A DNA stretch of 56,048 nucleotides from a virus (taxonomy: Duplodnaviria > Caudoviricetes), in the IMG/VR virus record IMGVR_UViG_3300032286_000209, positions 1 to 56,048 of that record, one strand, 5' to 3'. The position numbers and the translations under genes were made by a program. Positions within the stretch are counted from its first letter, which is position 1. Each line of letters begins with the position of its first letter. Positions 1-56,048 of the stretch are shown piece by piece. The notes beneath the pieces were generated by a model. It saw nothing but the letters and a program-made list of their open reading frames with translations. It did no database searches and was not told the DNA's origin.

Positions 1-237
1 ACCGCGCATTGGACAGCATCCGCTGTTGATGGCACATATACCGCTGGTACTTACGGCACTTGCAGCTTTGCGGCTGCTACGCCATCCATTCCATACGCCA
101 GCGTGACTCAGCAGGAAGTGCTGGACTGGTGCTGGGCTAACGGCGTGGACAAAGACGCTATTGAAGCCAACCTTGCCGCACAAATTGCACTGTTAAAAAA
201 CCCTGTACAAAAATCTGAACTTCCTTGGAGCGTGTAA
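1..237 (+). CDS. Partial tail-fibre-associated small protein (5' truncated by window)
   Basis: Frame 1 is open to TAA at 235-237: ...PYASVTQQEVLDWCW...IEANLAAQIALLKNP...LPW, a pattern typical of small genes following podophage fibres. Not in the ORF track because it has no start. Confidence 0.7.
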   Translation, partial: TAHWTASAVDGTYTAGTYGTCSFAAATPSIPYASVTQQEVLDWCWANGVDKDAIEANLAAQIALLKNPVQKSELPWSV

Positions 238-471
238 ATGGAATATCAAGCAATGTTCAATTTTGTCGGTGGCGCACTTCTTGTCGCTATTGGCTGGTGG
301 TGCAAAGAAATTTGGGATTCAGTCAAAACTTTAAAAGCAGATATCAAAGCTATTGAGATTGACCTGCCAAAACATTACGTCAGCAAAGCGGACATTGAGA
401 GTCGTTTTGACAAAATCGATGCAACCCTAGAGCGTCTGTTTGATCGGCTAGATTCAAAAGCTGACAAGTGA
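238..471 (+). CDS. Small membrane protein with N-terminal TM helix and coiled-coil tail (holin/XhlA-like)
   Basis: Hydrophobic FNFVGGALLVAIGWW followed by heptad-rich RFDKIDATLERLFDRLD; upstream of the lysis genes. Confidence 0.6.
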   Translation: MEYQAMFNFVGGALLVAIGWWCKEIWDSVKTLKADIKAIEIDLPKHYVSKADIESRFDKIDATLERLFDRLDSKADK

Positions 472-629
472 TTGACCAAATTGTTTCTGCTGAAAGCCCG
501 TGGCCCAATACTGAAACTAAGGTGGTGCTGATCTGCCGCCTTCCTAAGAAGGATGAAAAGCTGAGTGCTAATGAGTTTGTGGATAAAGACGGACGTATAT
601 GCCGCTGGACGGTAGTAAACAAGAAATAG
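468..629 (+). CDS. Hypothetical protein (53 aa)
   Basis: GTG start overlaps the previous TGA (GTGA); MIDQIVSAESPWPNTETKVVLICRLPK...GRICRWTVVNKK; read manually. Confidence 0.6.
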   Translation: MIDQIVSAESPWPNTETKVVLICRLPKKDEKLSANEFVDKDGRICRWTVVNKK

Positions 630-640
630 GAGTTGTTCTA

Positions 641-1131
641 ATGATTGACCCATTCACGGCTTTTGCTATGGCTCAGGCTGCGGTAGCAGGAATAAAAAAG
701 CAGTAGCCCTTGGTAAGGACATCCACAGCTTATATAAGGAATTTAGCGGTTTTTATCAAGCGGCAGATACCGTCCACTTAGCTAGTAGCAAAGCACGGAT
801 TGCTAGTATAGGTAAGACAGATGCACAGATTAGCGCACAAGCTCTTCAGATTGCACTAGCATCCAAAGCGTTGCGAGAGCATGAAAAAGAATTGAAGGAC
901 ATACTCTTCTATAGCGGGAATGCTCCGGTCTGGGAAGAGATGATGGCAGAGCGGACTAGGTTAGTTAAAGAACGAAATATGCTGGAGAGAGAAGAAGAAG
1001 AACGCAGACAGAAGGATAAAGAAGCGAAGGTTGCTATTATTATGAACACCCTTTGGCTAACAGGTGCAAGCGCTATTGTTGTTCCCCTAGTGGGAGCGTT
1101 ATTTCACATCATCACAAATAGGGGTTTTTAA
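641..1131 (+). CDS. Lysis-region membrane protein split by a -1 frameshift at 694-700 (programmed, or an assembly error)
   Basis: ATG641 (SD AGGAG) gives MIDPFTAFAMAQAAVAGIKKQ*. The -1 frame from 700 is open through the 871-1131 ORF (AVALGKDIHSLYKEF...C-terminal TM). Confidence 0.7.
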
Positions 1132-1631
1132 TGGACTGGCTTAAATCTGTAGCACCAACTCTTGCCACCGCACTAGGTGGCCCTCTCGCTGGCATGGCTG
1201 TCAGCGCTGTAGCTAAAGCTATTGGCTGCGAACCCGATGATGTACAAGGCATCATCAGCAGCAACAAGCTTACAGCAGAGCAGGTAGCTTCCATTCAATT
1301 GGCTGAGCTAGAGATTAAAAAACAAGCACAGTCTATGAACCTAGACTTTACAAAGCTGGTAGCTGAGGATAAGAAGTCTGCTAGAGATATGCAGATTGCA
1401 ACAAAGTCATGGATTCCTCCTGTGCTGGCTATGAGTGTAACGGCTGGTTTCTTTGGCATCTTGGCTGGATTGATGTATGGACAAATCCAACATGCCCCAC
1501 AAATTGATATAATGCTGGGTGCTTTAGGCACTGCTTGGACAGGTATAATCTCCTTCTACTTTGGATCCTCTGCCAGCAGCCAAGCTAAGAATGAGTTGAT
1601 TTACAACTCTAGACCATCAGAGAAAAGTTAA
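1131..1631 (+). CDS. Holin-like membrane protein
   Basis: APTLATALGGPLAG N-terminus, DKKSARDMQ, two TM helices and YFGSS motif; directly before the endolysin. Confidence 0.7.
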   Translation: MDWLKSVAPTLATALGGPLAGMAVSAVAKAIGCEPDDVQGIISSNKLTAEQVASIQLAELEIKKQAQSMNLDFTKLVAEDKKSARDMQIATKSWIPPVLAMSVTAGFFGILAGLMYGQIQHAPQIDIMLGALGTAWTGIISFYFGSSASSQAKNELIYNSRPSEKS

Positions 1632-1637
1632 CAGCAT

Positions 1638-2165
1638 ATGAAGCTCAACTACGATAAAGCGTTTGAATTGGTTTTAAAATCAGAGGGTGGCTATGTCAAC
1701 GATCCCGACGATCACGGTGGAGAAACCAACTTAGGAGTTACTAAGGCAGCTTGGATGTCTTATCTAGGTGTGAAAGAACTACCTGTCAATGCTATGCGTG
1801 AGTTGACAAAAGAGAAGGTTAAGCCTTTCTACAAGAAGATGTATTGGGACAAAGTATGTGGAGACGATCTGCCATCAGGCATTGACTACCTAGCCTTTGA
1901 TTTTGCTGTCAATGCCGGTACAGGACAGGCGGCTAAGTTTGTTCAGCGGGCCGTTGGTGCTGTGGCTGATGGTGCTATTGGCCCAGCCACAATGGAGAAG
2001 GTAATTAAGACAGCCTCAGCGGATCTGCTTACTAGCTTCAGCACACAGAAAGAGAACTTCTACAAAGACATTGTAGCTAGAAAACCCACCCAAGCTAAGT
2101 TCCTTAAGGGATGGCTTACTAGAACAGCCGCTGTTGAGAAAGCTGCTAGAACAATGCTTGTTTAA
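1638..2165 (+). CDS. Endolysin, glycoside hydrolase family 108 with C-terminal peptidoglycan-binding domain
   Basis: EGGYVNDPDDHGGETNLGVT catalytic motif; FDFAVNAG; DGAIGPAT; FLKGWLTR. Confidence 0.92.
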   Translation: MKLNYDKAFELVLKSEGGYVNDPDDHGGETNLGVTKAAWMSYLGVKELPVNAMRELTKEKVKPFYKKMYWDKVCGDDLPSGIDYLAFDFAVNAGTGQAAKFVQRAVGAVADGAIGPATMEKVIKTASADLLTSFSTQKENFYKDIVARKPTQAKFLKGWLTRTAAVEKAARTMLV

Positions 2166-2167
2166 TT

Positions 2168-2485
2168 ATGCAAGAGGTTCCTAATAAAGTTAACATCTTC
2201 GGCAGAGAATATACTATAACTGCCAAAGAACTTTTGGATGGATCCACAGACAGAGAAGAAACATTGGGTCAATGTATAAACGACAAGCTGTGCATAGAGA
2301 TTAAAAAGGGACAGCACTCTTTGTTGGAAGCAGACACTTTGCTACATGAAATAATTCATGCTATAGATGAGATTATGCAAACAAGGATGACAGAAAGACA
2401 AGTGTGCTGTGTAGCCACTGGTCTTATAGGAGTATTGAAAACTAACCCAGAGTTTAATGAGTATTTATATAGGATGACTAGATAA
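2168..2485 (+). CDS. Small zincin-like metallopeptidase
   Basis: TLLHEIIHAI (HExxH) with downstream E in TERQV. Confidence 0.65.
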   Translation: MQEVPNKVNIFGREYTITAKELLDGSTDREETLGQCINDKLCIEIKKGQHSLLEADTLLHEIIHAIDEIMQTRMTERQVCCVATGLIGVLKTNPEFNEYLYRMTR

Positions 2486-4317
2486 TGAAAGAAACTTTCA
2501 CAGAACAGCAGAGAGAAATTGTAGCCCGTAAGATGGGCTATGATGGCCCTATGCAGATGTTTGATGAATATCTAGCATCCACTCCATCTGATGCCACTAA
2601 GTATGCTGCCATCACTTCTAAGTATGCGCTTAAGATGGCTGAGGGTGGCTTAGCTCAGATTGATAATAGCACAACAACCACAGAAGTTACGGATGGAAGT
2701 GATGCCGTTCCTGTTGCACCAGCGCCTACCATCGTCATCCCCGCTACAACAACACCCACTGAAGGAATGCAAGCTGTGCCAACCACAGCGGCTCCTGCTG
2801 TTAGCACTGTAGCAACTTCAATTGCCCCAGCAGAAGTAAAAACTGTAGCTGCTCCAACCGCTGTACAGACAACGGGAATTACTCCCACCACTTCACAGGC
2901 CGCTGTTCAAGCGGAGCTAGATAAGACAAAGGCTGTTCAAGGGGCGGTGTCGGAACAAGGACAGGCCACTGCTGCCGTAATGGAACCAACAGCAACTGCT
3001 GTTAAGAATCTGCAAGCAGCACAAGGCACTGCCGCTCAAACTGTAGCACCAGCAGAAAGAGCAATACAGGCTGGAGAAATGGTTAGTGGCACTGCTGTAG
3101 ATCAAGCTAGGGTGAGTGAAGCACTGGCACAGAACGTAGCAGCACAAGGCACTGTCACTGAAGACATGACCACCACTGGTCAGCTTAATAAGTTGATGAC
3201 ATCGTTTGACGCTGGCGCTCCTCCTCCGTGGGCAGCAGCTTCTATCCGCTCTGTTACGGCTCAGCTAGCAGCTAGAGGACTAGGAGCATCTAGCTTGGCT
3301 GGACAGGCCATCATTCAAGCCACTCTTGAATCGGCAGTTCCTATCGCCAATGCTGATGCTAAGATTTATGCAGACATGGGCTTAGTTAACTTGTCCAATA
3401 GACAAGCCATAGCTATTGAAACAGCTAAGCAAAGAGCAGCTTTCCTTGGGCAGGAGTTTGATCAAGGCTTCCAAACAAAGGTGCTGAATGCAGCTAAGAT
3501 TGCTGATGTTGCTAATAAGAATTTCGATGCTAGTGTAACCATTGCACTAGAGAATTCCAGACTTGCTAACAGTATGAGCATTTCTAATCTATCGGCAAAG
3601 AATGCTTTGGTGTTAGCTGAGGCTGCTCAACTTTCTTCGTTGGAGACAGCTAATCTAAACAACCGTCAACAAGTTGCTGTGGATAATGCTAAAGCTTTCT
3701 TGGCTATGGATCTGAAGAACACAGACATTGCCAGCCAAACTAATTTGATTAAGGCTCAGACAATTGCTAATACCATTGTCAGTGATACAGCAGCAGAGAA
3801 CGCAGCTAAGGCTACCAATGCCGCCAATGAATTAGAAGCCAACAAAATTAATGCAACCCTTGCTCTCACTGCATCACAGTATAACTCGTCAGAGCAGAAC
3901 AGAGTATTAATTGCTAACAACAACGCCATTAATGAGATTGCTAAATTCAACTCCAGTGAAACCAACAAGCGAGAAGAGTTTAATGCTACAATGTCAAACC
4001 AAATTAACATTGCTAATGCTAAACTCTTGGCTGATATCTCCACTGCTAATACAAGAGAAGTGAATGCAGCTAATGCTGTGAATGCAAAGAATGCTACAGA
4101 TCAATCCTCTTCTGTTTATGCTCAGCAGATGCAGACATACAGGGATTTGTTAGAGCTTTCCTATAAAGCTGGAGAGAATGACAAAGATAGACTGACTCAA
4201 ATAGCAACAGCTACCATCACTGCTAATGCTAGTAAAACAGCAGCAGAAATTAAAGCTAATAGCGAGAGTGCTTCTGCTTGGGGAAAACTTGCTTTTGATA
4301 TTTACAAGGCGTGGTAA
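2485..4317 (+). CDS. Internal virion/ejection protein (Ala/Asn/Gln-rich)
   Basis: 610 aa, A/N/Q-rich helical repeats; N-terminal MAEGG motif; first gene of the ejection cluster. Confidence 0.65.
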   Translation: MKETFTEQQREIVARKMGYDGPMQMFDEYLASTPSDATKYAAITSKYALKMAEGGLAQIDNSTTTTEVTDGSDAVPVAPAPTIVIPATTTPTEGMQAVPTTAAPAVSTVATSIAPAEVKTVAAPTAVQTTGITPTTSQAAVQAELDKTKAVQGAVSEQGQATAAVMEPTATAVKNLQAAQGTAAQTVAPAERAIQAGEMVSGTAVDQARVSEALAQNVAAQGTVTEDMTTTGQLNKLMTSFDAGAPPPWAAASIRSVTAQLAARGLGASSLAGQAIIQATLESAVPIANADAKIYADMGLVNLSNRQAIAIETAKQRAAFLGQEFDQGFQTKVLNAAKIADVANKNFDASVTIALENSRLANSMSISNLSAKNALVLAEAAQLSSLETANLNNRQQVAVDNAKAFLAMDLKNTDIASQTNLIKAQTIANTIVSDTAAENAAKATNAANELEANKINATLALTASQYNSSEQNRVLIANNNAINEIAKFNSSETNKREEFNATMSNQINIANAKLLADISTANTREVNAANAVNAKNATDQSSSVYAQQMQTYRDLLELSYKAGENDKDRLTQIATATITANASKTAAEIKANSESASAWGKLAFDIYKAW

Positions 4318-4320
4318 ATT

Positions 4321-4536
4321 ATGCAACAGATTAAAAACTATTTCAAGAAGATTGAAGCTGTCTTGGAGAAGAGAAAGCTCACTCCTAAGAAGAAGTCTTC
4401 CAAGTCTAAGGGACTGCTGGCTGCTCCTCCCTCTGTAGAGAAGGCAGAGAAAGAAGACCCAACAATTAAGATGGTGGCAGACTACATCGAAGGCATCAGA
4501 GAAACAAGACAGGAGATCTTAGATGGCAACAAATGA
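4321..4536 (+). CDS. Small basic virion-associated protein
   Basis: 71 aa, Lys-rich, KSKGLLAAP; closely spaced with neighbours. Confidence 0.55.
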   Translation: MQQIKNYFKKIEAVLEKRKLTPKKKSSKSKGLLAAPPSVEKAEKEDPTIKMVADYIEGIRETRQEILDGNK

Positions 4537-5023
4537 ACTAACTGCTGGACAGGTGTTGCAGCCTATCCCTGCTGGAATCTCTTGGACTGCACCGGAGAAA
4601 AGCAGAGCATGGCAGAATCCTCCTAAGTTTACAAAGCTTTCTGATGTAGCTAATAACTACATTACTATGTTGTCTTCTAAGCAGATGGCTAATACTGTGT
4701 TGGATGCCATAGACACTAAGGCTCCTCTAGCTTCTTTAGCTGAAGTTATCATGCTCAGTGGTGTGCAGAAGGGCGCTCATACTTTGGATACTGGTGTACT
4801 TGTTATGCCCATCATCGTTGAGATGTTAAAGACAGTGGCTATGTTACACGATGTTAAAACAGTTACATATTCTGAGGAATATGATGATATGCGTGCTATA
4901 CCTACTAGAGCAGTTAAGATGGCTTTGGCTAGTAGTATGGAAATGCCAACAGAAGAGATGTCTTTACCTGCCGAAGAACCGAAGGCGGGATTGATGCAGC
5001 GTAAAACTAAAGTGGGGATTTAA
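4523..5023 (+). CDS. Putative virion protein
   Basis: PIPAGISWT...WQNPP N-terminus, C-terminal AGLMQRK; within the ejection cluster. Confidence 0.6.
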   Translation: MATNELTAGQVLQPIPAGISWTAPEKSRAWQNPPKFTKLSDVANNYITMLSSKQMANTVLDAIDTKAPLASLAEVIMLSGVQKGAHTLDTGVLVMPIIVEMLKTVAMLHDVKTVTYSEEYDDMRAIPTRAVKMALASSMEMPTEEMSLPAEEPKAGLMQRKTKVGI

Positions 5024-5024
5024 C

Positions 5025-7298
5025 ATGTTTGATTGGACATCTTTTGGTACTGGTTTTGCTAAAGCTGCCAGCGAAAACTTTGCTAAAGAAGAAGAAGATG
5101 CAAGAGCGCTGGGTGCTGCTAATGTTAAATCTATGTATGAGAACTACGCCTCTGTTGTAAAAGAAAACAGAACGCTTTCTAACGACATTAAAGAGAAGAT
5201 TAATATTGTTAAAGGCTTTGCCCCTGATGCTACAGATGATCAGTTGGTTGCTCTTGCCCAAGACAGAGGAATCTTGGACATGCTGTCTACTAGACTAAAA
5301 GAGAAAGACTTTGATCCTACTGGCTTTAACATCAATAACTTTGTTAAAGTGGCAAACCCTTCCAATTCTCCATTAGCGGCTGAGGATCGTATCAATCAGT
5401 TGTTCACTATTCCCTCTGCTGTTAATAATGCTTCTGCCGCCTTCAAGTCCCTTACTCCTGAAGGTGAAGTTAAAGAAAGCCCCGGCTTCCTCTCCTACTT
5501 CGACCCTGTTGGCTTAGCTAAAAGAGGCGGTGAAAAAGAGGCCAGAGTCAGCGCCGAGAAAACTGCTGCTGCTCTGGGTGTGCCTTTGGAGAAACTCCAA
5601 GGAGCAATGGGATATAGAAGAGATATCAAACCGTCTGGTGCTGAGTATGATTTGGTTGCGCTAAAACCCGGCAAGACACTAGATCAAAGCATAGACGATG
5701 CTGCTGTTAAGCTGGCTGCTGCCCAGAAGAAGGGTGATGCTAAAGATATCGAACTGGCTAAGGCTAATGTAGATAATCTAACTTCCGTTAAACAGTCGCT
5801 GAGCGATCCACAGCAGAAGTGGCTGAACAAGGTTGCCTCGCTTAAAGACAAGCAGCTTAACGGCACTGATAAAGAAAAGGCTGATGCCACACAGCAACTA
5901 GATGCCATCTATGCAGAAGAGAAGAGAGCTACTTTAGCTAAACAAATGCCGAAAGAGCAAAGAGACAATCTGATTGCTCAAAAAGAAATTGATGCTAACA
6001 GCAATGATCCCAAGAAAGCAAAAGAAGCATTAGATTGGTTGCTCAATGAGGCAGGTGTTCAGGCTAAGGTTGCTGAGGCTAAGCAGACAACTTCACAGCA
6101 ACGTGAAAACTATCTTGCCGACCTTGATTTGAAAGCTAAAGGCCAGCGCGGTACAGAGGCAGAACAAGTAGCGGCCCAAGCAAAGCTAGTTGAGATGAAG
6201 AAGCTTGATAAGCTTGTTGCAGAAGCTGGTCAAACTGATGTCCAAGCCAGAGAGAATAGACTTGCTGCTTTGAAGACTAAGGCAGACGCTGGTGATGTTG
6301 CTGCCAAGAATGAGTTGTTGCAGGTAGCAGCAATTGATAAAGCTATTTCAGAAGCTAAACAAACTGACGCTGAGAAGCTGACCAACATGAAGGCTCAGTT
6401 GATCTCTGCGTCTGCTGCTGGTGACAAAGACGCTGAGCTTAAGCTCCAAGCATTGTTTGCTGTGGAAGGTGCAGAGGCCCGCGCTAAAGAAGGTGCTGCT
6501 GCACAGCGTACTAACCGCATTGCAGAATTGAAGACAAAACTGGCGGCTGGTGATACCTCTGTTAAAGCAGAACTTGATAGCGCCATTGCTATAGACGCTG
6601 CTGCTAAGAAACAAGAACAAGAGGCTCTACAGAGTGATGTAGCTAAGCGCAACGACAGACTTGCTGCCTTGCAGACCACCATCACCACTTCCACAAATCC
6701 AGCAGAAGTTAAAGCAGCTAGGACACAGATGGCTAAGGAACTGAAGCTCATTGCTGATGAGGCTAGAGCCAGACAAGTTCCTACAGCCGCTTCAGATAAA
6801 GTGCCAGCCTTGGGTGCTTTGAATAGCTTTGTTGCTGTCGCTGTTACTCAGGCAGTGCAGAATAAGCACGGCAATTTGAAGAACGATATGGCTATTGTGA
6901 GCAGACCTAATGGTGATGGAACATTCTATCAAGACTACGATTATGTTGGTGATGATCCTGTATTGAGGAAACAGATTGCTGACACCAAAGCTGCGGCAGC
7001 TAGGAAAGCGCTATCTGTATATACAGACAACAACGGTAAGCCATTAGATAGAAATGTCCAAGCTGTTATGAATGTTTGGGTTGGATCTGCTGCGGCTCCA
7101 GCAGGGACAGAAACAGAAACAGGAACAGGTAAAGGAAAAGGGCTAGGCTCTAGAGCAGCTTCTAACACCACCACTACAGGATCTGGAGACAACACAGTGG
7201 TCACTGTTACAGACCCCACAGGAACTCCTCGTGTATTCAAAGGTAAAGACGCAGCTAGTAAAGCAGCAGGATTCAAGGCAGCAGCAGGAATTAACTAA
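5025..7298 (+). CDS. Internal virion/ejection protein with helical repeats
   Basis: 757 aa, Ala/Lys/Glu-rich; N-terminal FGTGFA; internal RxNRxAxLKxKxxAGD repeats. Confidence 0.65.
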   Translation: MFDWTSFGTGFAKAASENFAKEEEDARALGAANVKSMYENYASVVKENRTLSNDIKEKINIVKGFAPDATDDQLVALAQDRGILDMLSTRLKEKDFDPTGFNINNFVKVANPSNSPLAAEDRINQLFTIPSAVNNASAAFKSLTPEGEVKESPGFLSYFDPVGLAKRGGEKEARVSAEKTAAALGVPLEKLQGAMGYRRDIKPSGAEYDLVALKPGKTLDQSIDDAAVKLAAAQKKGDAKDIELAKANVDNLTSVKQSLSDPQQKWLNKVASLKDKQLNGTDKEKADATQQLDAIYAEEKRATLAKQMPKEQRDNLIAQKEIDANSNDPKKAKEALDWLLNEAGVQAKVAEAKQTTSQQRENYLADLDLKAKGQRGTEAEQVAAQAKLVEMKKLDKLVAEAGQTDVQARENRLAALKTKADAGDVAAKNELLQVAAIDKAISEAKQTDAEKLTNMKAQLISASAAGDKDAELKLQALFAVEGAEARAKEGAAAQRTNRIAELKTKLAAGDTSVKAELDSAIAIDAAAKKQEQEALQSDVAKRNDRLAALQTTITTSTNPAEVKAARTQMAKELKLIADEARARQVPTAASDKVPALGALNSFVAVAVTQAVQNKHGNLKNDMAIVSRPNGDGTFYQDYDYVGDDPVLRKQIADTKAAAARKALSVYTDNNGKPLDRNVQAVMNVWVGSAAAPAGTETETGTGKGKGLGSRAASNTTTTGSGDNTVVTVTDPTGTPRVFKGKDAASKAAGFKAAAGIN

Positions 7299-10200
7299 TG
7301 GACTATGAAGCACTGGCTAAGAAGTACGGTGGGGAAACGGTTGCTCCTCAGGTTTCACCCGGAAGACAGCAGCGTACCCCTACTTTGTATGACGTTGACT
7401 ATTCCAAAGTGGCTAAAGAGTTTGGAGGAACCACTATTTCTGATTCAGGAGATCTTCCTGAAGCTCCCATGCTTCTGCCGCCTATCCTTGTAGAATCAAG
7501 TAGTGCTGCTGCTCCTGTAGCTGATAAGTCCAGAGTATCGGCAGCGTTCAGTTATAAATCTAAGCTTGCTGAGAAGTTTGCTCCTAGAGCAGAGGCTATG
7601 CAAGAGAAAGTGGCACAGGCAAAACTGACAGAAGAGAGCAAGATTCCTGTTGCTAAACTATCCAGTGACCCTGAAAACTACAAAACAATTCTTGACTTCA
7701 GTAAAGCTAGATACAACCGTGTACCAGCTAAGGGAGAAACCAAAGAAGAGTTTGTATCTAAATTCCTCACTGATATGAGGAACGATGACTTCAACACACT
7801 GGATCTAGTTTCAACTCTTAACTACATGCGTAACGCTAAGCCAGAGGATGCTGCTAAGACAGCACTGGCTAAGGCGTTGTATGAGAAGACAGCCTCTCCC
7901 TTTGATGTTAGAGGTGGTGGACAGAAAGGCTTTAGTCCCTACTACGATGTACTGAAGGCACTGGCGACAGATCCTGTTAATTACTTCGGTGGTGTTACTG
8001 GATTCTTTGGTAAGCAAGCAATTAAAGCTGGTATACGCCAACAGACTGCCGCTGCTCTTGGTCAACAGGCAGCAAAGACAGGAGTAGCTAAAGCCCTCAC
8101 TGCTACACCAACTAAGGTGGTAGCTACAGCTACTGGTGGAGAGGCTGTTATTGGTGTTGCACAAAGCGCTGCTCAGCAGAGACTGGGCCAAGAAACACAG
8201 AAAGCTTTAGGCCAAGAAGTAGATGACTTGTCTGCTTCTCAAATGGCTGTAGCTGCCATCTTCTCTGCATCTTTTGGTTATGTCGGAGCCAAAGGAACAA
8301 TGACAACCTTTGGTAAGTCTGGTGCAGATGATCTAAACAACTTGATGGATAAGGCTAAAAAAGAGGCTGCTGTTACCAATCCCAATGCTCCTACCACCCC
8401 AGTGGAAAGACAGCTTGCAGATCCTGTGGCTGCTCAGATGAATCTGGAAGCTGAAGAGTTTATGAAGAGAGAAGGTAAAAGAATACTGGATGAAGTGTCT
8501 CCAGCTACTCCTTTGCTGGATGCAAAGATTGCTAACGACATGTCAGCTAGGGCTGTTCGTGTTGCCCGTCACATCATTGAGAATGACCCATCATTTCAGC
8601 TTGGGCCAAATGAGAAGATAAGCACAGCCATTTCCAGTGTGTTCTCTAAACTAGACTCCGGTGAAATCAATGATGCTGTGCTGGAGCAAGCCATCAATGC
8701 AGCAGGACTTACTCCAAGAGAGTTTGCTCAAGCTAATAAGCTTACAGTGACAGAAGCTGCTTCTATTATGCAGCAATACTCTGTCGCTTCTAGGGCCATG
8801 AACAAACTCAAGGAAATTGATCCTGAGTTTAAGAAGATGGCTGATGAATTGTTTGGTAAGCCTGATGACTACACATCAGCAATTGGCTGGGTTGGTAAAG
8901 GAATCAGCAGGGTAGAAAGAGAAAGTAAAGCTTTTGTTGTCAGTGGCATTGGAACCACGGTACGAAATGTATTGGGTACTATGCCAGTGCTAACCTACAC
9001 ATCTGCTGCTTCTGTCATTGAAGGTACTCTTTATACAGCGGGTAAGGTGCTATCTGATGGTGCTTCAGGGCAGCGTCTGCAAACCCTCAAGCGTGGAATG
9101 GCTGACACAATGAAGGATGCGTTCTCTGTCTACGGCTACCTAGCTAAGACAGACTTGTCTGATGAAGTTACCTACTCTTTGCTAGAACACAACCCATCTA
9201 TTAGAAACAACATCTTAAGCGCCACTCAAGAAGGAAGCAATAAAGAACTATCTCAAGCAGCGCAGCTATTCAACAGCCTGAATGCTACGCAAGATGCGTG
9301 GTTTAGAAAAGCTATTTTCAATGCTGCCGTAGAGAAGAATGCAAGAAGAGCAGGACTAGATCCATTCCTCATCATGGCAGAAGGTAAGTCTGTTCCTGCT
9401 TCTATTCTTCAGAAGTCTGCTGATGATGCTCTTAAATCTACATTCTCTTATCAACCTAAGGTGCAGCCTAAAGGACTAGGTTCACTGGAAGCCGGTGCTG
9501 AAACTACTGCTAATTATTTCATCAAGGCTGCTGAGCTTCCGGGTGGTAGCTTGTTTGCTACATTCCCCCGCTTCATGAGCAACGCAATTGCATTCCAATA
9601 TAGATACAGTGTACTAGGCGCTGCCAGTGGTGCAGAAGACATGCTGCGTGGTGGTGCTATGGAAGCGGCAGGAGATGCTGCTGGTGCTGGCCTGAAGCGT
9701 CAGGGGCAGGAGAACCTAGCTAAGGGCGTTGTTGGTACTGCTGCACTGGCAGCGGCCTATGACTATCGCATGAACAATCAAGACAGCAATTGGGCAGAGA
9801 TAAAGAAGGAAGATGGATCCTCTGTAGACATGAGATCTATTTTCCCTATTGGCCCACTGTTGGCTGTAGCTGATGTCATAGCTAAGGTGAAGCTTGGTGA
9901 GAAGCCCGACACTGCCGGTGCTTTAGAAGCTGTGGTGGGAATGAAGATGCCAGCGGGTACACAGAGCCAATTCCTAGACCAGTTGTTTGCTGCTTTCTCT
10001 TCTGAGAAAGATGCAGATAAGATGGAAGTTGCTGTTGGTAAAGTGCTAGGTGACTTCACTGCCCGCTTTGCTGCTCCCTTTGTGTTTAAGAGTGGATATG
10101 AATTCCTAGACTTGTTTAGAGAACAAGGAACTATCCAGCGGGATCCCAATGTTATAACTGCTGATACCACTACCGGAAGAATCGCTGAGGCTGCTGTTAA

Positions 10201-10765
10201 TAGAGTGCAGGGTAAACTGCCAATCCTGAAAGAAGACCTACCTGAAGCTGTGCCTCGCCTTAGAGAAGGGCCAATTGTTAAGGAAGGTGAATTCTTTAAT
10301 AGCTTGGTTGGTATCAGAGAGATACCGAAGAAGACACCAGCAGAGGAAGAGATTACTAAAGTTAATGCTGATCCATTCAGAGTATATGGTGGTAGCAGTG
10401 GCAATAAGACTTATGACAGAGCATTCATTGAGCAAGTTAATCCTCGCGCCATTGCTTATATCGAGAAGCTGATTGAGAAGGACACATATCAGAAGCTGTC
10501 CTTAGCAGAGAAAAGAGAGAAGATACAGGCAGTGCTGTCTAGAGCAACAGAAGTTGCTACACTACAGACACGGGCTAGCTTTATGGAAACTCCTGAAGGT
10601 AGGACAATGCTGAACAAGATGGAGTTTGACAAGCTCACTGCTGATGATCGTAAGATTATTAATGAGCGCTATGCTAAGGAACACAATGGTATTACTTTGG
10701 AAGAGGCTAACGCCTACGATAAGGTGAAGGCTTACAAAGCTAAGTTAGCTAATGTGAAGAATTAA
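7298..10765 (+). CDS. Large internal virion/ejection protein (positional analogue of T7 gp16)
   Basis: 1155 aa; Gly/Ala-rich amphipathic segments; FPRFM motif; position at the end of the late arm. Confidence 0.65.
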   Translation: MDYEALAKKYGGETVAPQVSPGRQQRTPTLYDVDYSKVAKEFGGTTISDSGDLPEAPMLLPPILVESSSAAAPVADKSRVSAAFSYKSKLAEKFAPRAEAMQEKVAQAKLTEESKIPVAKLSSDPENYKTILDFSKARYNRVPAKGETKEEFVSKFLTDMRNDDFNTLDLVSTLNYMRNAKPEDAAKTALAKALYEKTASPFDVRGGGQKGFSPYYDVLKALATDPVNYFGGVTGFFGKQAIKAGIRQQTAAALGQQAAKTGVAKALTATPTKVVATATGGEAVIGVAQSAAQQRLGQETQKALGQEVDDLSASQMAVAAIFSASFGYVGAKGTMTTFGKSGADDLNNLMDKAKKEAAVTNPNAPTTPVERQLADPVAAQMNLEAEEFMKREGKRILDEVSPATPLLDAKIANDMSARAVRVARHIIENDPSFQLGPNEKISTAISSVFSKLDSGEINDAVLEQAINAAGLTPREFAQANKLTVTEAASIMQQYSVASRAMNKLKEIDPEFKKMADELFGKPDDYTSAIGWVGKGISRVERESKAFVVSGIGTTVRNVLGTMPVLTYTSAASVIEGTLYTAGKVLSDGASGQRLQTLKRGMADTMKDAFSVYGYLAKTDLSDEVTYSLLEHNPSIRNNILSATQEGSNKELSQAAQLFNSLNATQDAWFRKAIFNAAVEKNARRAGLDPFLIMAEGKSVPASILQKSADDALKSTFSYQPKVQPKGLGSLEAGAETTANYFIKAAELPGGSLFATFPRFMSNAIAFQYRYSVLGAASGAEDMLRGGAMEAAGDAAGAGLKRQGQENLAKGVVGTAALAAAYDYRMNNQDSNWAEIKKEDGSSVDMRSIFPIGPLLAVADVIAKVKLGEKPDTAGALEAVVGMKMPAGTQSQFLDQLFAAFSSEKDADKMEVAVGKVLGDFTARFAAPFVFKSGYEFLDLFREQGTIQRDPNVITADTTTGRIAEAAVNRVQGKLPILKEDLPEAVPRLREGPIVKEGEFFNSLVGIREIPKKTPAEEEITKVNADPFRVYGGSSGNKTYDRAFIEQVNPRAIAYIEKLIEKDTYQKLSLAEKREKIQAVLSRATEVATLQTRASFMETPEGRTMLNKMEFDKLTADDRKIINERYAKEHNGITLEEANAYDKVKAYKAKLANVKN

Positions 10766-10778
10766 TTGGGGATATCTT

Positions 10779-12626
10779 TTGGCATTATTTAGTAAATTAG
10801 CTGCTCCTCTTATTGAGGAAGTTGGCACAGATGTGCTTAAAAAAGAGGCAGGTGTTGTAGCTTCTAAAGTTGTTAAGCCATCTCCTCTTATATCTAAAAC
10901 AGCTACATCTGTTTCTAAGAAACAACTGGAGATGGAGGCTGCTTCTGCTGTTGATGATGTCTTGGGCATCGCCCCTAAACCAAAGGTAGTGGAGCAGACA
11001 GCTATAGTGCTGGCTAAGAAGAAGCCCGCTGCTGTCATTCCCGACATCCCCCTTTCATCCACTAAGCGCCCCGTCTTTCAGCCTACATCTACTTCTAAGG
11101 TGGTAAAAGACGAAGGGCTATATTTAGGTGAGGTGGAAAGAGAAGGACGCTTTGTAGATAATGCAGAGCCTGTGCTTGCTAAGCAGGAAGCTGCACCAGC
11201 ACCAGAAGCCGCTGTAACTCCTACACCACCAGCAGAAGAAGTTCCTGTGTGGAAACAGCAATACGATCTGTATAAGAAGTACGAAGCAGAAGGAGAAGAT
11301 GTTGGAGACTTCGATCCCGATGCACCTTTCTCTTGGAACAATCCTGAGAAACAAGAAGTAAGACCGGCAAAGCTACCAGAAGCACCAGCTATTCCTGAAT
11401 CTAAAGTGGTTCAAGGTAACTTAGATAATACTAGCTTTGCACGAAATGGGCCTACCTCTAGAAAGCAAGTGCTGTCCACCATCAGGGAAATAAGAACAGA
11501 TGCTTTTGATAGCCTTATCAATCTTCCTAAAGTAAAAGAATTACCAGATGCTGAAGATGTAATGGCAGTGGTGCAGGGAGACTTCCGATTAAATCAAGGC
11601 AGAGAGATTAATCTTTCTAGCCCTAAGGATATAGCCGTTGTTGAAGATATGGCTGCTTCAGCGCAGAAGAGATTAGACGCTTTGCGTGTGGAATACAAGG
11701 ATACGCCACCTATTAAACTCTATCATGGTAAGGATGCCACATGGAATGAAGCACCTACCAATAGATTTATAACAGGCTTTGAAGACCCACAAAAGTTTAG
11801 TAAATACCACAGTGAGTTGGAAGTGGGCGGCACATCTTTCACCAGAGATCTTAACCTCAATTTTGAGACATCCTCTTTTGGTGGTACAAATCCCAACAAG
11901 TTCTTGTACACCGAAATGCCGTATGCTGATTACATGTTTAAGAGAATTAACATGACACCGACAGCATACGAAGATAAGAATTTGAATGTCATTGCTCAGT
12001 CAATCAATGGATCTGACAGAGTAATTAGACCCGTTAGCATACCTAGGTCTGCCAGCTTCAAAGAAACAGAAGACATGATTACGGAGACAGACAAGCTTCG
12101 TCCTGAAGGAAAAGGAACAGGCAGTCAGCTAGAAGTTAAATCAGGGAAGACTGAAGTGGCTGATAAGTCTGCTGGATTCTTGGAGAGAAGAAAACAAGAA
12201 GATAAGATTAAAGAGAACATCATCTCTTTATCCGGTGACTTAAACACAGAGAGAGGTGTTGTTGCTGCTAATAAGATTTACACTGAGCTAAGAAATCTTC
12301 TCAACAATTATCTAGAGAAAGCTAGCCTGACATCCACTAGGGCAGGGATGGGCCAGCGATATCACCAAGAACTTACTAACTTAGGTGTTATCAGAGGAGA
12401 GAAAGATGTTGTGTCTACAGACTCAATGCTTAAAACAGTAAGCACTATCTTGGAAAAGCAAGGGTCTAAAGAGAAAGCATCCCTACTCAGATCTTTGAGA
12501 ACTGAGTTGAGAGTGCTTGAACAGGGCTACAGAGCAGACTCACAAAAACAAGTGCAGTCTGTCAACAAAGTTAGAGAGCTAACCCAGAAGTTTGCTAAGG
12601 GTGGGTTAGCTTCTAAGAAGAGTTAG
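10779..12626 (+). CDS. Putative virion cargo protein with candidate ADP-ribosyltransferase-like domain; C-terminal FAKGG tag
   Basis: TTG start with SD GGGGA; IKLYHG...F...GGTSFTRD pattern; ends KFAKGGLASKKS. Confidence 0.5.
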   Translation: MALFSKLAAPLIEEVGTDVLKKEAGVVASKVVKPSPLISKTATSVSKKQLEMEAASAVDDVLGIAPKPKVVEQTAIVLAKKKPAAVIPDIPLSSTKRPVFQPTSTSKVVKDEGLYLGEVEREGRFVDNAEPVLAKQEAAPAPEAAVTPTPPAEEVPVWKQQYDLYKKYEAEGEDVGDFDPDAPFSWNNPEKQEVRPAKLPEAPAIPESKVVQGNLDNTSFARNGPTSRKQVLSTIREIRTDAFDSLINLPKVKELPDAEDVMAVVQGDFRLNQGREINLSSPKDIAVVEDMAASAQKRLDALRVEYKDTPPIKLYHGKDATWNEAPTNRFITGFEDPQKFSKYHSELEVGGTSFTRDLNLNFETSSFGGTNPNKFLYTEMPYADYMFKRINMTPTAYEDKNLNVIAQSINGSDRVIRPVSIPRSASFKETEDMITETDKLRPEGKGTGSQLEVKSGKTEVADKSAGFLERRKQEDKIKENIISLSGDLNTERGVVAANKIYTELRNLLNNYLEKASLTSTRAGMGQRYHQELTNLGVIRGEKDVVSTDSMLKTVSTILEKQGSKEKASLLRSLRTELRVLEQGYRADSQKQVQSVNKVRELTQKFAKGGLASKKS

Positions 12627-12799
12627 TCTTGCTTGAAGTAAAGATATATAAAGCCGATAATCAGTCCCACGATCAAGAGAACTAGTGGGGCTAGCGTCGG
12701 TGCTAACACCAGCCACCAAGACCAATCAATAACATTGAAGAGCTTGGCTGCTACGAATACCAAAGTAAGCAGATGAAAAAAGTTAAGATTAATAGTCAT
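12623..12799 (-). CDS. Small 2-TM membrane protein (58 aa)
   Basis: Read manually: MTINLNFFHLLTLVFVAAKLFNVIDWSWWLVLAP...; IDWSWW motif common in phages; SD AAGGA. Confidence 0.75.
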   Translation of the reverse strand: MTINLNFFHLLTLVFVAAKLFNVIDWSWWLVLAPTLAPLVLLIVGLIIGFIYLYFKQD

Positions 12800-12817
12800 G
12801 TTATTTCCTTGAGTTGA

Positions 12818-12894
12818 TGGTTTGCCCTATTGGAATTGAACCAATGACCTACAGCTTAGAAGGCTGTTGCTCTATCCAACTGAGCTAAGGACAA
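12818..12894 (-). tRNA. tRNA-Arg(UCU)
   Basis: Cloverleaf TTGTCCT-TAGCTCAGTTGGATAGAGC...ACAGC-CTTCTAA-GCTGT...GGTTCAATTCC...AGGGCAA-A-CCA; encoded CCA; A20 present. Confidence 0.95.
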
Positions 12895-12901
12895 ATGTAA
12901 A

Positions 12902-12976
12902 TGGTTCCGGTTGACGGGCTTGAACCGCCGACCTACCGCTTACAAGGCGGTTGCTCTACCACTGAGCTAAACCGGA
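12902..12976 (-). tRNA. tRNA-Thr(UGU)
   Basis: TCCGGTT-TAGCTCAGTGGTAGAGC...ACCGC-CTTGTAA-GCGGT...GGTTCAAGCCC...AACCGGA-A-CCA. Confidence 0.95.
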
Positions 12977-12981
12977 AGGTC

Positions 12982-13164
12982 TTACTTGCCCTGCTTCAGT
13001 GCGTAGATGTTTTCAAAATAGCCCCTATCGAAGCCACGCTGCCACTCCTTACCCTGCACTGTGTCAGGATCGTACTGGTTGGCAAGCCAGCCCTTGTAAA
13101 AGGCCATCCTTCCTTGATCGAATTGGATCCGCAAAGGGGCAGTTCTTTCAAATTTGATAGTCAT
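12982..13164 (-). CDS. Small protein, loosely resembling ribosome modulation factor
   Basis: Start at MTIKFER (SD AAGGAG); FDQGRMAF...EWQRGFDRGY pattern. Confidence 0.5.
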   Translation of the reverse strand: MTIKFERTAPLRIQFDQGRMAFYKGWLANQYDPDTVQGKEWQRGFDRGYFENIYALKQGK

Positions 13165-13637
13165 GGTTTCTCCTTTAGTTGACTTATCTTGATGTTGTAG
13201 CAATCGCTCTTCACAGTGTAGCCGTTGGCTGGATCCACTGTACCTTTCTGCATGAAGACTGCATCCTTCATGTACTGGTCTTTATTATACACACCTAAAT
13301 ACCAGCCCACAGAGAAGTCATTCTTCACACGAACAAAGGCATAGTAGTCGCAGTCTTGCTTAGTGTTCAGAGCGGCAATAGAACAGTCGTAGGTAGGCAG
13401 CGGGACATAGCCCGTCTGCTTAGTCTTCACATCTATTCTAATGCCATCAGGTAACACAAGATCATAGTCATAGGTGTTGAATAGCTCACCACCTAAGACC
13501 TGCTGAGCAATAGCCTCACCAATGAAACCGGCAATATTGCCAGCCCCTCTGATGATGCTATTGCGTAACTGTCCCATCTCAGCAGCCTTGTCTCTGGCCT
13601 CGACCAGCATGGCTGGAGATATGACTACCTCTATCAT
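13161..13637 (-). CDS. PD-(D/E)xK-like nuclease
   Basis: GFIGE...YDYDL...IDVKTK motif; start MIEVV overlaps the RNR stop. Confidence 0.55.
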   Translation of the reverse strand: MIEVVISPAMLVEARDKAAEMGQLRNSIIRGAGNIAGFIGEAIAQQVLGGELFNTYDYDLVLPDGIRIDVKTKQTGYVPLPTYDCSIAALNTKQDCDYYAFVRVKNDFSVGWYLGVYNKDQYMKDAVFMQKGTVDPANGYTVKSDCYNIKISQLKEKP

Positions 13638-15547
13638 CTGATTGGGCAAGCGCCAGTAGCACACTCGTCATCAAGGCCAATGGTGGCTTCAGCAACTTGT
13701 GTGATGAGGCGGGTAGAGGCTATCAAAGCATTGTATTGCTCTTCAGTAATCTCTTCCAGCGGAGCTTGCTTAAAGCCATGCTCACTATGCAGTAGGAAAG
13801 ACAAGCTCTTGTGCGAGTTCTTGTAGTGCTTCTTCAGATACTTCTTGATCTCAGGTAGCTCTTCCTTCTTGTAGTAGATGGTGCAGCTAACACTGTTGTC
13901 ACTCCAATTCTCCTGCAACCAGCGGACAGTATCAAGCTGATCCAGTGCATCCACTTCGCTGGCAAGCGTAGCCAATTCCGTATGACGGAACGGGAACGAC
14001 ACCACCACAGTGCTGTGATCAGCAGAGCCATCAAAGTTTTGTTGGTACTCTACGGGATATCCGTGGTCACGGCAAGTCTGCACCAGCGGATGATTCGCAC
14101 TGATGCGAATACGCCTTATCATATGACGCGCATATGCTGGATGGCAACCCGGAGTAACTCCCGGCAGCAAGGACAGCGTACCACTAGGTTTGATGGTGGT
14201 CAACTTGATAGACTTGTTAAACCCATTCTGAGCGCTGTACTGCTCATCGTAGTCACGCAGGTAGGTGTAGACATCACTGAGCCATTCAAGCTGCTCCTTG
14301 GCGCTTTCTAGTACGCCTGTGATGCCAATACCCATACGCATGTTCTTGTTGACAACGGTTTGGGTGGACTCAAGATGGCAAGGCAAAGCCAAGCTGTGCT
14401 TGTTAATCCGATATAGCAATGTTGCTACATCCAGCAACTCTTCCTTTGAAGTAATGTTTGGCAAGAAGATTTCTGCTAAGCAGCAGGTTTCTTTATCAGC
14501 CAAGCTCTGCTCTGCACATGGGTTGTATCCCTGCACATCAGGATCGGGATACTTTGTATCTCCCAAGCGTCCCACCTTGCGAGACAGGCGCAGGTTAATC
14601 AGGCCGTAGGGTTCTCCCTTGCCTTCATAGCCATCCCAGAAGAATTCATGTAGGTCTTCAATGTCGTTACAGACAACGCTGTTGTTTGACATTGCTCTCC
14701 ATGAGGGAATGTTGCCCATGTCCCAGCGCTTAGCCAACAAGAATTCAACATCATCAGGATCGCCAATAGCAATCTGTGCAGAGCGGCGTACATTACCCGC
14801 CACCACCACAGCACCAATGATATTCATAATGTCCAAGCAGTCGATAGGACGCAGCTTACGCCCAGCACGGCGGGCTAAAATCTCGCTGATCTTCCCTATC
14901 CCCCACACCAAGTCCTCAGGCCCGCTGGCAGTGCCACCAAAGCCCTTGATGGGTGCGCCCTTGCTACGAATAAGCTGTGTGCTGTAGGTGAATGTCTGAT
15001 TACCGCTGCTGTGGGCTAGGAATGCTGCCTTCAATGTCTTACCAAGCAGGGCAACCCATCCTTCACGGCTGTCAGGAACAATAAACTGAGCGCCAGAACT
15101 ATCCACTCTAGTGGGAGCTTTGAAATTCTCATTAACAGCAGGTAGCTTGTCCACATTCTTCTTCTGAATGTTGTAGCCAACACCACTACCCAGCATCAAC
15201 AAGTCCATAGCCCAAGTGAAAGGCTCAACAGGCTTATCCACCACAGTGAAAGCACAATTCTGTAGGCTTGCAAGCCCCAGCTTATCCACTGTATTGGTTC
15301 CAAGCTGCCACAAGAAGCGACCAGCAACACTGCCTTTAAGTTCAAGGAAATGTTTAGTGAGTCGTGCTTGTTCTTCTGCTGTGAAGTTACAACCTAGCTG
15401 GTCATTGGTTGCATTCACCACACGCTTAATGGTGTCGGTGAATTCTTCTGTTGGGCTATTGATATCAGTCTCGTTAAGGCGGCGTGAATAGGTACGCTTG
15501 TATGTGAGGTAGCCAACAGATGACCAAGGGGTTTGAATGTCGTTCAT
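13634..15547 (-). CDS. nrdJ: Adenosylcobalamin-dependent (class II) ribonucleotide reductase, monomeric RTPR type
   Basis: TYKRTYSR, GRFLW, NCAF, VVAGNVRRSA, NPCAEQ, TIKPSGT, C-terminal CATGACPIR; no beta-subunit gene present. Confidence 0.93.
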   Translation of the reverse strand: MNDIQTPWSSVGYLTYKRTYSRRLNETDINSPTEEFTDTIKRVVNATNDQLGCNFTAEEQARLTKHFLELKGSVAGRFLWQLGTNTVDKLGLASLQNCAFTVVDKPVEPFTWAMDLLMLGSGVGYNIQKKNVDKLPAVNENFKAPTRVDSSGAQFIVPDSREGWVALLGKTLKAAFLAHSSGNQTFTYSTQLIRSKGAPIKGFGGTASGPEDLVWGIGKISEILARRAGRKLRPIDCLDIMNIIGAVVVAGNVRRSAQIAIGDPDDVEFLLAKRWDMGNIPSWRAMSNNSVVCNDIEDLHEFFWDGYEGKGEPYGLINLRLSRKVGRLGDTKYPDPDVQGYNPCAEQSLADKETCCLAEIFLPNITSKEELLDVATLLYRINKHSLALPCHLESTQTVVNKNMRMGIGITGVLESAKEQLEWLSDVYTYLRDYDEQYSAQNGFNKSIKLTTIKPSGTLSLLPGVTPGCHPAYARHMIRRIRISANHPLVQTCRDHGYPVEYQQNFDGSADHSTVVVSFPFRHTELATLASEVDALDQLDTVRWLQENWSDNSVSCTIYYKKEELPEIKKYLKKHYKNSHKSLSFLLHSEHGFKQAPLEEITEEQYNALIASTRLITQVAEATIGLDDECATGACPIR

Positions 15548-15568
15548 AATTCTCCTGTTTTGAAAGAT

Positions 15569-15591
15569 AAAAAAAGGGAGCCGATGCTCCC
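15569..15591 (-). terminator. Intrinsic terminator-like hairpin between the MazG-like gene and nrdJ
   Basis: Minus strand GGGAGC-ATCG-GCTCCC-TTTTTTT. Confidence 0.7.
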
Positions 15592-15616
15592 ATAGGGAAA
15601 GCAGTTATACTAGAGT

Positions 15617-15931
15617 TTACCGCTCATCCCCGCTACCCATAATTTTATTACGGGCTTTTCTGTCAGCTAGTTTTTCTAGATTAGCTGCACAGATTTCCGA
15701 CAGGCTTAGTCCTGCATCATCTGCTACAGCGCAGACCATCCACATAACATCACCAAGTTCTTTCTTCATCATTTCTTCCATGTTCTTTTCACCTGCTCCA
15801 TCGCGGATGAGTTTGGCAACAAGGCCCAATACTTCCCCAACTTCTGCTGCCAAATTAAATAAGGCATAGGCTTCGTTTGCACTGTCAAGCCGATATGACA
15901 TTGCTTCTGTTTGATAAAAATCTAAATCCAT
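15617..15931 (-). CDS. MazG-like nucleotide pyrophosphohydrolase
   Basis: LAAEVGEV...KKELGDVMW...NLEKLADRKARNKIMGSGDER. Confidence 0.9.
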   Translation of the reverse strand: MDLDFYQTEAMSYRLDSANEAYALFNLAAEVGEVLGLVAKLIRDGAGEKNMEEMMKKELGDVMWMVCAVADDAGLSLSEICAANLEKLADRKARNKIMGSGDER

Positions 15932-15958
15932 CTTATTCCTTATTTTAATTTTCTAGAT

Positions 15959-15994
15959 TGGAAACCCCTGTTATTTTATCGACAAGGGTTTCCA
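15959..15994. repeat. Intergenic inverted repeat
   Basis: TGGAAACCC...GGGTTTCCA with an inner TGT/ACA pair. Confidence 0.7.
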
Positions 15995-16009
15995 TATCAG
16001 GGACTAGTC

Positions 16010-16438
16010 TTACTCAGCCCACTCGTTCCAAACATTGGCAGTGAGATTCCAGAAGTAATCAGAAGCTGCTTCTTTGCCCATGTAAAGGGTAAGCAACTGT
16101 GATGCTGCGTGTGCAAGCTCAGCAGTTTCACCTTTCTCATCTTCTTCTTCAAATGCGTAATACTCATAGCAGGTTTTCAATTCTGCAATGACAGCAGCAT
16201 AGGGATCAGCTTCTTCTTCAGCTTCCTCTTCTTCTTCCTCTTCGTCCCAATCGAACAGCCCTTCTTCTTCTTCTTCTTCGACTGCTTCTTCAACAGCATG
16301 TTGTTGGGCAATGTAGTTCTGCAACATGGCAATGAAGCCCATGTTGATCAACTCCACTTTGGAGTCTTCGTCCATCTCAAGTCCGAGAATAGCGCTACCG
16401 TCCTCTTGCTCCGAGATATAAGTACAAGTAATGTTCAT
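16010..16438 (-). CDS. Highly acidic hypothetical protein
   Basis: Poly-Glu tracts EEEEEEGLFDWDEEEEEEEAEEE; N-terminal EQEDGSA motif. Confidence 0.7.
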   Translation of the reverse strand: MNITCTYISEQEDGSAILGLEMDEDSKVELINMGFIAMLQNYIAQQHAVEEAVEEEEEEGLFDWDEEEEEEEAEEEADPYAAVIAELKTCYEYYAFEEEDEKGETAELAHAASQLLTLYMGKEAASDYFWNLTANVWNEWAE

Positions 16439-16830
16439 TTTGATTTCCTTTTCAATTTCTCACTAAGAGTTTTTACCTTATGGCAATCCAGACACAATAT
16501 CTGAAAGCCTACCACTTCACAGTACATGTTCTCAATGTACTTATCCCAACTAACAAACCCGATAACTGGATCCACTACAGGATGGATATGATCTACCTGT
16601 ACATCATTAGCTACAAACTCTCCAGTGCATGCAGCGCATCTGTAATGCTGTGCCAACTTACCTGTCTTCTTATTTTCTTTTCTTCCTACCAGAGCATCCC
16701 TTAGTGCTGCATACTTAGGAGGCCACCTACGCGAGGCAGACCTCAGGGCTGATGTTACGAAGCTTCGATACCTAGCCTCTGTCCACTCACCACCATTACG
16801 GGGTTTGATGGTTTGTTTCTTAGAGGCCAT
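16435..16830 (-). CDS. HNH-type endonuclease of the replication module
   Basis: RRWPPK, CAAC, VQVDHIHPV, QILCLDCHKVKT. Confidence 0.8.
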   Translation of the reverse strand: MASKKQTIKPRNGGEWTEARYRSFVTSALRSASRRWPPKYAALRDALVGRKENKKTGKLAQHYRCAACTGEFVANDVQVDHIHPVVDPVIGFVSWDKYIENMYCEVVGFQILCLDCHKVKTLSEKLKRKSK

Positions 16831-16836
16831 CGGTAT

Positions 16837-17109
16837 CTATAGTCCCATCTTGTCAAGCTTGTTGACAATGAGTTGGGCATACCCAGCAATATCTTGCCAG
16901 CTATCTTTGTAATAAGGATCGCCATTAACAATGCGGGCAATCTTATTAGCAATCATGTCCAAGCTTTCACGCATATCATCCTGAGCAGCTTCGTTTATCA
17001 TGGCTCCGTTAGCTATGATGCGCTTTATCTCTTGGCTGGTGGTGGCTACATTGATGTACTCACCGTAGCGATCTCCTCGCTGCTCCAATATCTCAGCTAC
17101 AGAAGTCAT
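16837..17109 (-). CDS. Conserved phage nucleotide-metabolism-associated helical protein (DUF6378-like)
   Basis: RGDRYG...KIARIVNGDP...DSWQDIAGYA. Confidence 0.7.
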   Translation of the reverse strand: MTSVAEILEQRGDRYGEYINVATTSQEIKRIIANGAMINEAAQDDMRESLDMIANKIARIVNGDPYYKDSWQDIAGYAQLIVNKLDKMGL

Positions 17110-17471
17110 TGCACCCCTCCTACAGTGGGAGTATTGATATCGAAAGAGCGGAGGTCTTTGTCTAGGTCAGCAAAGCTGTTGTGATTGACATCGTAATCAA
17201 CATCAATCGCGTTGTGTGCATAGAACTTATTGCAGTGATCCATTATCTCTGTTGCCACTTCTTCGTTGCTTTCCATGAGTGGGACAACAGAGGCCAGCAA
17301 TACTGCCATGCCAATCATATCGTCCATTGCTTCCTTAGAAATAGTGACAGGGCCAAAGCCACTAATAACAACTTCAAATGTCTGATCCCACTGCCCATCT
17401 TCTCCCACATGAGGGCGCAAGATAATCGCAACATCATTGGGCTGTAGATCATTCTTAGGATTCCTTTTCAT
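17106..17471 (-). CDS. Hypothetical protein
   Basis: MKRNPKNDL start overlaps the exonuclease stop. Confidence 0.6.
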   Translation of the reverse strand: MKRNPKNDLQPNDVAIILRPHVGEDGQWDQTFEVVISGFGPVTISKEAMDDMIGMAVLLASVVPLMESNEEVATEIMDHCNKFYAHNAIDVDYDVNHNSFADLDKDLRSFDINTPTVGGVQ

Positions 17472-18187
17472 ACTGTGTCCTTCATCGGTGGTTGCCATAG
17501 TTCATCCTCATATCTTCTAAGCCAGAGCAGTCTGGCATTCTCTATAACTCTTTCCTCGTTCCCCTCATACTGCTCTAAACAAATGGAATACATTTCCATT
17601 TCATCTGTTGCTTCTGATAGGAGTTTGTCAGCAGTGACGGGGCCAACCCCTTTTATGCCTATGATATTATCAGCGGAATCCCCTGTTAATATTTGTTTGT
17701 AGAATCTATACATACCCTCTTCAGGAGTTATGTTATATCCTACCTTCTTTACAAAATTATAGTGCCAGCCAGCTATCTGATCTAAATCTTTATCGACAGA
17801 AGCAATGACAAAATTACTTTGCAACTTAGTTGCTTCTATTGCTATAGCATCATCAGCTTCTTGACCATCAATAATAACAGCGCCCCAATCATCTACCAAA
17901 TGTTTTCTCAACAGCGGTAAGTGTTGTGGTTTAGGCGCTGTCCTATTACCTTTATACACAGCAGTGGTTGCTATGTCTAGTCTGAAATTATTCTTACCTG
18001 TTAGGTAGAGTTTCCATTCATCGGCATAACAACCACTGTATGTATTATCAACGCCAATCAGTAGGATGTCGGTGAGATAACTGTTAAGAGATCTCTTAGC
18101 TGTTTTCCCATCGTCATCCTTACAAGCAAATGCTATGCGATAGGCAATAATGTCAGAGTCAACTAACGCTATCACCTTGCTTTGCAT
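17468..18187 (-). CDS. 5'-3' exonuclease (T7 gp6-like)
   Basis: ALVDSDII, NFR, YKGNR, EADDAI, DKDLDQI, GDSADNIIGIKGVG. Confidence 0.92.
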   Translation of the reverse strand: MQSKVIALVDSDIIAYRIAFACKDDDGKTAKRSLNSYLTDILLIGVDNTYSGCYADEWKLYLTGKNNFRLDIATTAVYKGNRTAPKPQHLPLLRKHLVDDWGAVIIDGQEADDAIAIEATKLQSNFVIASVDKDLDQIAGWHYNFVKKVGYNITPEEGMYRFYKQILTGDSADNIIGIKGVGPVTADKLLSEATDEMEMYSICLEQYEGNEERVIENARLLWLRRYEDELWQPPMKDTV

Positions 18188-18192
18188 TGTTG

Positions 18193-18402
18193 TTACTGAT
18201 CAAGATCTTCTAGGGGAAGTTCCATTTGGGCAGAATCTTCCGCAGCTTGTGCTGCCTGTGCCGCCTGTGCTGCTTCAACTTGAGGGATAGCCTGTCGTTG
18301 AATCTCATTGATGTGAGGAGCAGCCGCCTTATAAGGCAGTTCTCCCATACCAGTAAGCATCATATTAACGGTATCGATGTGCAAATTTAGTGTGATAAGC
18401 AT
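18193..18402 (-). CDS. Hypothetical protein
   Basis: 69 aa, ELPY...IQRQA motif; SD AAGGA. Confidence 0.65.
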   Translation of the reverse strand: MLITLNLHIDTVNMMLTGMGELPYKAAAPHINEIQRQAIPQVEAAQAAQAAQAAEDSAQMELPLEDLDQ

Positions 18403-18414
18403 TCCAGTTTTCCT

Positions 18415-18828
18415 TTACAAAATATCTTCATCATCAAGAGCAGACTCAGCGCCAAACTCAACAAGACCTGTAATCACAATCTTACCCAAGGACGGGCTGA
18501 TGCCCTTCTTGTTTTTGTAAGACCACTCATACGCACCAACCAAAGCCTTAGCTTTGCTTCCATTGCCAATGGCTTCTTCAATCAGATCACCGTCTGCATC
18601 AAACACCTTGATGGGCGACTGACTCTTGCAAGTGATATACCGACCTTGCTCAGCCTTCTTATCTTCACCAGTTTGAACACTGATACCCATTGCTTCCAAA
18701 GCATCGACAGCAGCATCGCTCAGATTGCACAGGTTAAGCTGATACTTACCTGACATATCATTCACTTTGGTATGCTGACACCAGAACACATCAGCTTTAA
18801 TCTTAACTCGCTTTGATAAATCTGCCAT
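18415..18828 (-). CDS. Single-stranded DNA-binding protein (T7 gp2.5-like)
   Basis: SGKYQLNL, IGNGSKA, acidic C-terminal tail DDEDIL; next to the polymerase. Confidence 0.8.
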   Translation of the reverse strand: MADLSKRVKIKADVFWCQHTKVNDMSGKYQLNLCNLSDAAVDALEAMGISVQTGEDKKAEQGRYITCKSQSPIKVFDADGDLIEEAIGNGSKAKALVGAYEWSYKNKKGISPSLGKIVITGLVEFGAESALDDEDIL

Positions 18829-18895
18829 ACTATTTCCTTTATGAAAAATAAAAATCCACTTGTATCGTCAGTGGCAAGAACGCCTCTTTCAAGGA

Positions 18896-19384
18896 CTACG
18901 CATTTGTAATGTCTAAATAATCAGCAGCTTTTCTAAGTAAAGCTGCATCATCTTTCAACATTCCAATTGCCCTATTACATTGATTACACAGTAACCCCCG
19001 AACTTTTCCGGTATCATGATTGTGATCTACAGCAAAACTCCATTTTGCCCTGTCCCCTAATACATTGTTTTCTGTAGCCTCACAAATACCACACTTATTG
19101 TTTTGCTTCTTTAACAGAGAGTAATAAATATCCAGATCTATTCCATACCTTGATTTAAGGTTGTTCTTTCTTACACTTAATTTAGAAGAATCTGAATTGT
19201 TTTCTTTCCATTTTTTTCTACTTAAGTCATCACAGTCTTTGCACCTGTAGGATTTACCATCACTTTTATTTTTATAGTTATAAAAAGAATCAAATGATTT
19301 TCTACAACCACAAACGCAGCAGTCTTTTTCCTGCTCTTCTATGTCCTTCTCAATCTGACTTTTTGTACGCTTTAACTTAGGCAT
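18896..19384 (-). CDS. Free-standing endonuclease VII-like (homing) endonuclease
   Basis: CCVC/CKDC Zn finger; QNNKCGIC...VDHNHDTGKVRGLLCNQCNRAIG; more AT-rich than neighbours. Confidence 0.88.
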   Translation of the reverse strand: MPKLKRTKSQIEKDIEEQEKDCCVCGCRKSFDSFYNYKNKSDGKSYRCKDCDDLSRKKWKENNSDSSKLSVRKNNLKSRYGIDLDIYYSLLKKQNNKCGICEATENNVLGDRAKWSFAVDHNHDTGKVRGLLCNQCNRAIGMLKDDAALLRKAADYLDITNA

Positions 19385-19401
19385 AATTCCTCCTGCCTAA
19401 G

Positions 19402-19430
19402 TTGTATCAGTCAATGACATTTATGTCAAT
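19402..19430 (-). promoter_or_regulatory. Sigma70-like promoter for the endonuclease gene
   Basis: Minus strand TTGACA-17 nt-TACAAC, embedded in inverted repeats (TGACAT/ATGTCA; TCAATGA/TCATTGA). Confidence 0.6.
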
Positions 19431-19441
19431 ACTATCATTGA

Positions 19442-21268
19442 TTAATGTGTTTGTTGCCAGTTGTTGCCGATCTTTCCTTCGGCAGCAACAGGACATCTGA
19501 ATTTTAGCACAATACCAGCAGTGGTAGCGGCCTCCTCAATAATCTTCATTGCTTTCTCTGCATCCTCTTTAGCAACTTCCCATTGAGTTTCATCGTGGAC
19601 AAAAGCAATAAGCTTTGCATTTATTCCATGCGCCTTCAATGCTTCGTCACACTCCACCAGCCACTGCTTAGCCACAATAGCACCAGCAGATTGCAGCAGG
19701 GTGTTTAAGGCAGCGTGTGCATTCCTAACCCATACCTTTCTACCGTCTAGTGCTGGTAGCAAACCATTAGCAGACAGCCTAGCTATTTTCTCCTTGAGCT
19801 TCTTAAGTGCTGGAGTATTATCCAAGAAGTTATCAATAAGCTTCTTACCTTTTGTTGGTGTCACACCAGCAGTTAAACCAATCTTAGCCGCACCTGCACC
19901 ATAGAGCATGGCATAGGTCATGGTTTTAGTTTGGTTTCTAAACTTCTTATGTTCAGGATTGCTGTCATCCTTCACTGTACCCTTTGGCACTAGTCCAAAA
20001 GCTTGGCAGTTCATCCAATGCACATCACCCTTCAAGAGTTCCTCTTGCCACCGATCGTCCTGCATGTAGTGGGCTAGGCAGCGTAGCTCAATGCCGCTAA
20101 GGTCAACACCCACCTGCACATTGCCCTGCTCCACCGTCCACATCTCTCTGCATTCAGCGCCATAGGGCGTGTCAGGATTGACTGCTGGCACTTGTCCCAT
20201 GTTGGGACTGCTGTGGGTACAGCGGCCCGTCACAGCCCCGTTGGTGATGATGCGTCCATGCACCCTACCATCGTCTTGAACAAACTCCATCCAGCTACTG
20301 ATCTGTGCTGTGCGTTTCTGCAACATCAGATACTCAGCAACCAGCTTAGCTTCGGGCAGATCTATACCTTGCAGCACTGTCTCGTCCACAATGACATTGC
20401 CCTTCTCTGTGTGCTTGTCAAACTTCACACCAAGGGCAGACAATCGCTCAGCAATCTGTTGCCTACTGCCAGCATTGAACAGATGCTCCCTCACTTTCAT
20501 CGGCCCAGCTACGGCTTCCTTTATCAGGGAGGGTTTGCAGCCATCTTGTCGAAGCAAGGCTAGAAGTTCTGTCTTAGTCTCTGCTTTGTATTCCTTCCAA
20601 GAGCCATCGAACACTGTCCAATACTGCGGGGTTTTGAGTGTCTCATAGGTGGGCTTAAACACTTCCTGCATCTTGCATTCAATGTCAGACATGCGCCCAA
20701 TCAAGTGTGCATGCAGAGACATAGCCTTCGGCATGTCCAACTTGAAGCCGTTGTCTTCCATCTGCTTACAGATGATGGCAACCTTATGCTCAAGCTCAAT
20801 GCTTTGGGTACTGAACTTATCTTTTTCAAGAAGAGTTATTAGGTGTTGATGTAGCTTCTTAAGAAGCAGCACATCCTGCTCACAATAAGTAGCCATCGCC
20901 ATAGACCAGCCAGCATCATAGTCAGTGAAGTCTATCTTGTGGCACTTGAGCCTAATGCCCCACGCCTGTAGGCTATGAGACGCTGGTACTTTCTGTCCCT
21001 CTATGAATGCAATGTCCACATCGGGGTTGTGCAGCCGTGAGAGGATTAGTGTGTCTATTAAACAGGCATTGGGGATGGTGACATCCCACACCCTCTTGAG
21101 TACAGGAGCATCAAAACCAATAATGTTATGCCCACATACTTGGTTGCCTTCAAGATATTCTTGTAGTCCATCTCTGTTTCTCCAGTGTTTTACTTCACCG
21201 TCCTTCTCTGTAACGCAGAGCCATATCTGTTTGTGCTTTGTATCGGTTTCGATATCCAAGTAAATCAT
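19442..21268 (-). CDS. DNA polymerase, family A (T7 gp5-like) with 3'-5' exonuclease domain
   Basis: DIETD, GHNIIGFD, TGRCTH, DLSGIELRCLAHY, KTMTYAMLYGAG, VHDETQ. Confidence 0.97.
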   Translation of the reverse strand: MIYLDIETDTKHKQIWLCVTEKDGEVKHWRNRDGLQEYLEGNQVCGHNIIGFDAPVLKRVWDVTIPNACLIDTLILSRLHNPDVDIAFIEGQKVPASHSLQAWGIRLKCHKIDFTDYDAGWSMAMATYCEQDVLLLKKLHQHLITLLEKDKFSTQSIELEHKVAIICKQMEDNGFKLDMPKAMSLHAHLIGRMSDIECKMQEVFKPTYETLKTPQYWTVFDGSWKEYKAETKTELLALLRQDGCKPSLIKEAVAGPMKVREHLFNAGSRQQIAERLSALGVKFDKHTEKGNVIVDETVLQGIDLPEAKLVAEYLMLQKRTAQISSWMEFVQDDGRVHGRIITNGAVTGRCTHSSPNMGQVPAVNPDTPYGAECREMWTVEQGNVQVGVDLSGIELRCLAHYMQDDRWQEELLKGDVHWMNCQAFGLVPKGTVKDDSNPEHKKFRNQTKTMTYAMLYGAGAAKIGLTAGVTPTKGKKLIDNFLDNTPALKKLKEKIARLSANGLLPALDGRKVWVRNAHAALNTLLQSAGAIVAKQWLVECDEALKAHGINAKLIAFVHDETQWEVAKEDAEKAMKIIEEAATTAGIVLKFRCPVAAEGKIGNNWQQTH

Positions 21269-21277
21269 TTACTTCTT

Positions 21278-22882
21278 TCATAACAGGGTTTCTTCTTGGG
21301 CTTCTATCTCAAACATGCGGCCTGTCTCTTTGTTGTAGAGCAGGTTGCAAGCAGGGCCAGTGATTCCACTGAAGCGGTTCTTCAACACCCTAACCTTCGT
21401 AGTGTTTCGTTCCACTAAGTCTTCGGCCTGACCATTACGCTCTAGTCCAATCACCATGTCGCTAAGCTGGGCAATGGATCCACTACCGCGAAGCTGTGCC
21501 AGTGAGGTGGCTGCGCCTTCTTCATGCCCAATGTTCTGTGGACGCTTGAGATGGCTCACGATTATAAGCGCAATGTTTGTCTCTTGCACAAGCATGCGGA
21601 GCTTAGTCATAATTTCATCAAGAGCCTTACGCTCATCGCCGCTTTCCTGTGCAGACACAATGATGGACAAGTGGTCTAGGAATACATACTTGCAGGACAT
21701 GCCCTTAGCTAGGTAGCGCACACGGTTGATGATGTTCTCCACTGCTGTGCTACCAAAGTGATCGAACAAGTACAGCCGCCCTGTGCCTAGTGTGCGTTCA
21801 AACGCATCACGCCGCTGCTCAGGAGTTGCCACCACATCAGGTAGATGCAGGGGTGCGTTAGCTGCCAGCGACATCACAGACAGGCCCGTCTTCTTAACAC
21901 TCTCTTCCAAGAACATCAGGCCAATGTTGTCGTGGGTTTTCTGTAGAAGATGCCACACAATCTCTCGCAGCACTTGGCTCTTGCCCAAGCCACTACCTGC
22001 TGTCACTGTCACCAGTTCACCAAAGCGTAGGCCATAGGTTAAGTCGTTTAGTCCTGCCCAAGGGTAGGTGCAGTCTGCTGGTGGCATAGGCTTAGACACC
22101 AGTTCCCACATGCTGGATCCGCTGACAATCCCATCAGGGACATACGCCTCAGATCTCCACCACCGCTCTACAAACTTAGCCTCGCCGTTGTCAGCCAGCC
22201 AATCGCATGCGTCTTTGTATTCAGGCACAGGCTTGAACAACTTGCACTTACTGCCAAACAATTCAGCAACTTCTCTTGCGGCCTTCTGCCCTACGGCATC
22301 GCCATCAAAGCATACGACAACGGTTTCAAAGCTAGAGATATATTCGTACTGAGCCTTGCAATCTTTGACAGCAGAGCTAGCACCGTTGCGGATGGATACA
22401 ACGGGATACTTAGATCCTGTCATCTGGAAAGCAGCTAGTGCATCAAACTCGCCCTCAACAATGGTGAGATATTTACCACCAGAGGGAAATAGGTTTTGTC
22501 CAAACAAGATTCCTTTAGACCAGCTACCCACTGCACTGAACTTCTTATCAGCTACAGCCCTAACTTTGGCAGCAACCAATTGACTATTGCTATCGTAGTA
22601 GGGAAAGTAATAGCTGTCGCCTTCTTTGACAACACCATATTTCTCCATTGTGCTTTTGCTAATGCGCCGATCAGATACACTGACAGCAACTCCTTCTTTA
22701 AATACTTTCAAAGCGGAGGAGACAACTTCAACTTCTTCATCAATCACTATATAAATTTCCTGTTGGTTAGTGGAGGGTGTGAATGTATTACATACAAAAC
22801 ACTTCGTGCTGTGGTCTTCGTTCATTGATAAGCCATCGCTACTGCCACAAGTAGGGCATGGCATGTGAGTTTTTATAAACAC
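21278..22882 (-). CDS. Primase-helicase (T7 gp4-like)
   Basis: Zn finger CPTCGSSD...CFVC, TOPRIM EGEFDA/DGD, Walker A GSGLGKS, DHLSI, LRGSGSI, KNRFSG. Confidence 0.97.
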   Translation of the reverse strand: MFIKTHMPCPTCGSSDGLSMNEDHSTKCFVCNTFTPSTNQQEIYIVIDEEVEVVSSALKVFKEGVAVSVSDRRISKSTMEKYGVVKEGDSYYFPYYDSNSQLVAAKVRAVADKKFSAVGSWSKGILFGQNLFPSGGKYLTIVEGEFDALAAFQMTGSKYPVVSIRNGASSAVKDCKAQYEYISSFETVVVCFDGDAVGQKAAREVAELFGSKCKLFKPVPEYKDACDWLADNGEAKFVERWWRSEAYVPDGIVSGSSMWELVSKPMPPADCTYPWAGLNDLTYGLRFGELVTVTAGSGLGKSQVLREIVWHLLQKTHDNIGLMFLEESVKKTGLSVMSLAANAPLHLPDVVATPEQRRDAFERTLGTGRLYLFDHFGSTAVENIINRVRYLAKGMSCKYVFLDHLSIIVSAQESGDERKALDEIMTKLRMLVQETNIALIIVSHLKRPQNIGHEEGAATSLAQLRGSGSIAQLSDMVIGLERNGQAEDLVERNTTKVRVLKNRFSGITGPACNLLYNKETGRMFEIEAQEETLL

Positions 22883-23127
22883 CGAAGATAATTATAGATG
22901 GCTTTGCATGCTGCGTCTCCATTAACCAGTGGAGTATCCCAAGCACCATCTAGTCCGTGTTCTTTTCGATAGGCTTCAGTCAGCATCTGTATAGCATTCA
23001 ATGCTTTAATGAGAAGCTCTTTCTCAAGTTCCCCGCTTTTTGGTTCATACTTATCTCTCAAATAGTCTCGCTGTGCCTTGATGCATTCGGGATGCTGGCA
23101 GTGGTAGCCACAACTGTGATCGCTCAT
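22873..23127 (-). CDS. Hypothetical protein
   Basis: HSCGYHCQHPECIKAQRD motif. Confidence 0.6.
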   Translation of the reverse strand: MSDHSCGYHCQHPECIKAQRDYLRDKYEPKSGELEKELLIKALNAIQMLTEAYRKEHGLDGAWDTPLVNGDAACKAIYNYLRCL

Positions 23128-23381
23128 GTGTTCTTCTCCTTGAGTTTGGCTTCAATTTCTTCTTTAAAATAAAAAATCCCTGCTTCTCTGTTCAAAAGAT
23201 ACTTACTAGCAATAAATTTAAATTCATCAACATCAAGCCCCACCCATTCGCGCTGTGCTTTTGTTTGCCAGTAATGTACATCACACAAGTCGCCTTGATC
23301 AATGTCGGCTTTGTATAAGTTGAATTGGTAGCTGCCGCAGTTCCAATCGCCACACTTAAATGTGCATCTCCGTTCAGCCAC
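23124..23381 (-). CDS. Hypothetical protein with QREWVGL...IEAKLKEKNT C-terminal module
   Basis: ORF track; module shared with 23876-24502. Confidence 0.6.
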   Translation of the reverse strand: MAERRCTFKCGDWNCGSYQFNLYKADIDQGDLCDVHYWQTKAQREWVGLDVDEFKFIASKYLLNREAGIFYFKEEIEAKLKEKNT

Positions 23382-23553
23382 TGTTCGTCTCCTTCAGAAA
23401 TTCAACATATTGATTAAGGCGGGCAAGCACAACAGGCTCTAGTGCTATCACTTTATTCTCGGAGTGATTAACTGCTAGCCAGATTTGGTAGCCATCAGTG
23501 CTGGCGTAAACACCATCGCCTAAATAAGTTGAATAGGAATCATCTTCAATCAT
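23374..23553 (-). CDS. Hypothetical protein (59 aa)
   Basis: Read manually: MIEDDSYSTYLGDGVYASTDGYQIWL...IALEP; SD GGAG. Confidence 0.65.
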   Translation of the reverse strand: MIEDDSYSTYLGDGVYASTDGYQIWLAVNHSENKVIALEPVVLARLNQYVEFLKETNSG

Positions 23554-23570
23554 TTGTTTTCTCCATTAAT

Positions 23571-23879
23571 TTATCGACTTACACTAATCTGTGCATCAGG
23601 GTTTGCAATACAGGCTTCAAGATAATTTGCAACAAAGGGAACGAAGTGTTCGTACATCCCCCAGCCAGTAGGACTATTGAATTTTTTAAACCTCGCCGGA
23701 TCTGACAGTAGCAAAGCCAATCCTTTGGACAGGGGTTCAATCAAATCGCGGGCGCAATAACCCATCTCATTGGCTAGCCACAATGCTTCATAGATGTTGG
23801 CTTCCCTTGCCATCTCGCCAAGATTGTGTGTGATGTTTGCGCTGTAAACGCTTTGAGTTAATGTGATGTCTAAGCTCAT
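23571..23879 (-). CDS. Conserved phage hypothetical protein
   Basis: MSLDI...ANITHNL...NSPTGWGMY. Confidence 0.7.
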   Translation of the reverse strand: MSLDITLTQSVYSANITHNLGEMAREANIYEALWLANEMGYCARDLIEPLSKGLALLLSDPARFKKFNSPTGWGMYEHFVPFVANYLEACIANPDAQISVSR

Positions 23880-24502
23880 GTGTTCTTCTCCCTGAGTTTG
23901 GCTTCGATGGCTTGGCCAATAAGAACTCTTGTTGGTTCAATGTCAGGGTTAAACATCACCGATTCATAGCACTCATCCACCTCAGTCTCCGTCAGCCCTA
24001 CCCATTCGCGCTGTGGTGGGGGGGTGAACACTGCGTACACGCATAGTTTTGCGTTTGATGCATTGCATTTACATGGCGGGCCAATGCATTTCCATTGCTC
24101 CTGCGCTGGCTGCACTAGGGCCGCTTTGATTGCGGCGATGGCGTTCGGTTCAAGCGGGTTAACAAACTTTGTGCCATCTTTGCCATGCCTAACAGCTATT
24201 GCGTTTTCCAGCGCCTCAAGCGCCAGCTTCAATGCTTCACGTTCGCTTACAGGCTCCTGCGCTGGCTGTGTTGCGGGTGAAGCGGTGTAAACCTGACCAC
24301 ATATATGGCACTGAACAACACCGTTAAATTGATTCCATTTGATTGCCTCTGTATACCCACAACATGGAAACGACACAGTTTCCTGCAACTTGTCCGCAAC
24401 CATGCGCCGCTTGGCTTGAAAGCCACCACCCCACATCCCCTGCCGCTTGGCAAGGTCATCGAACGCTTCGTCTTCTGCATCTTTCATATCGTTATCCACC
24501 AA
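23876..24502 (-). CDS. Mosaic hypothetical protein with QPAQE and QREWVGL modules
   Basis: Modular low-complexity blocks typical of accessory phage genes. Confidence 0.6.
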   Translation of the reverse strand: MVDNDMKDAEDEAFDDLAKRQGMWGGGFQAKRRMVADKLQETVSFPCCGYTEAIKWNQFNGVVQCHICGQVYTASPATQPAQEPVSEREALKLALEALENAIAVRHGKDGTKFVNPLEPNAIAAIKAALVQPAQEQWKCIGPPCKCNASNAKLCVYAVFTPPPQREWVGLTETEVDECYESVMFNPDIEPTRVLIGQAIEAKLREKNT

Positions 24503-24840
24503 AGAATGCCACTCAATGCAGCGGCAAATAAAACAAAACCAAATATAGCAATGACAACTTTCAAGAAGTCAAAGAACAGATCTCCACCAGCATCAGTGTC
24601 ATCATAGTTGTCCATACCTTTGTTCCTTTCTCTGATAGCTTGAACAATGCACCCTTGAACACCAACGGCATCATCTGTTGGCGCAACATCTTCTGCTTCG
24701 GCAATCTTGACGCACTCTTCATACACCTGTGAAGCCACCAGCTTAGCAAACTTTTCCTTATCGAAATGTTCGTAGCTTGCGCCCCATCCATACTCCTCTG
24801 TGGTGGTGGCTTGTTCAATTAACTTGTCGATGTTCTTCAT
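24484..24840 (-). CDS. Hypothetical protein with C-terminal TM segment (possibly two fused genes)
   Basis: MKNIDKLIEQA...FDKEKFAKL then MDNYDDTDAGGDLFFDF-TM. Confidence 0.5.
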   Translation of the reverse strand: MKNIDKLIEQATTTEEYGWGASYEHFDKEKFAKLVASQVYEECVKIAEAEDVAPTDDAVGVQGCIVQAIRERNKGMDNYDDTDAGGDLFFDFLKVVIAIFGFVLFAAALSGILWWITI

Positions 24841-25138
24841 GTGCATCACTCCTATCATTGAGCCACCTGCCAAACTTACTTAGCTCTGGCATTGTACGGT
24901 TGAAGTCTTTAGCAGCCTGTATATTTAAACACTTAACACCATGCTCCATGTCTGACAGCAGAGCAGACCAATACTCATCTGCTATTGCTTCGCGCTCAGC
25001 CGCAGCTACCAGCTTCATAAACTTTGAAAGCGGCTCATCAATTAAAAAGTGTGTAGCTTGGATGCATTGAGGCTGATACTTCTGAGAGTCGTGGTCAACG
25101 ATGAAGCCAGCTTGTGCAGCCAGTGCTTGGATGTTCAT
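24815..25138 (-). CDS. Hypothetical protein
   Basis: Start MNIQALAAQAG overlaps the upstream stop; LVAAAEREA motif. Confidence 0.6.
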   Translation of the reverse strand: MNIQALAAQAGFIVDHDSQKYQPQCIQATHFLIDEPLSKFMKLVAAAEREAIADEYWSALLSDMEHGVKCLNIQAAKDFNRTMPELSKFGRWLNDRSDAHEEHRQVN

Positions 25139-25299
25139 TCCGCATCCCTCCATGTCCAGCCCAGCAGCTTGTTTGTGAACCAGCGTTGTATCCATGATGG
25201 CTTGTAAAGCATCGTGAACCGAATGTTTGATGGGCCTTCTGCGTACAGCAGCCAATAGCCCACAGGCTTGGGCGGTTCGTATAGTTTGTAGGTGTTCAT
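25135..25299 (-). CDS. Hypothetical Trp-rich protein (54 aa)
   Basis: Read manually: MNTYKLYEPPKPVGYW...KPSWIQRWFTNKLLGWTWRDAE; ATGA overlaps at both ends. Confidence 0.65.
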   Translation of the reverse strand: MNTYKLYEPPKPVGYWLLYAEGPSNIRFTMLYKPSWIQRWFTNKLLGWTWRDAE

Positions 25300-25520
25300 T
25301 TCTCCCTCGCTTTCAGCATTGCGTCTGCTATTTCGTAAGCAATCTCTGCTTTTGACTGCAAATTGTTATAAGGTTTTGTAATCAAATCACCTATGTTTTG
25401 CATAGCCAGCCCAGCAAAGTGGTCACGCATGGTCATGTCCTTTGCAAAGCCGCCGTTCTTCGTCATCCATGTGATGTGCTTATCGTGTTCTTCCATTTCC
25501 AGTTCGTATGGGCTTCTCAT
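25296..25520 (-). CDS. Hypothetical protein
   Basis: MTMRDHFAGLAMQ...AYEIADAMLKAR motif common in proteobacterial phages. Confidence 0.7.
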   Translation of the reverse strand: MRSPYELEMEEHDKHITWMTKNGGFAKDMTMRDHFAGLAMQNIGDLITKPYNNLQSKAEIAYEIADAMLKAREK

Positions 25521-25522
25521 AA

Positions 25523-25732
25523 TTATTCCTCATCAGGTTTGAATTCTTCAGCGTCCACAGTCCCTGCTGCCTTCAGCACTTGGTAGCGGACAACATCAAT
25601 GCGGCATGTCTTTGGACGCGAGAACAACCCCCACGCCAAAGCGCAATCCGCTATGTCTTCGTAGTTGATACCACCGCCCCACTCGCCGGACTCCCAGCGG
25701 GTCTTAAATTCTTCCTTGGTCATTGCGGTCAT
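25523..25732 (-). CDS. Hypothetical protein
   Basis: MTAMTKEEFKTRW start coupled to the upstream stop. Confidence 0.55.
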   Translation of the reverse strand: MTAMTKEEFKTRWESGEWGGGINYEDIADCALAWGLFSRPKTCRIDVVRYQVLKAAGTVDAEEFKPDEE

Positions 25733-26136
25733 GCTGTCACCTCTACAAATTGTTTCGCCAATGATTCGCATTCGTTAATGCAATACTCTAAAGTCTTGAT
25801 CGTATCGCCCTCAAAAGACATTTCGCGGAGCAGCCCTTTGTCGTATATTTTTTTGTACTCACCCGACATTAGCTCAGGATCTCGTGCGTCACCGAAATGG
25901 GCGCAGTCGTAGCCAAGCCACCACAACCCATCGGATGGGGCTGGATAATCGTGGTTTCCGTTTGCATAAGTCAAGCCGCCATGCACACTAGCAGACACAT
26001 CGTCATACCCTTTGCCATGATGCTCGTGGCTTGATGGCACACCAACATAACCGCAACGATGCCCCGCAGGGTGGACGATGATTGCGGCACGAAAACCTGC
26101 CTCTGTTGTCCAATCTTTCTCAACAATACAACTCAT
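25729..26136 (-). CDS. Conserved phage hypothetical protein
   Basis: GHRCGYVGVP...VHGGLTY...WWLGYDCAH. Confidence 0.75.
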   Translation of the reverse strand: MSCIVEKDWTTEAGFRAAIIVHPAGHRCGYVGVPSSHEHHGKGYDDVSASVHGGLTYANGNHDYPAPSDGLWWLGYDCAHFGDARDPELMSGEYKKIYDKGLLREMSFEGDTIKTLEYCINECESLAKQFVEVTA

Positions 26137-26363
26137 ACTTGCTCCTCTGCTGTTTCAATGGGTGTACACACAAGGTTTGGAAACAGCTCATCGATCTGAC
26201 TCACCATCAGAAAGTCTTTGTCCATCACACCGGGGATAATAAACATTCCGAAGTAGGCATCAAGCCATTTGCATTTCATGTTTCCCACTGGGAAGTCTGC
26301 ATAGAACTCAGCAGTATCAAACCCGTTCTTCTCTGCCCACTTTTGGCATTGATAAAGATTCAT
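26133..26363 (-). CDS. Hypothetical protein
   Basis: Coupled ORF in the track. Confidence 0.55.
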   Translation of the reverse strand: MNLYQCQKWAEKNGFDTAEFYADFPVGNMKCKWLDAYFGMFIIPGVMDKDFLMVSQIDELFPNLVCTPIETAEEQV

Positions 26364-26608
26364 GTTGTTTCCTTCTTAATGTTAGCGGGTAAAAATTCTT
26401 TCTTAATATTGACGGTGATGCATGTGCCTTCAAGAGCATCAATCTCAACTCCAGCTTGCGCTGATTGCTTACGAATAATTAACTTCTGATTCTCCATAGA
26501 CTGCTGACACTGTGCCTCAGTTTGAAAATATACAATTGCTTGCATAAAATTACAGTTTGCATTGATGCATGCCCATAAAACAGGTACAAATACACTAACC
26601 ATAAACAC
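26360..26608 (-). CDS. Hypothetical Cys-containing protein
   Basis: Hydrophobic N-terminus, C-x4-C, F-x-T-x3-C pattern. Confidence 0.55.
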   Translation of the reverse strand: MFMVSVFVPVLWACINANCNFMQAIVYFQTEAQCQQSMENQKLIIRKQSAQAGVEIDALEGTCITVNIKKEFLPANIKKETT

Positions 26609-26738
26609 ATCCTTTAGTAAATAAATGAAAAGCGGAATAGCAGGAGGGCTTAGCTATTATGTACACACAATAGACACACACCGCCTGTATCACCGCCACA
26701 ACTCCCAATAGGTGGAAGAAAGAAAGTATTTTCTCCAT
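26595..26738 (-). CDS. Small membrane protein
   Basis: MEKILSFFHLLGVVAVIQAVCVYCVYII hydrophobic stretch; SD GGGAAGG. Confidence 0.5.
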   Translation of the reverse strand: MEKILSFFHLLGVVAVIQAVCVYCVYIIAKPSCYSAFHLFTKGCVYG

Positions 26739-26748
26739 CACCTTCCCT

Positions 26749-26919
26749 TTATTCTTCTTCAACATCTGCAAGCAGATCAAACTTAATAATCTCAAGCACT
26801 CCAATAACCGCAGCCACCGTAACCTTGCCTGAATATTTTTCAATAGCATCTAGTATGTCATCCTGAAGTTGGTGTATTGTATTTGTTCCCTGTTTAAAAC
26901 CGCCTTCAATTACTTCCAT
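26749..26919 (-). CDS. Hypothetical protein (56 aa)
   Basis: Read manually: MEVIEGGFKQ...AAVIGVLEIIKFDLL; SD AGGAG. Confidence 0.6.
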   Translation of the reverse strand: MEVIEGGFKQGTNTIHQLQDDILDAIEKYSGKVTVAAVIGVLEIIKFDLLADVEEE

Positions 26920-26934
26920 ATCATCTCCTGTTGG

Positions 26935-28035
26935 TTAAACAAATCCTCGCATTCTCGCCGCCACTGTAGCACCCTTGAGTGTGTGCTTCATGTAGGGAGC
27001 AACGCTCTGTGGTGTGGCATGGCCTGTCATAGCCATGATGTTAGGCAGAGGCACTTCTGCCTCTATCATCTCAGTAACTGCTGTCCTTCGCAGATCCATG
27101 AGCAGGATGGCTTTGGGTATGCCAGCCCTCTTCATTATTCTACTGCCAATTCTAGCCAGTGAGTTAGCACTGTACGGAAGTAGCCCACCCTTCTGATCTC
27201 TGATGGTGCTGGGTGCTATGTACTGCTGCCACCCAAAGTCTTTGTGCTGCTGCTCCAGCATCTCCCGCAGGTTCTCAGATGTAGGCAAGGACACACTAGC
27301 CCCTCGCTTACTCTGCTCAAGGGACAGTGTACCTGTGCCACTGTCGTAGTTGCTCCACTTGAGCAGCCTGACATCACCTAGCCGCTGTCCCCACTCATAT
27401 GCCATCTGCACTATGAGTCCTACATTACGCAGCCTGAACTCGCTGTATGCCACCGTCAGGAACGCAGCCACATGTTCCTTCTCCCACACCACCTTGCGCT
27501 GCTTATCTGCTCGTCTAAGTATGTGTGTGAATGGGTTGTGTGTGGTGTATCCATTGCGGATGGCGTGATTGAACAGCAGCTTGTACACAGCTAGGCTGTG
27601 GTTGGCTAGGCTCACACTGCTGGTGGCATGGGTGTCATAGATACGCTGACACATAGGGGTTAGGATGTCGCCCAGCTTAGCCTTAGCTAGGGGTACACCA
27701 CCCACCCTATCATTCAGCCAGCGAGACAGATAGTAGTCGTAGTCTGATCGCGTCTTATACTCAAGCTTCTGAAAGCCTAAACTATCTCTGTAATTTATTA
27801 GCAGATCAGTTACAGTGGATGTGCTAGATAAATTTTTAAGACGCTTACGCTCTCCGCGCCACTCATCCAAGATTTTATTCTGCTCATCAGCATACTTGTA
27901 AGCAATTTTCCAATTGTTACCCAGCGATTTACTCTCCACCACCCCTGCCTGAATAGCAGAAGATGGTGGATTATATCGATAGATAACACCAGTTGGTTTA
28001 ACTTCTCGCATTAGGTAGCGGGGAAGATTACTCAC
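26935..28035 (-). CDS. Tyrosine recombinase / integrase
   Basis: WGQRLGDVRLL (R), EQSKRG (K), DLRRTA, TGH...V..Y catalytic set; N-terminal Arm-like YRYNPP. Confidence 0.88.
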   Translation of the reverse strand: MSNLPRYLMREVKPTGVIYRYNPPSSAIQAGVVESKSLGNNWKIAYKYADEQNKILDEWRGERKRLKNLSSTSTVTDLLINYRDSLGFQKLEYKTRSDYDYYLSRWLNDRVGGVPLAKAKLGDILTPMCQRIYDTHATSSVSLANHSLAVYKLLFNHAIRNGYTTHNPFTHILRRADKQRKVVWEKEHVAAFLTVAYSEFRLRNVGLIVQMAYEWGQRLGDVRLLKWSNYDSGTGTLSLEQSKRGASVSLPTSENLREMLEQQHKDFGWQQYIAPSTIRDQKGGLLPYSANSLARIGSRIMKRAGIPKAILLMDLRRTAVTEMIEAEVPLPNIMAMTGHATPQSVAPYMKHTLKGATVAARMRGFV

Positions 28036-28909
28036 CTACAATCTCCTCTGTCATAGGCTCAGGAATCCGAACAGTTCCCATGTCATACAGCTTCTCAGCC
28101 ATGTCCAGCAACTCATCCCGTTTAGCCAGTGCCTTTAGCCACCGCTTAGGGATGTCCTTGTAGCCATACATAGCACCAGCCATCATGCCTGTCACTGCAC
28201 CTACAGTGTCTGCATCATAGCCCTTGTTCACAGCATGCACCACAGCATCCTCAAAGCATGTGTTCATGTAGCATGATTGGGACGCTTGAACATAAGCATG
28301 CATGATGGTTCCGCTGTTGTCTCTGCCGCTGCTACGGATGTTGAAGCTGCGAAGTTTGTTGTAGTTGGTGAACATCTTACCAGCCATACATTCAGCAATG
28401 AAAGCTGCTGTGTACCGGACAACATCAGGACTACCATGAGTCATCAGCGACACAGCAACACCCTCAGCAATAGCCATCCCCACAGTGTCGTGGTTGGCTA
28501 GCATGATGGGGGCCAGCCGCATGATGGAGCCGTTTCCGCTGGCTCTCAGGTCTGCACTGGCAGCATAGGGAAACTCAGATGTCATCCGGTCAATAGCACC
28601 GGAGCAGGTACGGCCTATGTCAAAGACATAATCTCTTGTGCCGAAGTGTCCGCTCTTTTTCCATGTCTTGAAGTTGTTGACAATCTCAGCAGGATCGAAG
28701 CAGCGGCTGGTGATGTAGGCTTGAGCAATGCAGGTACTCATAGCACCATCATCGCTGTATTCTCCAACTTCCATGCTATGCACACCACCACCTGTCATCT
28801 CGCTATGTACACCTTTTATCTCATGTGGACGAAGAAATTCTAAGGGGGCTCCTAAAGCGTCCCCGATATATAAGCCCATAAACATTCCAATTGCTTTATC
28901 TTTTTGCAT
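28028..28909 (-). CDS. ADP-ribosylglycohydrolase (DraG/ARH family)
   Basis: GDALGAP, YSDD, FDIGRT, GNGSIMRLAP, TH, GYDADTVGAVTG...GA.YG. Confidence 0.93.
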   Translation of the reverse strand: MQKDKAIGMFMGLYIGDALGAPLEFLRPHEIKGVHSEMTGGGVHSMEVGEYSDDGAMSTCIAQAYITSRCFDPAEIVNNFKTWKKSGHFGTRDYVFDIGRTCSGAIDRMTSEFPYAASADLRASGNGSIMRLAPIMLANHDTVGMAIAEGVAVSLMTHGSPDVVRYTAAFIAECMAGKMFTNYNKLRSFNIRSSGRDNSGTIMHAYVQASQSCYMNTCFEDAVVHAVNKGYDADTVGAVTGMMAGAMYGYKDIPKRWLKALAKRDELLDMAEKLYDMGTVRIPEPMTEEIVGE

Positions 28910-28932
28910 TGTGTTCCTTTAAAACAGATTCT

Positions 28933-29130
28933 TTAGTCAGCATTAACTTTCAAGTGAGTTAGATAGCCCCGAAGACGGGTGATCTGTGCTGTGCGGTAGA
29001 CGATGATGGAGTCAGCGTATTCCGCTGCTGTCTCTGCCTCAAGCAGGGAAAGCTCAGCCTCTGCTAGCTCAGCACTCACCGATTCCAGCACAGTGATTTG
29101 TTTAAATATTTTGCGAATGAATTGATGCAT
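28933..29130 (-). CDS. Hypothetical protein
   Basis: ELAEAELSLLEAETAAEYA...ITRLR; start MHQF with SD AGGA. Confidence 0.65.
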   Translation of the reverse strand: MHQFIRKIFKQITVLESVSAELAEAELSLLEAETAAEYADSIIVYRTAQITRLRGYLTHLKVNAD

Positions 29131-29222
29131 GATGTGTTTCCTGAAATAAAAGAGAGGAAACCATGCCATAAGAGTCGATAGCTATCGCCATTCTCTTTGA
29201 TGACACGGCCTCCTGAAAAGGT

Positions 29223-29403
29223 GGAGGAAAGCTACGCTGGGTTGACCCTTTAAATCAGGTGGCAACCAAGACCACTACGCCAGCTACCGACTGACCGCCG
29301 CTCCGCAGTCCCTTGTATCGGCAGCTTCCCTCCGAAAGGTGGGGTACTCACCACGCTGGTTGATCTGTGCTAGTAACGGCGCACTCCAGCATAGCTTTCC
29401 CCC
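29223..29403 (-). ncRNA. Candidate structured non-coding RNA (two domains with an alternative long-range pairing)
   Basis: Multiple GC-rich stems with G-U pairs on the minus strand; 18-bp terminal inverted repeat; GAA/AGUA loop-E-like internal loop. Confidence 0.55.
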
Positions 29404-29419
29404 GAAACCTGCCTAAAAA

Positions 29420-30358
29420 TTAGGCAACTGCTGTCTCGGCAACATCCCAACCGTAGGGGATAGTCTCCTCTACCCAAGCACCACAGTAGTCTTCAGCCAT
29501 TGTCCACAACTCGCTGTTGACACGGATCCCCTCAGACACACTGCTGATGGGACGGGCTTTACGCATCAGTCCACCATTGTTGGCGTTGGCCTTGGTGACA
29601 CTACGAACAAACGCATTGCCCCGCACCACCGCTTCCTGAATACGATTGAACACAGTGAATGCATCCATGTAATCGTCTTCGTTACGCTGCACCGTCAGTG
29701 CATCCCGCACCGTCTTCTCTGTGGCATAGGAGCCAAAGGGAACACCATCGGTGGAATAGGGCATGTCTGTGATAACATCATCAAACATTTTCCAGCGGGT
29801 CTGAACACCCTTACGGGCCATCTCCACAGCATCACCGTACATCAGCTTGGTAGAGCGCAGCTTTTCGATACGCTCCATCAGCAGGGGCAGCGAATCAACT
29901 GTGCTAGCCAGCATATCTTCGAAGCCGTTGATGGCCTTAGCATTGTGGTACATACGGGATTGGAACCCGTCACCAGCAACGATGCCGTTGGAGCAGATGA
30001 AGCGGAAGCAGCCAGCAAACAAACGCACACTGCTGGATCCATCATGGCTGTTGTACAGAATAATCTCAGGGCGAACATCACCGATGATGTCCTGAGTGTG
30101 GTAGGTTTTAGCGAAGCTCAGCATGTGGCTGGAGTGCTGTGCCTCACCCTTGCGGCTCTTCTTCTGAGCAGCTTGCATGGGGAAGTAGCCGAAGTCTGCC
30201 AACACAGGTAGCAATTGGGCAGTGTTCAGCGAAGCGTAACGCTCCGACAAACCGTCTGCTTTGGTGCTGCTGAATACAGCGGGAGCCAACTGCTGGATAC
30301 GCTCATTGGTCAGAGCGGTGTTGTTGACATTGCGGGAGAAGATGAGATGCTTTTGCAT
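29420..30358 (-). CDS. DUF932-family protein
   Basis: APAVF...SERY...PEIILYNSHDGSSS...AGCFRFICSNG...FNRIQE. Confidence 0.85.
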   Translation of the reverse strand: MQKHLIFSRNVNNTALTNERIQQLAPAVFSSTKADGLSERYASLNTAQLLPVLADFGYFPMQAAQKKSRKGEAQHSSHMLSFAKTYHTQDIIGDVRPEIILYNSHDGSSSVRLFAGCFRFICSNGIVAGDGFQSRMYHNAKAINGFEDMLASTVDSLPLLMERIEKLRSTKLMYGDAVEMARKGVQTRWKMFDDVITDMPYSTDGVPFGSYATEKTVRDALTVQRNEDDYMDAFTVFNRIQEAVVRGNAFVRSVTKANANNGGLMRKARPISSVSEGIRVNSELWTMAEDYCGAWVEETIPYGWDVAETAVA

Positions 30359-30405
30359 ACGAAAGTTCCTTAAAGGATAGGTTGAACACGAAATAAAGCG
30401 GCGTT

Positions 30406-30433
30406 AATTTACCACTTTCCACAGGGCTGTCAA
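30406..30433 (-). promoter_or_regulatory. Sigma70-like promoter with the -35 inside an inverted repeat
   Basis: TTGACA-16 nt-TAAATT with extended TG; ACAGGG/CCCTGT arms flank the -35. Confidence 0.65.
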
Positions 30434-30454
30434 GTCCCTGTAGAAAATGTCCTA

Positions 30455-30685
30455 CTATTTCGTAGGGCTATTGGCCTTTCTAACCAGCGGTATCACAGGA
30501 GTGAACGCTGCTAGGTGGCACACATCACCAAACATGTTGGTGCAGTAGCTGTACATGCCATCGATGTGATCGAAGCGGTACACATGTCCGGTGCTTGTTG
30601 ATTTGATGTAGCTGTTGTTGGGTAGCTTGTACAGCAACTCCACGGGTAGCTGTTCAAAATCGTTGATGTCTACTTCGCTAATCAT
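30455..30685 (-). CDS. Hypothetical protein
   Basis: MISEVDIND...FDHIDGMYSYC...HLAAFTPV; SD AAGGA. Confidence 0.7.
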   Translation of the reverse strand: MISEVDINDFEQLPVELLYKLPNNSYIKSTSTGHVYRFDHIDGMYSYCTNMFGDVCHLAAFTPVIPLVRKANSPTK

Positions 30686-30686
30686 A

Positions 30687-30854
30687 TTATTCCTTTGTGT
30701 TAAGTTGTTGGTGGTGATGGATGTCGAGCAATAGCTCCTGCTTACCAGCAGCATATCCCCTGTCGTAGTCAGCCTGAGCCAGTGACAAATCACCGAAGTC
30801 TGCTCTCGCTGCTGCCCTGTAGCCACATATAAATCCGTATTCGTAGAATGACAT
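30687..30854 (-). CDS. Hypothetical protein (55 aa)
   Basis: Read manually: MSFYEYGFICGY...YDRGYAAG; SD GAGG. Confidence 0.55.
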   Translation of the reverse strand: MSFYEYGFICGYRAAARADFGDLSLAQADYDRGYAAGKQELLLDIHHHQQLNTKE

Positions 30855-30857
30855 ACA

Positions 30858-31295
30858 TCACCCCTCAAACTGGTATGAGGCCATCAATCGCTTACCTGCC
30901 TTGTTCCTACCCATATCCACTATAGCTCCATCCACTACAGCAAGAGCATGCTTTGTTATCACAACAACATACCGCCCTTTGGGGTGACGCTCAAGGAATG
31001 TCTCCAGTGTCATGCCCTGTGGACGGAATGGAACGCTGTGCTTCTGAGACAGCCGCCGCATTCTCTCACCGTAGTAGGTGACATCGAAAGCACCAGCCAT
31101 CTTGTACACCTTGTCCAGTGCATCCCAAGGTGTGCCTCTGCCCCGTGGCCTACCCTCTTGAGACATGAGACGCAGTGCCACAGGGTAGGGGTAAGCACCT
31201 ACATTGGCAATTGCTCTCACAGCGCAGTCATTCTTTTCGACAATGCCGAAGTCAGCGGGTATGTAACCACCATCTTTGGATACGATGTATTTCAT
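30858..31295 (-). CDS. Putative papain/C39-like peptidase-fold protein
   Basis: NDCAVRA (Cys) ... KHALAVVDG (His/Asp). Confidence 0.5.
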   Translation of the reverse strand: MKYIVSKDGGYIPADFGIVEKNDCAVRAIANVGAYPYPVALRLMSQEGRPRGRGTPWDALDKVYKMAGAFDVTYYGERMRRLSQKHSVPFRPQGMTLETFLERHPKGRYVVVITKHALAVVDGAIVDMGRNKAGKRLMASYQFEG

Positions 31296-31319
31296 ATGTT
31301 TCCTTTCAGGAATGAGAAG

Positions 31320-31589
31320 TTAAACAGTTGGTTGGTAGCTTTCGTAAGACCTAATCTTGCTGGCCTTATCGGTGTGTTTGTAAACAAACTTTATCTTAAC
31401 ATCCCTTTGGTGTAGCTCTTGGCAGAGCAGCCCCAAGTCACAGTCTTCCTCTAGGTACACATTGTCCCGTAGCTGGTAGCTGTAGTCGCTTACACCCTGA
31501 GCCAGCCCTAGGTTGTCTATGACCTGACGCTTCACCTTACCCCATGAGTGTGCTGGGTCTGAGTACATTATGATGGTGAATGTCTTCAT
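31320..31589 (-). CDS. Conserved phage early protein
   Basis: DPAHSW...SDYSY...VYLEEDCD...IRSY. Confidence 0.7.
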   Translation of the reverse strand: MKTFTIIMYSDPAHSWGKVKRQVIDNLGLAQGVSDYSYQLRDNVYLEEDCDLGLLCQELHQRDVKIKFVYKHTDKASKIRSYESYQPTV

Positions 31590-31810
31590 GCATATTCCCC
31601 TGCTGTGTTACGCTTCTTGATGGCCTTGTTGATGGCGGGATATGGAGTAGGCTCCAGCAGCACATCGTATCCCAATCGGGCTATGTTAGCCAGTGCTGCC
31701 ACCGTCAGTGTCTTCGTGCCACAGAGGGCAGCGAAGAGCAGAGCTTTGTCGCAGATCGGGTACGCTGTAGGTACGCCGTAGTTTTCTTTGATGTGAATAG
31801 AAATTTGCAT
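31586..31810 (-). CDS. Conserved phage early protein
   Basis: YGVPTAYPIC..A..FAAL.GTKTLT...LGY. Confidence 0.7.
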   Translation of the reverse strand: MQISIHIKENYGVPTAYPICDKALLFAALCGTKTLTVAALANIARLGYDVLLEPTPYPAINKAIKKRNTAGEYA

Positions 31811-31812
31811 AA

Positions 31813-32196
31813 TTACCACCATGAATAATAAAAAACTGCATCACCATCAAGCAAAGCTTGCTTGGCATCTTCGATAAATTTTTCTGTCTTCTCCACATCC
31901 TCTGAATACATCGTGTCACCACCGAAGAAAAACCCCGGTGTATGTACCAATTGACGCTTGCCCAGTGCATCCTTAAGCCGATCCAAATCAGCCTGTTCCA
32001 GCCTGACATATACACAATTGAATTCGTCAGTGCCACCCTTCTCTTTATAGAGAGCCTCCATCCAACCATGCAGATGATTGAACTTACGCCAATAGGCTAT
32101 CTCAACTCGCTCAATATCATCAGACCAGTCAGCCATAGTTTGGGTGTCGCCAGCCTCTTTCGCTTTCATCTTGAAAGCATACATATCTAAGCCCAT
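31813..32196 (-). CDS. Conserved phage early protein
   Basis: MGLDMY...YWRKFNHLHGW...FNC...GFFFG...YYSWW. Confidence 0.8.
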   Translation of the reverse strand: MGLDMYAFKMKAKEAGDTQTMADWSDDIERVEIAYWRKFNHLHGWMEALYKEKGGTDEFNCVYVRLEQADLDRLKDALGKRQLVHTPGFFFGGDTMYSEDVEKTEKFIEDAKQALLDGDAVFYYSWW

Positions 32197-32197
32197 A

Positions 32198-32440
32198 TCA
32201 GTGTCCTTTCAGGTAGTGTCGTGAATAAACAATATCGCCATCGAATTCTTCCGGTATTACATAGTCTCCGGTGTGGTTGTTGGCATCGATGTAGGCTTCG
32301 ATGTCGGCCTCTAGCATGTGCCTCTTCTCATGTATCACATTAATGATGCACATCTTAGCACCGAAGCCGTGTCCTATGGAGAACTGGCCCATCTCCATCT
32401 CGCCAAACCATACCATCACAGGGGTGTTGTTGTCACTCAT
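32198..32440 (-). CDS. Hypothetical protein
   Basis: Closely spaced ORF in the early operon. Confidence 0.55.
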   Translation of the reverse strand: MSDNNTPVMVWFGEMEMGQFSIGHGFGAKMCIINVIHEKRHMLEADIEAYIDANNHTGDYVIPEEFDGDIVYSRHYLKGH

Positions 32441-32441
32441 G

Positions 32442-32711
32442 TTACATCCTTGTATATGTTAGCTCTTCAGCGGGTTGCAGGGACATCTTATCTTCCATGA
32501 TGTCAAAGAGCAAAGCTTTCGCTTTGTTCAAGGCCCAGCTTGCTCTCTCCACATCATCCCTCGCCATCAATTCCTGAGCATCTGACATCAGAGATGCTAC
32601 CACCATCCCACCACCGCTGAATCGGTAGGTCATGCTGCGCTTTACAGAGGCTTTGAATTCTTCAATGTCGCAGCCATATACTATTCTTGATTTTAAAAGC
32701 TCTTTTTTCAT
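32442..32711 (-). CDS. Hypothetical protein
   Basis: MSDAQE...LNKAK motif; preceded by the repeated SD hairpin. Confidence 0.7.
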   Translation of the reverse strand: MKKELLKSRIVYGCDIEEFKASVKRSMTYRFSGGGMVVASLMSDAQELMARDDVERASWALNKAKALLFDIMEDKMSLQPAEELTYTRM

Positions 32712-32722
32712 GTTGTTTCCTT

Positions 32723-32881
32723 TCAGGAAGTGGTGTGTTGTTCTTCAGACTGCGCCCCAATTGCGTCCAGTACAGAGATTGCGTCTTCAATGGCAGCAAT
32801 GCCATCCTCTTTATTACCTACGGTAAGATCGTAGAGAGCAGCGTGGAGCAATTCCCACACAAGGCTTTCTGAAACTGTCAT
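32723..32881 (-). CDS. Hypothetical protein
   Basis: Start MTVSE after TTCCTAAAGGAAACAAC. Confidence 0.6.
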   Translation of the reverse strand: MTVSESLVWELLHAALYDLTVGNKEDGIAAIEDAISVLDAIGAQSEEQHTTS

Positions 32882-32953
32882 GTTGTTTCCTTTAGGAACG
32901 GTGCAAAATTGCAACCAGTAACAGTCCTGTCACGGCTGTTACAAGGGCAACTC

Positions 32954-33352
32954 TTACAGAGACAGAGAGTAAATGTAGCCCACCTTGATGCCATTGGCAT
33001 TCGGAGCAACCAGCATCGTAGCACTACGGCTCTTCAGCATGGGCAACTCTGTTGCTGAGCTTACAAAGGTGCTGTACTTGTAGGGGTTGTATGTAACCCT
33101 AGTACCCATCGTCACATACCGCTCTATGACAGCCGGTGCAGTGTCCCCTAGCCATGTGCCACAGACACCAGCATGGACATTCTTGCGCTGCTCTCGCAGC
33201 ACTCGCTGCCGCCCTGCCTCGCTCACTTTGTAGGTGCAATCGTATAGCTGCACCTCATGCTTGTGGGCTATCACTCGCCCTTTGTTCACACCCTCAAGGG
33301 CTTTGATAGAGAAGCACCGTAGGTGCAAATTGAAATAAACGAAAACTCGCAT
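32954..33352 (-). CDS. Conserved phage early protein
   Basis: VYFNLH...RQRVLREQRKNVHAG...YNPYK; start MRVF after the SD motif. Confidence 0.75.
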   Translation of the reverse strand: MRVFVYFNLHLRCFSIKALEGVNKGRVIAHKHEVQLYDCTYKVSEAGRQRVLREQRKNVHAGVCGTWLGDTAPAVIERYVTMGTRVTYNPYKYSTFVSSATELPMLKSRSATMLVAPNANGIKVGYIYSLSL

Positions 33353-33363
33353 GTTGTTTCCTT

Positions 33364-33654
33364 TCAGGAATAGTATTGTGCTGACCAATCATCCATAAAT
33401 GCATTCACAGTGTGATCAACCACCGTCTCTTCATCTTCAAGGCCAAAGGCCGACACTCTTACCCATGCCAATCGATAGGTATTCTCAGCGTCTCGAATGT
33501 GGAGATGAAGCTCTGCTTCCTCAACGCTTTCGATGGCCTCTATAATTTCATTATAACCAGCGGACTTAGTTACTGCCCATTCCTCACCGTCAAATACACT
33601 TACAGTGTAGCCCTTAGCTAGGGTATATTTCACTAGGTTTTTGTACGCTTTCAT
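33364..33654 (-). CDS. Hypothetical protein
   Basis: GYTVSVFDGEEW motif; start MKAYK after the SD motif. Confidence 0.7.
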   Translation of the reverse strand: MKAYKNLVKYTLAKGYTVSVFDGEEWAVTKSAGYNEIIEAIESVEEAELHLHIRDAENTYRLAWVRVSAFGLEDEETVVDHTVNAFMDDWSAQYYS

Positions 33655-33909
33655 ATTGTTTCCTTTAGGAAGAAGTCTTTCAGACTGTTTGCTTGATAGA
33701 AGCCCTTTAGCCATGTGCCACAGAGCTTCTGAAAGCACCCACCGTCTAGCACCGACCCCGATGCCACTGTGGATGTCCTATGCATATTATCACCATGATA
33801 TGCTAGCATGGATGTCGGACATTACCCCGCCGACACCTAGACCCAGCCTATTTCAGCTCCGCTGTAGTGTTTGGGAAACACTATGCAAAGCATACTGACA
33901 CTGGAATAA

Positions 33910-33922
33910 ATTTTTAAAGAAC
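33910..33922 (-). promoter_or_regulatory. boxA-like antitermination element
   Basis: Minus strand GTTCTTTAAAAAT, preceded by a hairpin (33929-33962). Confidence 0.5.
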
Positions 33923-34019
33923 CCATCGAGAGAAGCTACGCTTCACAGCGAGGCTAAGCTCTATAGAGAAGATCTGATAACCCTCTGGAAAGCCCCTTAG
34001 GGCTTGCCGCAGTGCTATC

Positions 34020-34772
34020 TCAAGCTGCTATTGCAATCGGTATGACCTTACGGTCAAAGACAAAGCCGCTGTAATCGTTTTTCGCTTTGCCTTTGGCATA
34101 AAGAGCCACCACCACACCCTTATCCTCTAAGTGACGAATGTCACTGTTATCACCGCCAATCACTGGCATGCCCCGATGATTGTCGGGGATCGCTGCTACA
34201 TCACGGAAAACTGTCGCAATTCTCATACCCAATGCCACCGCTTTTTCAACAAAGGGCTGAAAGCCCTGCACCCCGCTGTCACTGAATGTCAGATCGTAAT
34301 TTGACGGAATAACCTTACGGTTAACATCTTTGGTGTAGTCATAGAATTGAACATCGGGGAAAGCAGCAAATATATTTGCATACTCTGTGCCATCGGCATC
34401 AGTAAAACCTACGGTTTCCCACCGAATGTCGGAAGTGCCATTCAACCGGATCAGTGGCACTAAGCTTTGCTTACGGGCTTTCTTTACCAATTTGCAAATA
34501 TCAACAACTAGTTGTTGCATGAAAGTGTTTCGCTCTTCGAAAAACCACACTGTCTTATTGACTCTAGCCTGAGCCACTGAATTCATAGCACCCCGTCCAG
34601 CGGTGAATAGGCATCCATTACCGCACTGTGCAATGCCAGCCATCGAACAAGTATTCCACTTTGTGGAAGTGTGTGGTGCTAGATACAGAATGCCGGTTAA
34701 GAAACCGAAGGTTTCACCCTTAACTGTCTTAGCATCAGAGCCGACAGAAAGCAAAGCTTTAGACTTGAACAT
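34020..34772 (-). CDS. Phage gp88-like protein with Cys cluster (radical-SAM-like)
   Basis: C-x7-C-x3-C, GRG, RLNGTSD, QFYDYTK, YDLTFS, SDIRH, AKG. Confidence 0.75.
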   Translation of the reverse strand: MFKSKALLSVGSDAKTVKGETFGFLTGILYLAPHTSTKWNTCSMAGIAQCGNGCLFTAGRGAMNSVAQARVNKTVWFFEERNTFMQQLVVDICKLVKKARKQSLVPLIRLNGTSDIRWETVGFTDADGTEYANIFAAFPDVQFYDYTKDVNRKVIPSNYDLTFSDSGVQGFQPFVEKAVALGMRIATVFRDVAAIPDNHRGMPVIGGDNSDIRHLEDKGVVVALYAKGKAKNDYSGFVFDRKVIPIAIAA

Positions 34773-34845
34773 ACCGTGTTTCCTTTCAGGAAGTGTGTGG
34801 CAAAATCGCCGTGAGAAACGCTACTATAGCAGATCAATAATGCCC

Positions 34846-35028
34846 TTACCGATTGTAGGTGATTTTGCTTTCAGCCAATGCCACCAAAGGTGTCAGAGCC
34901 AATGCCACTGCACTCATCATCAATAGGCCAGCGCTTTGCTCTGAGCCGTAGAATAACATGCTTGCCACAAAGAACACGAAGGCTTTGAACACCATGTAAA
35001 TCGAAAAACTGTAGTCGGCTTTTCTCAT
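34846..35028 (-). CDS. Small membrane protein, first gene of the early arm
   Basis: MRKADYSF followed by two hydrophobic helices. Confidence 0.55.
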   Translation of the reverse strand: MRKADYSFSIYMVFKAFVFFVASMLFYGSEQSAGLLMMSAVALALTPLVALAESKITYNR

Positions 35029-35030
35029 TT

Positions 35031-35116
35031 TTTGTCTTTCATTTTTTATTAAGAAGAAAGTATTTCCCCTTTTCATACTTAAAAGGGGATACTTTCTTCA
35101 AAAAATGAAAGACAAA
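35031..35116. repeat. Long imperfect hairpin 1 (36 bp, two bulges)
   Basis: 35031-47/35100-16, 35053-63/35089-99 and 35066-73/35081-88 are perfectly complementary. Confidence 0.92.
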
Positions 35117-35140
35117 GATTCGCGGGTGATGCGCGCAGAT

Positions 35141-35210
35141 CTTCCTAACTTAATACAATTCTAGACGCCATCAGAGATGGCATAAGAATTGTCTCAATTA
35201 AGTTAGGAAG
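35141..35210. repeat. Long imperfect hairpin 2 (28 bp)
   Basis: 35141-54/35197-210, 35155-62/35185-92 and 35167-72/35176-81 are complementary. Confidence 0.92.
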
Positions 35211-35272
35211 CCGCACACGAGGCTTTTTAGTGGCTATCAATATCTGCACTTTTTGTTGGCGATCTTTTCTGT

Positions 35273-35292
35273 GGTGGATAAACTGTGGATAA
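35273..35292. promoter_or_regulatory. Tandem DnaA boxes
   Basis: TGTGGATAA (35284-92, exact reverse complement of TTATCCACA) and GGTGGATAA (35273-81, 1 mismatch). Confidence 0.6.
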
Positions 35293-35302
35293 CTTCAAAG
35301 CA

Positions 35303-35379
35303 CTGTCGATTTATACAGCACTGGATAGCACTGGCTTTTTGTACAGCATCGGGGCTGGATAGACTGGGTTTTAGTACAG
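35303..35379. promoter_or_regulatory. Three LexA (SOS)-type boxes, CTG-N10-CAG
   Basis: CTGTcgatttatACAG 35303-18; CTGGctttttgtACAG 35331-46; CTGGgttttagtACAG 35364-79. Confidence 0.7.
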
Positions 35380-35674
35380 TATAGTCTGCCGGTATATTCT
35401 ATATACCGCCTCGCTGATGTCGGGGTAGTGCTTAAAAAAGAGGCAGTTTCCAACAATAGTTTGATTCTGAGCTGATTCCGTATCAGAATGCAGTCTTATG
35501 TAACCCCTTGAATTCATTGAGTATTCAGTATTCAAGGTGAATTCTAATGCATTCAAAAGGATCACCTGACTTCATTGACTTCCAAAAGACAATTAATTCT
35601 GGAGATCTGCACCCCTAGGCGCAGCTATACGCAGCCCTGTGCAGCCCTGCGCGGCGGCGTGTGCGCGGCTAGGT

Positions 35675-35700
35675 GGGGGCGGGCGTGGGCCACCGGGGGG
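35675..35700 (+). other. G-quadruplex-like tract in a GC-rich island (candidate terminus/packaging region)
   Basis: GGGGG-c-GGG-cgt-GGG-ccacc-GGGGGG. Confidence 0.45.
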
Positions 35701-36013
35701 TATGGCGCTATATGTGTATGGCCTAGCACACAGAAGGGGATTTTAAGATTAGCAACTATAGTTGTAGACCTACACAGCCATCCCATCCAAATCAGCTAAA
35801 AACAAGGCACAGGCTACCTAGCCCTTGGCTGTTGGAGAAAGAGGCTGTAAAGACCGATAGAGTGCCTTGCTGAGGAATCGGCAATGGAAAGAGATGCTGA
35901 CAGTGAAAGCACTTCAAACAACGATCTCTTAGTTTCCGGACAATAGGAGGGAATCAGCCTATGCTGCCTAAAAATTAAGCAGATAGCATAGTTGTTGTTT
36001 CTTAACCACATCC

Positions 36014-36042
36014 TTGCACAGCCTGTTGCTTTGTGCTATCAT
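36014..36042 (+). promoter_or_regulatory. Sigma70-like promoter for the late arm
   Basis: TTGCAC-17 nt-TATCAT with extended TG. Confidence 0.5.
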
Positions 36043-36297
36043 CTGTGTCATACCTCTGTCTGTGGGGGGTAGGGGGGCTATGAAGTTCTTCACAGATGCT
36101 GATAGCGTTGTAAGCGTTAATAGCGATAAAGCAGAATTAATCTTCTTACTTTAATTATCTTTATACTCTTTATTCTGGCTATATAGTGGTAATTCCTCTA
36201 TATAGTAGCTGATGTATACTTAAGCTTTAATATATCTAATTTCTCTATATAAGCAACTTCTATGCCACTTAAAGCACTTATGCTATAATTTCACATT

Positions 36298-36588
36298 ATG
36301 AAATCGACAGTGAAAGACTATTCCTTTTTGTTAAAAACAAAAGAACAGCTAGATGCTAAGGGATTGTTATCTTCTCCACCTTATTCCGTGATGTCAGAGA
36401 TCTATATAGCTATGCACAATGATAAACTTGAGACAGTGCATATCCCTCACAGTGATGTTTACTTTGTTAGAACTGCTTTAGAAAAGCGTACAGGTTATTG
36501 GTTCCCTCTTGATGCTGTTGAATATGCAATGAAGCAAGAGGGATGGAATGACAGAAAAGGAACTAGCAGGTTTTCTGTTAGCGAATAG
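36298..36588 (+). CDS. Hypothetical protein, first gene of the late arm
   Basis: HIPHSDVYFVR motif; TGcTATAAT ends 8 nt upstream. Confidence 0.7.
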   Translation: MKSTVKDYSFLLKTKEQLDAKGLLSSPPYSVMSEIYIAMHNDKLETVHIPHSDVYFVRTALEKRTGYWFPLDAVEYAMKQEGWNDRKGTSRFSVSE

Positions 36589-36591
36589 CAA

Positions 36592-36864
36592 ATGCAAATT
36601 AAAAGAGGAACAGAAACATTCAGCGGCTACAACAAGCCTAAGGCTACACCATCGCATCCAACTAAGAGCCATGTTGTGTTGGCTAAAGAAGGGGATAAGG
36701 TTAAGCTTATTCGTTTTGGACAGCAGGGTGTTAAAGGTGCTGGAGCTAATCCAACTACAGAGAAAGACAAAGCCAGACAGAAGAGCTTCAAAGCAAGACA
36801 CGCTAAGGAGATAGCGATAGGTAAGATGTCAGCGGGATACTGGGCTGATAAAGTTAAATGGTGA
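36592..36864 (+). CDS. Conserved small basic phage protein
   Basis: GYNKPKATPSHPTKSH...IRFGQQG...KSFKARH...AGYWA. Confidence 0.75.
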   Translation: MQIKRGTETFSGYNKPKATPSHPTKSHVVLAKEGDKVKLIRFGQQGVKGAGANPTTEKDKARQKSFKARHAKEIAIGKMSAGYWADKVKW

Positions 36865-36896
36865 TATAACTACGAGTAGTTTTTAAAGGAAACAAA

Positions 36897-37169
36897 ATGG
36901 CAACAGCAACACCGGAAGAGAAAGTAGCAATGTACAGAGAGAAGGCTAAAGACAAAGCTTTGCCTCAAGATGTGCGTAATGCTTATTTGGACAAGGCCAC
37001 AGCGCTAGAAGCCAAAGCCTACGAAGAAACCAAAGCCGGTTCTACGAAGTCTAACACCCCTCCTAAATACAATATGGGTGGTGCTGTTAAGAAGCCCATG
37101 ATGTATGCCAAAGGCGGCTATGTCAATTGCGGGGCTTCGGTTCCTCCTGCTCAGAAAGCGAAGAAATAA
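36897..37169 (+). CDS. Small basic protein with two xxxGG tags
   Basis: YNMGGAV, YAKGGYV; SD AAGGA. Confidence 0.7.
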   Translation: MATATPEEKVAMYREKAKDKALPQDVRNAYLDKATALEAKAYEETKAGSTKSNTPPKYNMGGAVKKPMMYAKGGYVNCGASVPPAQKAKK

Positions 37170-37171
37170 TT

Positions 37172-37351
37172 ATGGCAACTAAGACTGTTGCTTTAAATAG
37201 ATCGTTGTATGGATCTAAAGCCTCTGCGCTAAAGCGGGAGAGAAAAGATCAGAAGAGAGACATAGCAATGAATCAAGAATTGTTAGGCATGGCTAAAGGT
37301 GGTGCTGTCAAGAAAAGCGCCAAATCTCCCGCTCCAAAAGGAAAGAAATAA
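37172..37351 (+). CDS. Small basic protein with MAKGG tag
   Basis: MATKTVAL...MAKGGAVKK. Confidence 0.65.
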   Translation: MATKTVALNRSLYGSKASALKRERKDQKRDIAMNQELLGMAKGGAVKKSAKSPAPKGKK

Positions 37352-37352
37352 A

Positions 37353-37610
37353 ATGGCACTCACTAAGAAAATCACTGAAGGCAAAGAAACCTATGCTTCC
37401 AAAGCTGCAATGATGAAGCATGAGAAGAAAGAGCCGATGAAGAAAGAGATGAAAGAAGAGAAGCAAGAGAAGATGATGATGGCTAAGGGTGGTGCTGTCA
37501 AGAAGGGTGCTAAGTCTCCTGCTATTGCTCTCATCATCGGCATGGCTAAGCCCAAAGGTAAAGCTACTATGATGAACAAGGGCGGCATGGCTAAGGGCAA
37601 GAAGTGCTGA
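37353..37610 (+). CDS. Lys/Met-rich small protein with two xxxGG tags
   Basis: YASKAAMMKHEKKE...MAKGGAVKK...MNKGGMAK. Confidence 0.7.
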   Translation: MALTKKITEGKETYASKAAMMKHEKKEPMKKEMKEEKQEKMMMAKGGAVKKGAKSPAIALIIGMAKPKGKATMMNKGGMAKGKKC

Positions 37611-37611
37611 T

Positions 37612-37776
37612 ATGGCTACGAAACTTTCTAAGAAGCAAACTGCTAAAGTGGGTAAAGTGATGGGCGAGTTTAAGGGCAAGTCTTTGCATAGCGGCAAAGG
37701 TGGCCCTGTGGTGAAAAATCCAAAGCAAGCCATTGCCATTGCCCTATCTGAAGCTTCTAAGCTAAAGAAGAAGTAA
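37612..37776 (+). CDS. Small basic protein (DUF6496-like)
   Basis: Read manually: KVGKVMGEFKGKSLHSGKGGPVVKNPKQAIAIALSEA. Confidence 0.75.
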   Translation: MATKLSKKQTAKVGKVMGEFKGKSLHSGKGGPVVKNPKQAIAIALSEASKLKKK

Positions 37777-37779
37777 GCT

Positions 37780-38148
37780 ATGCCGTTAGAGATAGCAACT
37801 AAGTTTAAGACAGAGGGGCAGAGCATCACCGCTACAGCAGCGGGTGCTAGCGCCCAAGTTTTATACACTTGCCCTAATAATTATTCAGGCATTGTTAAGT
37901 TTTTAAACATCTCTGCTGGCACATCAGGCAATAAAAAAATATCTGTTCAGATTTATCACGATGAAACTGCTCAGTACGATTATTTATTGAATACTCATGA
38001 TATGACAGCACATTCTACTTTCAATGTGTTGAGTGGGAATACGTTCTCTCTACATCAAAGAGATAAGATTGTTGCTTTTACAGACACAGCAAATAATTTT
38101 GATATTGTTATATCGGTAGACGAATACTTTGACCCTGTAAGGAAATAA
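37780..38148 (+). CDS. Putative small beta-rich virion protein
   Basis: LYTCP motif, alternating beta-strand pattern. Confidence 0.6.
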   Translation: MPLEIATKFKTEGQSITATAAGASAQVLYTCPNNYSGIVKFLNISAGTSGNKKISVQIYHDETAQYDYLLNTHDMTAHSTFNVLSGNTFSLHQRDKIVAFTDTANNFDIVISVDEYFDPVRK

Positions 38149-38149
38149 T

Positions 38150-38326
38150 ATGGCTACTAAGAAATGGATCCAAGAAGCAATTAAGAAACCCGGGGCTTTG
38201 CGGGAATCGCTTGGAGTTAAAGCAGGTAAGACTATTCCAACTAAGGCATTGGCTAAGGCAGCTAAAGCCCCCGGTAAATTGGGTCAACGTGCTAGACTTG
38301 CTGAGACACTGAAAAAGATGAAGTGA
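38150..38326 (+). CDS. Small basic protein
   Basis: Read manually: KWIQEAIKKPGALRESLG...LGQRARLAETLKKM. Confidence 0.75.
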   Translation: MATKKWIQEAIKKPGALRESLGVKAGKTIPTKALAKAAKAPGKLGQRARLAETLKKMK

Positions 38327-38508
38327 TGGCTACCACAAAGAAAGGCGCTGTTGCTACTCCTTACACTAAGCCCACATTGAGAAAGAAGATATTGTCTCAG
38401 GTGAAGGCTGCTGCTGTTCAAGGCACTGCCGCTGGTCAATGGTCAGCTAGAAAAGCACAGCTTGTGGCTAAGAAATACAAAGCTGCTGGTGGCGACTACA
38501 AAACATGA
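38326..38508 (+). CDS. Small basic protein
   Basis: YTKPTLRK...GQWSARKAQL...YKAAGG. Confidence 0.75.
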   Translation: MATTKKGAVATPYTKPTLRKKILSQVKAAAVQGTAAGQWSARKAQLVAKKYKAAGGDYKT

Positions 38509-38738
38509 AAGCCTCTCAGAAATCTCTGAAGGATTGGACAGAGCAGAAGTGGCAGACTAAATCTGGTAAGCCTTCTTCTAAGACAGGGGAGCGCTACCTG
38601 CCAGCAGCAGTAATCAAAGCTCTGACACCTGCGGAATATGCTTCCACTACAAAGGCTAAGCGGGCAGGTAAAGCTAAAGGGAAACAATTTGTAGCACAGC
38701 CTAAGTCTGTTGCTGCTAAAACAGCGAGGTACAGATAA
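38505..38738 (+). CDS. Small basic protein (DUF5872-like)
   Basis: QKSLKDWTEQKW.TKSGKPS..TGERYLP...GKQFVAQP. Confidence 0.75.
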   Translation: MKASQKSLKDWTEQKWQTKSGKPSSKTGERYLPAAVIKALTPAEYASTTKAKRAGKAKGKQFVAQPKSVAAKTARYR

Positions 38739-39109
38739 TGGCAAAAGAACTGAACGATAAGCAAAAGAAATTCCTAGAGGTGTTGTTTGAAGAGGCAGCA
38801 GGTAATCCTGTTGTTGCTAAGCGGCTGGCTGGATTCTCTGAAGGCTATTCCACCAAAGAACTAATCAACTCCTTGAAGGAAGAGATTGCTGAAGCCACCA
38901 CACTATATATTGCAATGAATGCTCCACGCGCTGCGTGTGCTATAATTAGTGGCATTGAAAGTCCTACGCAATTGGGCCTCAAAGAAAAACTTAGTGCTGC
39001 TAAAGATATGCTTGATAGAGCAGGTCATGTGAAGACAGACAAGGTGCAGGTTGAGGCAATGAATGGTGTGATGATTTTGCCAGCGAAGGACAGATCCGAG
39101 GAAGACTAA
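38738..39109 (+). CDS. Putative terminase small subunit
   Basis: N-terminal HTH-like LNDKQKKFL...AKRLAGF, AAKDMLDRAG; upstream of TerL. Confidence 0.6.
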   Translation: MAKELNDKQKKFLEVLFEEAAGNPVVAKRLAGFSEGYSTKELINSLKEEIAEATTLYIAMNAPRAACAIISGIESPTQLGLKEKLSAAKDMLDRAGHVKTDKVQVEAMNGVMILPAKDRSEED

Positions 39110-39555
39110 TGAGTGAACGCACCGCTGGCAAGTGGATATTGCCACAGCCAGAGGGAGGTAAAGAATATGTTTCAGTACCCCAGCTTTCTAGAACGGTTCC
39201 ATTTGGTTATAAGAAGGATGAAGAAAATCAGGGGTGGCTTCTCCCCATCCCAAAAGAGCTAGACGCTCTTGAGCAAGCGAAGAAATACCTAAAGCAATAC
39301 TCGTATAGGCAGGTTGCTGATTGGTTAACGGAAGCATCTGGTAGACAAATTTCTCACGCAGGACTTAAGAGTAGAATAGAACATGAGCAGTCGAACAGGA
39401 GAAAATCTTCAACTTACCGCCTCCTTGCCCAGCGGTACGAAGAAGCCCTTAGGAAGGCCGAAGAGTACGAAAAGAGGATCGGCTCAGAAGGAAGCTACTT
39501 CAAGTCCGACCACTACAGAGACATCTCCTCCAGCTTCAGAAGTGGTGATATCTAG
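39109..39555 (+). CDS. Putative DNA-binding protein (recombinase-type HTH)
   Basis: RTVPFGY...SYRQVADWL...GRQISHAGL. Confidence 0.6.
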   Translation: MSERTAGKWILPQPEGGKEYVSVPQLSRTVPFGYKKDEENQGWLLPIPKELDALEQAKKYLKQYSYRQVADWLTEASGRQISHAGLKSRIEHEQSNRRKSSTYRLLAQRYEEALRKAEEYEKRIGSEGSYFKSDHYRDISSSFRSGDI

Positions 39556-40969
39556 CGCTGTACAGGCTCCTGCACAGAACATCATCTTTAAGCCCAACGC
39601 AGGGCCACAAACATATTTCCTATCTGCCTCAGAGCGTGAGGTGTTGTACGGCGGTGCTGCTGGTGGCGGCAAAAGCTACGCCATGCTAGCAGATCCGCTA
39701 CGCTATCTAGGCCATCCTCAATTCTCTGGCCTGTTGTTACGCCACACAACAGAGGAACTCCGAGAACTTATCTGGAAAAGCCAAGAAATTTATCCCAAAA
39801 TTTATCCCAACATTAAGTGGAGTGAGCGGAAGATGCAGTGGGTTGCCCCATCTGGCGCTAGATTGTGGATGTCATACCTAGATAGAGATGAAGATGTGCT
39901 TCGTTATCAGGGATTGGCATTTAGCTGGATTGGTTTTGATGAGCTAACCCAGTGGCATACCCCGTTTGCGTGGAACTACATGAGGTCACGGCTGCGTACT
40001 CCTGCTGCTGACCTGCCAATTTACATGAGAGCCACCACAAATCCGGGTGGGCCGGGTCATGCTTGGGTGAAGAAGATGTTTATTGACCCAGCACCGGCAG
40101 GAAAAGCGTTCTGGGCCACCGACATTGACACTGCCACCACCCTATCCTACCCCAAAGGACACTCCAAAGAGGGACAACCGCTGTTCAAACGCAGGTTTAT
40201 ACCCGCAATGCTCACCGATAACCCCTATTTGGCTGAGACAGGCGACTACGAAACCATGTTGTTGTCCCTTCCAGAGCATCAACGCAAGCAATTACTGGAA
40301 GGAAACTGGGATATTGCAGAGGGAGCAGCGTTTCCTGAGTTTAATAGGGCCATACATGTGGTAGAACCCTTTGATATTCCACATAACTGGGTTAAATTTA
40401 GGGCTTGTGATTATGGATATGGTAGTTATAGCGCTGTTGTATGGTTTGCTGTCACCCCAAGTGAGCAATTGGTCATCTATCGTGAGCTTTATGTATCAAA
40501 GGTGTTGGCAAAAGACTTAGCTAGGATGGTGATACAGGCAGAAGAGAACGATGGCACTATGAGATACGGGGTGCTAGACAGTAGCTGCTGGCATAAGCGT
40601 GGTGATACAGGGCCATCACTGGCAGAACAGATGATTATGGAGGGATGTCGCTGGCGACCCTCCGATAGAAGCGCAGGAAGCAGGGTTTCGGGGAAGAATG
40701 AGCTACATAGAAGGCTACAGCTTGATCCGTTTACAGATATGCCAAGAATGGTTATAACTAGTAACTGCGTGAACACTATAGCTCAGCTTCCTATTATCCC
40801 TTTGGATAAAAGAAATCCAGAGGACATTGACACTAAAGCGGAAGACCATCTTTATGATGCAATTCGCTATGGAATTATGAGTCGCCCCCGCAGTAGCTTG
40901 TTTGATTATGACCCAGCTAATCCCAAGCAGTACGGGATGAAGGTGGCAGACCCAGTTTTTGGTTATTGA
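39383..40969 (+). CDS. Terminase large subunit (start uncertain; possibly GTG at 39542/39545)
   Basis: YGGAAGGGKS Walker A, FDELTQ Walker B, TTNPGG, DYGY RNase H-like nuclease, DHLYDAIRY. Confidence 0.95.
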   Translation: MSSRTGENLQLTASLPSGTKKPLGRPKSTKRGSAQKEATSSPTTTETSPPASEVVISSAVQAPAQNIIFKPNAGPQTYFLSASEREVLYGGAAGGGKSYAMLADPLRYLGHPQFSGLLLRHTTEELRELIWKSQEIYPKIYPNIKWSERKMQWVAPSGARLWMSYLDRDEDVLRYQGLAFSWIGFDELTQWHTPFAWNYMRSRLRTPAADLPIYMRATTNPGGPGHAWVKKMFIDPAPAGKAFWATDIDTATTLSYPKGHSKEGQPLFKRRFIPAMLTDNPYLAETGDYETMLLSLPEHQRKQLLEGNWDIAEGAAFPEFNRAIHVVEPFDIPHNWVKFRACDYGYGSYSAVVWFAVTPSEQLVIYRELYVSKVLAKDLARMVIQAEENDGTMRYGVLDSSCWHKRGDTGPSLAEQMIMEGCRWRPSDRSAGSRVSGKNELHRRLQLDPFTDMPRMVITSNCVNTIAQLPIIPLDKRNPEDIDTKAEDHLYDAIRYGIMSRPRSSLFDYDPANPKQYGMKVADPVFGY

Positions 40970-40982
40970 ATTAAGGAATAAT

Positions 40983-43085
40983 ATGGTAGAGAAGCAACAA
41001 TCGCTAGGAGATAAAAGCTTAGCCCTTAACGATGTTAAGTCAACAGAGGATGTTGATGTTGAGGGCAGTGGCATTATTGCCTATGTGGAAGAACGCTTCA
41101 CTCGCTCTGAAACAAGCCGAAAACAAGACGAAGCTAGATGGCTTCGTGCCTATCGCAACTATCGTGGCATCTATGGCACTGATGTTCAATTCACTGAACA
41201 TGAGAAATCGCGTGTCTTCATCAAAGTTACGAAGACAAAGACGCTGGCTGCTTACGGACAAATCATTGAAGTATTATTCTCCAACAATAAGTTTCCTCTC
41301 AGCGTAGACCCCACTGTCTTGCCTGACGGTGTTGTAGAGAATGTCCACTTCGATCCAAGCGATAAGACACCTCCATCAGAGAAGAAGCAAACAGAGATTC
41401 CTTTTGGTGAAGAAGGCGGCAAATCTATCTCCAGCGGATTCACTCTAGACAATCTAGAGGAAATGCTTGGGGCAATGAAGGATGAGCTTAAAGACATCCC
41501 CAACTTAAAAGAAGGGCCGGGAGTTACGCCCACCTCTGTCACATTTAGTCCTGCTATGGTGGCAGCTAAGAAGATGGAGAAGAAAATCCATGATCAGCTA
41601 GATGAGACAGGAGCTTCTAAGCATCTGCGCTCTACAGCTTTTGAGATGGCATTGTTTGGCACTGGCGTTATGAAAGGCCCGTTTGCCGTAAACAAAGAAT
41701 ATCCTAGCTGGGACGCTGACGGTAAATACAAGCCAACAATTAAGACAGTGCCCGAAGCTTCTCATGTTTCCATCTGGAACTTCTATTGGGATCCTGATGC
41801 TAACAACACTGGTGATTGCCAATACACCATTGAGAGACACAAGATGTCTCGCACCCAACTGAGGGCTTTGAAGAAGCGTCCCCACTTCCGCGCCAATGTC
41901 ATTGACCAAATCATTGAAGAAGGCGAAGGCTATGTAAAGAAATATTGGGAAGACGATCTCAAAGACTATGCTCCTACATTTGGAGTTGAGCGCTTTGAAG
42001 TGCTGGAATACTGGGGCAATGTAGACATTGCTTTGTTGGAAGAGAACGAAGTGGATATTCCTGAGGACATGAAAGACTCTGGAGAATTACAGGCCAACAT
42101 CTGGTATTGCAACGGCAAAATCTTGAGGCTTGTTCTCAACCCATTCAAGCCCTCGCGCATTCCCTATTACGCTGTTCCCTACGAACTCAATCCCTACTCC
42201 CTTGCTGGTGTCGGCATTGGTGAGAACATGGATGATACACAGACATTGATGAATGGCTTCATGCGTATGGCTGTTGATAACGCTGTGTTGTCTGGTAATT
42301 TGATATTTGAAATTGATGAAACCAACCTTGTCCCCGGTCAAGACTTGTCTGTCTATCCCGGCAAGGTGTTCCGCAGACAAGGGGGCGCTCCGGGGCAGTC
42401 GCTGTTTGGAACTAAGTTTCCGAATGTGTCCAATGAGAACCTGCAATTGTTTGATAAGGCTAGACAGCTAGCAGATGAGTCTACAGGACTTGCGTCTTTC
42501 TCGCATGGTCAAACAGGAGTACAGGGCGTAGGACGCACTGCCAGTGGCATCAGCATGTTGATGAATGCCGCCAGCGGTAATATCAAAACGGTTATTAAGA
42601 ATGTTGATGACTACCTGCTTGCTCCATTAGGAGAAGCATTCTTCAACTTCAACATGCAGTTTGATTACGATCCAGCAATCAAAGGCGACTTGGAAGTTTC
42701 TGCCAAAGGTACAGAGAGCTTGATGGCTAACGAAGTTAGAAGTCAGCGCTTGATGCAATTCTTGCAGATTGCTAGCCAGCCTTCTCTTGCTCCGTTTGCT
42801 AAGTTCCCCTACATCATCCGTGAGATTGCTAAGAGCATGGACTTGGATCCAGAGAAGGTAACTAACAACATGGATGAGGCTTTGAAGCAAGCGTTCCTAA
42901 TTCAGCAGAATGCTCCCCCAGCACCTCCCGGCCTTCCTCCCGGTGCTGCCCCTCAAGGCGCTCCTCCACAGGGCGTAGCTGGCCCTCCAAGCGTTGCAGA
43001 CATGAGCGGCGGTGGTGGTGGCAACATTGGTATTGGTGCGGCCCCAGCCCCCGGAGAACAAGGATTTAGTGGCAATGCAGGATAA
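40983..43085 (+). CDS. Portal protein
   Basis: ~700 aa after TerL; LFGTGVMK, DPDA, TASGISML; Pro/Gly-rich tail. Confidence 0.88.
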   Translation: MVEKQQSLGDKSLALNDVKSTEDVDVEGSGIIAYVEERFTRSETSRKQDEARWLRAYRNYRGIYGTDVQFTEHEKSRVFIKVTKTKTLAAYGQIIEVLFSNNKFPLSVDPTVLPDGVVENVHFDPSDKTPPSEKKQTEIPFGEEGGKSISSGFTLDNLEEMLGAMKDELKDIPNLKEGPGVTPTSVTFSPAMVAAKKMEKKIHDQLDETGASKHLRSTAFEMALFGTGVMKGPFAVNKEYPSWDADGKYKPTIKTVPEASHVSIWNFYWDPDANNTGDCQYTIERHKMSRTQLRALKKRPHFRANVIDQIIEEGEGYVKKYWEDDLKDYAPTFGVERFEVLEYWGNVDIALLEENEVDIPEDMKDSGELQANIWYCNGKILRLVLNPFKPSRIPYYAVPYELNPYSLAGVGIGENMDDTQTLMNGFMRMAVDNAVLSGNLIFEIDETNLVPGQDLSVYPGKVFRRQGGAPGQSLFGTKFPNVSNENLQLFDKARQLADESTGLASFSHGQTGVQGVGRTASGISMLMNAASGNIKTVIKNVDDYLLAPLGEAFFNFNMQFDYDPAIKGDLEVSAKGTESLMANEVRSQRLMQFLQIASQPSLAPFAKFPYIIREIAKSMDLDPEKVTNNMDEALKQAFLIQQNAPPAPPGLPPGAAPQGAPPQGVAGPPSVADMSGGGGGNIGIGAAPAPGEQGFSGNAG

Positions 43086-43290
43086 GACTTATCTCTCTAA
43101 GCTGAAAGCTCTGGTTTCTAACAACAACCAGTGGAATGGCTTTTGTGAAATGCTTCAATTCAATATTGAGCAGCAACAGCGCAAGCTGGAACAGGCATCA
43201 GACCCACGCGAAATCTATCAAGCTCAAGGAGCTATAACTGCGCTTCGTCAATTGAAATATCTCAAGGAAGAAATAAATGCGAACAAATAA
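43075..43290 (+). CDS. Small post-portal protein
   Basis: IYQAQG...LRQLKYLKEEIN motif; ATG overlaps the end of the portal gene. Confidence 0.7.
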   Translation: MQDKTYLSKLKALVSNNNQWNGFCEMLQFNIEQQQRKLEQASDPREIYQAQGAITALRQLKYLKEEINANK

Positions 43291-45025
43291 TTTACTAGCA
43301 ACCGGCGGCATGATGCAAGAGGGTGGCACTACAGATCCTGTCAGTGGTAATGATGTTCCTATTGGCTCATTGAAAGAAGAAGTTAGGGATGATGTTCCTG
43401 CCCAGCTTAGCCCCGGAGAGTTTGTTTTCCCTGCTGATGTAACTCGCTACATCGGTTTGGATAAGCTTATGCAGATCCGTGAAGCAGCTAAAGAAGGCTT
43501 GAAAGAAATGGAGAGCAAAGGGCAAATGGGCAATTCTGAGGAAGTTGAAGGTGACGCTGTTGATGAAGATAAGTTCTCCACCAACATTGATGAAATTATT
43601 GCTGACCTAGATGGTGATGGCAATAGTGAGCCTAAGAAGTTTGCTGAGGGCGGCTCAGTGAATACATCCGACTACAGCGCTGCTCCCATCAAAGGTTTTA
43701 AGATGGTGCAATATGAGGACGTAGAAACAAAGACAGTTAAGTATATTCCGTTTGTTAATGGCAAAGCTTTGCTCCCCATTCCAAAAGGATACACAGAAAA
43801 GAAAGTGGTTGCTCCGGTTGAGCCAGTAGCGCCTGTTGTGCCTGTCGAGGATCAAGCTGCGCTTGCTAGAGCAGGAGGTGGTGGCGGTGGTGGTCGTGGA
43901 GGTAAATCAGAAATAGAAGGTGGTGGTGTTGCTGGTGAATCCAATGATGCAGGAATAGAAGGCTTTGGTGATATTCAAGGTGGAACAAACCCCAATATAG
44001 GAAGAGTGGCTGGTTTTGTTGCGGGCCTTGCTAATCCCATTTTTGGTCTTGTTGTAAGCGCAGCGTCAGCATATTCTATCAAAGAGAATAATAAAAAAAT
44101 GGCGTCTGCTAATGCACAAGCTATAGATGCCTCTGCCTTAGCTGCTGCGGGCTTTGAAGCAAGATCCATAAAAGCAGCTCAAGAAGCCGCAGCAAAAGCT
44201 ACACTAGAAGGTAAGAGTGCTAAAGACATTGCTGTAGCTGCTGCTAACGCTGCTTCTGAATCTGCTGGGACTGCCCTTAGTAAAAGTATTGATGGCAACT
44301 ATGGGGCAAAAACATCACTTGATGCCCTCCTTGGTATTGTCAATGGATTTAATACAGCCAATAAAGACGTAATGGCAATGCCAAAAGAATTGGCAGATAA
44401 AGTTGAACCAAGAGCTTGGAGCAATGTTGTTAAAGCAATGGAAGATGGACTAACTCCTGAACAGGCCGCTACGCTTTCAATGACGGGAGTAGAGGGAAGT
44501 ATTCCAGCAGGTGAGTACAACAATGTTATTGGGCTTGTGAAAGAGGGATATTCTGTAAGAGAAGCTATAGATACCGTGACAATGAGAGGTATTACAGAAA
44601 CAGACCAAGAAGCTAGAGATGCTGAAGCAGCAGATAGAGAAGCGGCAAATCAAAGAGCTTTGGAAGCAGATAGAGCAGAAGCAGATAGAACAGAAGCAGC
44701 CGACAAAGCAGCTAGAGATCAGGAAAGAGCAGATAGAGAAGCTAGCGATAGAGAGGCAGCAGCTAGAGAAGCAACCAATCAAGCATCTCTGAATGCAGCT
44801 AGAGAAGCAGCCGATAGAGCAGAAGCACAGCAAGCGGCAGCAGATAGAGCAGCACAAGCAGATAGAGAAGCAGCAGATAGAGTAGCACAACAAGCAGCAC
44901 AAGCAGATGCTGATCGAGCGGTTGTTAGGGAATCTAGTAGTGGTCGTGGCGGTAACGAAGCTCCCGGAACTGGCAGCTACGGTGACGCAAAAGGCGATCT
45001 CCGTGGCGGCGGCTTTAACGATTAA
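43277..45025 (+). CDS. Head-associated protein with DDVPAxLSxGEFV domain (candidate maturation protease), three xxxGG tags and an Ala/Asp/Arg coiled-coil tail
   Basis: LATGG/MQEGG/FAEGG; RDDVPAQLSPGEFVFPADVTRYIG; EAADR repeats at 44620-44915; lies between portal and scaffold. Confidence 0.55.
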   Translation: MRTNNLLATGGMMQEGGTTDPVSGNDVPIGSLKEEVRDDVPAQLSPGEFVFPADVTRYIGLDKLMQIREAAKEGLKEMESKGQMGNSEEVEGDAVDEDKFSTNIDEIIADLDGDGNSEPKKFAEGGSVNTSDYSAAPIKGFKMVQYEDVETKTVKYIPFVNGKALLPIPKGYTEKKVVAPVEPVAPVVPVEDQAALARAGGGGGGGRGGKSEIEGGGVAGESNDAGIEGFGDIQGGTNPNIGRVAGFVAGLANPIFGLVVSAASAYSIKENNKKMASANAQAIDASALAAAGFEARSIKAAQEAAAKATLEGKSAKDIAVAAANAASESAGTALSKSIDGNYGAKTSLDALLGIVNGFNTANKDVMAMPKELADKVEPRAWSNVVKAMEDGLTPEQAATLSMTGVEGSIPAGEYNNVIGLVKEGYSVREAIDTVTMRGITETDQEARDAEAADREAANQRALEADRAEADRTEAADKAARDQERADREASDREAAAREATNQASLNAAREAADRAEAQQAAADRAAQADREAADRVAQQAAQADADRAVVRESSSGRGGNEAPGTGSYGDAKGDLRGGGFND

Positions 45026-45167
45026 TATCTCTCAATACAACAGTATATAATATCCATATCTAAACCAGTGGTGGGCTGGTAGATATTCAATAATAACCCA
45101 CCATCATTGGCTAACCTGACTCCCCGATTTATTCGGCTACAGACAAGCCCCAACTTAAAGGTAGTTT

Positions 45168-46025
45168 ATGACAGAAGCAGTATTGGAAAAACAAGAACAG
45201 AAAGTAGCGTTTGCTAGCCGCAACGCTAATCAGGAAAAGATTACTCAAGAGGAAGAAGAGCTTAAGAATCTCATCGATCTGAACAAAGAGGGAAAACCTG
45301 CACCCACTAGTTCAGAAGATGACAGTAACCTCAGCGCAGAAGAGAAGACATTCAAGAAGCGCTATGGCGATCTGAGAAGCCATTCTCAGAAGCAGCAGGT
45401 TCAGCTTCAGAAAGAGATTGATGACCTTCGCTCACAGCTTCAAAAAAGCACCACTAGTCAGATTAAGCTTCCCACCAGCGAAGAAGACTTGGCTGCTTGG
45501 GCAAACGAATATCCTGAAGTTGCCCGTATTGTGGAAACAATTGCCATTAAGAAAGCTAAGGAGCAAGCAGCAGAACTGGCTGACCGCTTCAAAGCTTTGG
45601 ATGAAAGAGAGCAGCAAACTGCTAGAGACAAGGCTGAGGCTGAACTTCTGCGTATCCACCCCGACTTTGAGGCCATTAAAGAAAGTGATGAATTCCATAC
45701 TTGGGTAGAAGAGCAACCCATTTGGATTCAGAATGCTCTGTATGAGAATGACTCAGACGCTAAATCAGCGGCCCGCGCCATTGATTTGTACAAGGCAGAC
45801 AAGGGAATTGGCAAGGCTAAGAAGTCTGATAACAGAGGAGCAGCCGAAAGTGTATCCACTAGAAGCAGCAGATCTGCTCCGTCCAATATGGATTCTGAAG
45901 GCGTAATTTATGAATCACAGGTGAATGCTATGACCTCTCATCAGTATGAAGCCAATCAAGAAGCCATCTCCAAAGCTATCAAGTCTGGGAAATTTGTATA
46001 CGACTTGAGTGGTAATGCACGGTAG
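45168..46025 (+). CDS. Capsid scaffolding protein
   Basis: FKKRYGDLR coiled coil, HPDF, AARAIDLYK, C-terminal AIKSGKFVYDLSG; upstream of MCP. Confidence 0.8.
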   Translation: MTEAVLEKQEQKVAFASRNANQEKITQEEEELKNLIDLNKEGKPAPTSSEDDSNLSAEEKTFKKRYGDLRSHSQKQQVQLQKEIDDLRSQLQKSTTSQIKLPTSEEDLAAWANEYPEVARIVETIAIKKAKEQAAELADRFKALDEREQQTARDKAEAELLRIHPDFEAIKESDEFHTWVEEQPIWIQNALYENDSDAKSAARAIDLYKADKGIGKAKKSDNRGAAESVSTRSSRSAPSNMDSEGVIYESQVNAMTSHQYEANQEAISKAIKSGKFVYDLSGNAR

Positions 46026-46028
46026 GTG

Positions 46029-46056
46029 TTGACACACACTAAAAGTGTGATATAAC
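46029..46056 (+). promoter_or_regulatory. Sigma70-like capsid promoter with a palindromic spacer
   Basis: TTGACA-16 nt-TATAAC, extended TG; CACACT-AAA-AGTGTG in the spacer. Confidence 0.7.
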
Positions 46057-46132
46057 TTTACTTGAGCGAAAAGGGTAGCTCCCCTGATTGTGCCGATTCA
46101 CAGTCTAGCTCTTTGTCTAATCGGAGATACTT

Positions 46133-46633
46133 ATGGATGAAGTAAAGACTTGTCGTGTATGTGGAACATCTAAACCGTGTTCTGATTTTTACAAGAAAAA
46201 AAATGACTGTAAAAAATGTGCAATAGACAGGTCGGCTAGAAATAGTATTTCTTATGTGCCGTTGTACGAAAGAGATATTATTTCTAGGTTCAAGAATCTT
46301 TGCACTAAAGCAAAAGGTAGAGCAAAAGAATTTAGTCTCGTAGATCAAGATTTATTTGATTTATGGGAAAAACAAAACGGTCAATGTGCTTACACTAAAC
46401 TGCCGCTGCTTGCAGCAGCCAACCAGTTTAATACAATGAGTCTTGACAGGGTAGATAGCAGTAAAGGCTATGTTGTTGGTAACATTCAACTAGTCTGTGC
46501 AGCTATCAATAAGATGAAACAAGAGTACACTGAAGAAGTATTCCTTTTGTTTTGTCTGTTAGTAACGCAAAACAGTAAGCTTATAGACTTACCTGATGAT
46601 TTGATAGCCCGACATATTCCTTTGGGCACTTAG
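46133..46633 (+). CDS. Free-standing HNH-like homing endonuclease
   Basis: CRVC/CKKC finger; QNGQCAYT...SLDRVDSSKGYVVGNIQLVC..IN.MK; AT-rich. Confidence 0.85.
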   Translation: MDEVKTCRVCGTSKPCSDFYKKKNDCKKCAIDRSARNSISYVPLYERDIISRFKNLCTKAKGRAKEFSLVDQDLFDLWEKQNGQCAYTKLPLLAAANQFNTMSLDRVDSSKGYVVGNIQLVCAAINKMKQEYTEEVFLLFCLLVTQNSKLIDLPDDLIARHIPLGT

Positions 46634-46718
46634 GAATATGGAGAACCTGTCAGTATCAGCCTCTATAGTGTTGTAAGCGTATTTAAGTATATGCCATACT
46701 ATCTATAGGAGAAATATC

Positions 46719-47789
46719 ATGGCTTTTCCAAAAGCAACTGGTTACGGCAACCTACCCAATGGGAACTTCAGTGCCGTAATCTATTCCAAGCAAGTACAAC
46801 TTGCATTCCGTAAGGCTTCCACTGTTGAAGCTGTGACCAACAACGACTATTTTGGCGAGATTGCCAACATGGGCGATTCGGTTAAAATCATCAAAGAACC
46901 TGAAGTTAGCGTTCAGTCGTATGCTCGTGGCACACAGATCACTGCACAAGACCTGAATGACGAAGACTTCACGCTGGTTGTCGATCAGGCTAACTACTAC
47001 GCCTTCAAGATTGATGACATTGAAGCTGCTCACTCGCATGTCAACTTCATGCAGATGGCTTCTGATCGCGCTGCTTACCGCATCCGTGACCAGTATGACC
47101 AAGACGTTTTGGGCTACCTGTCGGGCTATCAACAGTCTGCCAAGCACACCCAAGCCGGTACTGCCCGCACTACCTTCCCCGGTACTAAGGCACTGACCGA
47201 AGCTGGCTCCAACGAACTGTTGGCTAGCATGCAACTGAAGAAGGGCGACTTCGGCAATATCACCACTGCTTCCGCTGGCGATCACTCCATTCCTTTGGCT
47301 GCTCGTCTGCCCGGAGCTACCGCTCTGCCTACGGCTACGGCTTCTCCTCTGATGGTGATTGCCCGTATGAATCGTTTGCTTGATCAACAGTTTGTTGACT
47401 CGCAAGGTCGTTGGTTGATCGTTGACCCCATCTTCATGGAACTGTTGAAAGACGAAGACAGCCGTTTGCTTAACAGCGACTTCGGCGGTGCTGGTCTGCA
47501 AAACGGTTTGGTGGTGAACAACCTGCACGGCTTCAAAGTGTATGTGTCCAACAACCTGCCTAAAGTGGGAACTGGCGCTGGCACTACCGGAACAGCTAAC
47601 CAGAACACCAACTTCGGTGTGATCGTTGCTGGTCATCAGTCTGCTGTTGCAACCGCTCAGCAGATCACCAAGACAGAAACCTATCGTGACCCCGATAGCT
47701 TTGCTGACATCGTGCGTGGTATGCACCTCTATGGTCGCAAGATTTTGCGCCCTGAGGGAATTGTCACTGCTAAGTATAACGCTGCTTAA
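46719..47789 (+). CDS. Major capsid protein (N4 gp56-like)
   Basis: LPNGNF...YSK, TNNDYFGEI..GDSVKII, RDPDSFADIVRGMHLYGRKILRP; strong codon bias; SD AGGAG. Confidence 0.93.
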   Translation: MAFPKATGYGNLPNGNFSAVIYSKQVQLAFRKASTVEAVTNNDYFGEIANMGDSVKIIKEPEVSVQSYARGTQITAQDLNDEDFTLVVDQANYYAFKIDDIEAAHSHVNFMQMASDRAAYRIRDQYDQDVLGYLSGYQQSAKHTQAGTARTTFPGTKALTEAGSNELLASMQLKKGDFGNITTASAGDHSIPLAARLPGATALPTATASPLMVIARMNRLLDQQFVDSQGRWLIVDPIFMELLKDEDSRLLNSDFGGAGLQNGLVVNNLHGFKVYVSNNLPKVGTGAGTTGTANQNTNFGVIVAGHQSAVATAQQITKTETYRDPDSFADIVRGMHLYGRKILRPEGIVTAKYNAA

Positions 47790-47800
47790 GGAGAACATAA

Positions 47801-48295
47801 ATGGCAACTATTACCACTCTCTCTAATGCTGTCGGTGCAGGTACATCACCTGTCCGTTCTGTCCGCAACATGCCCTATGTGGTTGAAAATACCATTAGCT
47901 TGGCTGCGGCTGTAACAGCAAAAGGCTCGGCACTTGCCGCTGCTGATGTCATCGAAGCTCTGCAAATCCCCGCACAATCCATTGTGTTGGCTGCTGGCTT
48001 TGAGATTACATCTGCTGTGACAGGTAGCTGCACAGTGAGCTTGGGCGTTACTGGTGTAACCGCCGCCGCCTACGTCTCTGCCTTTGGTGTGACAGGTTCC
48101 CTCTCTGTTGGTGATTATGCAACACCAGCTACTGCGGGTTATCCTATCGTGACCAAAGCTGCTGACACGCTGGACTTGCTGCTTGTCACTGAGACTACAA
48201 CTCTCAGCGCTGGCTCCATCCGTGTGTTTGCTGTCATCGTTGATGCAGCAGACAGAGTTGGCCCTGCCTCGGTAGATCGTGAACAGTTGGCTTAA
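47801..48295 (+). CDS. Putative capsid decoration/cement protein
   Basis: Directly after MCP, strong SD, beta-rich, followed by a terminator. Confidence 0.6.
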   Translation: MATITTLSNAVGAGTSPVRSVRNMPYVVENTISLAAAVTAKGSALAAADVIEALQIPAQSIVLAAGFEITSAVTGSCTVSLGVTGVTAAAYVSAFGVTGSLSVGDYATPATAGYPIVTKAADTLDLLLVTETTTLSAGSIRVFAVIVDAADRVGPASVDREQLA

Positions 48296-48312
48296 GCGCT
48301 AACTACCTGAAT

Positions 48313-48348
48313 AGGGGCAGCTTCCACAAGAGGTTGCCCCTTTCTTTT
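48313..48348 (+). terminator. Intrinsic terminator
   Basis: AGGGGCAGCTT-loop-AGGTTGCCCCT followed by TTCTTTT. Confidence 0.85.
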
Positions 48349-48361
48349 CTAAAGGACTAAC

Positions 48362-48805
48362 ATGGCTATTACTTCCGCAGTATGCACAAGCTTTAAGAAG
48401 GAGCTTCTTGAGCGAAAGCACGACTTCAATGCAACCTCTGGTCATACATTTAAGCTTGCTCTCTTCACTTCTGCTGCCACTCTAGGTGCTTCCACTACAG
48501 CCTACACCACCACTAACGAAGTTGTTGGTACAGGCTATACAGCCGGTGGAGTTACACTTACTAACATTGACCCCACTTCTAGTGGCACTACAGCATTTAT
48601 TGACTTTGCAGATGCTACATTTTCTAGTGCAACTATCACTGCTGCTGGTGCTTTGATTTATAACACTACCACTGATGGTGGAACTGGAACGACTAACGCA
48701 GTTGCTGTAATTTCTTTTGGTGGTGATAAGACATCTACCAACGGCGACTTCGTTGTTCAATTCCCAACAGCAGACGCAACTAACGCAATTGTAAGAATTG
48801 CTTAA
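48362..48805 (+). CDS. Conserved virion structural protein
   Basis: TSFKKELL...FKLALFT...NEV.GTGYTAGG...ALIYN...FGGDKTS. Confidence 0.75.
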   Translation: MAITSAVCTSFKKELLERKHDFNATSGHTFKLALFTSAATLGASTTAYTTTNEVVGTGYTAGGVTLTNIDPTSSGTTAFIDFADATFSSATITAAGALIYNTTTDGGTGTTNAVAVISFGGDKTSTNGDFVVQFPTADATNAIVRIA

Positions 48806-48814
48806 GGTGGTTCA

Positions 48815-49693
48815 ATGGCTCTAGTCCTTGATGACCGCGTACAGGAGACCAGTACAACTACTGGCACTGGAACCTTAACGCTTGCCGGTGCTGTATCAGG
48901 CTATCAGTCATTCGCTGCTATTGGCAATGGCAACACAACTTACTACTGCGTCACTGACGGCACAAATTGGGAGACCGGACTAGGCACATACACCTCATCC
49001 GGTACAACGCTTGCAAGGACAACGGTTCTGGAGTCAAGCAATTCCAACAGCTTGGTCAACTTTCCAGCAGGAAGCAAAAACGTCTTTGTGACGTACCCAG
49101 CAAGCCAAGCAACGCTGCTTGATGCAGCCCAGACGTTGACAAACAAGACGCTGACAAGCCCTACCATAACAGGCGCTGTTGTGAGTTCAATGGCAAGCAG
49201 TGTCATTACGGCAGGAACTGTTGTTGCATCTACCAGCGGAACAAGCGTAGGATTCACCAATATTCCGAGCTGGGTAAAACGAATTACATTGCAATTGTAT
49301 GCAGTATCAACAGATGGCACATCTGGAAATTTAACTGTGCAGTTTGGGACAGGAGGCACACCGACATACGTTACATCTGGATATAACGGTACGTCATCAA
49401 TTATTAGGGGTTCAACATCAACTGTAAGCGCAGCCGCTATTAGTTCTGGGTTTGATTTGTTAAGGGGGTTGGCTAATACAGCATTTACATCTGGAGCATT
49501 TGTTTTTACTTTGGTGGATTCAGCAACAGATAAATGGATTTGTTCTGCGGTAATTGCAAGAAGCGATGAGGCAACTACAATTTTTACCGCAGGGTATATT
49601 GATTTGTCTAGTGCTTTAACCGCTGTTAGGCTGACAACTACTACCGGCGTTAATAGTTTTGACTCTGGTTCTTTGAACATCCTGTACGAGTAA
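48815..49693 (+). CDS. Head/tail fibre protein
   Basis: DRVQETSTTTGTG N-terminal module, QTLTNKTLTSP linker, C-terminal IPSWVKRIT...FDSG domain. Confidence 0.7.
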   Translation: MALVLDDRVQETSTTTGTGTLTLAGAVSGYQSFAAIGNGNTTYYCVTDGTNWETGLGTYTSSGTTLARTTVLESSNSNSLVNFPAGSKNVFVTYPASQATLLDAAQTLTNKTLTSPTITGAVVSSMASSVITAGTVVASTSGTSVGFTNIPSWVKRITLQLYAVSTDGTSGNLTVQFGTGGTPTYVTSGYNGTSSIIRGSTSTVSAAAISSGFDLLRGLANTAFTSGAFVFTLVDSATDKWICSAVIARSDEATTIFTAGYIDLSSALTAVRLTTTTGVNSFDSGSLNILYE

Positions 49694-49696
49694 GCC

Positions 49697-49834
49697 ATGA
49701 CTGCACCTACACGAATTGAAGTTAACGTCCAGACCGGCGAGGTCAGAGAGATTGAACTGCAAGGCGAAGAACTCGCTGCATACGAAGCTGCGTTGGCTGC
49801 CCAAGCTGAAGGCGGCGCTCCACCGGCTGACTAA
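49697..49834 (+). CDS. Small fibre-associated chaperone-like protein
   Basis: Read manually: RIEVNVQTGEVREIEL..EE.AA. Confidence 0.65.
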   Translation: MTAPTRIEVNVQTGEVREIELQGEELAAYEAALAAQAEGGAPPAD

Positions 49835-49836
49835 CC

Positions 49837-51063
49837 ATGTTCGGTCTTGCGCCATTTGGTACACCATTCAGCGCAGTACCTGACAATACTAGCGTCCCAG
49901 CGGGGGATTATGAGTATGACGCTAAATATGGTGTAGGAAGATACGGTGACTCCCGATATGGGTTTACTGGTCTTAGTTATGTTCCTGACGGAGTATCAGC
50001 AACCAGTGCTGTAGGTAGCATAACTGTCTCTGCTGAGTCTGTCACTTCTCTTACGGGAGTGTCAGCTACAGCTAGTATAGGTAGTGTTGTTGTAGCAGCT
50101 AAAGCTGTTGCTGCTGTAACTGGTGTAGCTGCAACAGGCAGCGTTGGTAGCTTATCTGTAGCTGCTGCTGCAAATACTTCACTCACTGGAGTGGAAGCTA
50201 CAGCCAGCGTAGGAAGCATCACTGTAGTTGCTAAAGCTGTCACTTCTCTTACGGGAGTGTCAGCTACAGCTAGTGTAGGAAGCATCACTATAGTTGCTAA
50301 AGCTGTCACTTCTCTTACGGGAGTGTCAGCTACAGCTAGTATAGGTAGTGTTGTTGTAGCAGCTAAAGCTGTTGCTGCTGTAACTGGTGTATCAACAACA
50401 GCCAGCGTAGGAAGTATTAATGTAGCAGCTAAAGCTGTTGTTCCAGTATCTGGTGTTGAGGCTACAGGAAATGTAGGAAGTACAACAATAGCTGCTGCGG
50501 CTGTTGCCGCTGTAACTGGTGTTGAAGCTACAGCATCTGTAGGAGAAGTAACTACAAGAACTATTAATAGAATTCCTGTAGATGGAGTAGAGGCTACAGC
50601 TAGTGTTGGCGATATAACAGTAGTAGCTAAAGCGCTTACTTTAGTAGATGGTATTGAAGCAACAGCCTCTATTGGATCTGTTGAGGTGGTGGCAAAAGCT
50701 GTTGCAGCAGTAACAGGAGTAGATGCTACAGCGAGTATTGGAAGTGTCAGTGTAGCAGTTGGTGTTGTTATACCGCTTGAAGGTGTATCTGGTATAACCC
50801 AGCTTGGTAGTGTTATAATAACTACTACATCATTTAATTATGCTGCTGTCGCTTCTCAGTATTTTAGAAACAGAACAGTATATGTTGAGAGACATACACT
50901 GAGTAAAGACAGGACAGTAATGGTGGCACAGGAGATTAGGAAAGTTTATGTTGAGGCTAGATCAACTACAGGAATGCGTACATCTCATGTGTCCTTGTTA
51001 CCAAGAAAAGCATATATGTATAGAAAGACAACTTCTTCAGATAGAAGTGTGCTAGTAGCTTAA
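49837..51063 (+). CDS. Virion fibre-like protein with tandem 22-aa repeats
   Basis: About 12-13 copies of (T/L)GVxATASxGSxxVxAKA; exact 36-nt DNA repeats at 50041, 50239, 50305. Confidence 0.75.
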   Translation: MFGLAPFGTPFSAVPDNTSVPAGDYEYDAKYGVGRYGDSRYGFTGLSYVPDGVSATSAVGSITVSAESVTSLTGVSATASIGSVVVAAKAVAAVTGVAATGSVGSLSVAAAANTSLTGVEATASVGSITVVAKAVTSLTGVSATASVGSITIVAKAVTSLTGVSATASIGSVVVAAKAVAAVTGVSTTASVGSINVAAKAVVPVSGVEATGNVGSTTIAAAAVAAVTGVEATASVGEVTTRTINRIPVDGVEATASVGDITVVAKALTLVDGIEATASIGSVEVVAKAVAAVTGVDATASIGSVSVAVGVVIPLEGVSGITQLGSVIITTTSFNYAAVASQYFRNRTVYVERHTLSKDRTVMVAQEIRKVYVEARSTTGMRTSHVSLLPRKAYMYRKTTSSDRSVLVA

Positions 51064-51072
51064 GGAAAAATA

Positions 51073-51390
51073 ATGTCGTTTAGATGGCCTAATAAAGACC
51101 CAGATGAAATTCTTGACTTCAGTGTAGACTGGTCTAGATGGCTAGGCACTGCCACTATTAGTTCTGTCATTTGGCATGTGGACGATTCTTCAGGCGTTAA
51201 GACAGCCCTCACTGCTGGCAACACAGTGAATGGGATACAGAATGTAGCCCAGACAATTAGCGGAGATGTTGCCACCATCAATCTTGGACTAGGCACAAAT
51301 AACACAGAATACAAATTTACTTGCCAGATCACTGACAATGTGGGAAATGTTGTAGAGCGTGTGATAAGACTCAGAGTTAAGGAACAATAA
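51073..51390 (+). CDS. Putative fibre adaptor/virion protein
   Basis: WPNKDPDEILDFSVDW motif. Confidence 0.65.
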   Translation: MSFRWPNKDPDEILDFSVDWSRWLGTATISSVIWHVDDSSGVKTALTAGNTVNGIQNVAQTISGDVATINLGLGTNNTEYKFTCQITDNVGNVVERVIRLRVKEQ

Positions 51391-51391
51391 T

Positions 51392-52120
51392 ATGGCTTAC
51401 AATTTTCTTGACCTAACTAACGAAGTAAACAGAAGCTTTAATGAGGTTGAGCTTACCTCTTCTAATTTCTCTACAGCCACAGGATTCTACGCTAAAGTTA
51501 AAGACTCAATCAACACAGCTATTCGTGATATCAATCACACCCACTATGAGTGGCCTTTCAATCATGTACTAGCAGAAGAAACCCTGTCTGCTGGAACAAT
51601 CAGATACGCATATCCAACTGATGCAAATACACTTGACTATGATACTTTTAGAATTAAAGAAGATGCCACTCTTGGGAACAGGACAATTAAACTGTCTTCT
51701 ATTTCATACGAAGATTATCTAGACCGATACATCGATCACGAATACACAACGGATACAAACAAAAGGACAGTGCCTACTTTTGTCTTTCAAACACCTAGCC
51801 TAGAATATGGTGTTGTTCCAGCGCCTGATCAAGCATATGAACTTTTGTATGAGTATTACAGAGTACCTGTTGATCTAGAAAGCTATGACGATGTTCCTGA
51901 TATCCCTGAAAGATTCAGACATGTCATTGTAGATGGCGCTATGTTCTATGCCTACATGTTCAGAGGCAACGAACAATCTGCTAACATAGCCAAACAGAAA
52001 TATGAAGAAGGCATAAAGCGTATGCGTAGCATGCTTGTCAATCGCTACAGTTATGTAAGATCGGGCATGATTATTCCTGCTAGTGGATCCATTAGATCCT
52101 TTGGGGACAGGGTTAAGTAA
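51392..52120 (+). CDS. Head-to-tail adaptor (tail tubular protein A-like)
   Basis: FLDLTNEV..., WPF, PAPDQAY, IPERFRHVIVDGA. Confidence 0.75.
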   Translation: MAYNFLDLTNEVNRSFNEVELTSSNFSTATGFYAKVKDSINTAIRDINHTHYEWPFNHVLAEETLSAGTIRYAYPTDANTLDYDTFRIKEDATLGNRTIKLSSISYEDYLDRYIDHEYTTDTNKRTVPTFVFQTPSLEYGVVPAPDQAYELLYEYYRVPVDLESYDDVPDIPERFRHVIVDGAMFYAYMFRGNEQSANIAKQKYEEGIKRMRSMLVNRYSYVRSGMIIPASGSIRSFGDRVK

Positions 52121-52121
52121 C

Positions 52122-54098
52122 ATGTCAGACGCTTGGAAGACTTATCCCTTTGAGTTTACTGGTGGACTCGTATCTAATCTTTCGCCATTACAACACGGTG
52201 TTAGGCTCCCCGGTAGCGCCCGCATTCTTAAAAACCTTGAGCCTTCTATTAATGGTGGGTACAGAAGAATAGAGGGATATACTAAGCTCTCCAACAGCTT
52301 TGTTCCTGCCTATGACGAACCTCTAGTACACGGAAGCGCTCAAACAGGAACTACATTAGTAATTGCCAACATCTATAGCACTCCAGTAGAAGGGGGAACC
52401 TTTACTATTGCTGGAGTGGCTGGCACATATACCATCGCAACAGGTGGAGTATCTTATGATAGCAGTTATAAGAGAGCGACACTCACCCTAACAACTTCCC
52501 TTGCATCTAGTCCCGCTGATAAAGCCGCCATCACATTCACCTCCCATGTAGGGACGGTATTGGGGGTGGCCTATTGGAGCAGCAGAGCTATTGCTTGCAG
52601 GAACGGAAGTATATATTCCTCCACAGGAAGTGCTTGGACTAAAATTAGCAAGCCTTCCTATGGAACAGTGCTAGTTAATGGAGCAGGACAGACAGGAGCT
52701 TCCATTGCCCTAGATGGATTAACTGTTGCCCCTAGGATTGGTGACACCTTCAGTGTTGCTGGTATAGAGAAAGTTTATACTGTAACGGCTAACGCTACAC
52801 TAGTAAGTGGTGGAGCCACTGTAGCTATAAATCCCAACCTAGCTTCCAGCCCCGCTGATAATGCAGCAGTTACTTGGCTGTCCTTGGACAGAAGCAGCGC
52901 ACTAAAAACAAGATTTGCTAAATACAGAATTGGATCTGTAGAAAAGATTGCTGGGGTTGATGGCTACAATTATCCATTCATCTATGATGGTACAACTTTT
53001 TCTGAAGTAACTGGAACTACAGATGTTGAAGGGGCTGAGTTTGTTGTCTTTCATAAGAATCAATTATTCTTTGCTGTTGGACACAACTTAATATTCACTG
53101 CTCCTTATACCGACACAGACCTTACGGCTGTAAATGGTTCAGGTATTATTTCTGTAGGGGCTAAAATAACTGGATTGGTTGTCTTTAGAGACATTTTAGT
53201 TATATTTACTGAAAGAACAATTAGCCAGCTAACAGGCAATACAATTTCTGATTTTGTTCTACAGCCAGTGACAAGAAATGTTGGCTGCATATCCCCAGAC
53301 ACTATTCAAGAGATTGGTGGAGATTTGATTTTCTTAGGGCCAGAAGGATTAAGACTTTTTGGTTTGACAGACAGAGTAGGCGATTTCAATATAGGGCTGG
53401 TGTCTAAGCCGATACAGAAAGAGATGACCGATTTCATTTCATCTTGTACCAGTTTCTCTAGTGTAGTTATTAAACAGAAGTCTCAATACAGGCTTTTGGG
53501 ATTTAACACAAACACTAAAGCTGCTAGTTCTAGAGGAATCTTAGGTACGCAGATGACTATTGATAACACTAGTAATATTGCTTGGGCAGAGCTTACTGGA
53601 TTCAAAGCCTATGTAGCCGACTCTTATTATGACAATAAAATAGAAACTGTTTTATTTGCTAACACAGACGGATATGTTTACCAGATGGAAAGTGGAAACA
53701 GTCTAGACGGTTCTAACATCGTTGCTTCTTTCGCCACTCCTTTTGTGTTCATGGAAGACGCAAGAATCAGAAAGACAATGTATAAGCTTTTCCTATACAC
53801 AGACCCACAGGGAAGTGTGGCAGTGGATATCAATTTAAAATTTGATTTTGATACCCTTGGAAGTGTTCAGCCTAATCCAATTACACTGAGTAATGTTACA
53901 TCTTCTGTAGGATTTTATGGTTCAAGTGTAGCAAAATATGGTACAACTACATATGGTACTAAACTGAAGAAACTTTTTGAGACACAGGTAATAGGATCGG
54001 GATTCTCTGTATCTCTGCAATTCACATCAGAAAGCACAGATCCTCCTTTCTCTTTGGATGCTGCTACATTAGAGTATTCAACACACGATAGACGTTAA
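52122..54098 (+). CDS. Tail nozzle / DNA-stabilisation protein (P22 gp10 / T7 gp12-like)
   Basis: GGL...N.EP...GGYRRI, VGCI..DTIQE.GGD.IFL...GLR; two inserted beta-sandwich repeats ending LASSPAD. Confidence 0.8.
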   Translation: MSDAWKTYPFEFTGGLVSNLSPLQHGVRLPGSARILKNLEPSINGGYRRIEGYTKLSNSFVPAYDEPLVHGSAQTGTTLVIANIYSTPVEGGTFTIAGVAGTYTIATGGVSYDSSYKRATLTLTTSLASSPADKAAITFTSHVGTVLGVAYWSSRAIACRNGSIYSSTGSAWTKISKPSYGTVLVNGAGQTGASIALDGLTVAPRIGDTFSVAGIEKVYTVTANATLVSGGATVAINPNLASSPADNAAVTWLSLDRSSALKTRFAKYRIGSVEKIAGVDGYNYPFIYDGTTFSEVTGTTDVEGAEFVVFHKNQLFFAVGHNLIFTAPYTDTDLTAVNGSGIISVGAKITGLVVFRDILVIFTERTISQLTGNTISDFVLQPVTRNVGCISPDTIQEIGGDLIFLGPEGLRLFGLTDRVGDFNIGLVSKPIQKEMTDFISSCTSFSSVVIKQKSQYRLLGFNTNTKAASSRGILGTQMTIDNTSNIAWAELTGFKAYVADSYYDNKIETVLFANTDGYVYQMESGNSLDGSNIVASFATPFVFMEDARIRKTMYKLFLYTDPQGSVAVDINLKFDFDTLGSVQPNPITLSNVTSSVGFYGSSVAKYGTTTYGTKLKKLFETQVIGSGFSVSLQFTSESTDPPFSLDAATLEYSTHDRR

Positions 54099-54107
54099 GG
54101 AAAAACT

Positions 54108-56048
54108 ATGACAGGTTACGCAAGAGTAGACTCAGTTAACAATATTGCTGATGGTAACATTATCAATGCATCAGATTTGGATGGAGAGTTTGATGGAGTA
54201 GCTGCTGCCTTTAATAGCAGCACTGGACATGTCCACGATGGCAGTGCAGCCAATGGCGCTCCTATTACTAAAGTGGGGCCGACACAGGATGTAGTTGTTT
54301 CTGCAACAACGATGTTGCCCAAGACCACTGCCACTGTTGACATTGGTAGCAGCAGTCTTAAGTTTAAAGATTTCTATTTCAGCGGTGCTGGTAGCATCAC
54401 TGGAACCATCACTGCTGGTGGGTTCTCTGGCCCTATCAACGGAACTGTTGGAGCAACGACAGCAAGCACAGGTGCGTTCACTACACTGAGCGCTAGTTCC
54501 ACTGTGAGTGGTGCGGGCTTCAGCACCTACTTGGCTTCCCCACCTGCTATTGGTGGAACTGCTGCCGCTGCGGGTACTTTCACCACTCTCTCCATTACAG
54601 GCAACACCACCATTGGTGATGCTGCTACAGATACTATTACAGTGAATGGTCAGTTTGTCACAGGCACTGTATTCAGATCAGCACAAGCAGCAACCAATAC
54701 GCTGAACTTCGCTGCCTATGATGTGGATGGTGTTGCATACACTAACCTGATTACACTAACAGCAAGTAATACTCCTACGCTTACACTAACCTCCACAGGT
54801 GTTGGCACTATCAACAATATGTCTGTTGGTGCAACAACAGCAAGCACAGGTGCTTTCACAACATTGAGCGCTAGCTCGACTGTCAGCGGTACTGGCTTCA
54901 GCACCTATTTAGCGAGTCCTCCAGCAATTGGTGGAACAGCCGCTGCTGCTGGTTCGTTCACAACACTGAGCGCTAGCAGCACTGTTAGCGGAACAGGCTT
55001 CAGCACCTATTTAGCTTCACCTCCAGCAATCGGTGGAACGGCTGCTGCGGCGGGCACGTTTACTACGTTGACCAGTACGGGCAACACAACCATTGGTGAT
55101 GCGGATACTGACACGATTACTCAAGCAGCTTCGTATGTAACGGGTACTCAGTTGAAATCTGCAAAGGCTGCGACCAACACACTGAACCTTGCGGCCTACG
55201 ATGTGGACGGCACAGCTTATACAAATCTGGTCACGCTTACCGCCAGCAATACCCCCACACTTACGCTGACTTCAACAGGTGTAGGTTCTATCGACAATAT
55301 GACTGTTGGCGCAACAACAGCAAGTACGGGCGCTTTCACCACATTCAGCGCTAATGGCACTGCTACGTTTAGTGGCAACGTGTCAATGACCAGTTCGTCG
55401 TTTACCCGCACAGCCACAACTCAAGCGTGGTTAGATGGCTCAATGACCACTGCCACATGGATAGTCGGTGGAACTACACAAACTGGCGCTATTACGTTGG
55501 GCCGGTCTACCGGAGCGCAGACGCTTAACATTGCAACAGGCGCAACCACTGCTTCTACAACCAAAGCCATCAATATTGGAACCGCAGGTGTAAGCACTTC
55601 CGTTACAAACATAACGTCAGGCTCATCGGTAGCAGGTGCGTTGGTTACCCACACATGGAATGCTGGCGCTAACAACATGACGCTGGATTCCAGTGGCAAC
55701 TTAGGGATTGGTAATACCGCTGCAAACGTCAACGACCAAGTTGGGGCTGTTCGTCCCTTGCTTGTCTCAAAGTCGGATTCGGCAACGACCATTGCTGGTA
55801 GCCAAGCCGCGATTGTCATCGGTAACAGCGACACCACAACAAACAACACCTCGCAGCTTTCATTCGCAGCAATTACTGGCGCAAACTCCACTTTCTATAC
55901 TTCTGCTGCAATTAACTGTATTTTTGGCGCAAGAACAAATGGGCAATATCCAACGGGTCAGTTAGTATTTTCTACGTCCACCACATTAAACACTGCGCCA
56001 ACAGAGAAGATGCGTATTGACTCCAGCGGCAACGTGGGGATTGGTACT
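54108..56048 (+). CDS. Tail fibre protein (3' truncated by window)
   Basis: ATG54108 (SD AAGGA) MTGYARVD...TGHVHDG; GFSTYLASPPAIGG repeats; ends EKMRIDSSGNVGIGT. Absent from the ORF track because it has no stop. Confidence 0.88.
   Translation, partial: MTGYARVDSVNNIADGNIINASDLDGEFDGVAAAFNSSTGHVHDGSAANGAPITKVGPTQDVVVSATTMLPKTTATVDIGSSSLKFKDFYFSGAGSITGTITAGGFSGPINGTVGATTASTGAFTTLSASSTVSGAGFSTYLASPPAIGGTAAAAGTFTTLSITGNTTIGDAATDTITVNGQFVTGTVFRSAQAATNTLNFAAYDVDGVAYTNLITLTASNTPTLTLTSTGVGTINNMSVGATTASTGAFTTLSASSTVSGTGFSTYLASPPAIGGTAAAAGSFTTLSASSTVSGTGFSTYLASPPAIGGTAAAAGTFTTLTSTGNTTIGDADTDTITQAASYVTGTQLKSAKAATNTLNLAAYDVDGTAYTNLVTLTASNTPTLTLTSTGVGSIDNMTVGATTASTGAFTTFSANGTATFSGNVSMTSSSFTRTATTQAWLDGSMTTATWIVGGTTQTGAITLGRSTGAQTLNIATGATTASTTKAINIGTAGVSTSVTNITSGSSVAGALVTHTWNAGANNMTLDSSGNLGIGNTAANVNDQVGAVRPLLVSKSDSATTIAGSQAAIVIGNSDTTTNNTSQLSFAAITGANSTFYTSAAINCIFGARTNGQYPTGQLVFSTSTTLNTAPTEKMRIDSSGNVGIGT

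Follow-up and report, generated by a model that had tools for sequence, protein, structure and literature searches.

In the gene-free region from which the two arms of what appears to be an uncultured freshwater podophage with a T7-like replisome diverge, we find three LexA-type boxes. They most likely bind a LexA-type repressor, a judgement that takes together our leading reading and a less probable, lysogeny-based version of it. According to the leading reading, which we favour tentatively, the boxes are host LexA-type operators set on a DnaA array, and both would jointly gate early transcription or the firing of an origin. The motif itself, its clustering, the selection on the ends of the dyads, the conservation of the DnaA array and the lack of a recognisable phage regulator are direct observations.

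Genome organisation and the divergent control region

The window (the whole stretch of DNA analysed) is a complete IMG/VR virus record of 56,048 bp, for which CheckV gives a completeness of 100%. In the ORF map, the last ORF (54108–56048) continues in frame into positions 1–237, which is consistent with a circularly permuted assembly; at the DNA level, the junction of the genome ends is not spanned by any relative. The ORF map and the annotation place two diverging arms on either side of a gene-free region (Table 1), within which ORFs are not conserved as ORFs and several ultra-conserved non-coding blocks are found. The cumulative GC skew reaches its minimum at 34–36 kb, which coincides with the strand switch of the genes.

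The early arm begins with a small ORF with two transmembrane segments (2-TM), followed by genes for a GP88-like protein, an L5 gp82-like protein, a DUF932 protein, an ADP-ribosylglycohydrolase and the tyrosine integrase. Its replication part comprises a T7-type primase-helicase, PolA, endonuclease VII, a gp2.5-like SSB and an exonuclease, and the arm also carries MazG and a class II ribonucleotide reductase. For about half of the ORFs in the early arm, no known family was recognised (PHROGs, Pfam, NCBIfam). Among the lysis genes are the endolysin (GH108 + PG_binding_3) and a lipoprotein-like lysis gene, which probably point to a Gram-negative host. As side observations, genes for tRNA-Arg(TCT) and tRNA-Thr(TGT) lie at 12818–12976, where the two arms converge, and these tRNAs were the sole Rfam matches at gathering score. 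Three genes of the endonuclease VII / HNH type (18896–19384, 46133–46633 and 16435–16830) are distributed patchily among relatives, a pattern typical of mobile homing endonucleases; the one at 18896–19384 has a match in two distant genomes only.

A blastn search of the phage collection gave no match. Among cultured phages, the nearest are the lytic Pelagibacter phages HTVC103P, 104P and 115P, with a PolA identity of only 41%, and this group lacks an integrase according to its describers (bioRxiv 10.1101/2019.12.14.876532). Parts of the control region are present in 20 sequencing runs, mostly freshwater metagenomes, including one RNA run kept as contigs. Within 24000–38000, these RNA contigs cover 36095–36915 and pieces of the early arm but not the boxes; because contigs reveal neither starts nor strand, we conclude nothing from them on transcription of the boxes.

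Table 1. Coordinates of the features discussed (strand left empty where none applies; bits refer to the E. coli LexA matrix)
Feature	Position	Strand	Remarks
Tyrosine recombinase / integrase	26935–28035	minus	Profile matches; core gene of the family
Early/replication arm	35076 down to 13161	minus	From annotation
Divergent non-coding control region	35077–36297		1.2 kb; separates early/replication arm (minus) from packaging/structural arm (plus)
Structural arm	36298 through the end to 12626	plus	Small ORFs, terminase, portal, capsid and tail genes, GH108 + PG_binding_3 endolysin
AT-rich near-perfect palindrome, 86 bp	35031–35116		17-nt perfect arms; head of the early arm
Imperfect palindrome, 70 bp	35141–35210		14-nt perfect arms; between array and early arm; in a family-conserved block
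DnaA-box pair	35273–35292	minus	35273–35281 with one mismatch, 35284–35292 perfect; 2 nt between them
Box 1	35303–35318 (20-mer 35301–35320)		Perfect CTGT-N8-ACAG; 13.5 bits, rank 2 of 56,029
Box 2	35331–35346 (20-mer 35329–35348)		CTGG-N8-ACAG; 11.2 bits, rank 5 of 56,029
Box 3	35364–35379 (20-mer 35362–35381)		CTGG-N8-ACAG; 15.8 bits, rank 1 of 56,029
Degenerate DnaA-box-like 8-mers	35321–35328, 35355–35362		In the spacers ahead of boxes 2 and 3
Palindromic block closing the array	35388–35410		Invariant in the close group; present in nearly all relatives

LexA-type boxes and their conservation

The original prediction, made from the sequence of the window, had described three 16-bp CTG-N10-CAG sites within 77 bp, and they are indeed present, starting at 35303, 35331 and 35364. 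As it had also stated, box 1 has no mismatch to CTGT-N8-ACAG, a minus-strand TATACT (35383–35378) overlaps box 3, and boxes 2 and 3 are seen to lie inside similar units of about 27 nt. Boxes 2 and 3 each have one mismatch to CTGT-N8-ACAG. The repeat tool instead returned the pair formed by units 1 and 2 (35292–35319 vs 35320–35347, 75%). The distance of 275–350 bp given for the first early ORF holds if translation starts at the ATG at 35028, and shrinks to 227–303 bp if the upstream ATG at 35076 is used.

What is unusual about CTG-N10-CAG in this genome is its clustering only. Genome-wide the motif is not enriched, with 20 occurrences observed against 26.1 ± 5.6 expected, and 34 against 31.2 ± 5.1 when one mismatch is allowed. 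Three boxes within 77 bp were obtained in 0 of 1000 mononucleotide shuffles and two within the same distance in 105 of 1000, in shuffled sequences that hold fewer CTG-N10-CAG overall than the real genome (mean 11.5).

For scoring, we built a symmetric LexA matrix from 17 E. coli K-12 SOS operators, collected as CTG-N10-CAG matches within 200 nt upstream in 15 E. coli K-12 SOS promoters. The matches at lexA -88, umuD -59 and ruvA -122, which we take not to be known operators, were left out, as was the ssb copy of the uvrA site, and dinG gave no match; the choice of true operators among the pattern matches follows the SOS regulon as we presume it to be composed. In leave-one-out scoring, the E. 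coli operators range from 1.6 to 26.9 bits (median 19.9, n = 17). Scoring the phage sites with a LexA matrix, which the original prediction had proposed, places the three boxes at ranks 1, 2 and 5 of the genome, at 11.2–15.8 bits against the E. coli median of 19.9: of the 17 operators, three score below box 3 and only one below each of the other two boxes. Since the best chance match per shuffled genome reaches 6.8–17.8 bits (20 shuffles), each box taken alone is weak. The resemblance to LexA operators is thus real but modest. The CTGT-N8-ACAG motif is assigned to Beta- and Gammaproteobacteria. Seventeen LexA motifs are known across bacteria (PMC8565304), and the LexA of the host may read a motif other than the E. 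coli type on which our matrix is based.

Relatives were collected with the GP88-like neighbour protein; a search of IMG/VR gave 221 loci related to it, and we retained 80 of them. The whole control region can be aligned in four relatives at 83–90%, and the others share blocks only. With a conserved 31-nt block, which lies about 300 nt right of the boxes, as anchor, we retrieved 12 viral and 20 metagenome loci. One to four boxes stand at the same place in 20 of the 30 distinct anchor-bearing regions (one of them cut by a contig end), nine are without boxes and one is too short. Orthologues of boxes 1, 2 and 3 are all kept in relatives, and the copy number varies by whole units of 21, 28 or 49 nt: one unit lost in this phage is retained by two relatives (L009 and L004), and four others (L108, L110, L116 and L120) carry four perfect CTGT-N8-ACAG boxes each.

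The pattern of substitutions within these arrays is informative about what reads them. Boxes were first found by pattern, and we therefore note that the count of variable columns uses the orthologous columns of all sequences, losses included. In 11 aligned multi-box arrays, 5 of 24 CTG/CAG columns, 23 of 32 spacer columns and 50 of 120 flanking columns vary; four of the five variable CTG/CAG columns come from L005, a relative in which two units are lost, and the fifth from the unit deletion in this phage. With L005 dropped (10 arrays), the counts become 1/24, 17/32 and 47/120 (Fisher p = 1e-4 and 6e-4). It is therefore the DnaA-like interior that takes up changes, while the ends of the dyad are spared; this speaks for a dyad-reading protein rather than plain weak DnaA boxes.

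The degeneracy of the boxes also follows that of E. coli operators. At position 4, the 28 distinct family boxes have T in 20 cases and G in 8, as compared with T 25, G 8 and A 1 among the 34 E. coli half-sites, where CTGG is likewise the commonest variant (8/34); the base preceding CTG is A, with G in second place, which again mirrors the E. coli sites. The minus-strand half, a canonical TACTGTA, is the most conserved half, and the other is poorer. With the E. coli matrix, the 28 distinct boxes of relatives score 10.1–18.0 bits (median 14.1). Sites of at least 10 bits number 32 in 81,221 nt of control regions vs 9 in 302,699 nt of adjoining genes, a 13-fold higher density, although counts over relatives are not counts of events because related sequences are not independent. 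Of 65 distinct regions, 17 contain such sites, among them regions of lineages whose GP88-like protein is no more than 62% identical, and the best score is 21.7 bits; shuffled control regions hold 2.7 ± 1.5 of them, and 0 of 300 shuffles reach 32. These comparisons support the view that the sites behave as operators of a dyad-binding protein with LexA-like (CTGT-N8-ACAG) specificity, and the boxes, which are conserved in evolution, are in all probability functional elements.

The DnaA array and neighbouring elements

Ten nucleotides before box 1 ends a pair of DnaA boxes that the earlier reading had missed. Its two boxes share the same orientation at a spacing of 11 nt, and the pair is conserved in all close relatives. 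Of the 67 distinct 1.3-kb regions upstream in relatives, 39 have a DnaA-box cluster, in arrays of two to six boxes (typically three to six, near-consensus) spaced by 11–12 or 21–22 nt, plus one inverted box. The array always terminates at the same short palindromic block, and in distant relatives the DnaA arrays are followed by a related 'GGATATACC' end. CTG-N10-CAG lies within 200 nt of the DnaA array in only 13 of the 67 distinct regions, and most relatives have DnaA boxes but no LexA-like boxes at this place. Because the DnaA array is far more widespread, we regard the LexA-like boxes as a lineage-specific elaboration of its distal part.

DnaA-like 9-mers with at most one mismatch are in excess over the whole genome (24 vs 12.7 ± 3.7 in shuffles), and 23 of the 24 have one and the same orientation relative to the coding strand of their arm, which points to a probable codon effect rather than to binding sites; the case for the intergenic DnaA pair therefore rests on its conservation. 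The degenerate 8-mers in the spacers ahead of boxes 2 and 3 may be further DnaA sites, and the matching spacers of relatives retain a GGA(T/A)AG core.

Two AT-rich palindromes lie 60–240 nt to the left of the DnaA boxes (Table 1). The 86-bp palindrome overlaps the upstream ATG of ORF 34846–35076, which sits in its loop, and many distant relatives keep it at about 70% identity even though little of the remaining region is shared with them. In Rfam, the palindromes gave generic hairpin matches only, at E ≤ 1.

Several other elements of the region deserve mention in their own right. Two non-coding G-run blocks (35672–35746 and 36059–36092) are near-invariant across relatives in which their flanks are only 60–70% identical; they share an 11-nt repeat, have no Rfam match and contain no conserved ORF, and could represent an RNA, a packaging site or a genome end. 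Palindromes of the TGAATTCA type are repeated at 35509–35552, about two helical turns apart, and are conserved in all nine aligned relatives, which makes them a candidate second set of operators. ORF 35371–35565 (minus strand), which ends in box 3, was rejected as a gene: both its length (46–104 aa) and its ends differ between relatives, and it has no ATG.

The original prediction had further placed the boxes in front of the early arm, and a role there as a promoter-operator unit was not supported. Scanning with a simple sigma-70 consensus picked out TGGATA-18-TATAGT on the plus strand, which extends across box 3 in this phage but has a -10 element that L008 and L009 do not keep, and the same type of scan found no conserved sigma-70-like promoter overlapping the boxes in relatives. 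The boxes lie 227–350 nt from the first ORF, with the two long palindromes in between. In one distant relative (L052), a perfect TTGACA-17-TATAAT is found at 3925–3953, 48 nt before the GP88-like gene and downstream of the array; from the position of this consensus promoter, early genes may start downstream of array and palindromes.

Competing explanations and known systems

The genome offers no obvious regulator of its own. In agreement with the original prediction, no recognisable CI/Cro pair is present: the ORFs gave no match to CI, Cro, HTH or excisionase families, and a DNA-binding fold or family was recognised in none of them (PHROGs, Pfam, NCBIfam). A six-frame translation of the genome likewise gave no match to the LexA DNA-binding domain PF01726. 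Among the cultured phages, HTVC104P (L157) encodes at 8235–8492 an 85-aa protein that its depositors annotated as a LexA-like repressor and that consists of the N-terminal domain only; this protein, gp32, was considered as a candidate and had no significant match in the present genome or in six relatives (best E 0.42). HTVC104P itself, which has an alphaproteobacterial host, lacks a DnaA cluster as well as any E. coli-type box of more than 11.5 bits, and the ends of its record fall in its divergent inter-arm region.

From the boxes, the integrase and the missing CI, the earlier reading had derived a lysogeny model in which host LexA silences the early operon of an integrated, CI-less prophage until the SOS response releases it, as in GIL01 or CTXphi. 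The tyrosine recombinase was confirmed and is intact, and LexA-dependent temperate phages exist (PMC4551915, PMC6182141). An intact integrase orthologue is, however, kept in 15 of 15 related records (52–96% identity), including 11 in which this place is free of boxes, so that boxes and integrase do not go together. The integrase is a core gene of the family and not a partner of the boxes. It lies within the early operon, where no attachment site is obvious next to it, and could serve integration or the resolution of replication products. A pattern-based scan for integrated copies, which used the GP88-like neighbour and covered one genome per species for 185,579 species, returned no close copy and five distant matches (31–41% identity), all on contigs of metagenome bins, and so pointed to no host. 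Against the model also stand the distance to the first ORF across two palindromes, the lack of conserved promoter overlap, and the fact that no LexA co-factor was found in the phage and neither an attachment site nor an integrated state was seen. An SOS-repressed lysogeny that replaces CI is thus not supported, and we consider this model improbable.

A different protein could also read the dyads, either a phage regulator or initiator that escapes recognition or another host factor, acting together with DnaA in the manner of Rep at iteron origins. Direct repeats of 21, 28 and 49 nt beside DnaA boxes and an AT-rich palindrome recall origins of this type, as does a copy number that shifts by whole units, and in a sister lineage a single box is accompanied by another kind of repeat, whose ACTG/CAGT half-sites are the same but differently spaced. 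With about half of the early ORFs lacking a known family and several small ORFs found in box-bearing genomes only, there would be room for such a protein. Nevertheless, the nearest subclade-specific ORF encodes a 2-TM peptide, no ORF has a recognised DNA-binding fold, the degeneracy of the boxes agrees with LexA operators position by position, and sites of this kind also turn up in lineages in which the neighbouring gene is as little as 62% identical; taken together, we find this explanation somewhat unlikely. Alternatively, the boxes might be low-affinity DnaA sites only, that is, diverged copies of a 21-nt repeat that extend a DnaA oligomer, their LexA resemblance being a by-product. Sister clades do have extra consensus DnaA boxes there at 21–22 nt spacing, a box holds a 9-mer one mismatch from the DnaA consensus in L004, L110, L115, L116 and L120, and the strong DnaA boxes of the family are followed by G, which already gives an ACAG half. 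In this phage, however, the internal 9-mers have at least three mismatches to the DnaA consensus with the CTG/CAG ends still fixed, the interior and not the dyad ends takes the substitutions, and the half that is conserved best, the minus-strand TACTGTA, does not resemble a DnaA site, all of which makes plain DnaA sites quite unlikely. As for a chance cluster without function, single boxes score no better than the best match in a shuffled 56-kb sequence and the motif is not enriched genome-wide, yet the clustering (0/1000), the conservation in 20 of 30 regions and the column-wise constraint stand against it; the conservation data appear already to disfavour chance, which we consider highly improbable.

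We return to the reading that we favour, host LexA-type operators on a DnaA array, for which we infer LexA as the binding protein, the binding of DnaA and the output of the region. The boxes would have been built onto the distal repeats of the conserved DnaA-box array in the 1.2-kb region. In an undamaged host, LexA dimers would occupy the one to four boxes, which adjoin and partly overlap DnaA sites, so that one landing pad would serve two host proteins that report DNA damage and replication status. Loss of LexA, through SOS cleavage or through titration on replicating phage DNA, would alter the access of DnaA and thereby change the output, which could be leftward early transcription or, alternatively, the opening of the adjacent AT-rich palindromes as a DnaA-assisted origin; a T5-like pause is a further possible output. 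This reading is supported by the lack of a phage-encoded DNA-binding candidate, the box-restricted ORFs being a 2-TM peptide and small acidic or coiled-coil proteins. The endolysin is also restricted to box-bearing genomes, a difference that hints at another host for this subclade. Counting against it, most relatives manage without LexA-like boxes, and one half of a box is itself a near DnaA box in many relatives, so that some of the dyad may derive from a DnaA repeat.

The closest parallel that we found is in phage T5 (L156, AY587007.1). Eight conserved DnaA boxes and palindromes have been described in the T5 region (bioRxiv 10.1101/866236); LexA has 0 occurrences in the text of that preprint, whose supplementary files may say more on palindrome D. 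In the literature that we searched, a LexA site is reported neither for the T5 region nor for the present phage group. Scored with our matrix, the annotated palindrome D (9330–9349) reaches 29.2 bits, above every E. coli training site, and lies 10 nt from paired DnaA boxes; an inverted copy at 6135–6154 scores 22.5 bits and is also 10 nt from a DnaA box. The T5 arrangement (IRD'-spacer-IRC' / IRC-spacer-IRD) resembles the present one in its non-coding length of more than 1 kb, its palindromes and repeats, its DnaA boxes paired 2–3 nt apart and its LexA-type dyad 10 nt from a DnaA box. It differs in that its dyad flanks the DnaA pair at the opposite end and that each copy has one near-consensus box, whereas the present family has one to four weaker tandem boxes; the two phages share no sequence similarity and differ in family, replisome and genome layout, and the function of the T5 region as an injection stop signal of T5-like phages is itself only proposed. 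Unrelated phages, namely T5-like siphoviruses that infect enterobacteria and this podophage family, might independently have built a DnaA and LexA landing pad with boxes 10 nt away beside long palindromes, as a host replication and damage checkpoint for an early step of infection; such a pad would pause and release genome entry, early transcription or origin firing. We consider this convergence, and the checkpoint role with it, unlikely.

In E. coli, interleaved LexA and DnaA sites co-regulate the uvrB promoter region (PMC6015884). The uvrB promoter region / DARS1 is similar to the phage region in interleaving both kinds of site in a long intergenic region, and differs in being chromosomal, with mapped promoters and one strong LexA box, and in that the abstract of PMC6015884 describes no phased consensus DnaA array. 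With the E. coli matrix, the uvrB operator scores 23.0 bits.

Iteron origins of plasmids and P1 combine direct repeats at about two helical turns with DnaA boxes and an AT-rich stretch. The phage region shows this combination too, placed where the replication genes begin; in contrast to such origins, no Rep-type initiator is recognised, the T7-like replisome has its own primase-helicase, and the sites are dyads where iterons are asymmetric. CTXphi is a CI-less phage that uses host LexA. Like GIL01, it resembles the present phage in that its control region carries boxes for the LexA of the host while a classical CI is missing. The GIL01 boxes are part of the lysogenic promoter P1 and depend on gp7, a co-factor encoded by the phage (PMC4551915), whereas no promoter overlap, co-factor or prophage state was found for the present phage.

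LexA boxes have so far been known as switches of a few temperate phages. Here, LexA-type boxes appear as a conserved, copy-number-variable extension of a DnaA array in a phage with a T7-like replisome, and a like arrangement is present in the virulent T5. Because CTGT-N8-ACAG is the E. coli motif and other groups differ, the LexA reading predicts a host among the Beta- or Gammaproteobacteria for a family that is abundant in freshwater metagenomes, with 221 relatives in IMG/VR. If it is true that LexA and DnaA share the site, early infection would be coupled in a general way to the damage and replication state of the host, and the 'injection stop' region of T5 would gain a second ligand.

Follow-up and report, generated by a model that had tools for sequence, protein, structure and literature searches.

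A two-glycine tag and a neighbouring GE-core segment mark late proteins of an HMO-2011-type marine podophage and recur in siphophage tape-measure proteins

The late region of the phage genome studied here raises the question of why a short two-glycine peptide recurs in several otherwise different proteins, and whether the product of the gene after the portal gene is a protease that reads it. The window (the whole stretch of DNA analysed, 56,048 nt) is the complete genome of an HMO-2011-type podophage, and a preliminary description of it had proposed a tag-and-processor system with a catalytic domain encoded at a prohead-protease locus. Our analyses indicate that the tag and the conserved segment beside it are a true mark of several late proteins of this marine phage, which are probably head-internal. 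The tag itself, its late specificity, its co-occurrence with the segment, the gene position and the tape-measure likeness all held up, whereas the protease nature of the locus and the catalytic domain did not. The features concerned are collected in Table 1.

Table 1. Tag-bearing proteins, module parts and neighbouring head genes in the window
Feature	Position	Strand	Basis
First large protein (610 aa) in the terminal late block; MAEGG tag at aa 51, nt 2635	2485..4317	+	Scan, relatives; internal or ejection role by position only
Last large late protein, 615 aa; ends QKFAKGGLASKKS	10779..12626	+	Scan, relatives
Small Lys-rich protein a, 90 aa; tags YNMGG and YAKGG; ends YAKGGYVNCGASVPPAQKAKK	36897..37169	+	ORF, scan
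Small Lys-rich protein b, 59 aa; tag MAKGG	37172..37351	+	ORF, scan
Small Lys-rich protein c, 85 aa; tags MAKGG and MNKGG	37353..37610	+	ORF, scan
Portal protein	40959..43085	+	Pfam SU10_portal 4.4e-23; phrog_332/1216
Small conserved ORF overlapping both portal and GE-core genes	43075..43290	+	ORF; relatives
Post-portal protein, 582 aa	43277..45025	+	ORF, translation, homologs
Core-proximal tags LATGG and MQEGG, aa 7-17	43295..43327	+	Six-frame scan, family alignment
GE-core, aa 18-60, TTDPVSGNDVPIGSLKEEVRDDVPAQLSPGEFVFPADVTRYIG	43328..43456	+	Podophage family alignment
Predicted helices, aa 53-59, 61-86, 97-113	43433..43615	+	Alignment, model
Downstream flank tag FAEGG, aa 122-126	43640..43654	+	Six-frame scan
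Scaffold-like protein	45168..46025	+	Position; phrog_13678, unknown function
Major capsid protein	46719..47789	+	Pfam Phage_capsid_4; phrog_267

A six-frame scan of the window with [MFYL][ANQ]xGG gave 12 matches. Ten lie in long plus-strand frames (2635, 12591, 37068, 37104, 37289, 37479, 37572, 43295, 43313 and 43640) and are exactly the copies listed in the preliminary description, while the remaining two (17032 and 22706) fall in plus-strand frames inside a block with minus-strand genes. Using crude gene calls, the 41 late ORFs (10,516 aa) held 10 tags against 1.86 ± 1.34 in per-protein shuffles, a level reached by 0 of 1000 shuffles that on its own overstates significance, since the pattern was defined post hoc; the independent evidence is conservation. 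The 44 early ORFs (7,051 aa), called equally crudely, held none (shuffle mean 0.97), in line with the earlier claim that the tag marks late proteins and has no clear copy in replication genes. The tag is constrained at position 0 (M/F/Y/L), at +1 (A/N/Q/K) and after the glycines (hydrophobic). The pairs following GG in the ten copies are LA, LA, AV, YV, AV, AV, MA, MM, TT and SV, so that the small or hydrophobic pair noted previously after most tags is indeed present.

The same distribution was found in relatives. Six-frame matches fell in annotated late coding sequences, at homologous places, in 7 of 11 cases for HMO-2011, 9 of 12 for MW202701 and 5 of 7 for CRP-1, with a single tag in an early coding sequence across the three genomes. 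In 80 IMG/VR loci, the plus-strand ORFs other than the domain protein held 135 tags compared with 46.1 ± 6.3 after shuffling (maximum of 200 shuffles, 65), although these loci were retrieved via the GE-core domain and thus cannot reveal tags that occur without it. Phages lacking the core were represented by a small sample of two whole genomes and two loci. T7 and P22 gave 2 and 1 matches, with no enrichment over the whole genomes, and P22 has no GE-core; phiM6 and CHOED, whose portals are related (51% and 42% identity), have no GE-core and no tags in 17.8 and 16 kb. Within this small sample, the predicted co-occurrence of tag and GEFV segment was thus upheld. In lambda there were three matches, every one of them in gpH.

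Outside the post-portal gene, the tags sit in two large proteins and three small ones. The product of 2485..4317 is an internal or ejection protein as judged by position only, and its tag is conserved at aa ~51-63 in HMO-2011 gp25 and in MW202701 UOF80717. At the end of protein c stand a doubled tag and a tail of basic residues. Six tagged proteins had been called unrelated, which has to be amended for the small ones: the ORFs at 37172-37351 and 37353-37610 have AKGGAVKKxAKSPA..PKGK in common (E 5e-6), and in relatives the three small ORFs form one Lys-rich family. The ATG starts of the second and third small ORFs are also corrected here, to 37172 and 37353. ESM Atlas returned nothing named for the small tag protein.

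Tag and GEFV segment are not independent of each other; they form one composite module with the order tag-tag-GE-core-helices-tag. In the post-portal protein this conserved module covers residues 1-~128, followed by ~450 C-terminal aa that are variable and of low complexity. Glycines G10, G11, G16 and G17 of the core-proximal tags are invariant in the family, and the helix region includes an invariant GQM and an acidic helix. Among 489 family proteins, a tag is found 20-75 aa before the core in 451, 55-115 aa after it in 410, and on both sides in 376. These proteins, which are mutually non-independent, contain 1,396 tags as opposed to 83 ± 8 in shuffles. Invariant polar residues are numerous in the podophage clade (D20, S23, N25, E35, R37, D38, D39, S45, E48, D54, R57, R68 and K72) and would also fit an enzyme, which would count against a docking role. 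When podophage and tape-measure versions are taken together, only G11, E48 and G60 are invariant.

What stays constant across a very large, variable and unannotated protein family is this module; the family comprises 3,166 clusters (50% identity) at E<=1e-3, of which 1,417 reach E<=1e-30. For the 43277 ORF, no family was found in Pfam, PHROG or NCBIfam, even with the threshold relaxed to E<=10, and a profile search of PDB sequences returned only two chance V-ATPase rows and no solved relative. The label 'crAss cargo protein 1' offered by ESM Atlas (0.84) was not supported by Pfam at E<=10. The core is N-terminal (within the first 60 aa) in 175 of the family proteins and C-terminal (within the last 130 aa) in 59; in the other 255 it is internal. 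Partner domains above the Pfam cut-offs in relatives were ART-PolyVal, Phage_lysozyme2 with LysM, and DUF4214, with weaker matches to LPD23, L5_gp82 and Hint; 4 of 14 scanned relatives had no partner domain, and Pfam recognised no second domain in the window's own protein. Domain junctions in relatives coincide with tags. In long relatives, tags are confined to the surroundings of the core and to the C-terminus, where they are doubled; a C-terminal tag with a basic tail, the kind of end also seen in the 10779 ORF, occurs in 72 of the 489 proteins.

The position of the gene is equally constant. Of the 80 IMG/VR loci, 71 have a same-strand portal match upstream, the other nine having <1.2 kb of upstream sequence, and in all 71 informative loci the family gene is directly downstream of the portal gene. 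A scaffold-like gene follows in 61 of the 80, the other 19 being too short. The placement between portal and scaffold-like genes described earlier is thus confirmed in the window and in the IMG/VR loci. In Vibrio phage CHOED, a counterpart of the 43075..43290 ORF stands after the portal gene. The designation of this slot as a prohead-protease locus was not borne out, as it is occupied by a post-portal family protein in every informative locus of the phage group; it resembles a MuF/gp7-type site for a variable internal protein more than a protease slot.

A homolog of the GE-core, as sequence comparison shows, is present towards the C-terminal end of siphophage tape-measure proteins. Alignment of the podophage family with four tape-measure segments by hhalign gave 96.2% (E 2.5e-9, 53 columns, aa 37-89 of the post-portal protein), and 32 of 46 weak tblastn rows fell within annotated tape-measure genes; the resemblance put forward in the preliminary description is thereby substantiated. 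The module is visible in the tape measures of Burkholderia, Quesadilla and pVco-14 phages and in lambda gpH 730-788, where it lies inside TIGR01541 and contains two tags. Both forms have the common order tag, GE[FY]V core, G..L, tag, whereas the podophage core contains an additional ~20 aa (DPVSGN..VP.GS...EV) as well as long helices, and is encoded by a head gene after the portal gene rather than a tail gene. The window protein itself gave no family match to TIGR01541, PF09718 or TMP_2/3/4, and PF09718 spans gpH 627-701, outside the module. T5 pb2 was rejected as a member: MAFFT places it there, but hhalign gave 0.07% (E 0.71). In lambda, gpH is cut into gpH* and gpHC, and the fragment with the module adjoins the glycine-rich region of the cut; the Ur-lambda paper (PMC12617516) leaves both site and catalyst open. 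The same paper describes gpH ~690-817, which includes the module, as not visible in the virion structure, so that in lambda it would form no stable docking element in the mature particle.

Could the GE-core itself be a protease specific for the tags, cutting them in cis and in trans? We consider this very improbable. In its favour, podophage proteins and tape measures keep tags at a fixed distance on either side of the core, a single Glu (E48) is conserved without exception in the superfamily, the podophage clade has its many invariant polar residues, the gpH cleavage has no catalyst assigned in PMC12617516, and no peptidase family was found among the 77 window ORFs that could act instead. The 43277 ORF, however, matched no peptidase family in Pfam, PHROG or NCBIfam, including the HK97 gp4/S78, T4 gp21/S77 and lambda gpC/S49 types, and has no profile relative among solved structures. 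Three tags are present as had been described. The compact Asp/Ser/Glu domain proposed between them is not supported: AlphaFold2 modelled aa 1-135 with a pLDDT of 56.5 and a 184-aa relative with 55.8, with the tag and GE region (residues 1-52) as coil, and D38, D39 and S45 are not kept in tape measures. The structural check for active-site geometry thus gave no compact fold in either run, which is weak evidence given the low confidence of both models; a deeper alignment would be no help, since 48 representatives (<78% mutual identity) are still 51-89% identical to the query. A likeness of the core to serine-peptidase motifs was discarded, the Ser position being an Asp in the window and not conserved. 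The usual self-cleavage chemistries need a nucleophile, and the T5 cut residues R|A would provide none. Nothing shows that the GE module is a protease. A related idea, that tag and GE-core form a self-contained dock-and-cut element in which assembly triggers cutting at the tags by the folded GE-core with its invariant Glu, as one exit code for long- and short-tailed phages, seems improbable. If true, it would explain the catalyst and site of the step from gpH to gpH* as well as the loading and release of interchangeable injected enzymes in abundant marine podophages.

Two further readings were considered. It is unlikely, though with a real chance of being right, that the tags are mainly processing sites, at or beside which a host or other peptidase cuts internal proteins. 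N-terminal propeptides and basic tails at C-termini would be lost in this way, the small Lys-rich proteins would be divided into basic peptides, and polyvalent relatives would have their N-terminal enzyme domains released. The tag conserved near residue 51 in the first large internal protein, the two-tag module of the cleaved gpH and the window's lack of a peptidase family are consistent with this, and T5 pb2 is reported to be cut after R1127 (PMC10038345), where the sequence R|AEGGMMYPG is tag-like. In P22, the ejection protein gp7 loses its first 20 aa to a host protease (PMC4992974), and its new end would be KGGKGG. Since pb2 is not detectably related to the module, the T5 site is a by-eye resemblance; trimming of 6-10 residues from a C-terminus needs an extra rationale, tags in long relatives do not part enzyme domains from one another, and the HMO-2011-type group has no known neo-termini. 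The podophage phiRIO-1 is reported to show no clear processing (PMC4819975). It is decidedly unlikely that the module, once ejected, works at the host envelope (for instance as a binder of peptidoglycan, membrane or a conserved periplasmic component), with the tags as flexible glycine hinges or linkers that have no specific reader. The tip-proximal end of tape measures and podophage internal proteins are alike in being the first to leave the particle, lambda virions show the segment disordered (PMC12617516), some relatives carry lysozyme and LysM, and tags mark domain junctions. The tag flanks are nonetheless constrained beyond the needs of a hinge, and linkers poorly explain C-terminal tags with basic tails or tandem tags in tiny proteins.

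The reading we favour, tentatively and a little short of even confidence, is that the module is a non-enzymatic, partner-dependent docking or hand-over element for internal, ejected proteins. What the analysis shows directly is a conserved motif, the make-up of the module, the place of its gene, the tape-measure homology and the absence of a peptidase signature; we infer a virion-internal location, docking, the identity of the receptor and any cutting. The module is built from one to three tags (hydrophobic, A/N/Q/K, x-G-G, hydrophobic, V/A), followed by the GE-core, a pair of helices with an acidic stretch, and a further tag. Alone it would be extended or disordered and would order only within an assembly; its carriers would sit inside the virion and exit ahead of the DNA, and the shorter form near the tip-proximal (C-terminal) end of siphophage tape measures is its counterpart. 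Free-standing tags occur beside a Lys-rich tail at an extreme C-terminus, some 50 aa into the first large internal protein, and in tandem in small Lys-rich proteins; they may be ligands tying their proteins to the same assembly, and their most economical receptor would be the GE-core protein. Cutting at tags is possible, and some tags may also be cut sites for a host or other peptidase rather than for the GE-core. A precedent for docking is the reported entry of the last 43 residues of T5 pb2* into the opened hub as strands (PMC10038345). We found no virion proteomics or cryo-EM for HMO-2011-type phages in the literature. A complex prediction of module residues 1-120 with the 85-aa small tag protein scored 0.00 without controls and is uninformative either way.

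T4 capsid-targeting sequences, which are cut by the gp21 prohead protease, are likewise a short peptide common to otherwise different internal proteins, whereas in the window there is no prohead protease family and tags occur also at C-termini and inside chains. The relatives are like MuF, SPP1 gp7 and polyvalent proteins in combining a portal-adjacent gene and a constant module with variable enzyme domains (ART-PolyVal, LPD23, lysozyme). They have the multi-domain make-up of polyvalent proteins, for which packaging and injection have been proposed (Iyer et al. 2017, PMC5512222). The window protein, in contrast, has no Phage_Mu_F or other Pfam match and resembles the MuF/gp7 family in gene position only; it has no recognisable second domain, and its module is short and predicted to be unfolded. 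T5 pb2 shares a tag-like cut site (R|AEGGMM) and an extended segment just before the cut that docks as strands (PMC10038345), without significant similarity to the module. P22 gp7 is a podophage ejection protein that loses 20 N-terminal residues, host OpdA-dependent, beside a GG-rich stretch (PMC4992974, NC_002371), yet its motif is different and P22 lacks both tag enrichment and the GE-core.

Tag and module are real, widespread and undescribed; we found no account of the motif in the literature on phage GEFV, tape-measure C-terminal cleavage motifs, or HMO-2011 proteomics and cryo-EM. HMO-2011-type phages are reported to be among the most abundant marine viruses (PMC9038755), and their post-portal protein and tag lack annotation in Pfam, PHROGs and NCBIfam. 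The common module would offer a handle on which proteins these phages carry and inject, and on how a constant anchor holds exchangeable enzyme domains (ADP-ribosyltransferase, lysozyme, methyltransferase). Its tape-measure homology would provide a handle on the lambda gpH cut, for which, by analogy, the bonds 733/734 and 778/779 would be obvious candidates. In metagenomes, searches for the tag could also help to find internal or ejected proteins.

The two-glycine tag, [MFYL]-[ANQ]-x-GG, is real, conserved and far above chance expectation. All ten copies reported in the preliminary description were confirmed, as were their enrichment in late genes and their absence from replication genes: by our own gene calls, the 41 late ORFs hold 10 tags and the 44 early ORFs none. 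Shuffling each protein gave 1.86 ± 1.34 tags in the late ORFs, and none of 1000 shuffles reached 10. Since the pattern was written after the data had been seen, we place more weight on conservation than on this count. Tags were found again at homologous places in HMO-2011, MW202701 and CRP-1, where orthologs of the 2485 ORF (the first large protein of the terminal late block) carry one or two at residues ~51-63 and the small Lys-rich ORFs heading the late operon are also tagged. The last large protein of MW202701 has a tag 12 residues before its C-terminus; HMO-2011 gp22 and CRP-1 gp31 have no C-terminal tag. Across 80 IMG/VR loci, plus-strand ORFs other than the domain protein contain 135 tags in 221,331 aa, versus 46.1 ± 6.3 after shuffling, and minus-strand ORFs contain 9 in 145,921 aa. 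The tag is constrained to M/F/Y/L at position 0 and A/N/Q/K at +1, with a hydrophobic residue and then V/A after GG.

Contrary to what had been proposed, the tagged proteins are not all unrelated. Of 82 tagged ORFs in these loci, 42 are at most 130 aa; these form a single Lys-rich family whose members have as many as seven tags, so small ORFs a, b and c of the window (see table) belong to one family. The end of protein a (37101-37166, plus strand; YAKGGYVNCGASVPPAQKAKK) resembles the first half of the module described below, with tag, spacer and S-V-P-P-A-Q (compare D-D-V-P-A-Q-L-S in the core); the GEFV part is absent. The ending ..YANCGASVPPAQKxKK recurs in many relatives. In some small tag proteins of relatives, a motif with four Cys (C..C.SPAKCKAAGKC) lies between tags; of this motif the window's proteins keep only AKSPA. 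At the start of the late operon, the tag proteins are surrounded by a cluster of other tiny basic proteins.

Tag and "domain" together make up a single module, occupying the first ~128 aa of the 582-aa post-portal protein (43277 ORF) in the order tag, tag, GE-core (residues 18-60), helices, tag. Among candidates of similar length, 2,695 of 3,115 were recognized as relatives of its first 135 residues; for shorter candidates the figure was 595 of 657, and for longer ones 367 of 740. An exhaustive profile search returned 3,166 clusters at 50% identity. Among 489 family proteins, which are mutually related so that their tags are not independent events, tags lie at fixed distances from the GE-core: 451 have one 20-75 aa before it, 410 have one 55-115 aa after it, and 376 have both. 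In 72 of the 489 a tag with K/R after it falls within 25 residues of the C-terminus, and the last large late protein of the window (10779 ORF) ends in the same way. The GE-core is N-terminal in 175 of these proteins, C-terminal in 59 and internal in the other 255. Stand-alone forms, of 112-190 aa, comprise the module and nothing else. In long relatives the tags are confined to the surroundings of the core and to the C-terminus, where they are doubled; N-terminal extensions, which vary, are attached to the module at a tag. Pfam scanning of 14 relatives identified ART-PolyVal, Phage_lysozyme2 with LysM, and DUF4214 above cut-offs, LPD23, L5_gp82, Hint and methyltransferase below them, and no variable domain in four. 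Over its C-terminal three quarters the 43277 protein is low-complexity, containing a run of Gly (GGGGGGGRGG), stretches rich in Ala and, close to its end, repeats of Ala/Asp/Arg/Glu; close relatives (>85% module identity) range from 544 to 724 aa.

The suggested resemblance to siphophage tape-measure C-termini was borne out by hhalign and by a shared order of elements. Of the 46 weak tblastn matches listed at E≤5, 32 lie in unrelated siphophages, in genes annotated as tape measures. The order tag, GE[FY]V core, G..L, tag was found near the tape-measure C-terminus in Burkholderia phiBt-TXDOH, Quesadilla and pVco-14, and at residues 730-788 of lambda gpH, within TIGR01541 (472-813) and outside PF09718 (627-701). 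The podophage alignment matched four tape-measure segments with a probability of 96.2% (E 2.5e-9, window residues 37-89). According to PMC12617516, gpH is cut within a glycine-rich region near its C-terminus to give gpH* and a ~14-kDa gpHC, and residues ~690-817 have no resolved structure in virions. T5 pb2 was also considered; it is cleaved after R1127, in a tag-like sequence (R|AEGGMM), and in the opened hub the 43 preceding residues are docked as strands (PMC10038345), but it has no significant similarity to the module (hhalign 0.07%, E 0.71) and is therefore taken as an analogy only. The Quesadilla tape measure (L009) has its GEFV module at ~1735-1800 and a second tag-like element (FDEGG..EPELV) at ~2050-2080, at the far C-terminus, which follows a Gly-rich hydrophobic region and is similar to the T5 sequence downstream of the cleavage site.

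The record is complete (56,048 bases; CheckV 100%), with late genes on the plus strand (36.3-56 and 1-13 kb) and early and replication genes on the minus strand (13-36 kb). Searching with the 43277 ORF (tblastn) matched 14 phage records, all HMO-2011-type, including Puniceispirillum phage HMO-2011, eleven Roseobacter CRP phages and MW202701. The small ORF after the portal gene overlaps both its neighbours, occupies the position of HMO-2011 gp50, and is similar in its C-terminal half to the 77-aa ORF that Vibrio phage CHOED has after its portal gene. The 173-nt overlap of the longest terminase ORF with the ORF before it, annotated similarly in HMO-2011 (gp53/TerL) and CRP-1 (gp52/TerL), may mean that the terminase starts later or that recoding occurs here. 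The Phage_L5_gp82 domain that stands alone among the early genes is fused, with a weak score, into one long GE-core family protein (P0266).

Positions of the features discussed (window coordinates, or locus of a relative or comparison phage)
Feature	Position	Strand	Remark
Integrase and ADP-ribosylglycohydrolase	26938-28909	-	adjoining, early strand
Phage_L5_gp82 domain protein	32957-33388	-	stand-alone, 1e-40
Tiny basic ORF	36592-36864	+	phrog_7595; also part of phrog_220, "minor head protein and DNA pilot" (1.6e-6)
Small tag protein a	36897-37169	+	
Small tag protein b	37172-37351	+	
Small tag protein c	37353-37610	+	
Tiny basic ORF	37612-37773	+	DUF6496
Tiny basic ORF	38323-38508	+	phrog_17747
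Tiny basic ORF	38505-38738	+	phrog_14910
Small terminase			first in local gene order; weak PHROG match
ORF upstream of large terminase	39109-39555	+	
Large terminase, longest ORF	39383-40969	+	between small terminase and portal
Portal	40959-43085	+	
Small ORF	43075-43290	+	71 aa from ATG; between portal and 582-aa protein
582-aa protein (43277 ORF)	43277-45025	+	
Low-complexity part	43850-45025	+	
Scaffold-like protein	45168-46025	+	
Cys-rich ORF			between scaffold-like and major capsid
Major capsid protein	46719-47789	+	
Four-Cys small tag protein	L034 709-1029		
Four-Cys small tag protein	L061 938-1288		
Four-Cys small tag protein	L063 547-741		
Four-Cys small tag protein	L073 938-1120		
Four-Cys small tag protein	L074 3283-3459		
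P22 gp7	L096 9369-10058		

A portal homolog lies directly upstream of the module gene on the same strand in 71 of the 80 IMG/VR loci (the other nine have <1.2 kb upstream) and a scaffold-like homolog downstream in 61 (the other 19 are too short); as all were retrieved through the domain, these counts are evidence for position, not co-occurrence. The argument from a protease locus fails, the post-portal slot of the HMO-2011-type group always holding a module protein; in portal relatives it holds an unrelated 813-aa protein (phiM6) or nothing (CHOED). These two phages lack the core, and no tag occurs in the 17.8 and 16 kb surrounding their portals. T7 and P22, also without the core, have two and one tag matches with no enrichment in ejection proteins, and the three matches in lambda all fall within gpH. 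The comparisons agree with a coupling of tag and core in this small sample.

While tag, module and tape-measure link stood, the central claim of a tag-specific protease is unsupported. The 43277 protein matched no peptidase or other family in Pfam, PHROG or NCBIfam, and no peptidase family was matched among 77 window ORFs. Two AlphaFold2 runs (alignments of 40 and 29 sequences; pLDDT 56.5 and 55.8) left tags and GE-core as coil and modelled only helices after residue 53; such low-confidence models are compatible with a fold that may form only in complex. A module profile search found no relative among solved structures. When podophage and tape-measure versions are compared, G11, E48 and G60 are the only invariant residues, so the proposed catalytic Asp and Ser are not kept. 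That the GE-core is itself a tag-cutting protease is very improbable. Cutting at the tags by a host or unknown peptidase has a precedent in P22 gp7, from which a host protease (OpdA) trims the 20 N-terminal residues (P22 record; PMC4992974) and which would then begin KGGKGG; we consider such cutting unlikely. The C-terminal tags with basic tails, the tandem arrangement of tags in tiny proteins and the absence of a phage protease fit docking better than pure cutting. Docking and hand-over by the module is our tentative reading, somewhat short of an even chance, and the extreme conservation of the podophage clade, with its many invariant polar residues, counts against it. It is quite unlikely that the module acts on the host envelope or that the tag is a mere hinge. 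Docking and cutting are mutually compatible.

No description of the module was found in literature searches on the GEFV segment in phages, on tape-measure C-terminal cleavage motifs and on proteomics or cryo-EM of HMO-2011, it has no entry in the three family libraries, and within these it is undescribed; the literature likewise yielded no virion proteomics for the HMO-2011-type group. The combination of a constant module with variable domains follows the pattern known from "polyvalent" and MuF-type proteins, for which Iyer et al. (PMC5512222) propose packaging and injection. By this analogy we infer that the module proteins of HMO-2011-type phages are packaged inside the virion. Under the docking reading, the module would be an extended, partner-dependent segment anchoring variable internal proteins, and other internal proteins, like the small basic proteins, would be linked by their free tags to the same assembly, in the simplest case to the GE-core protein itself.
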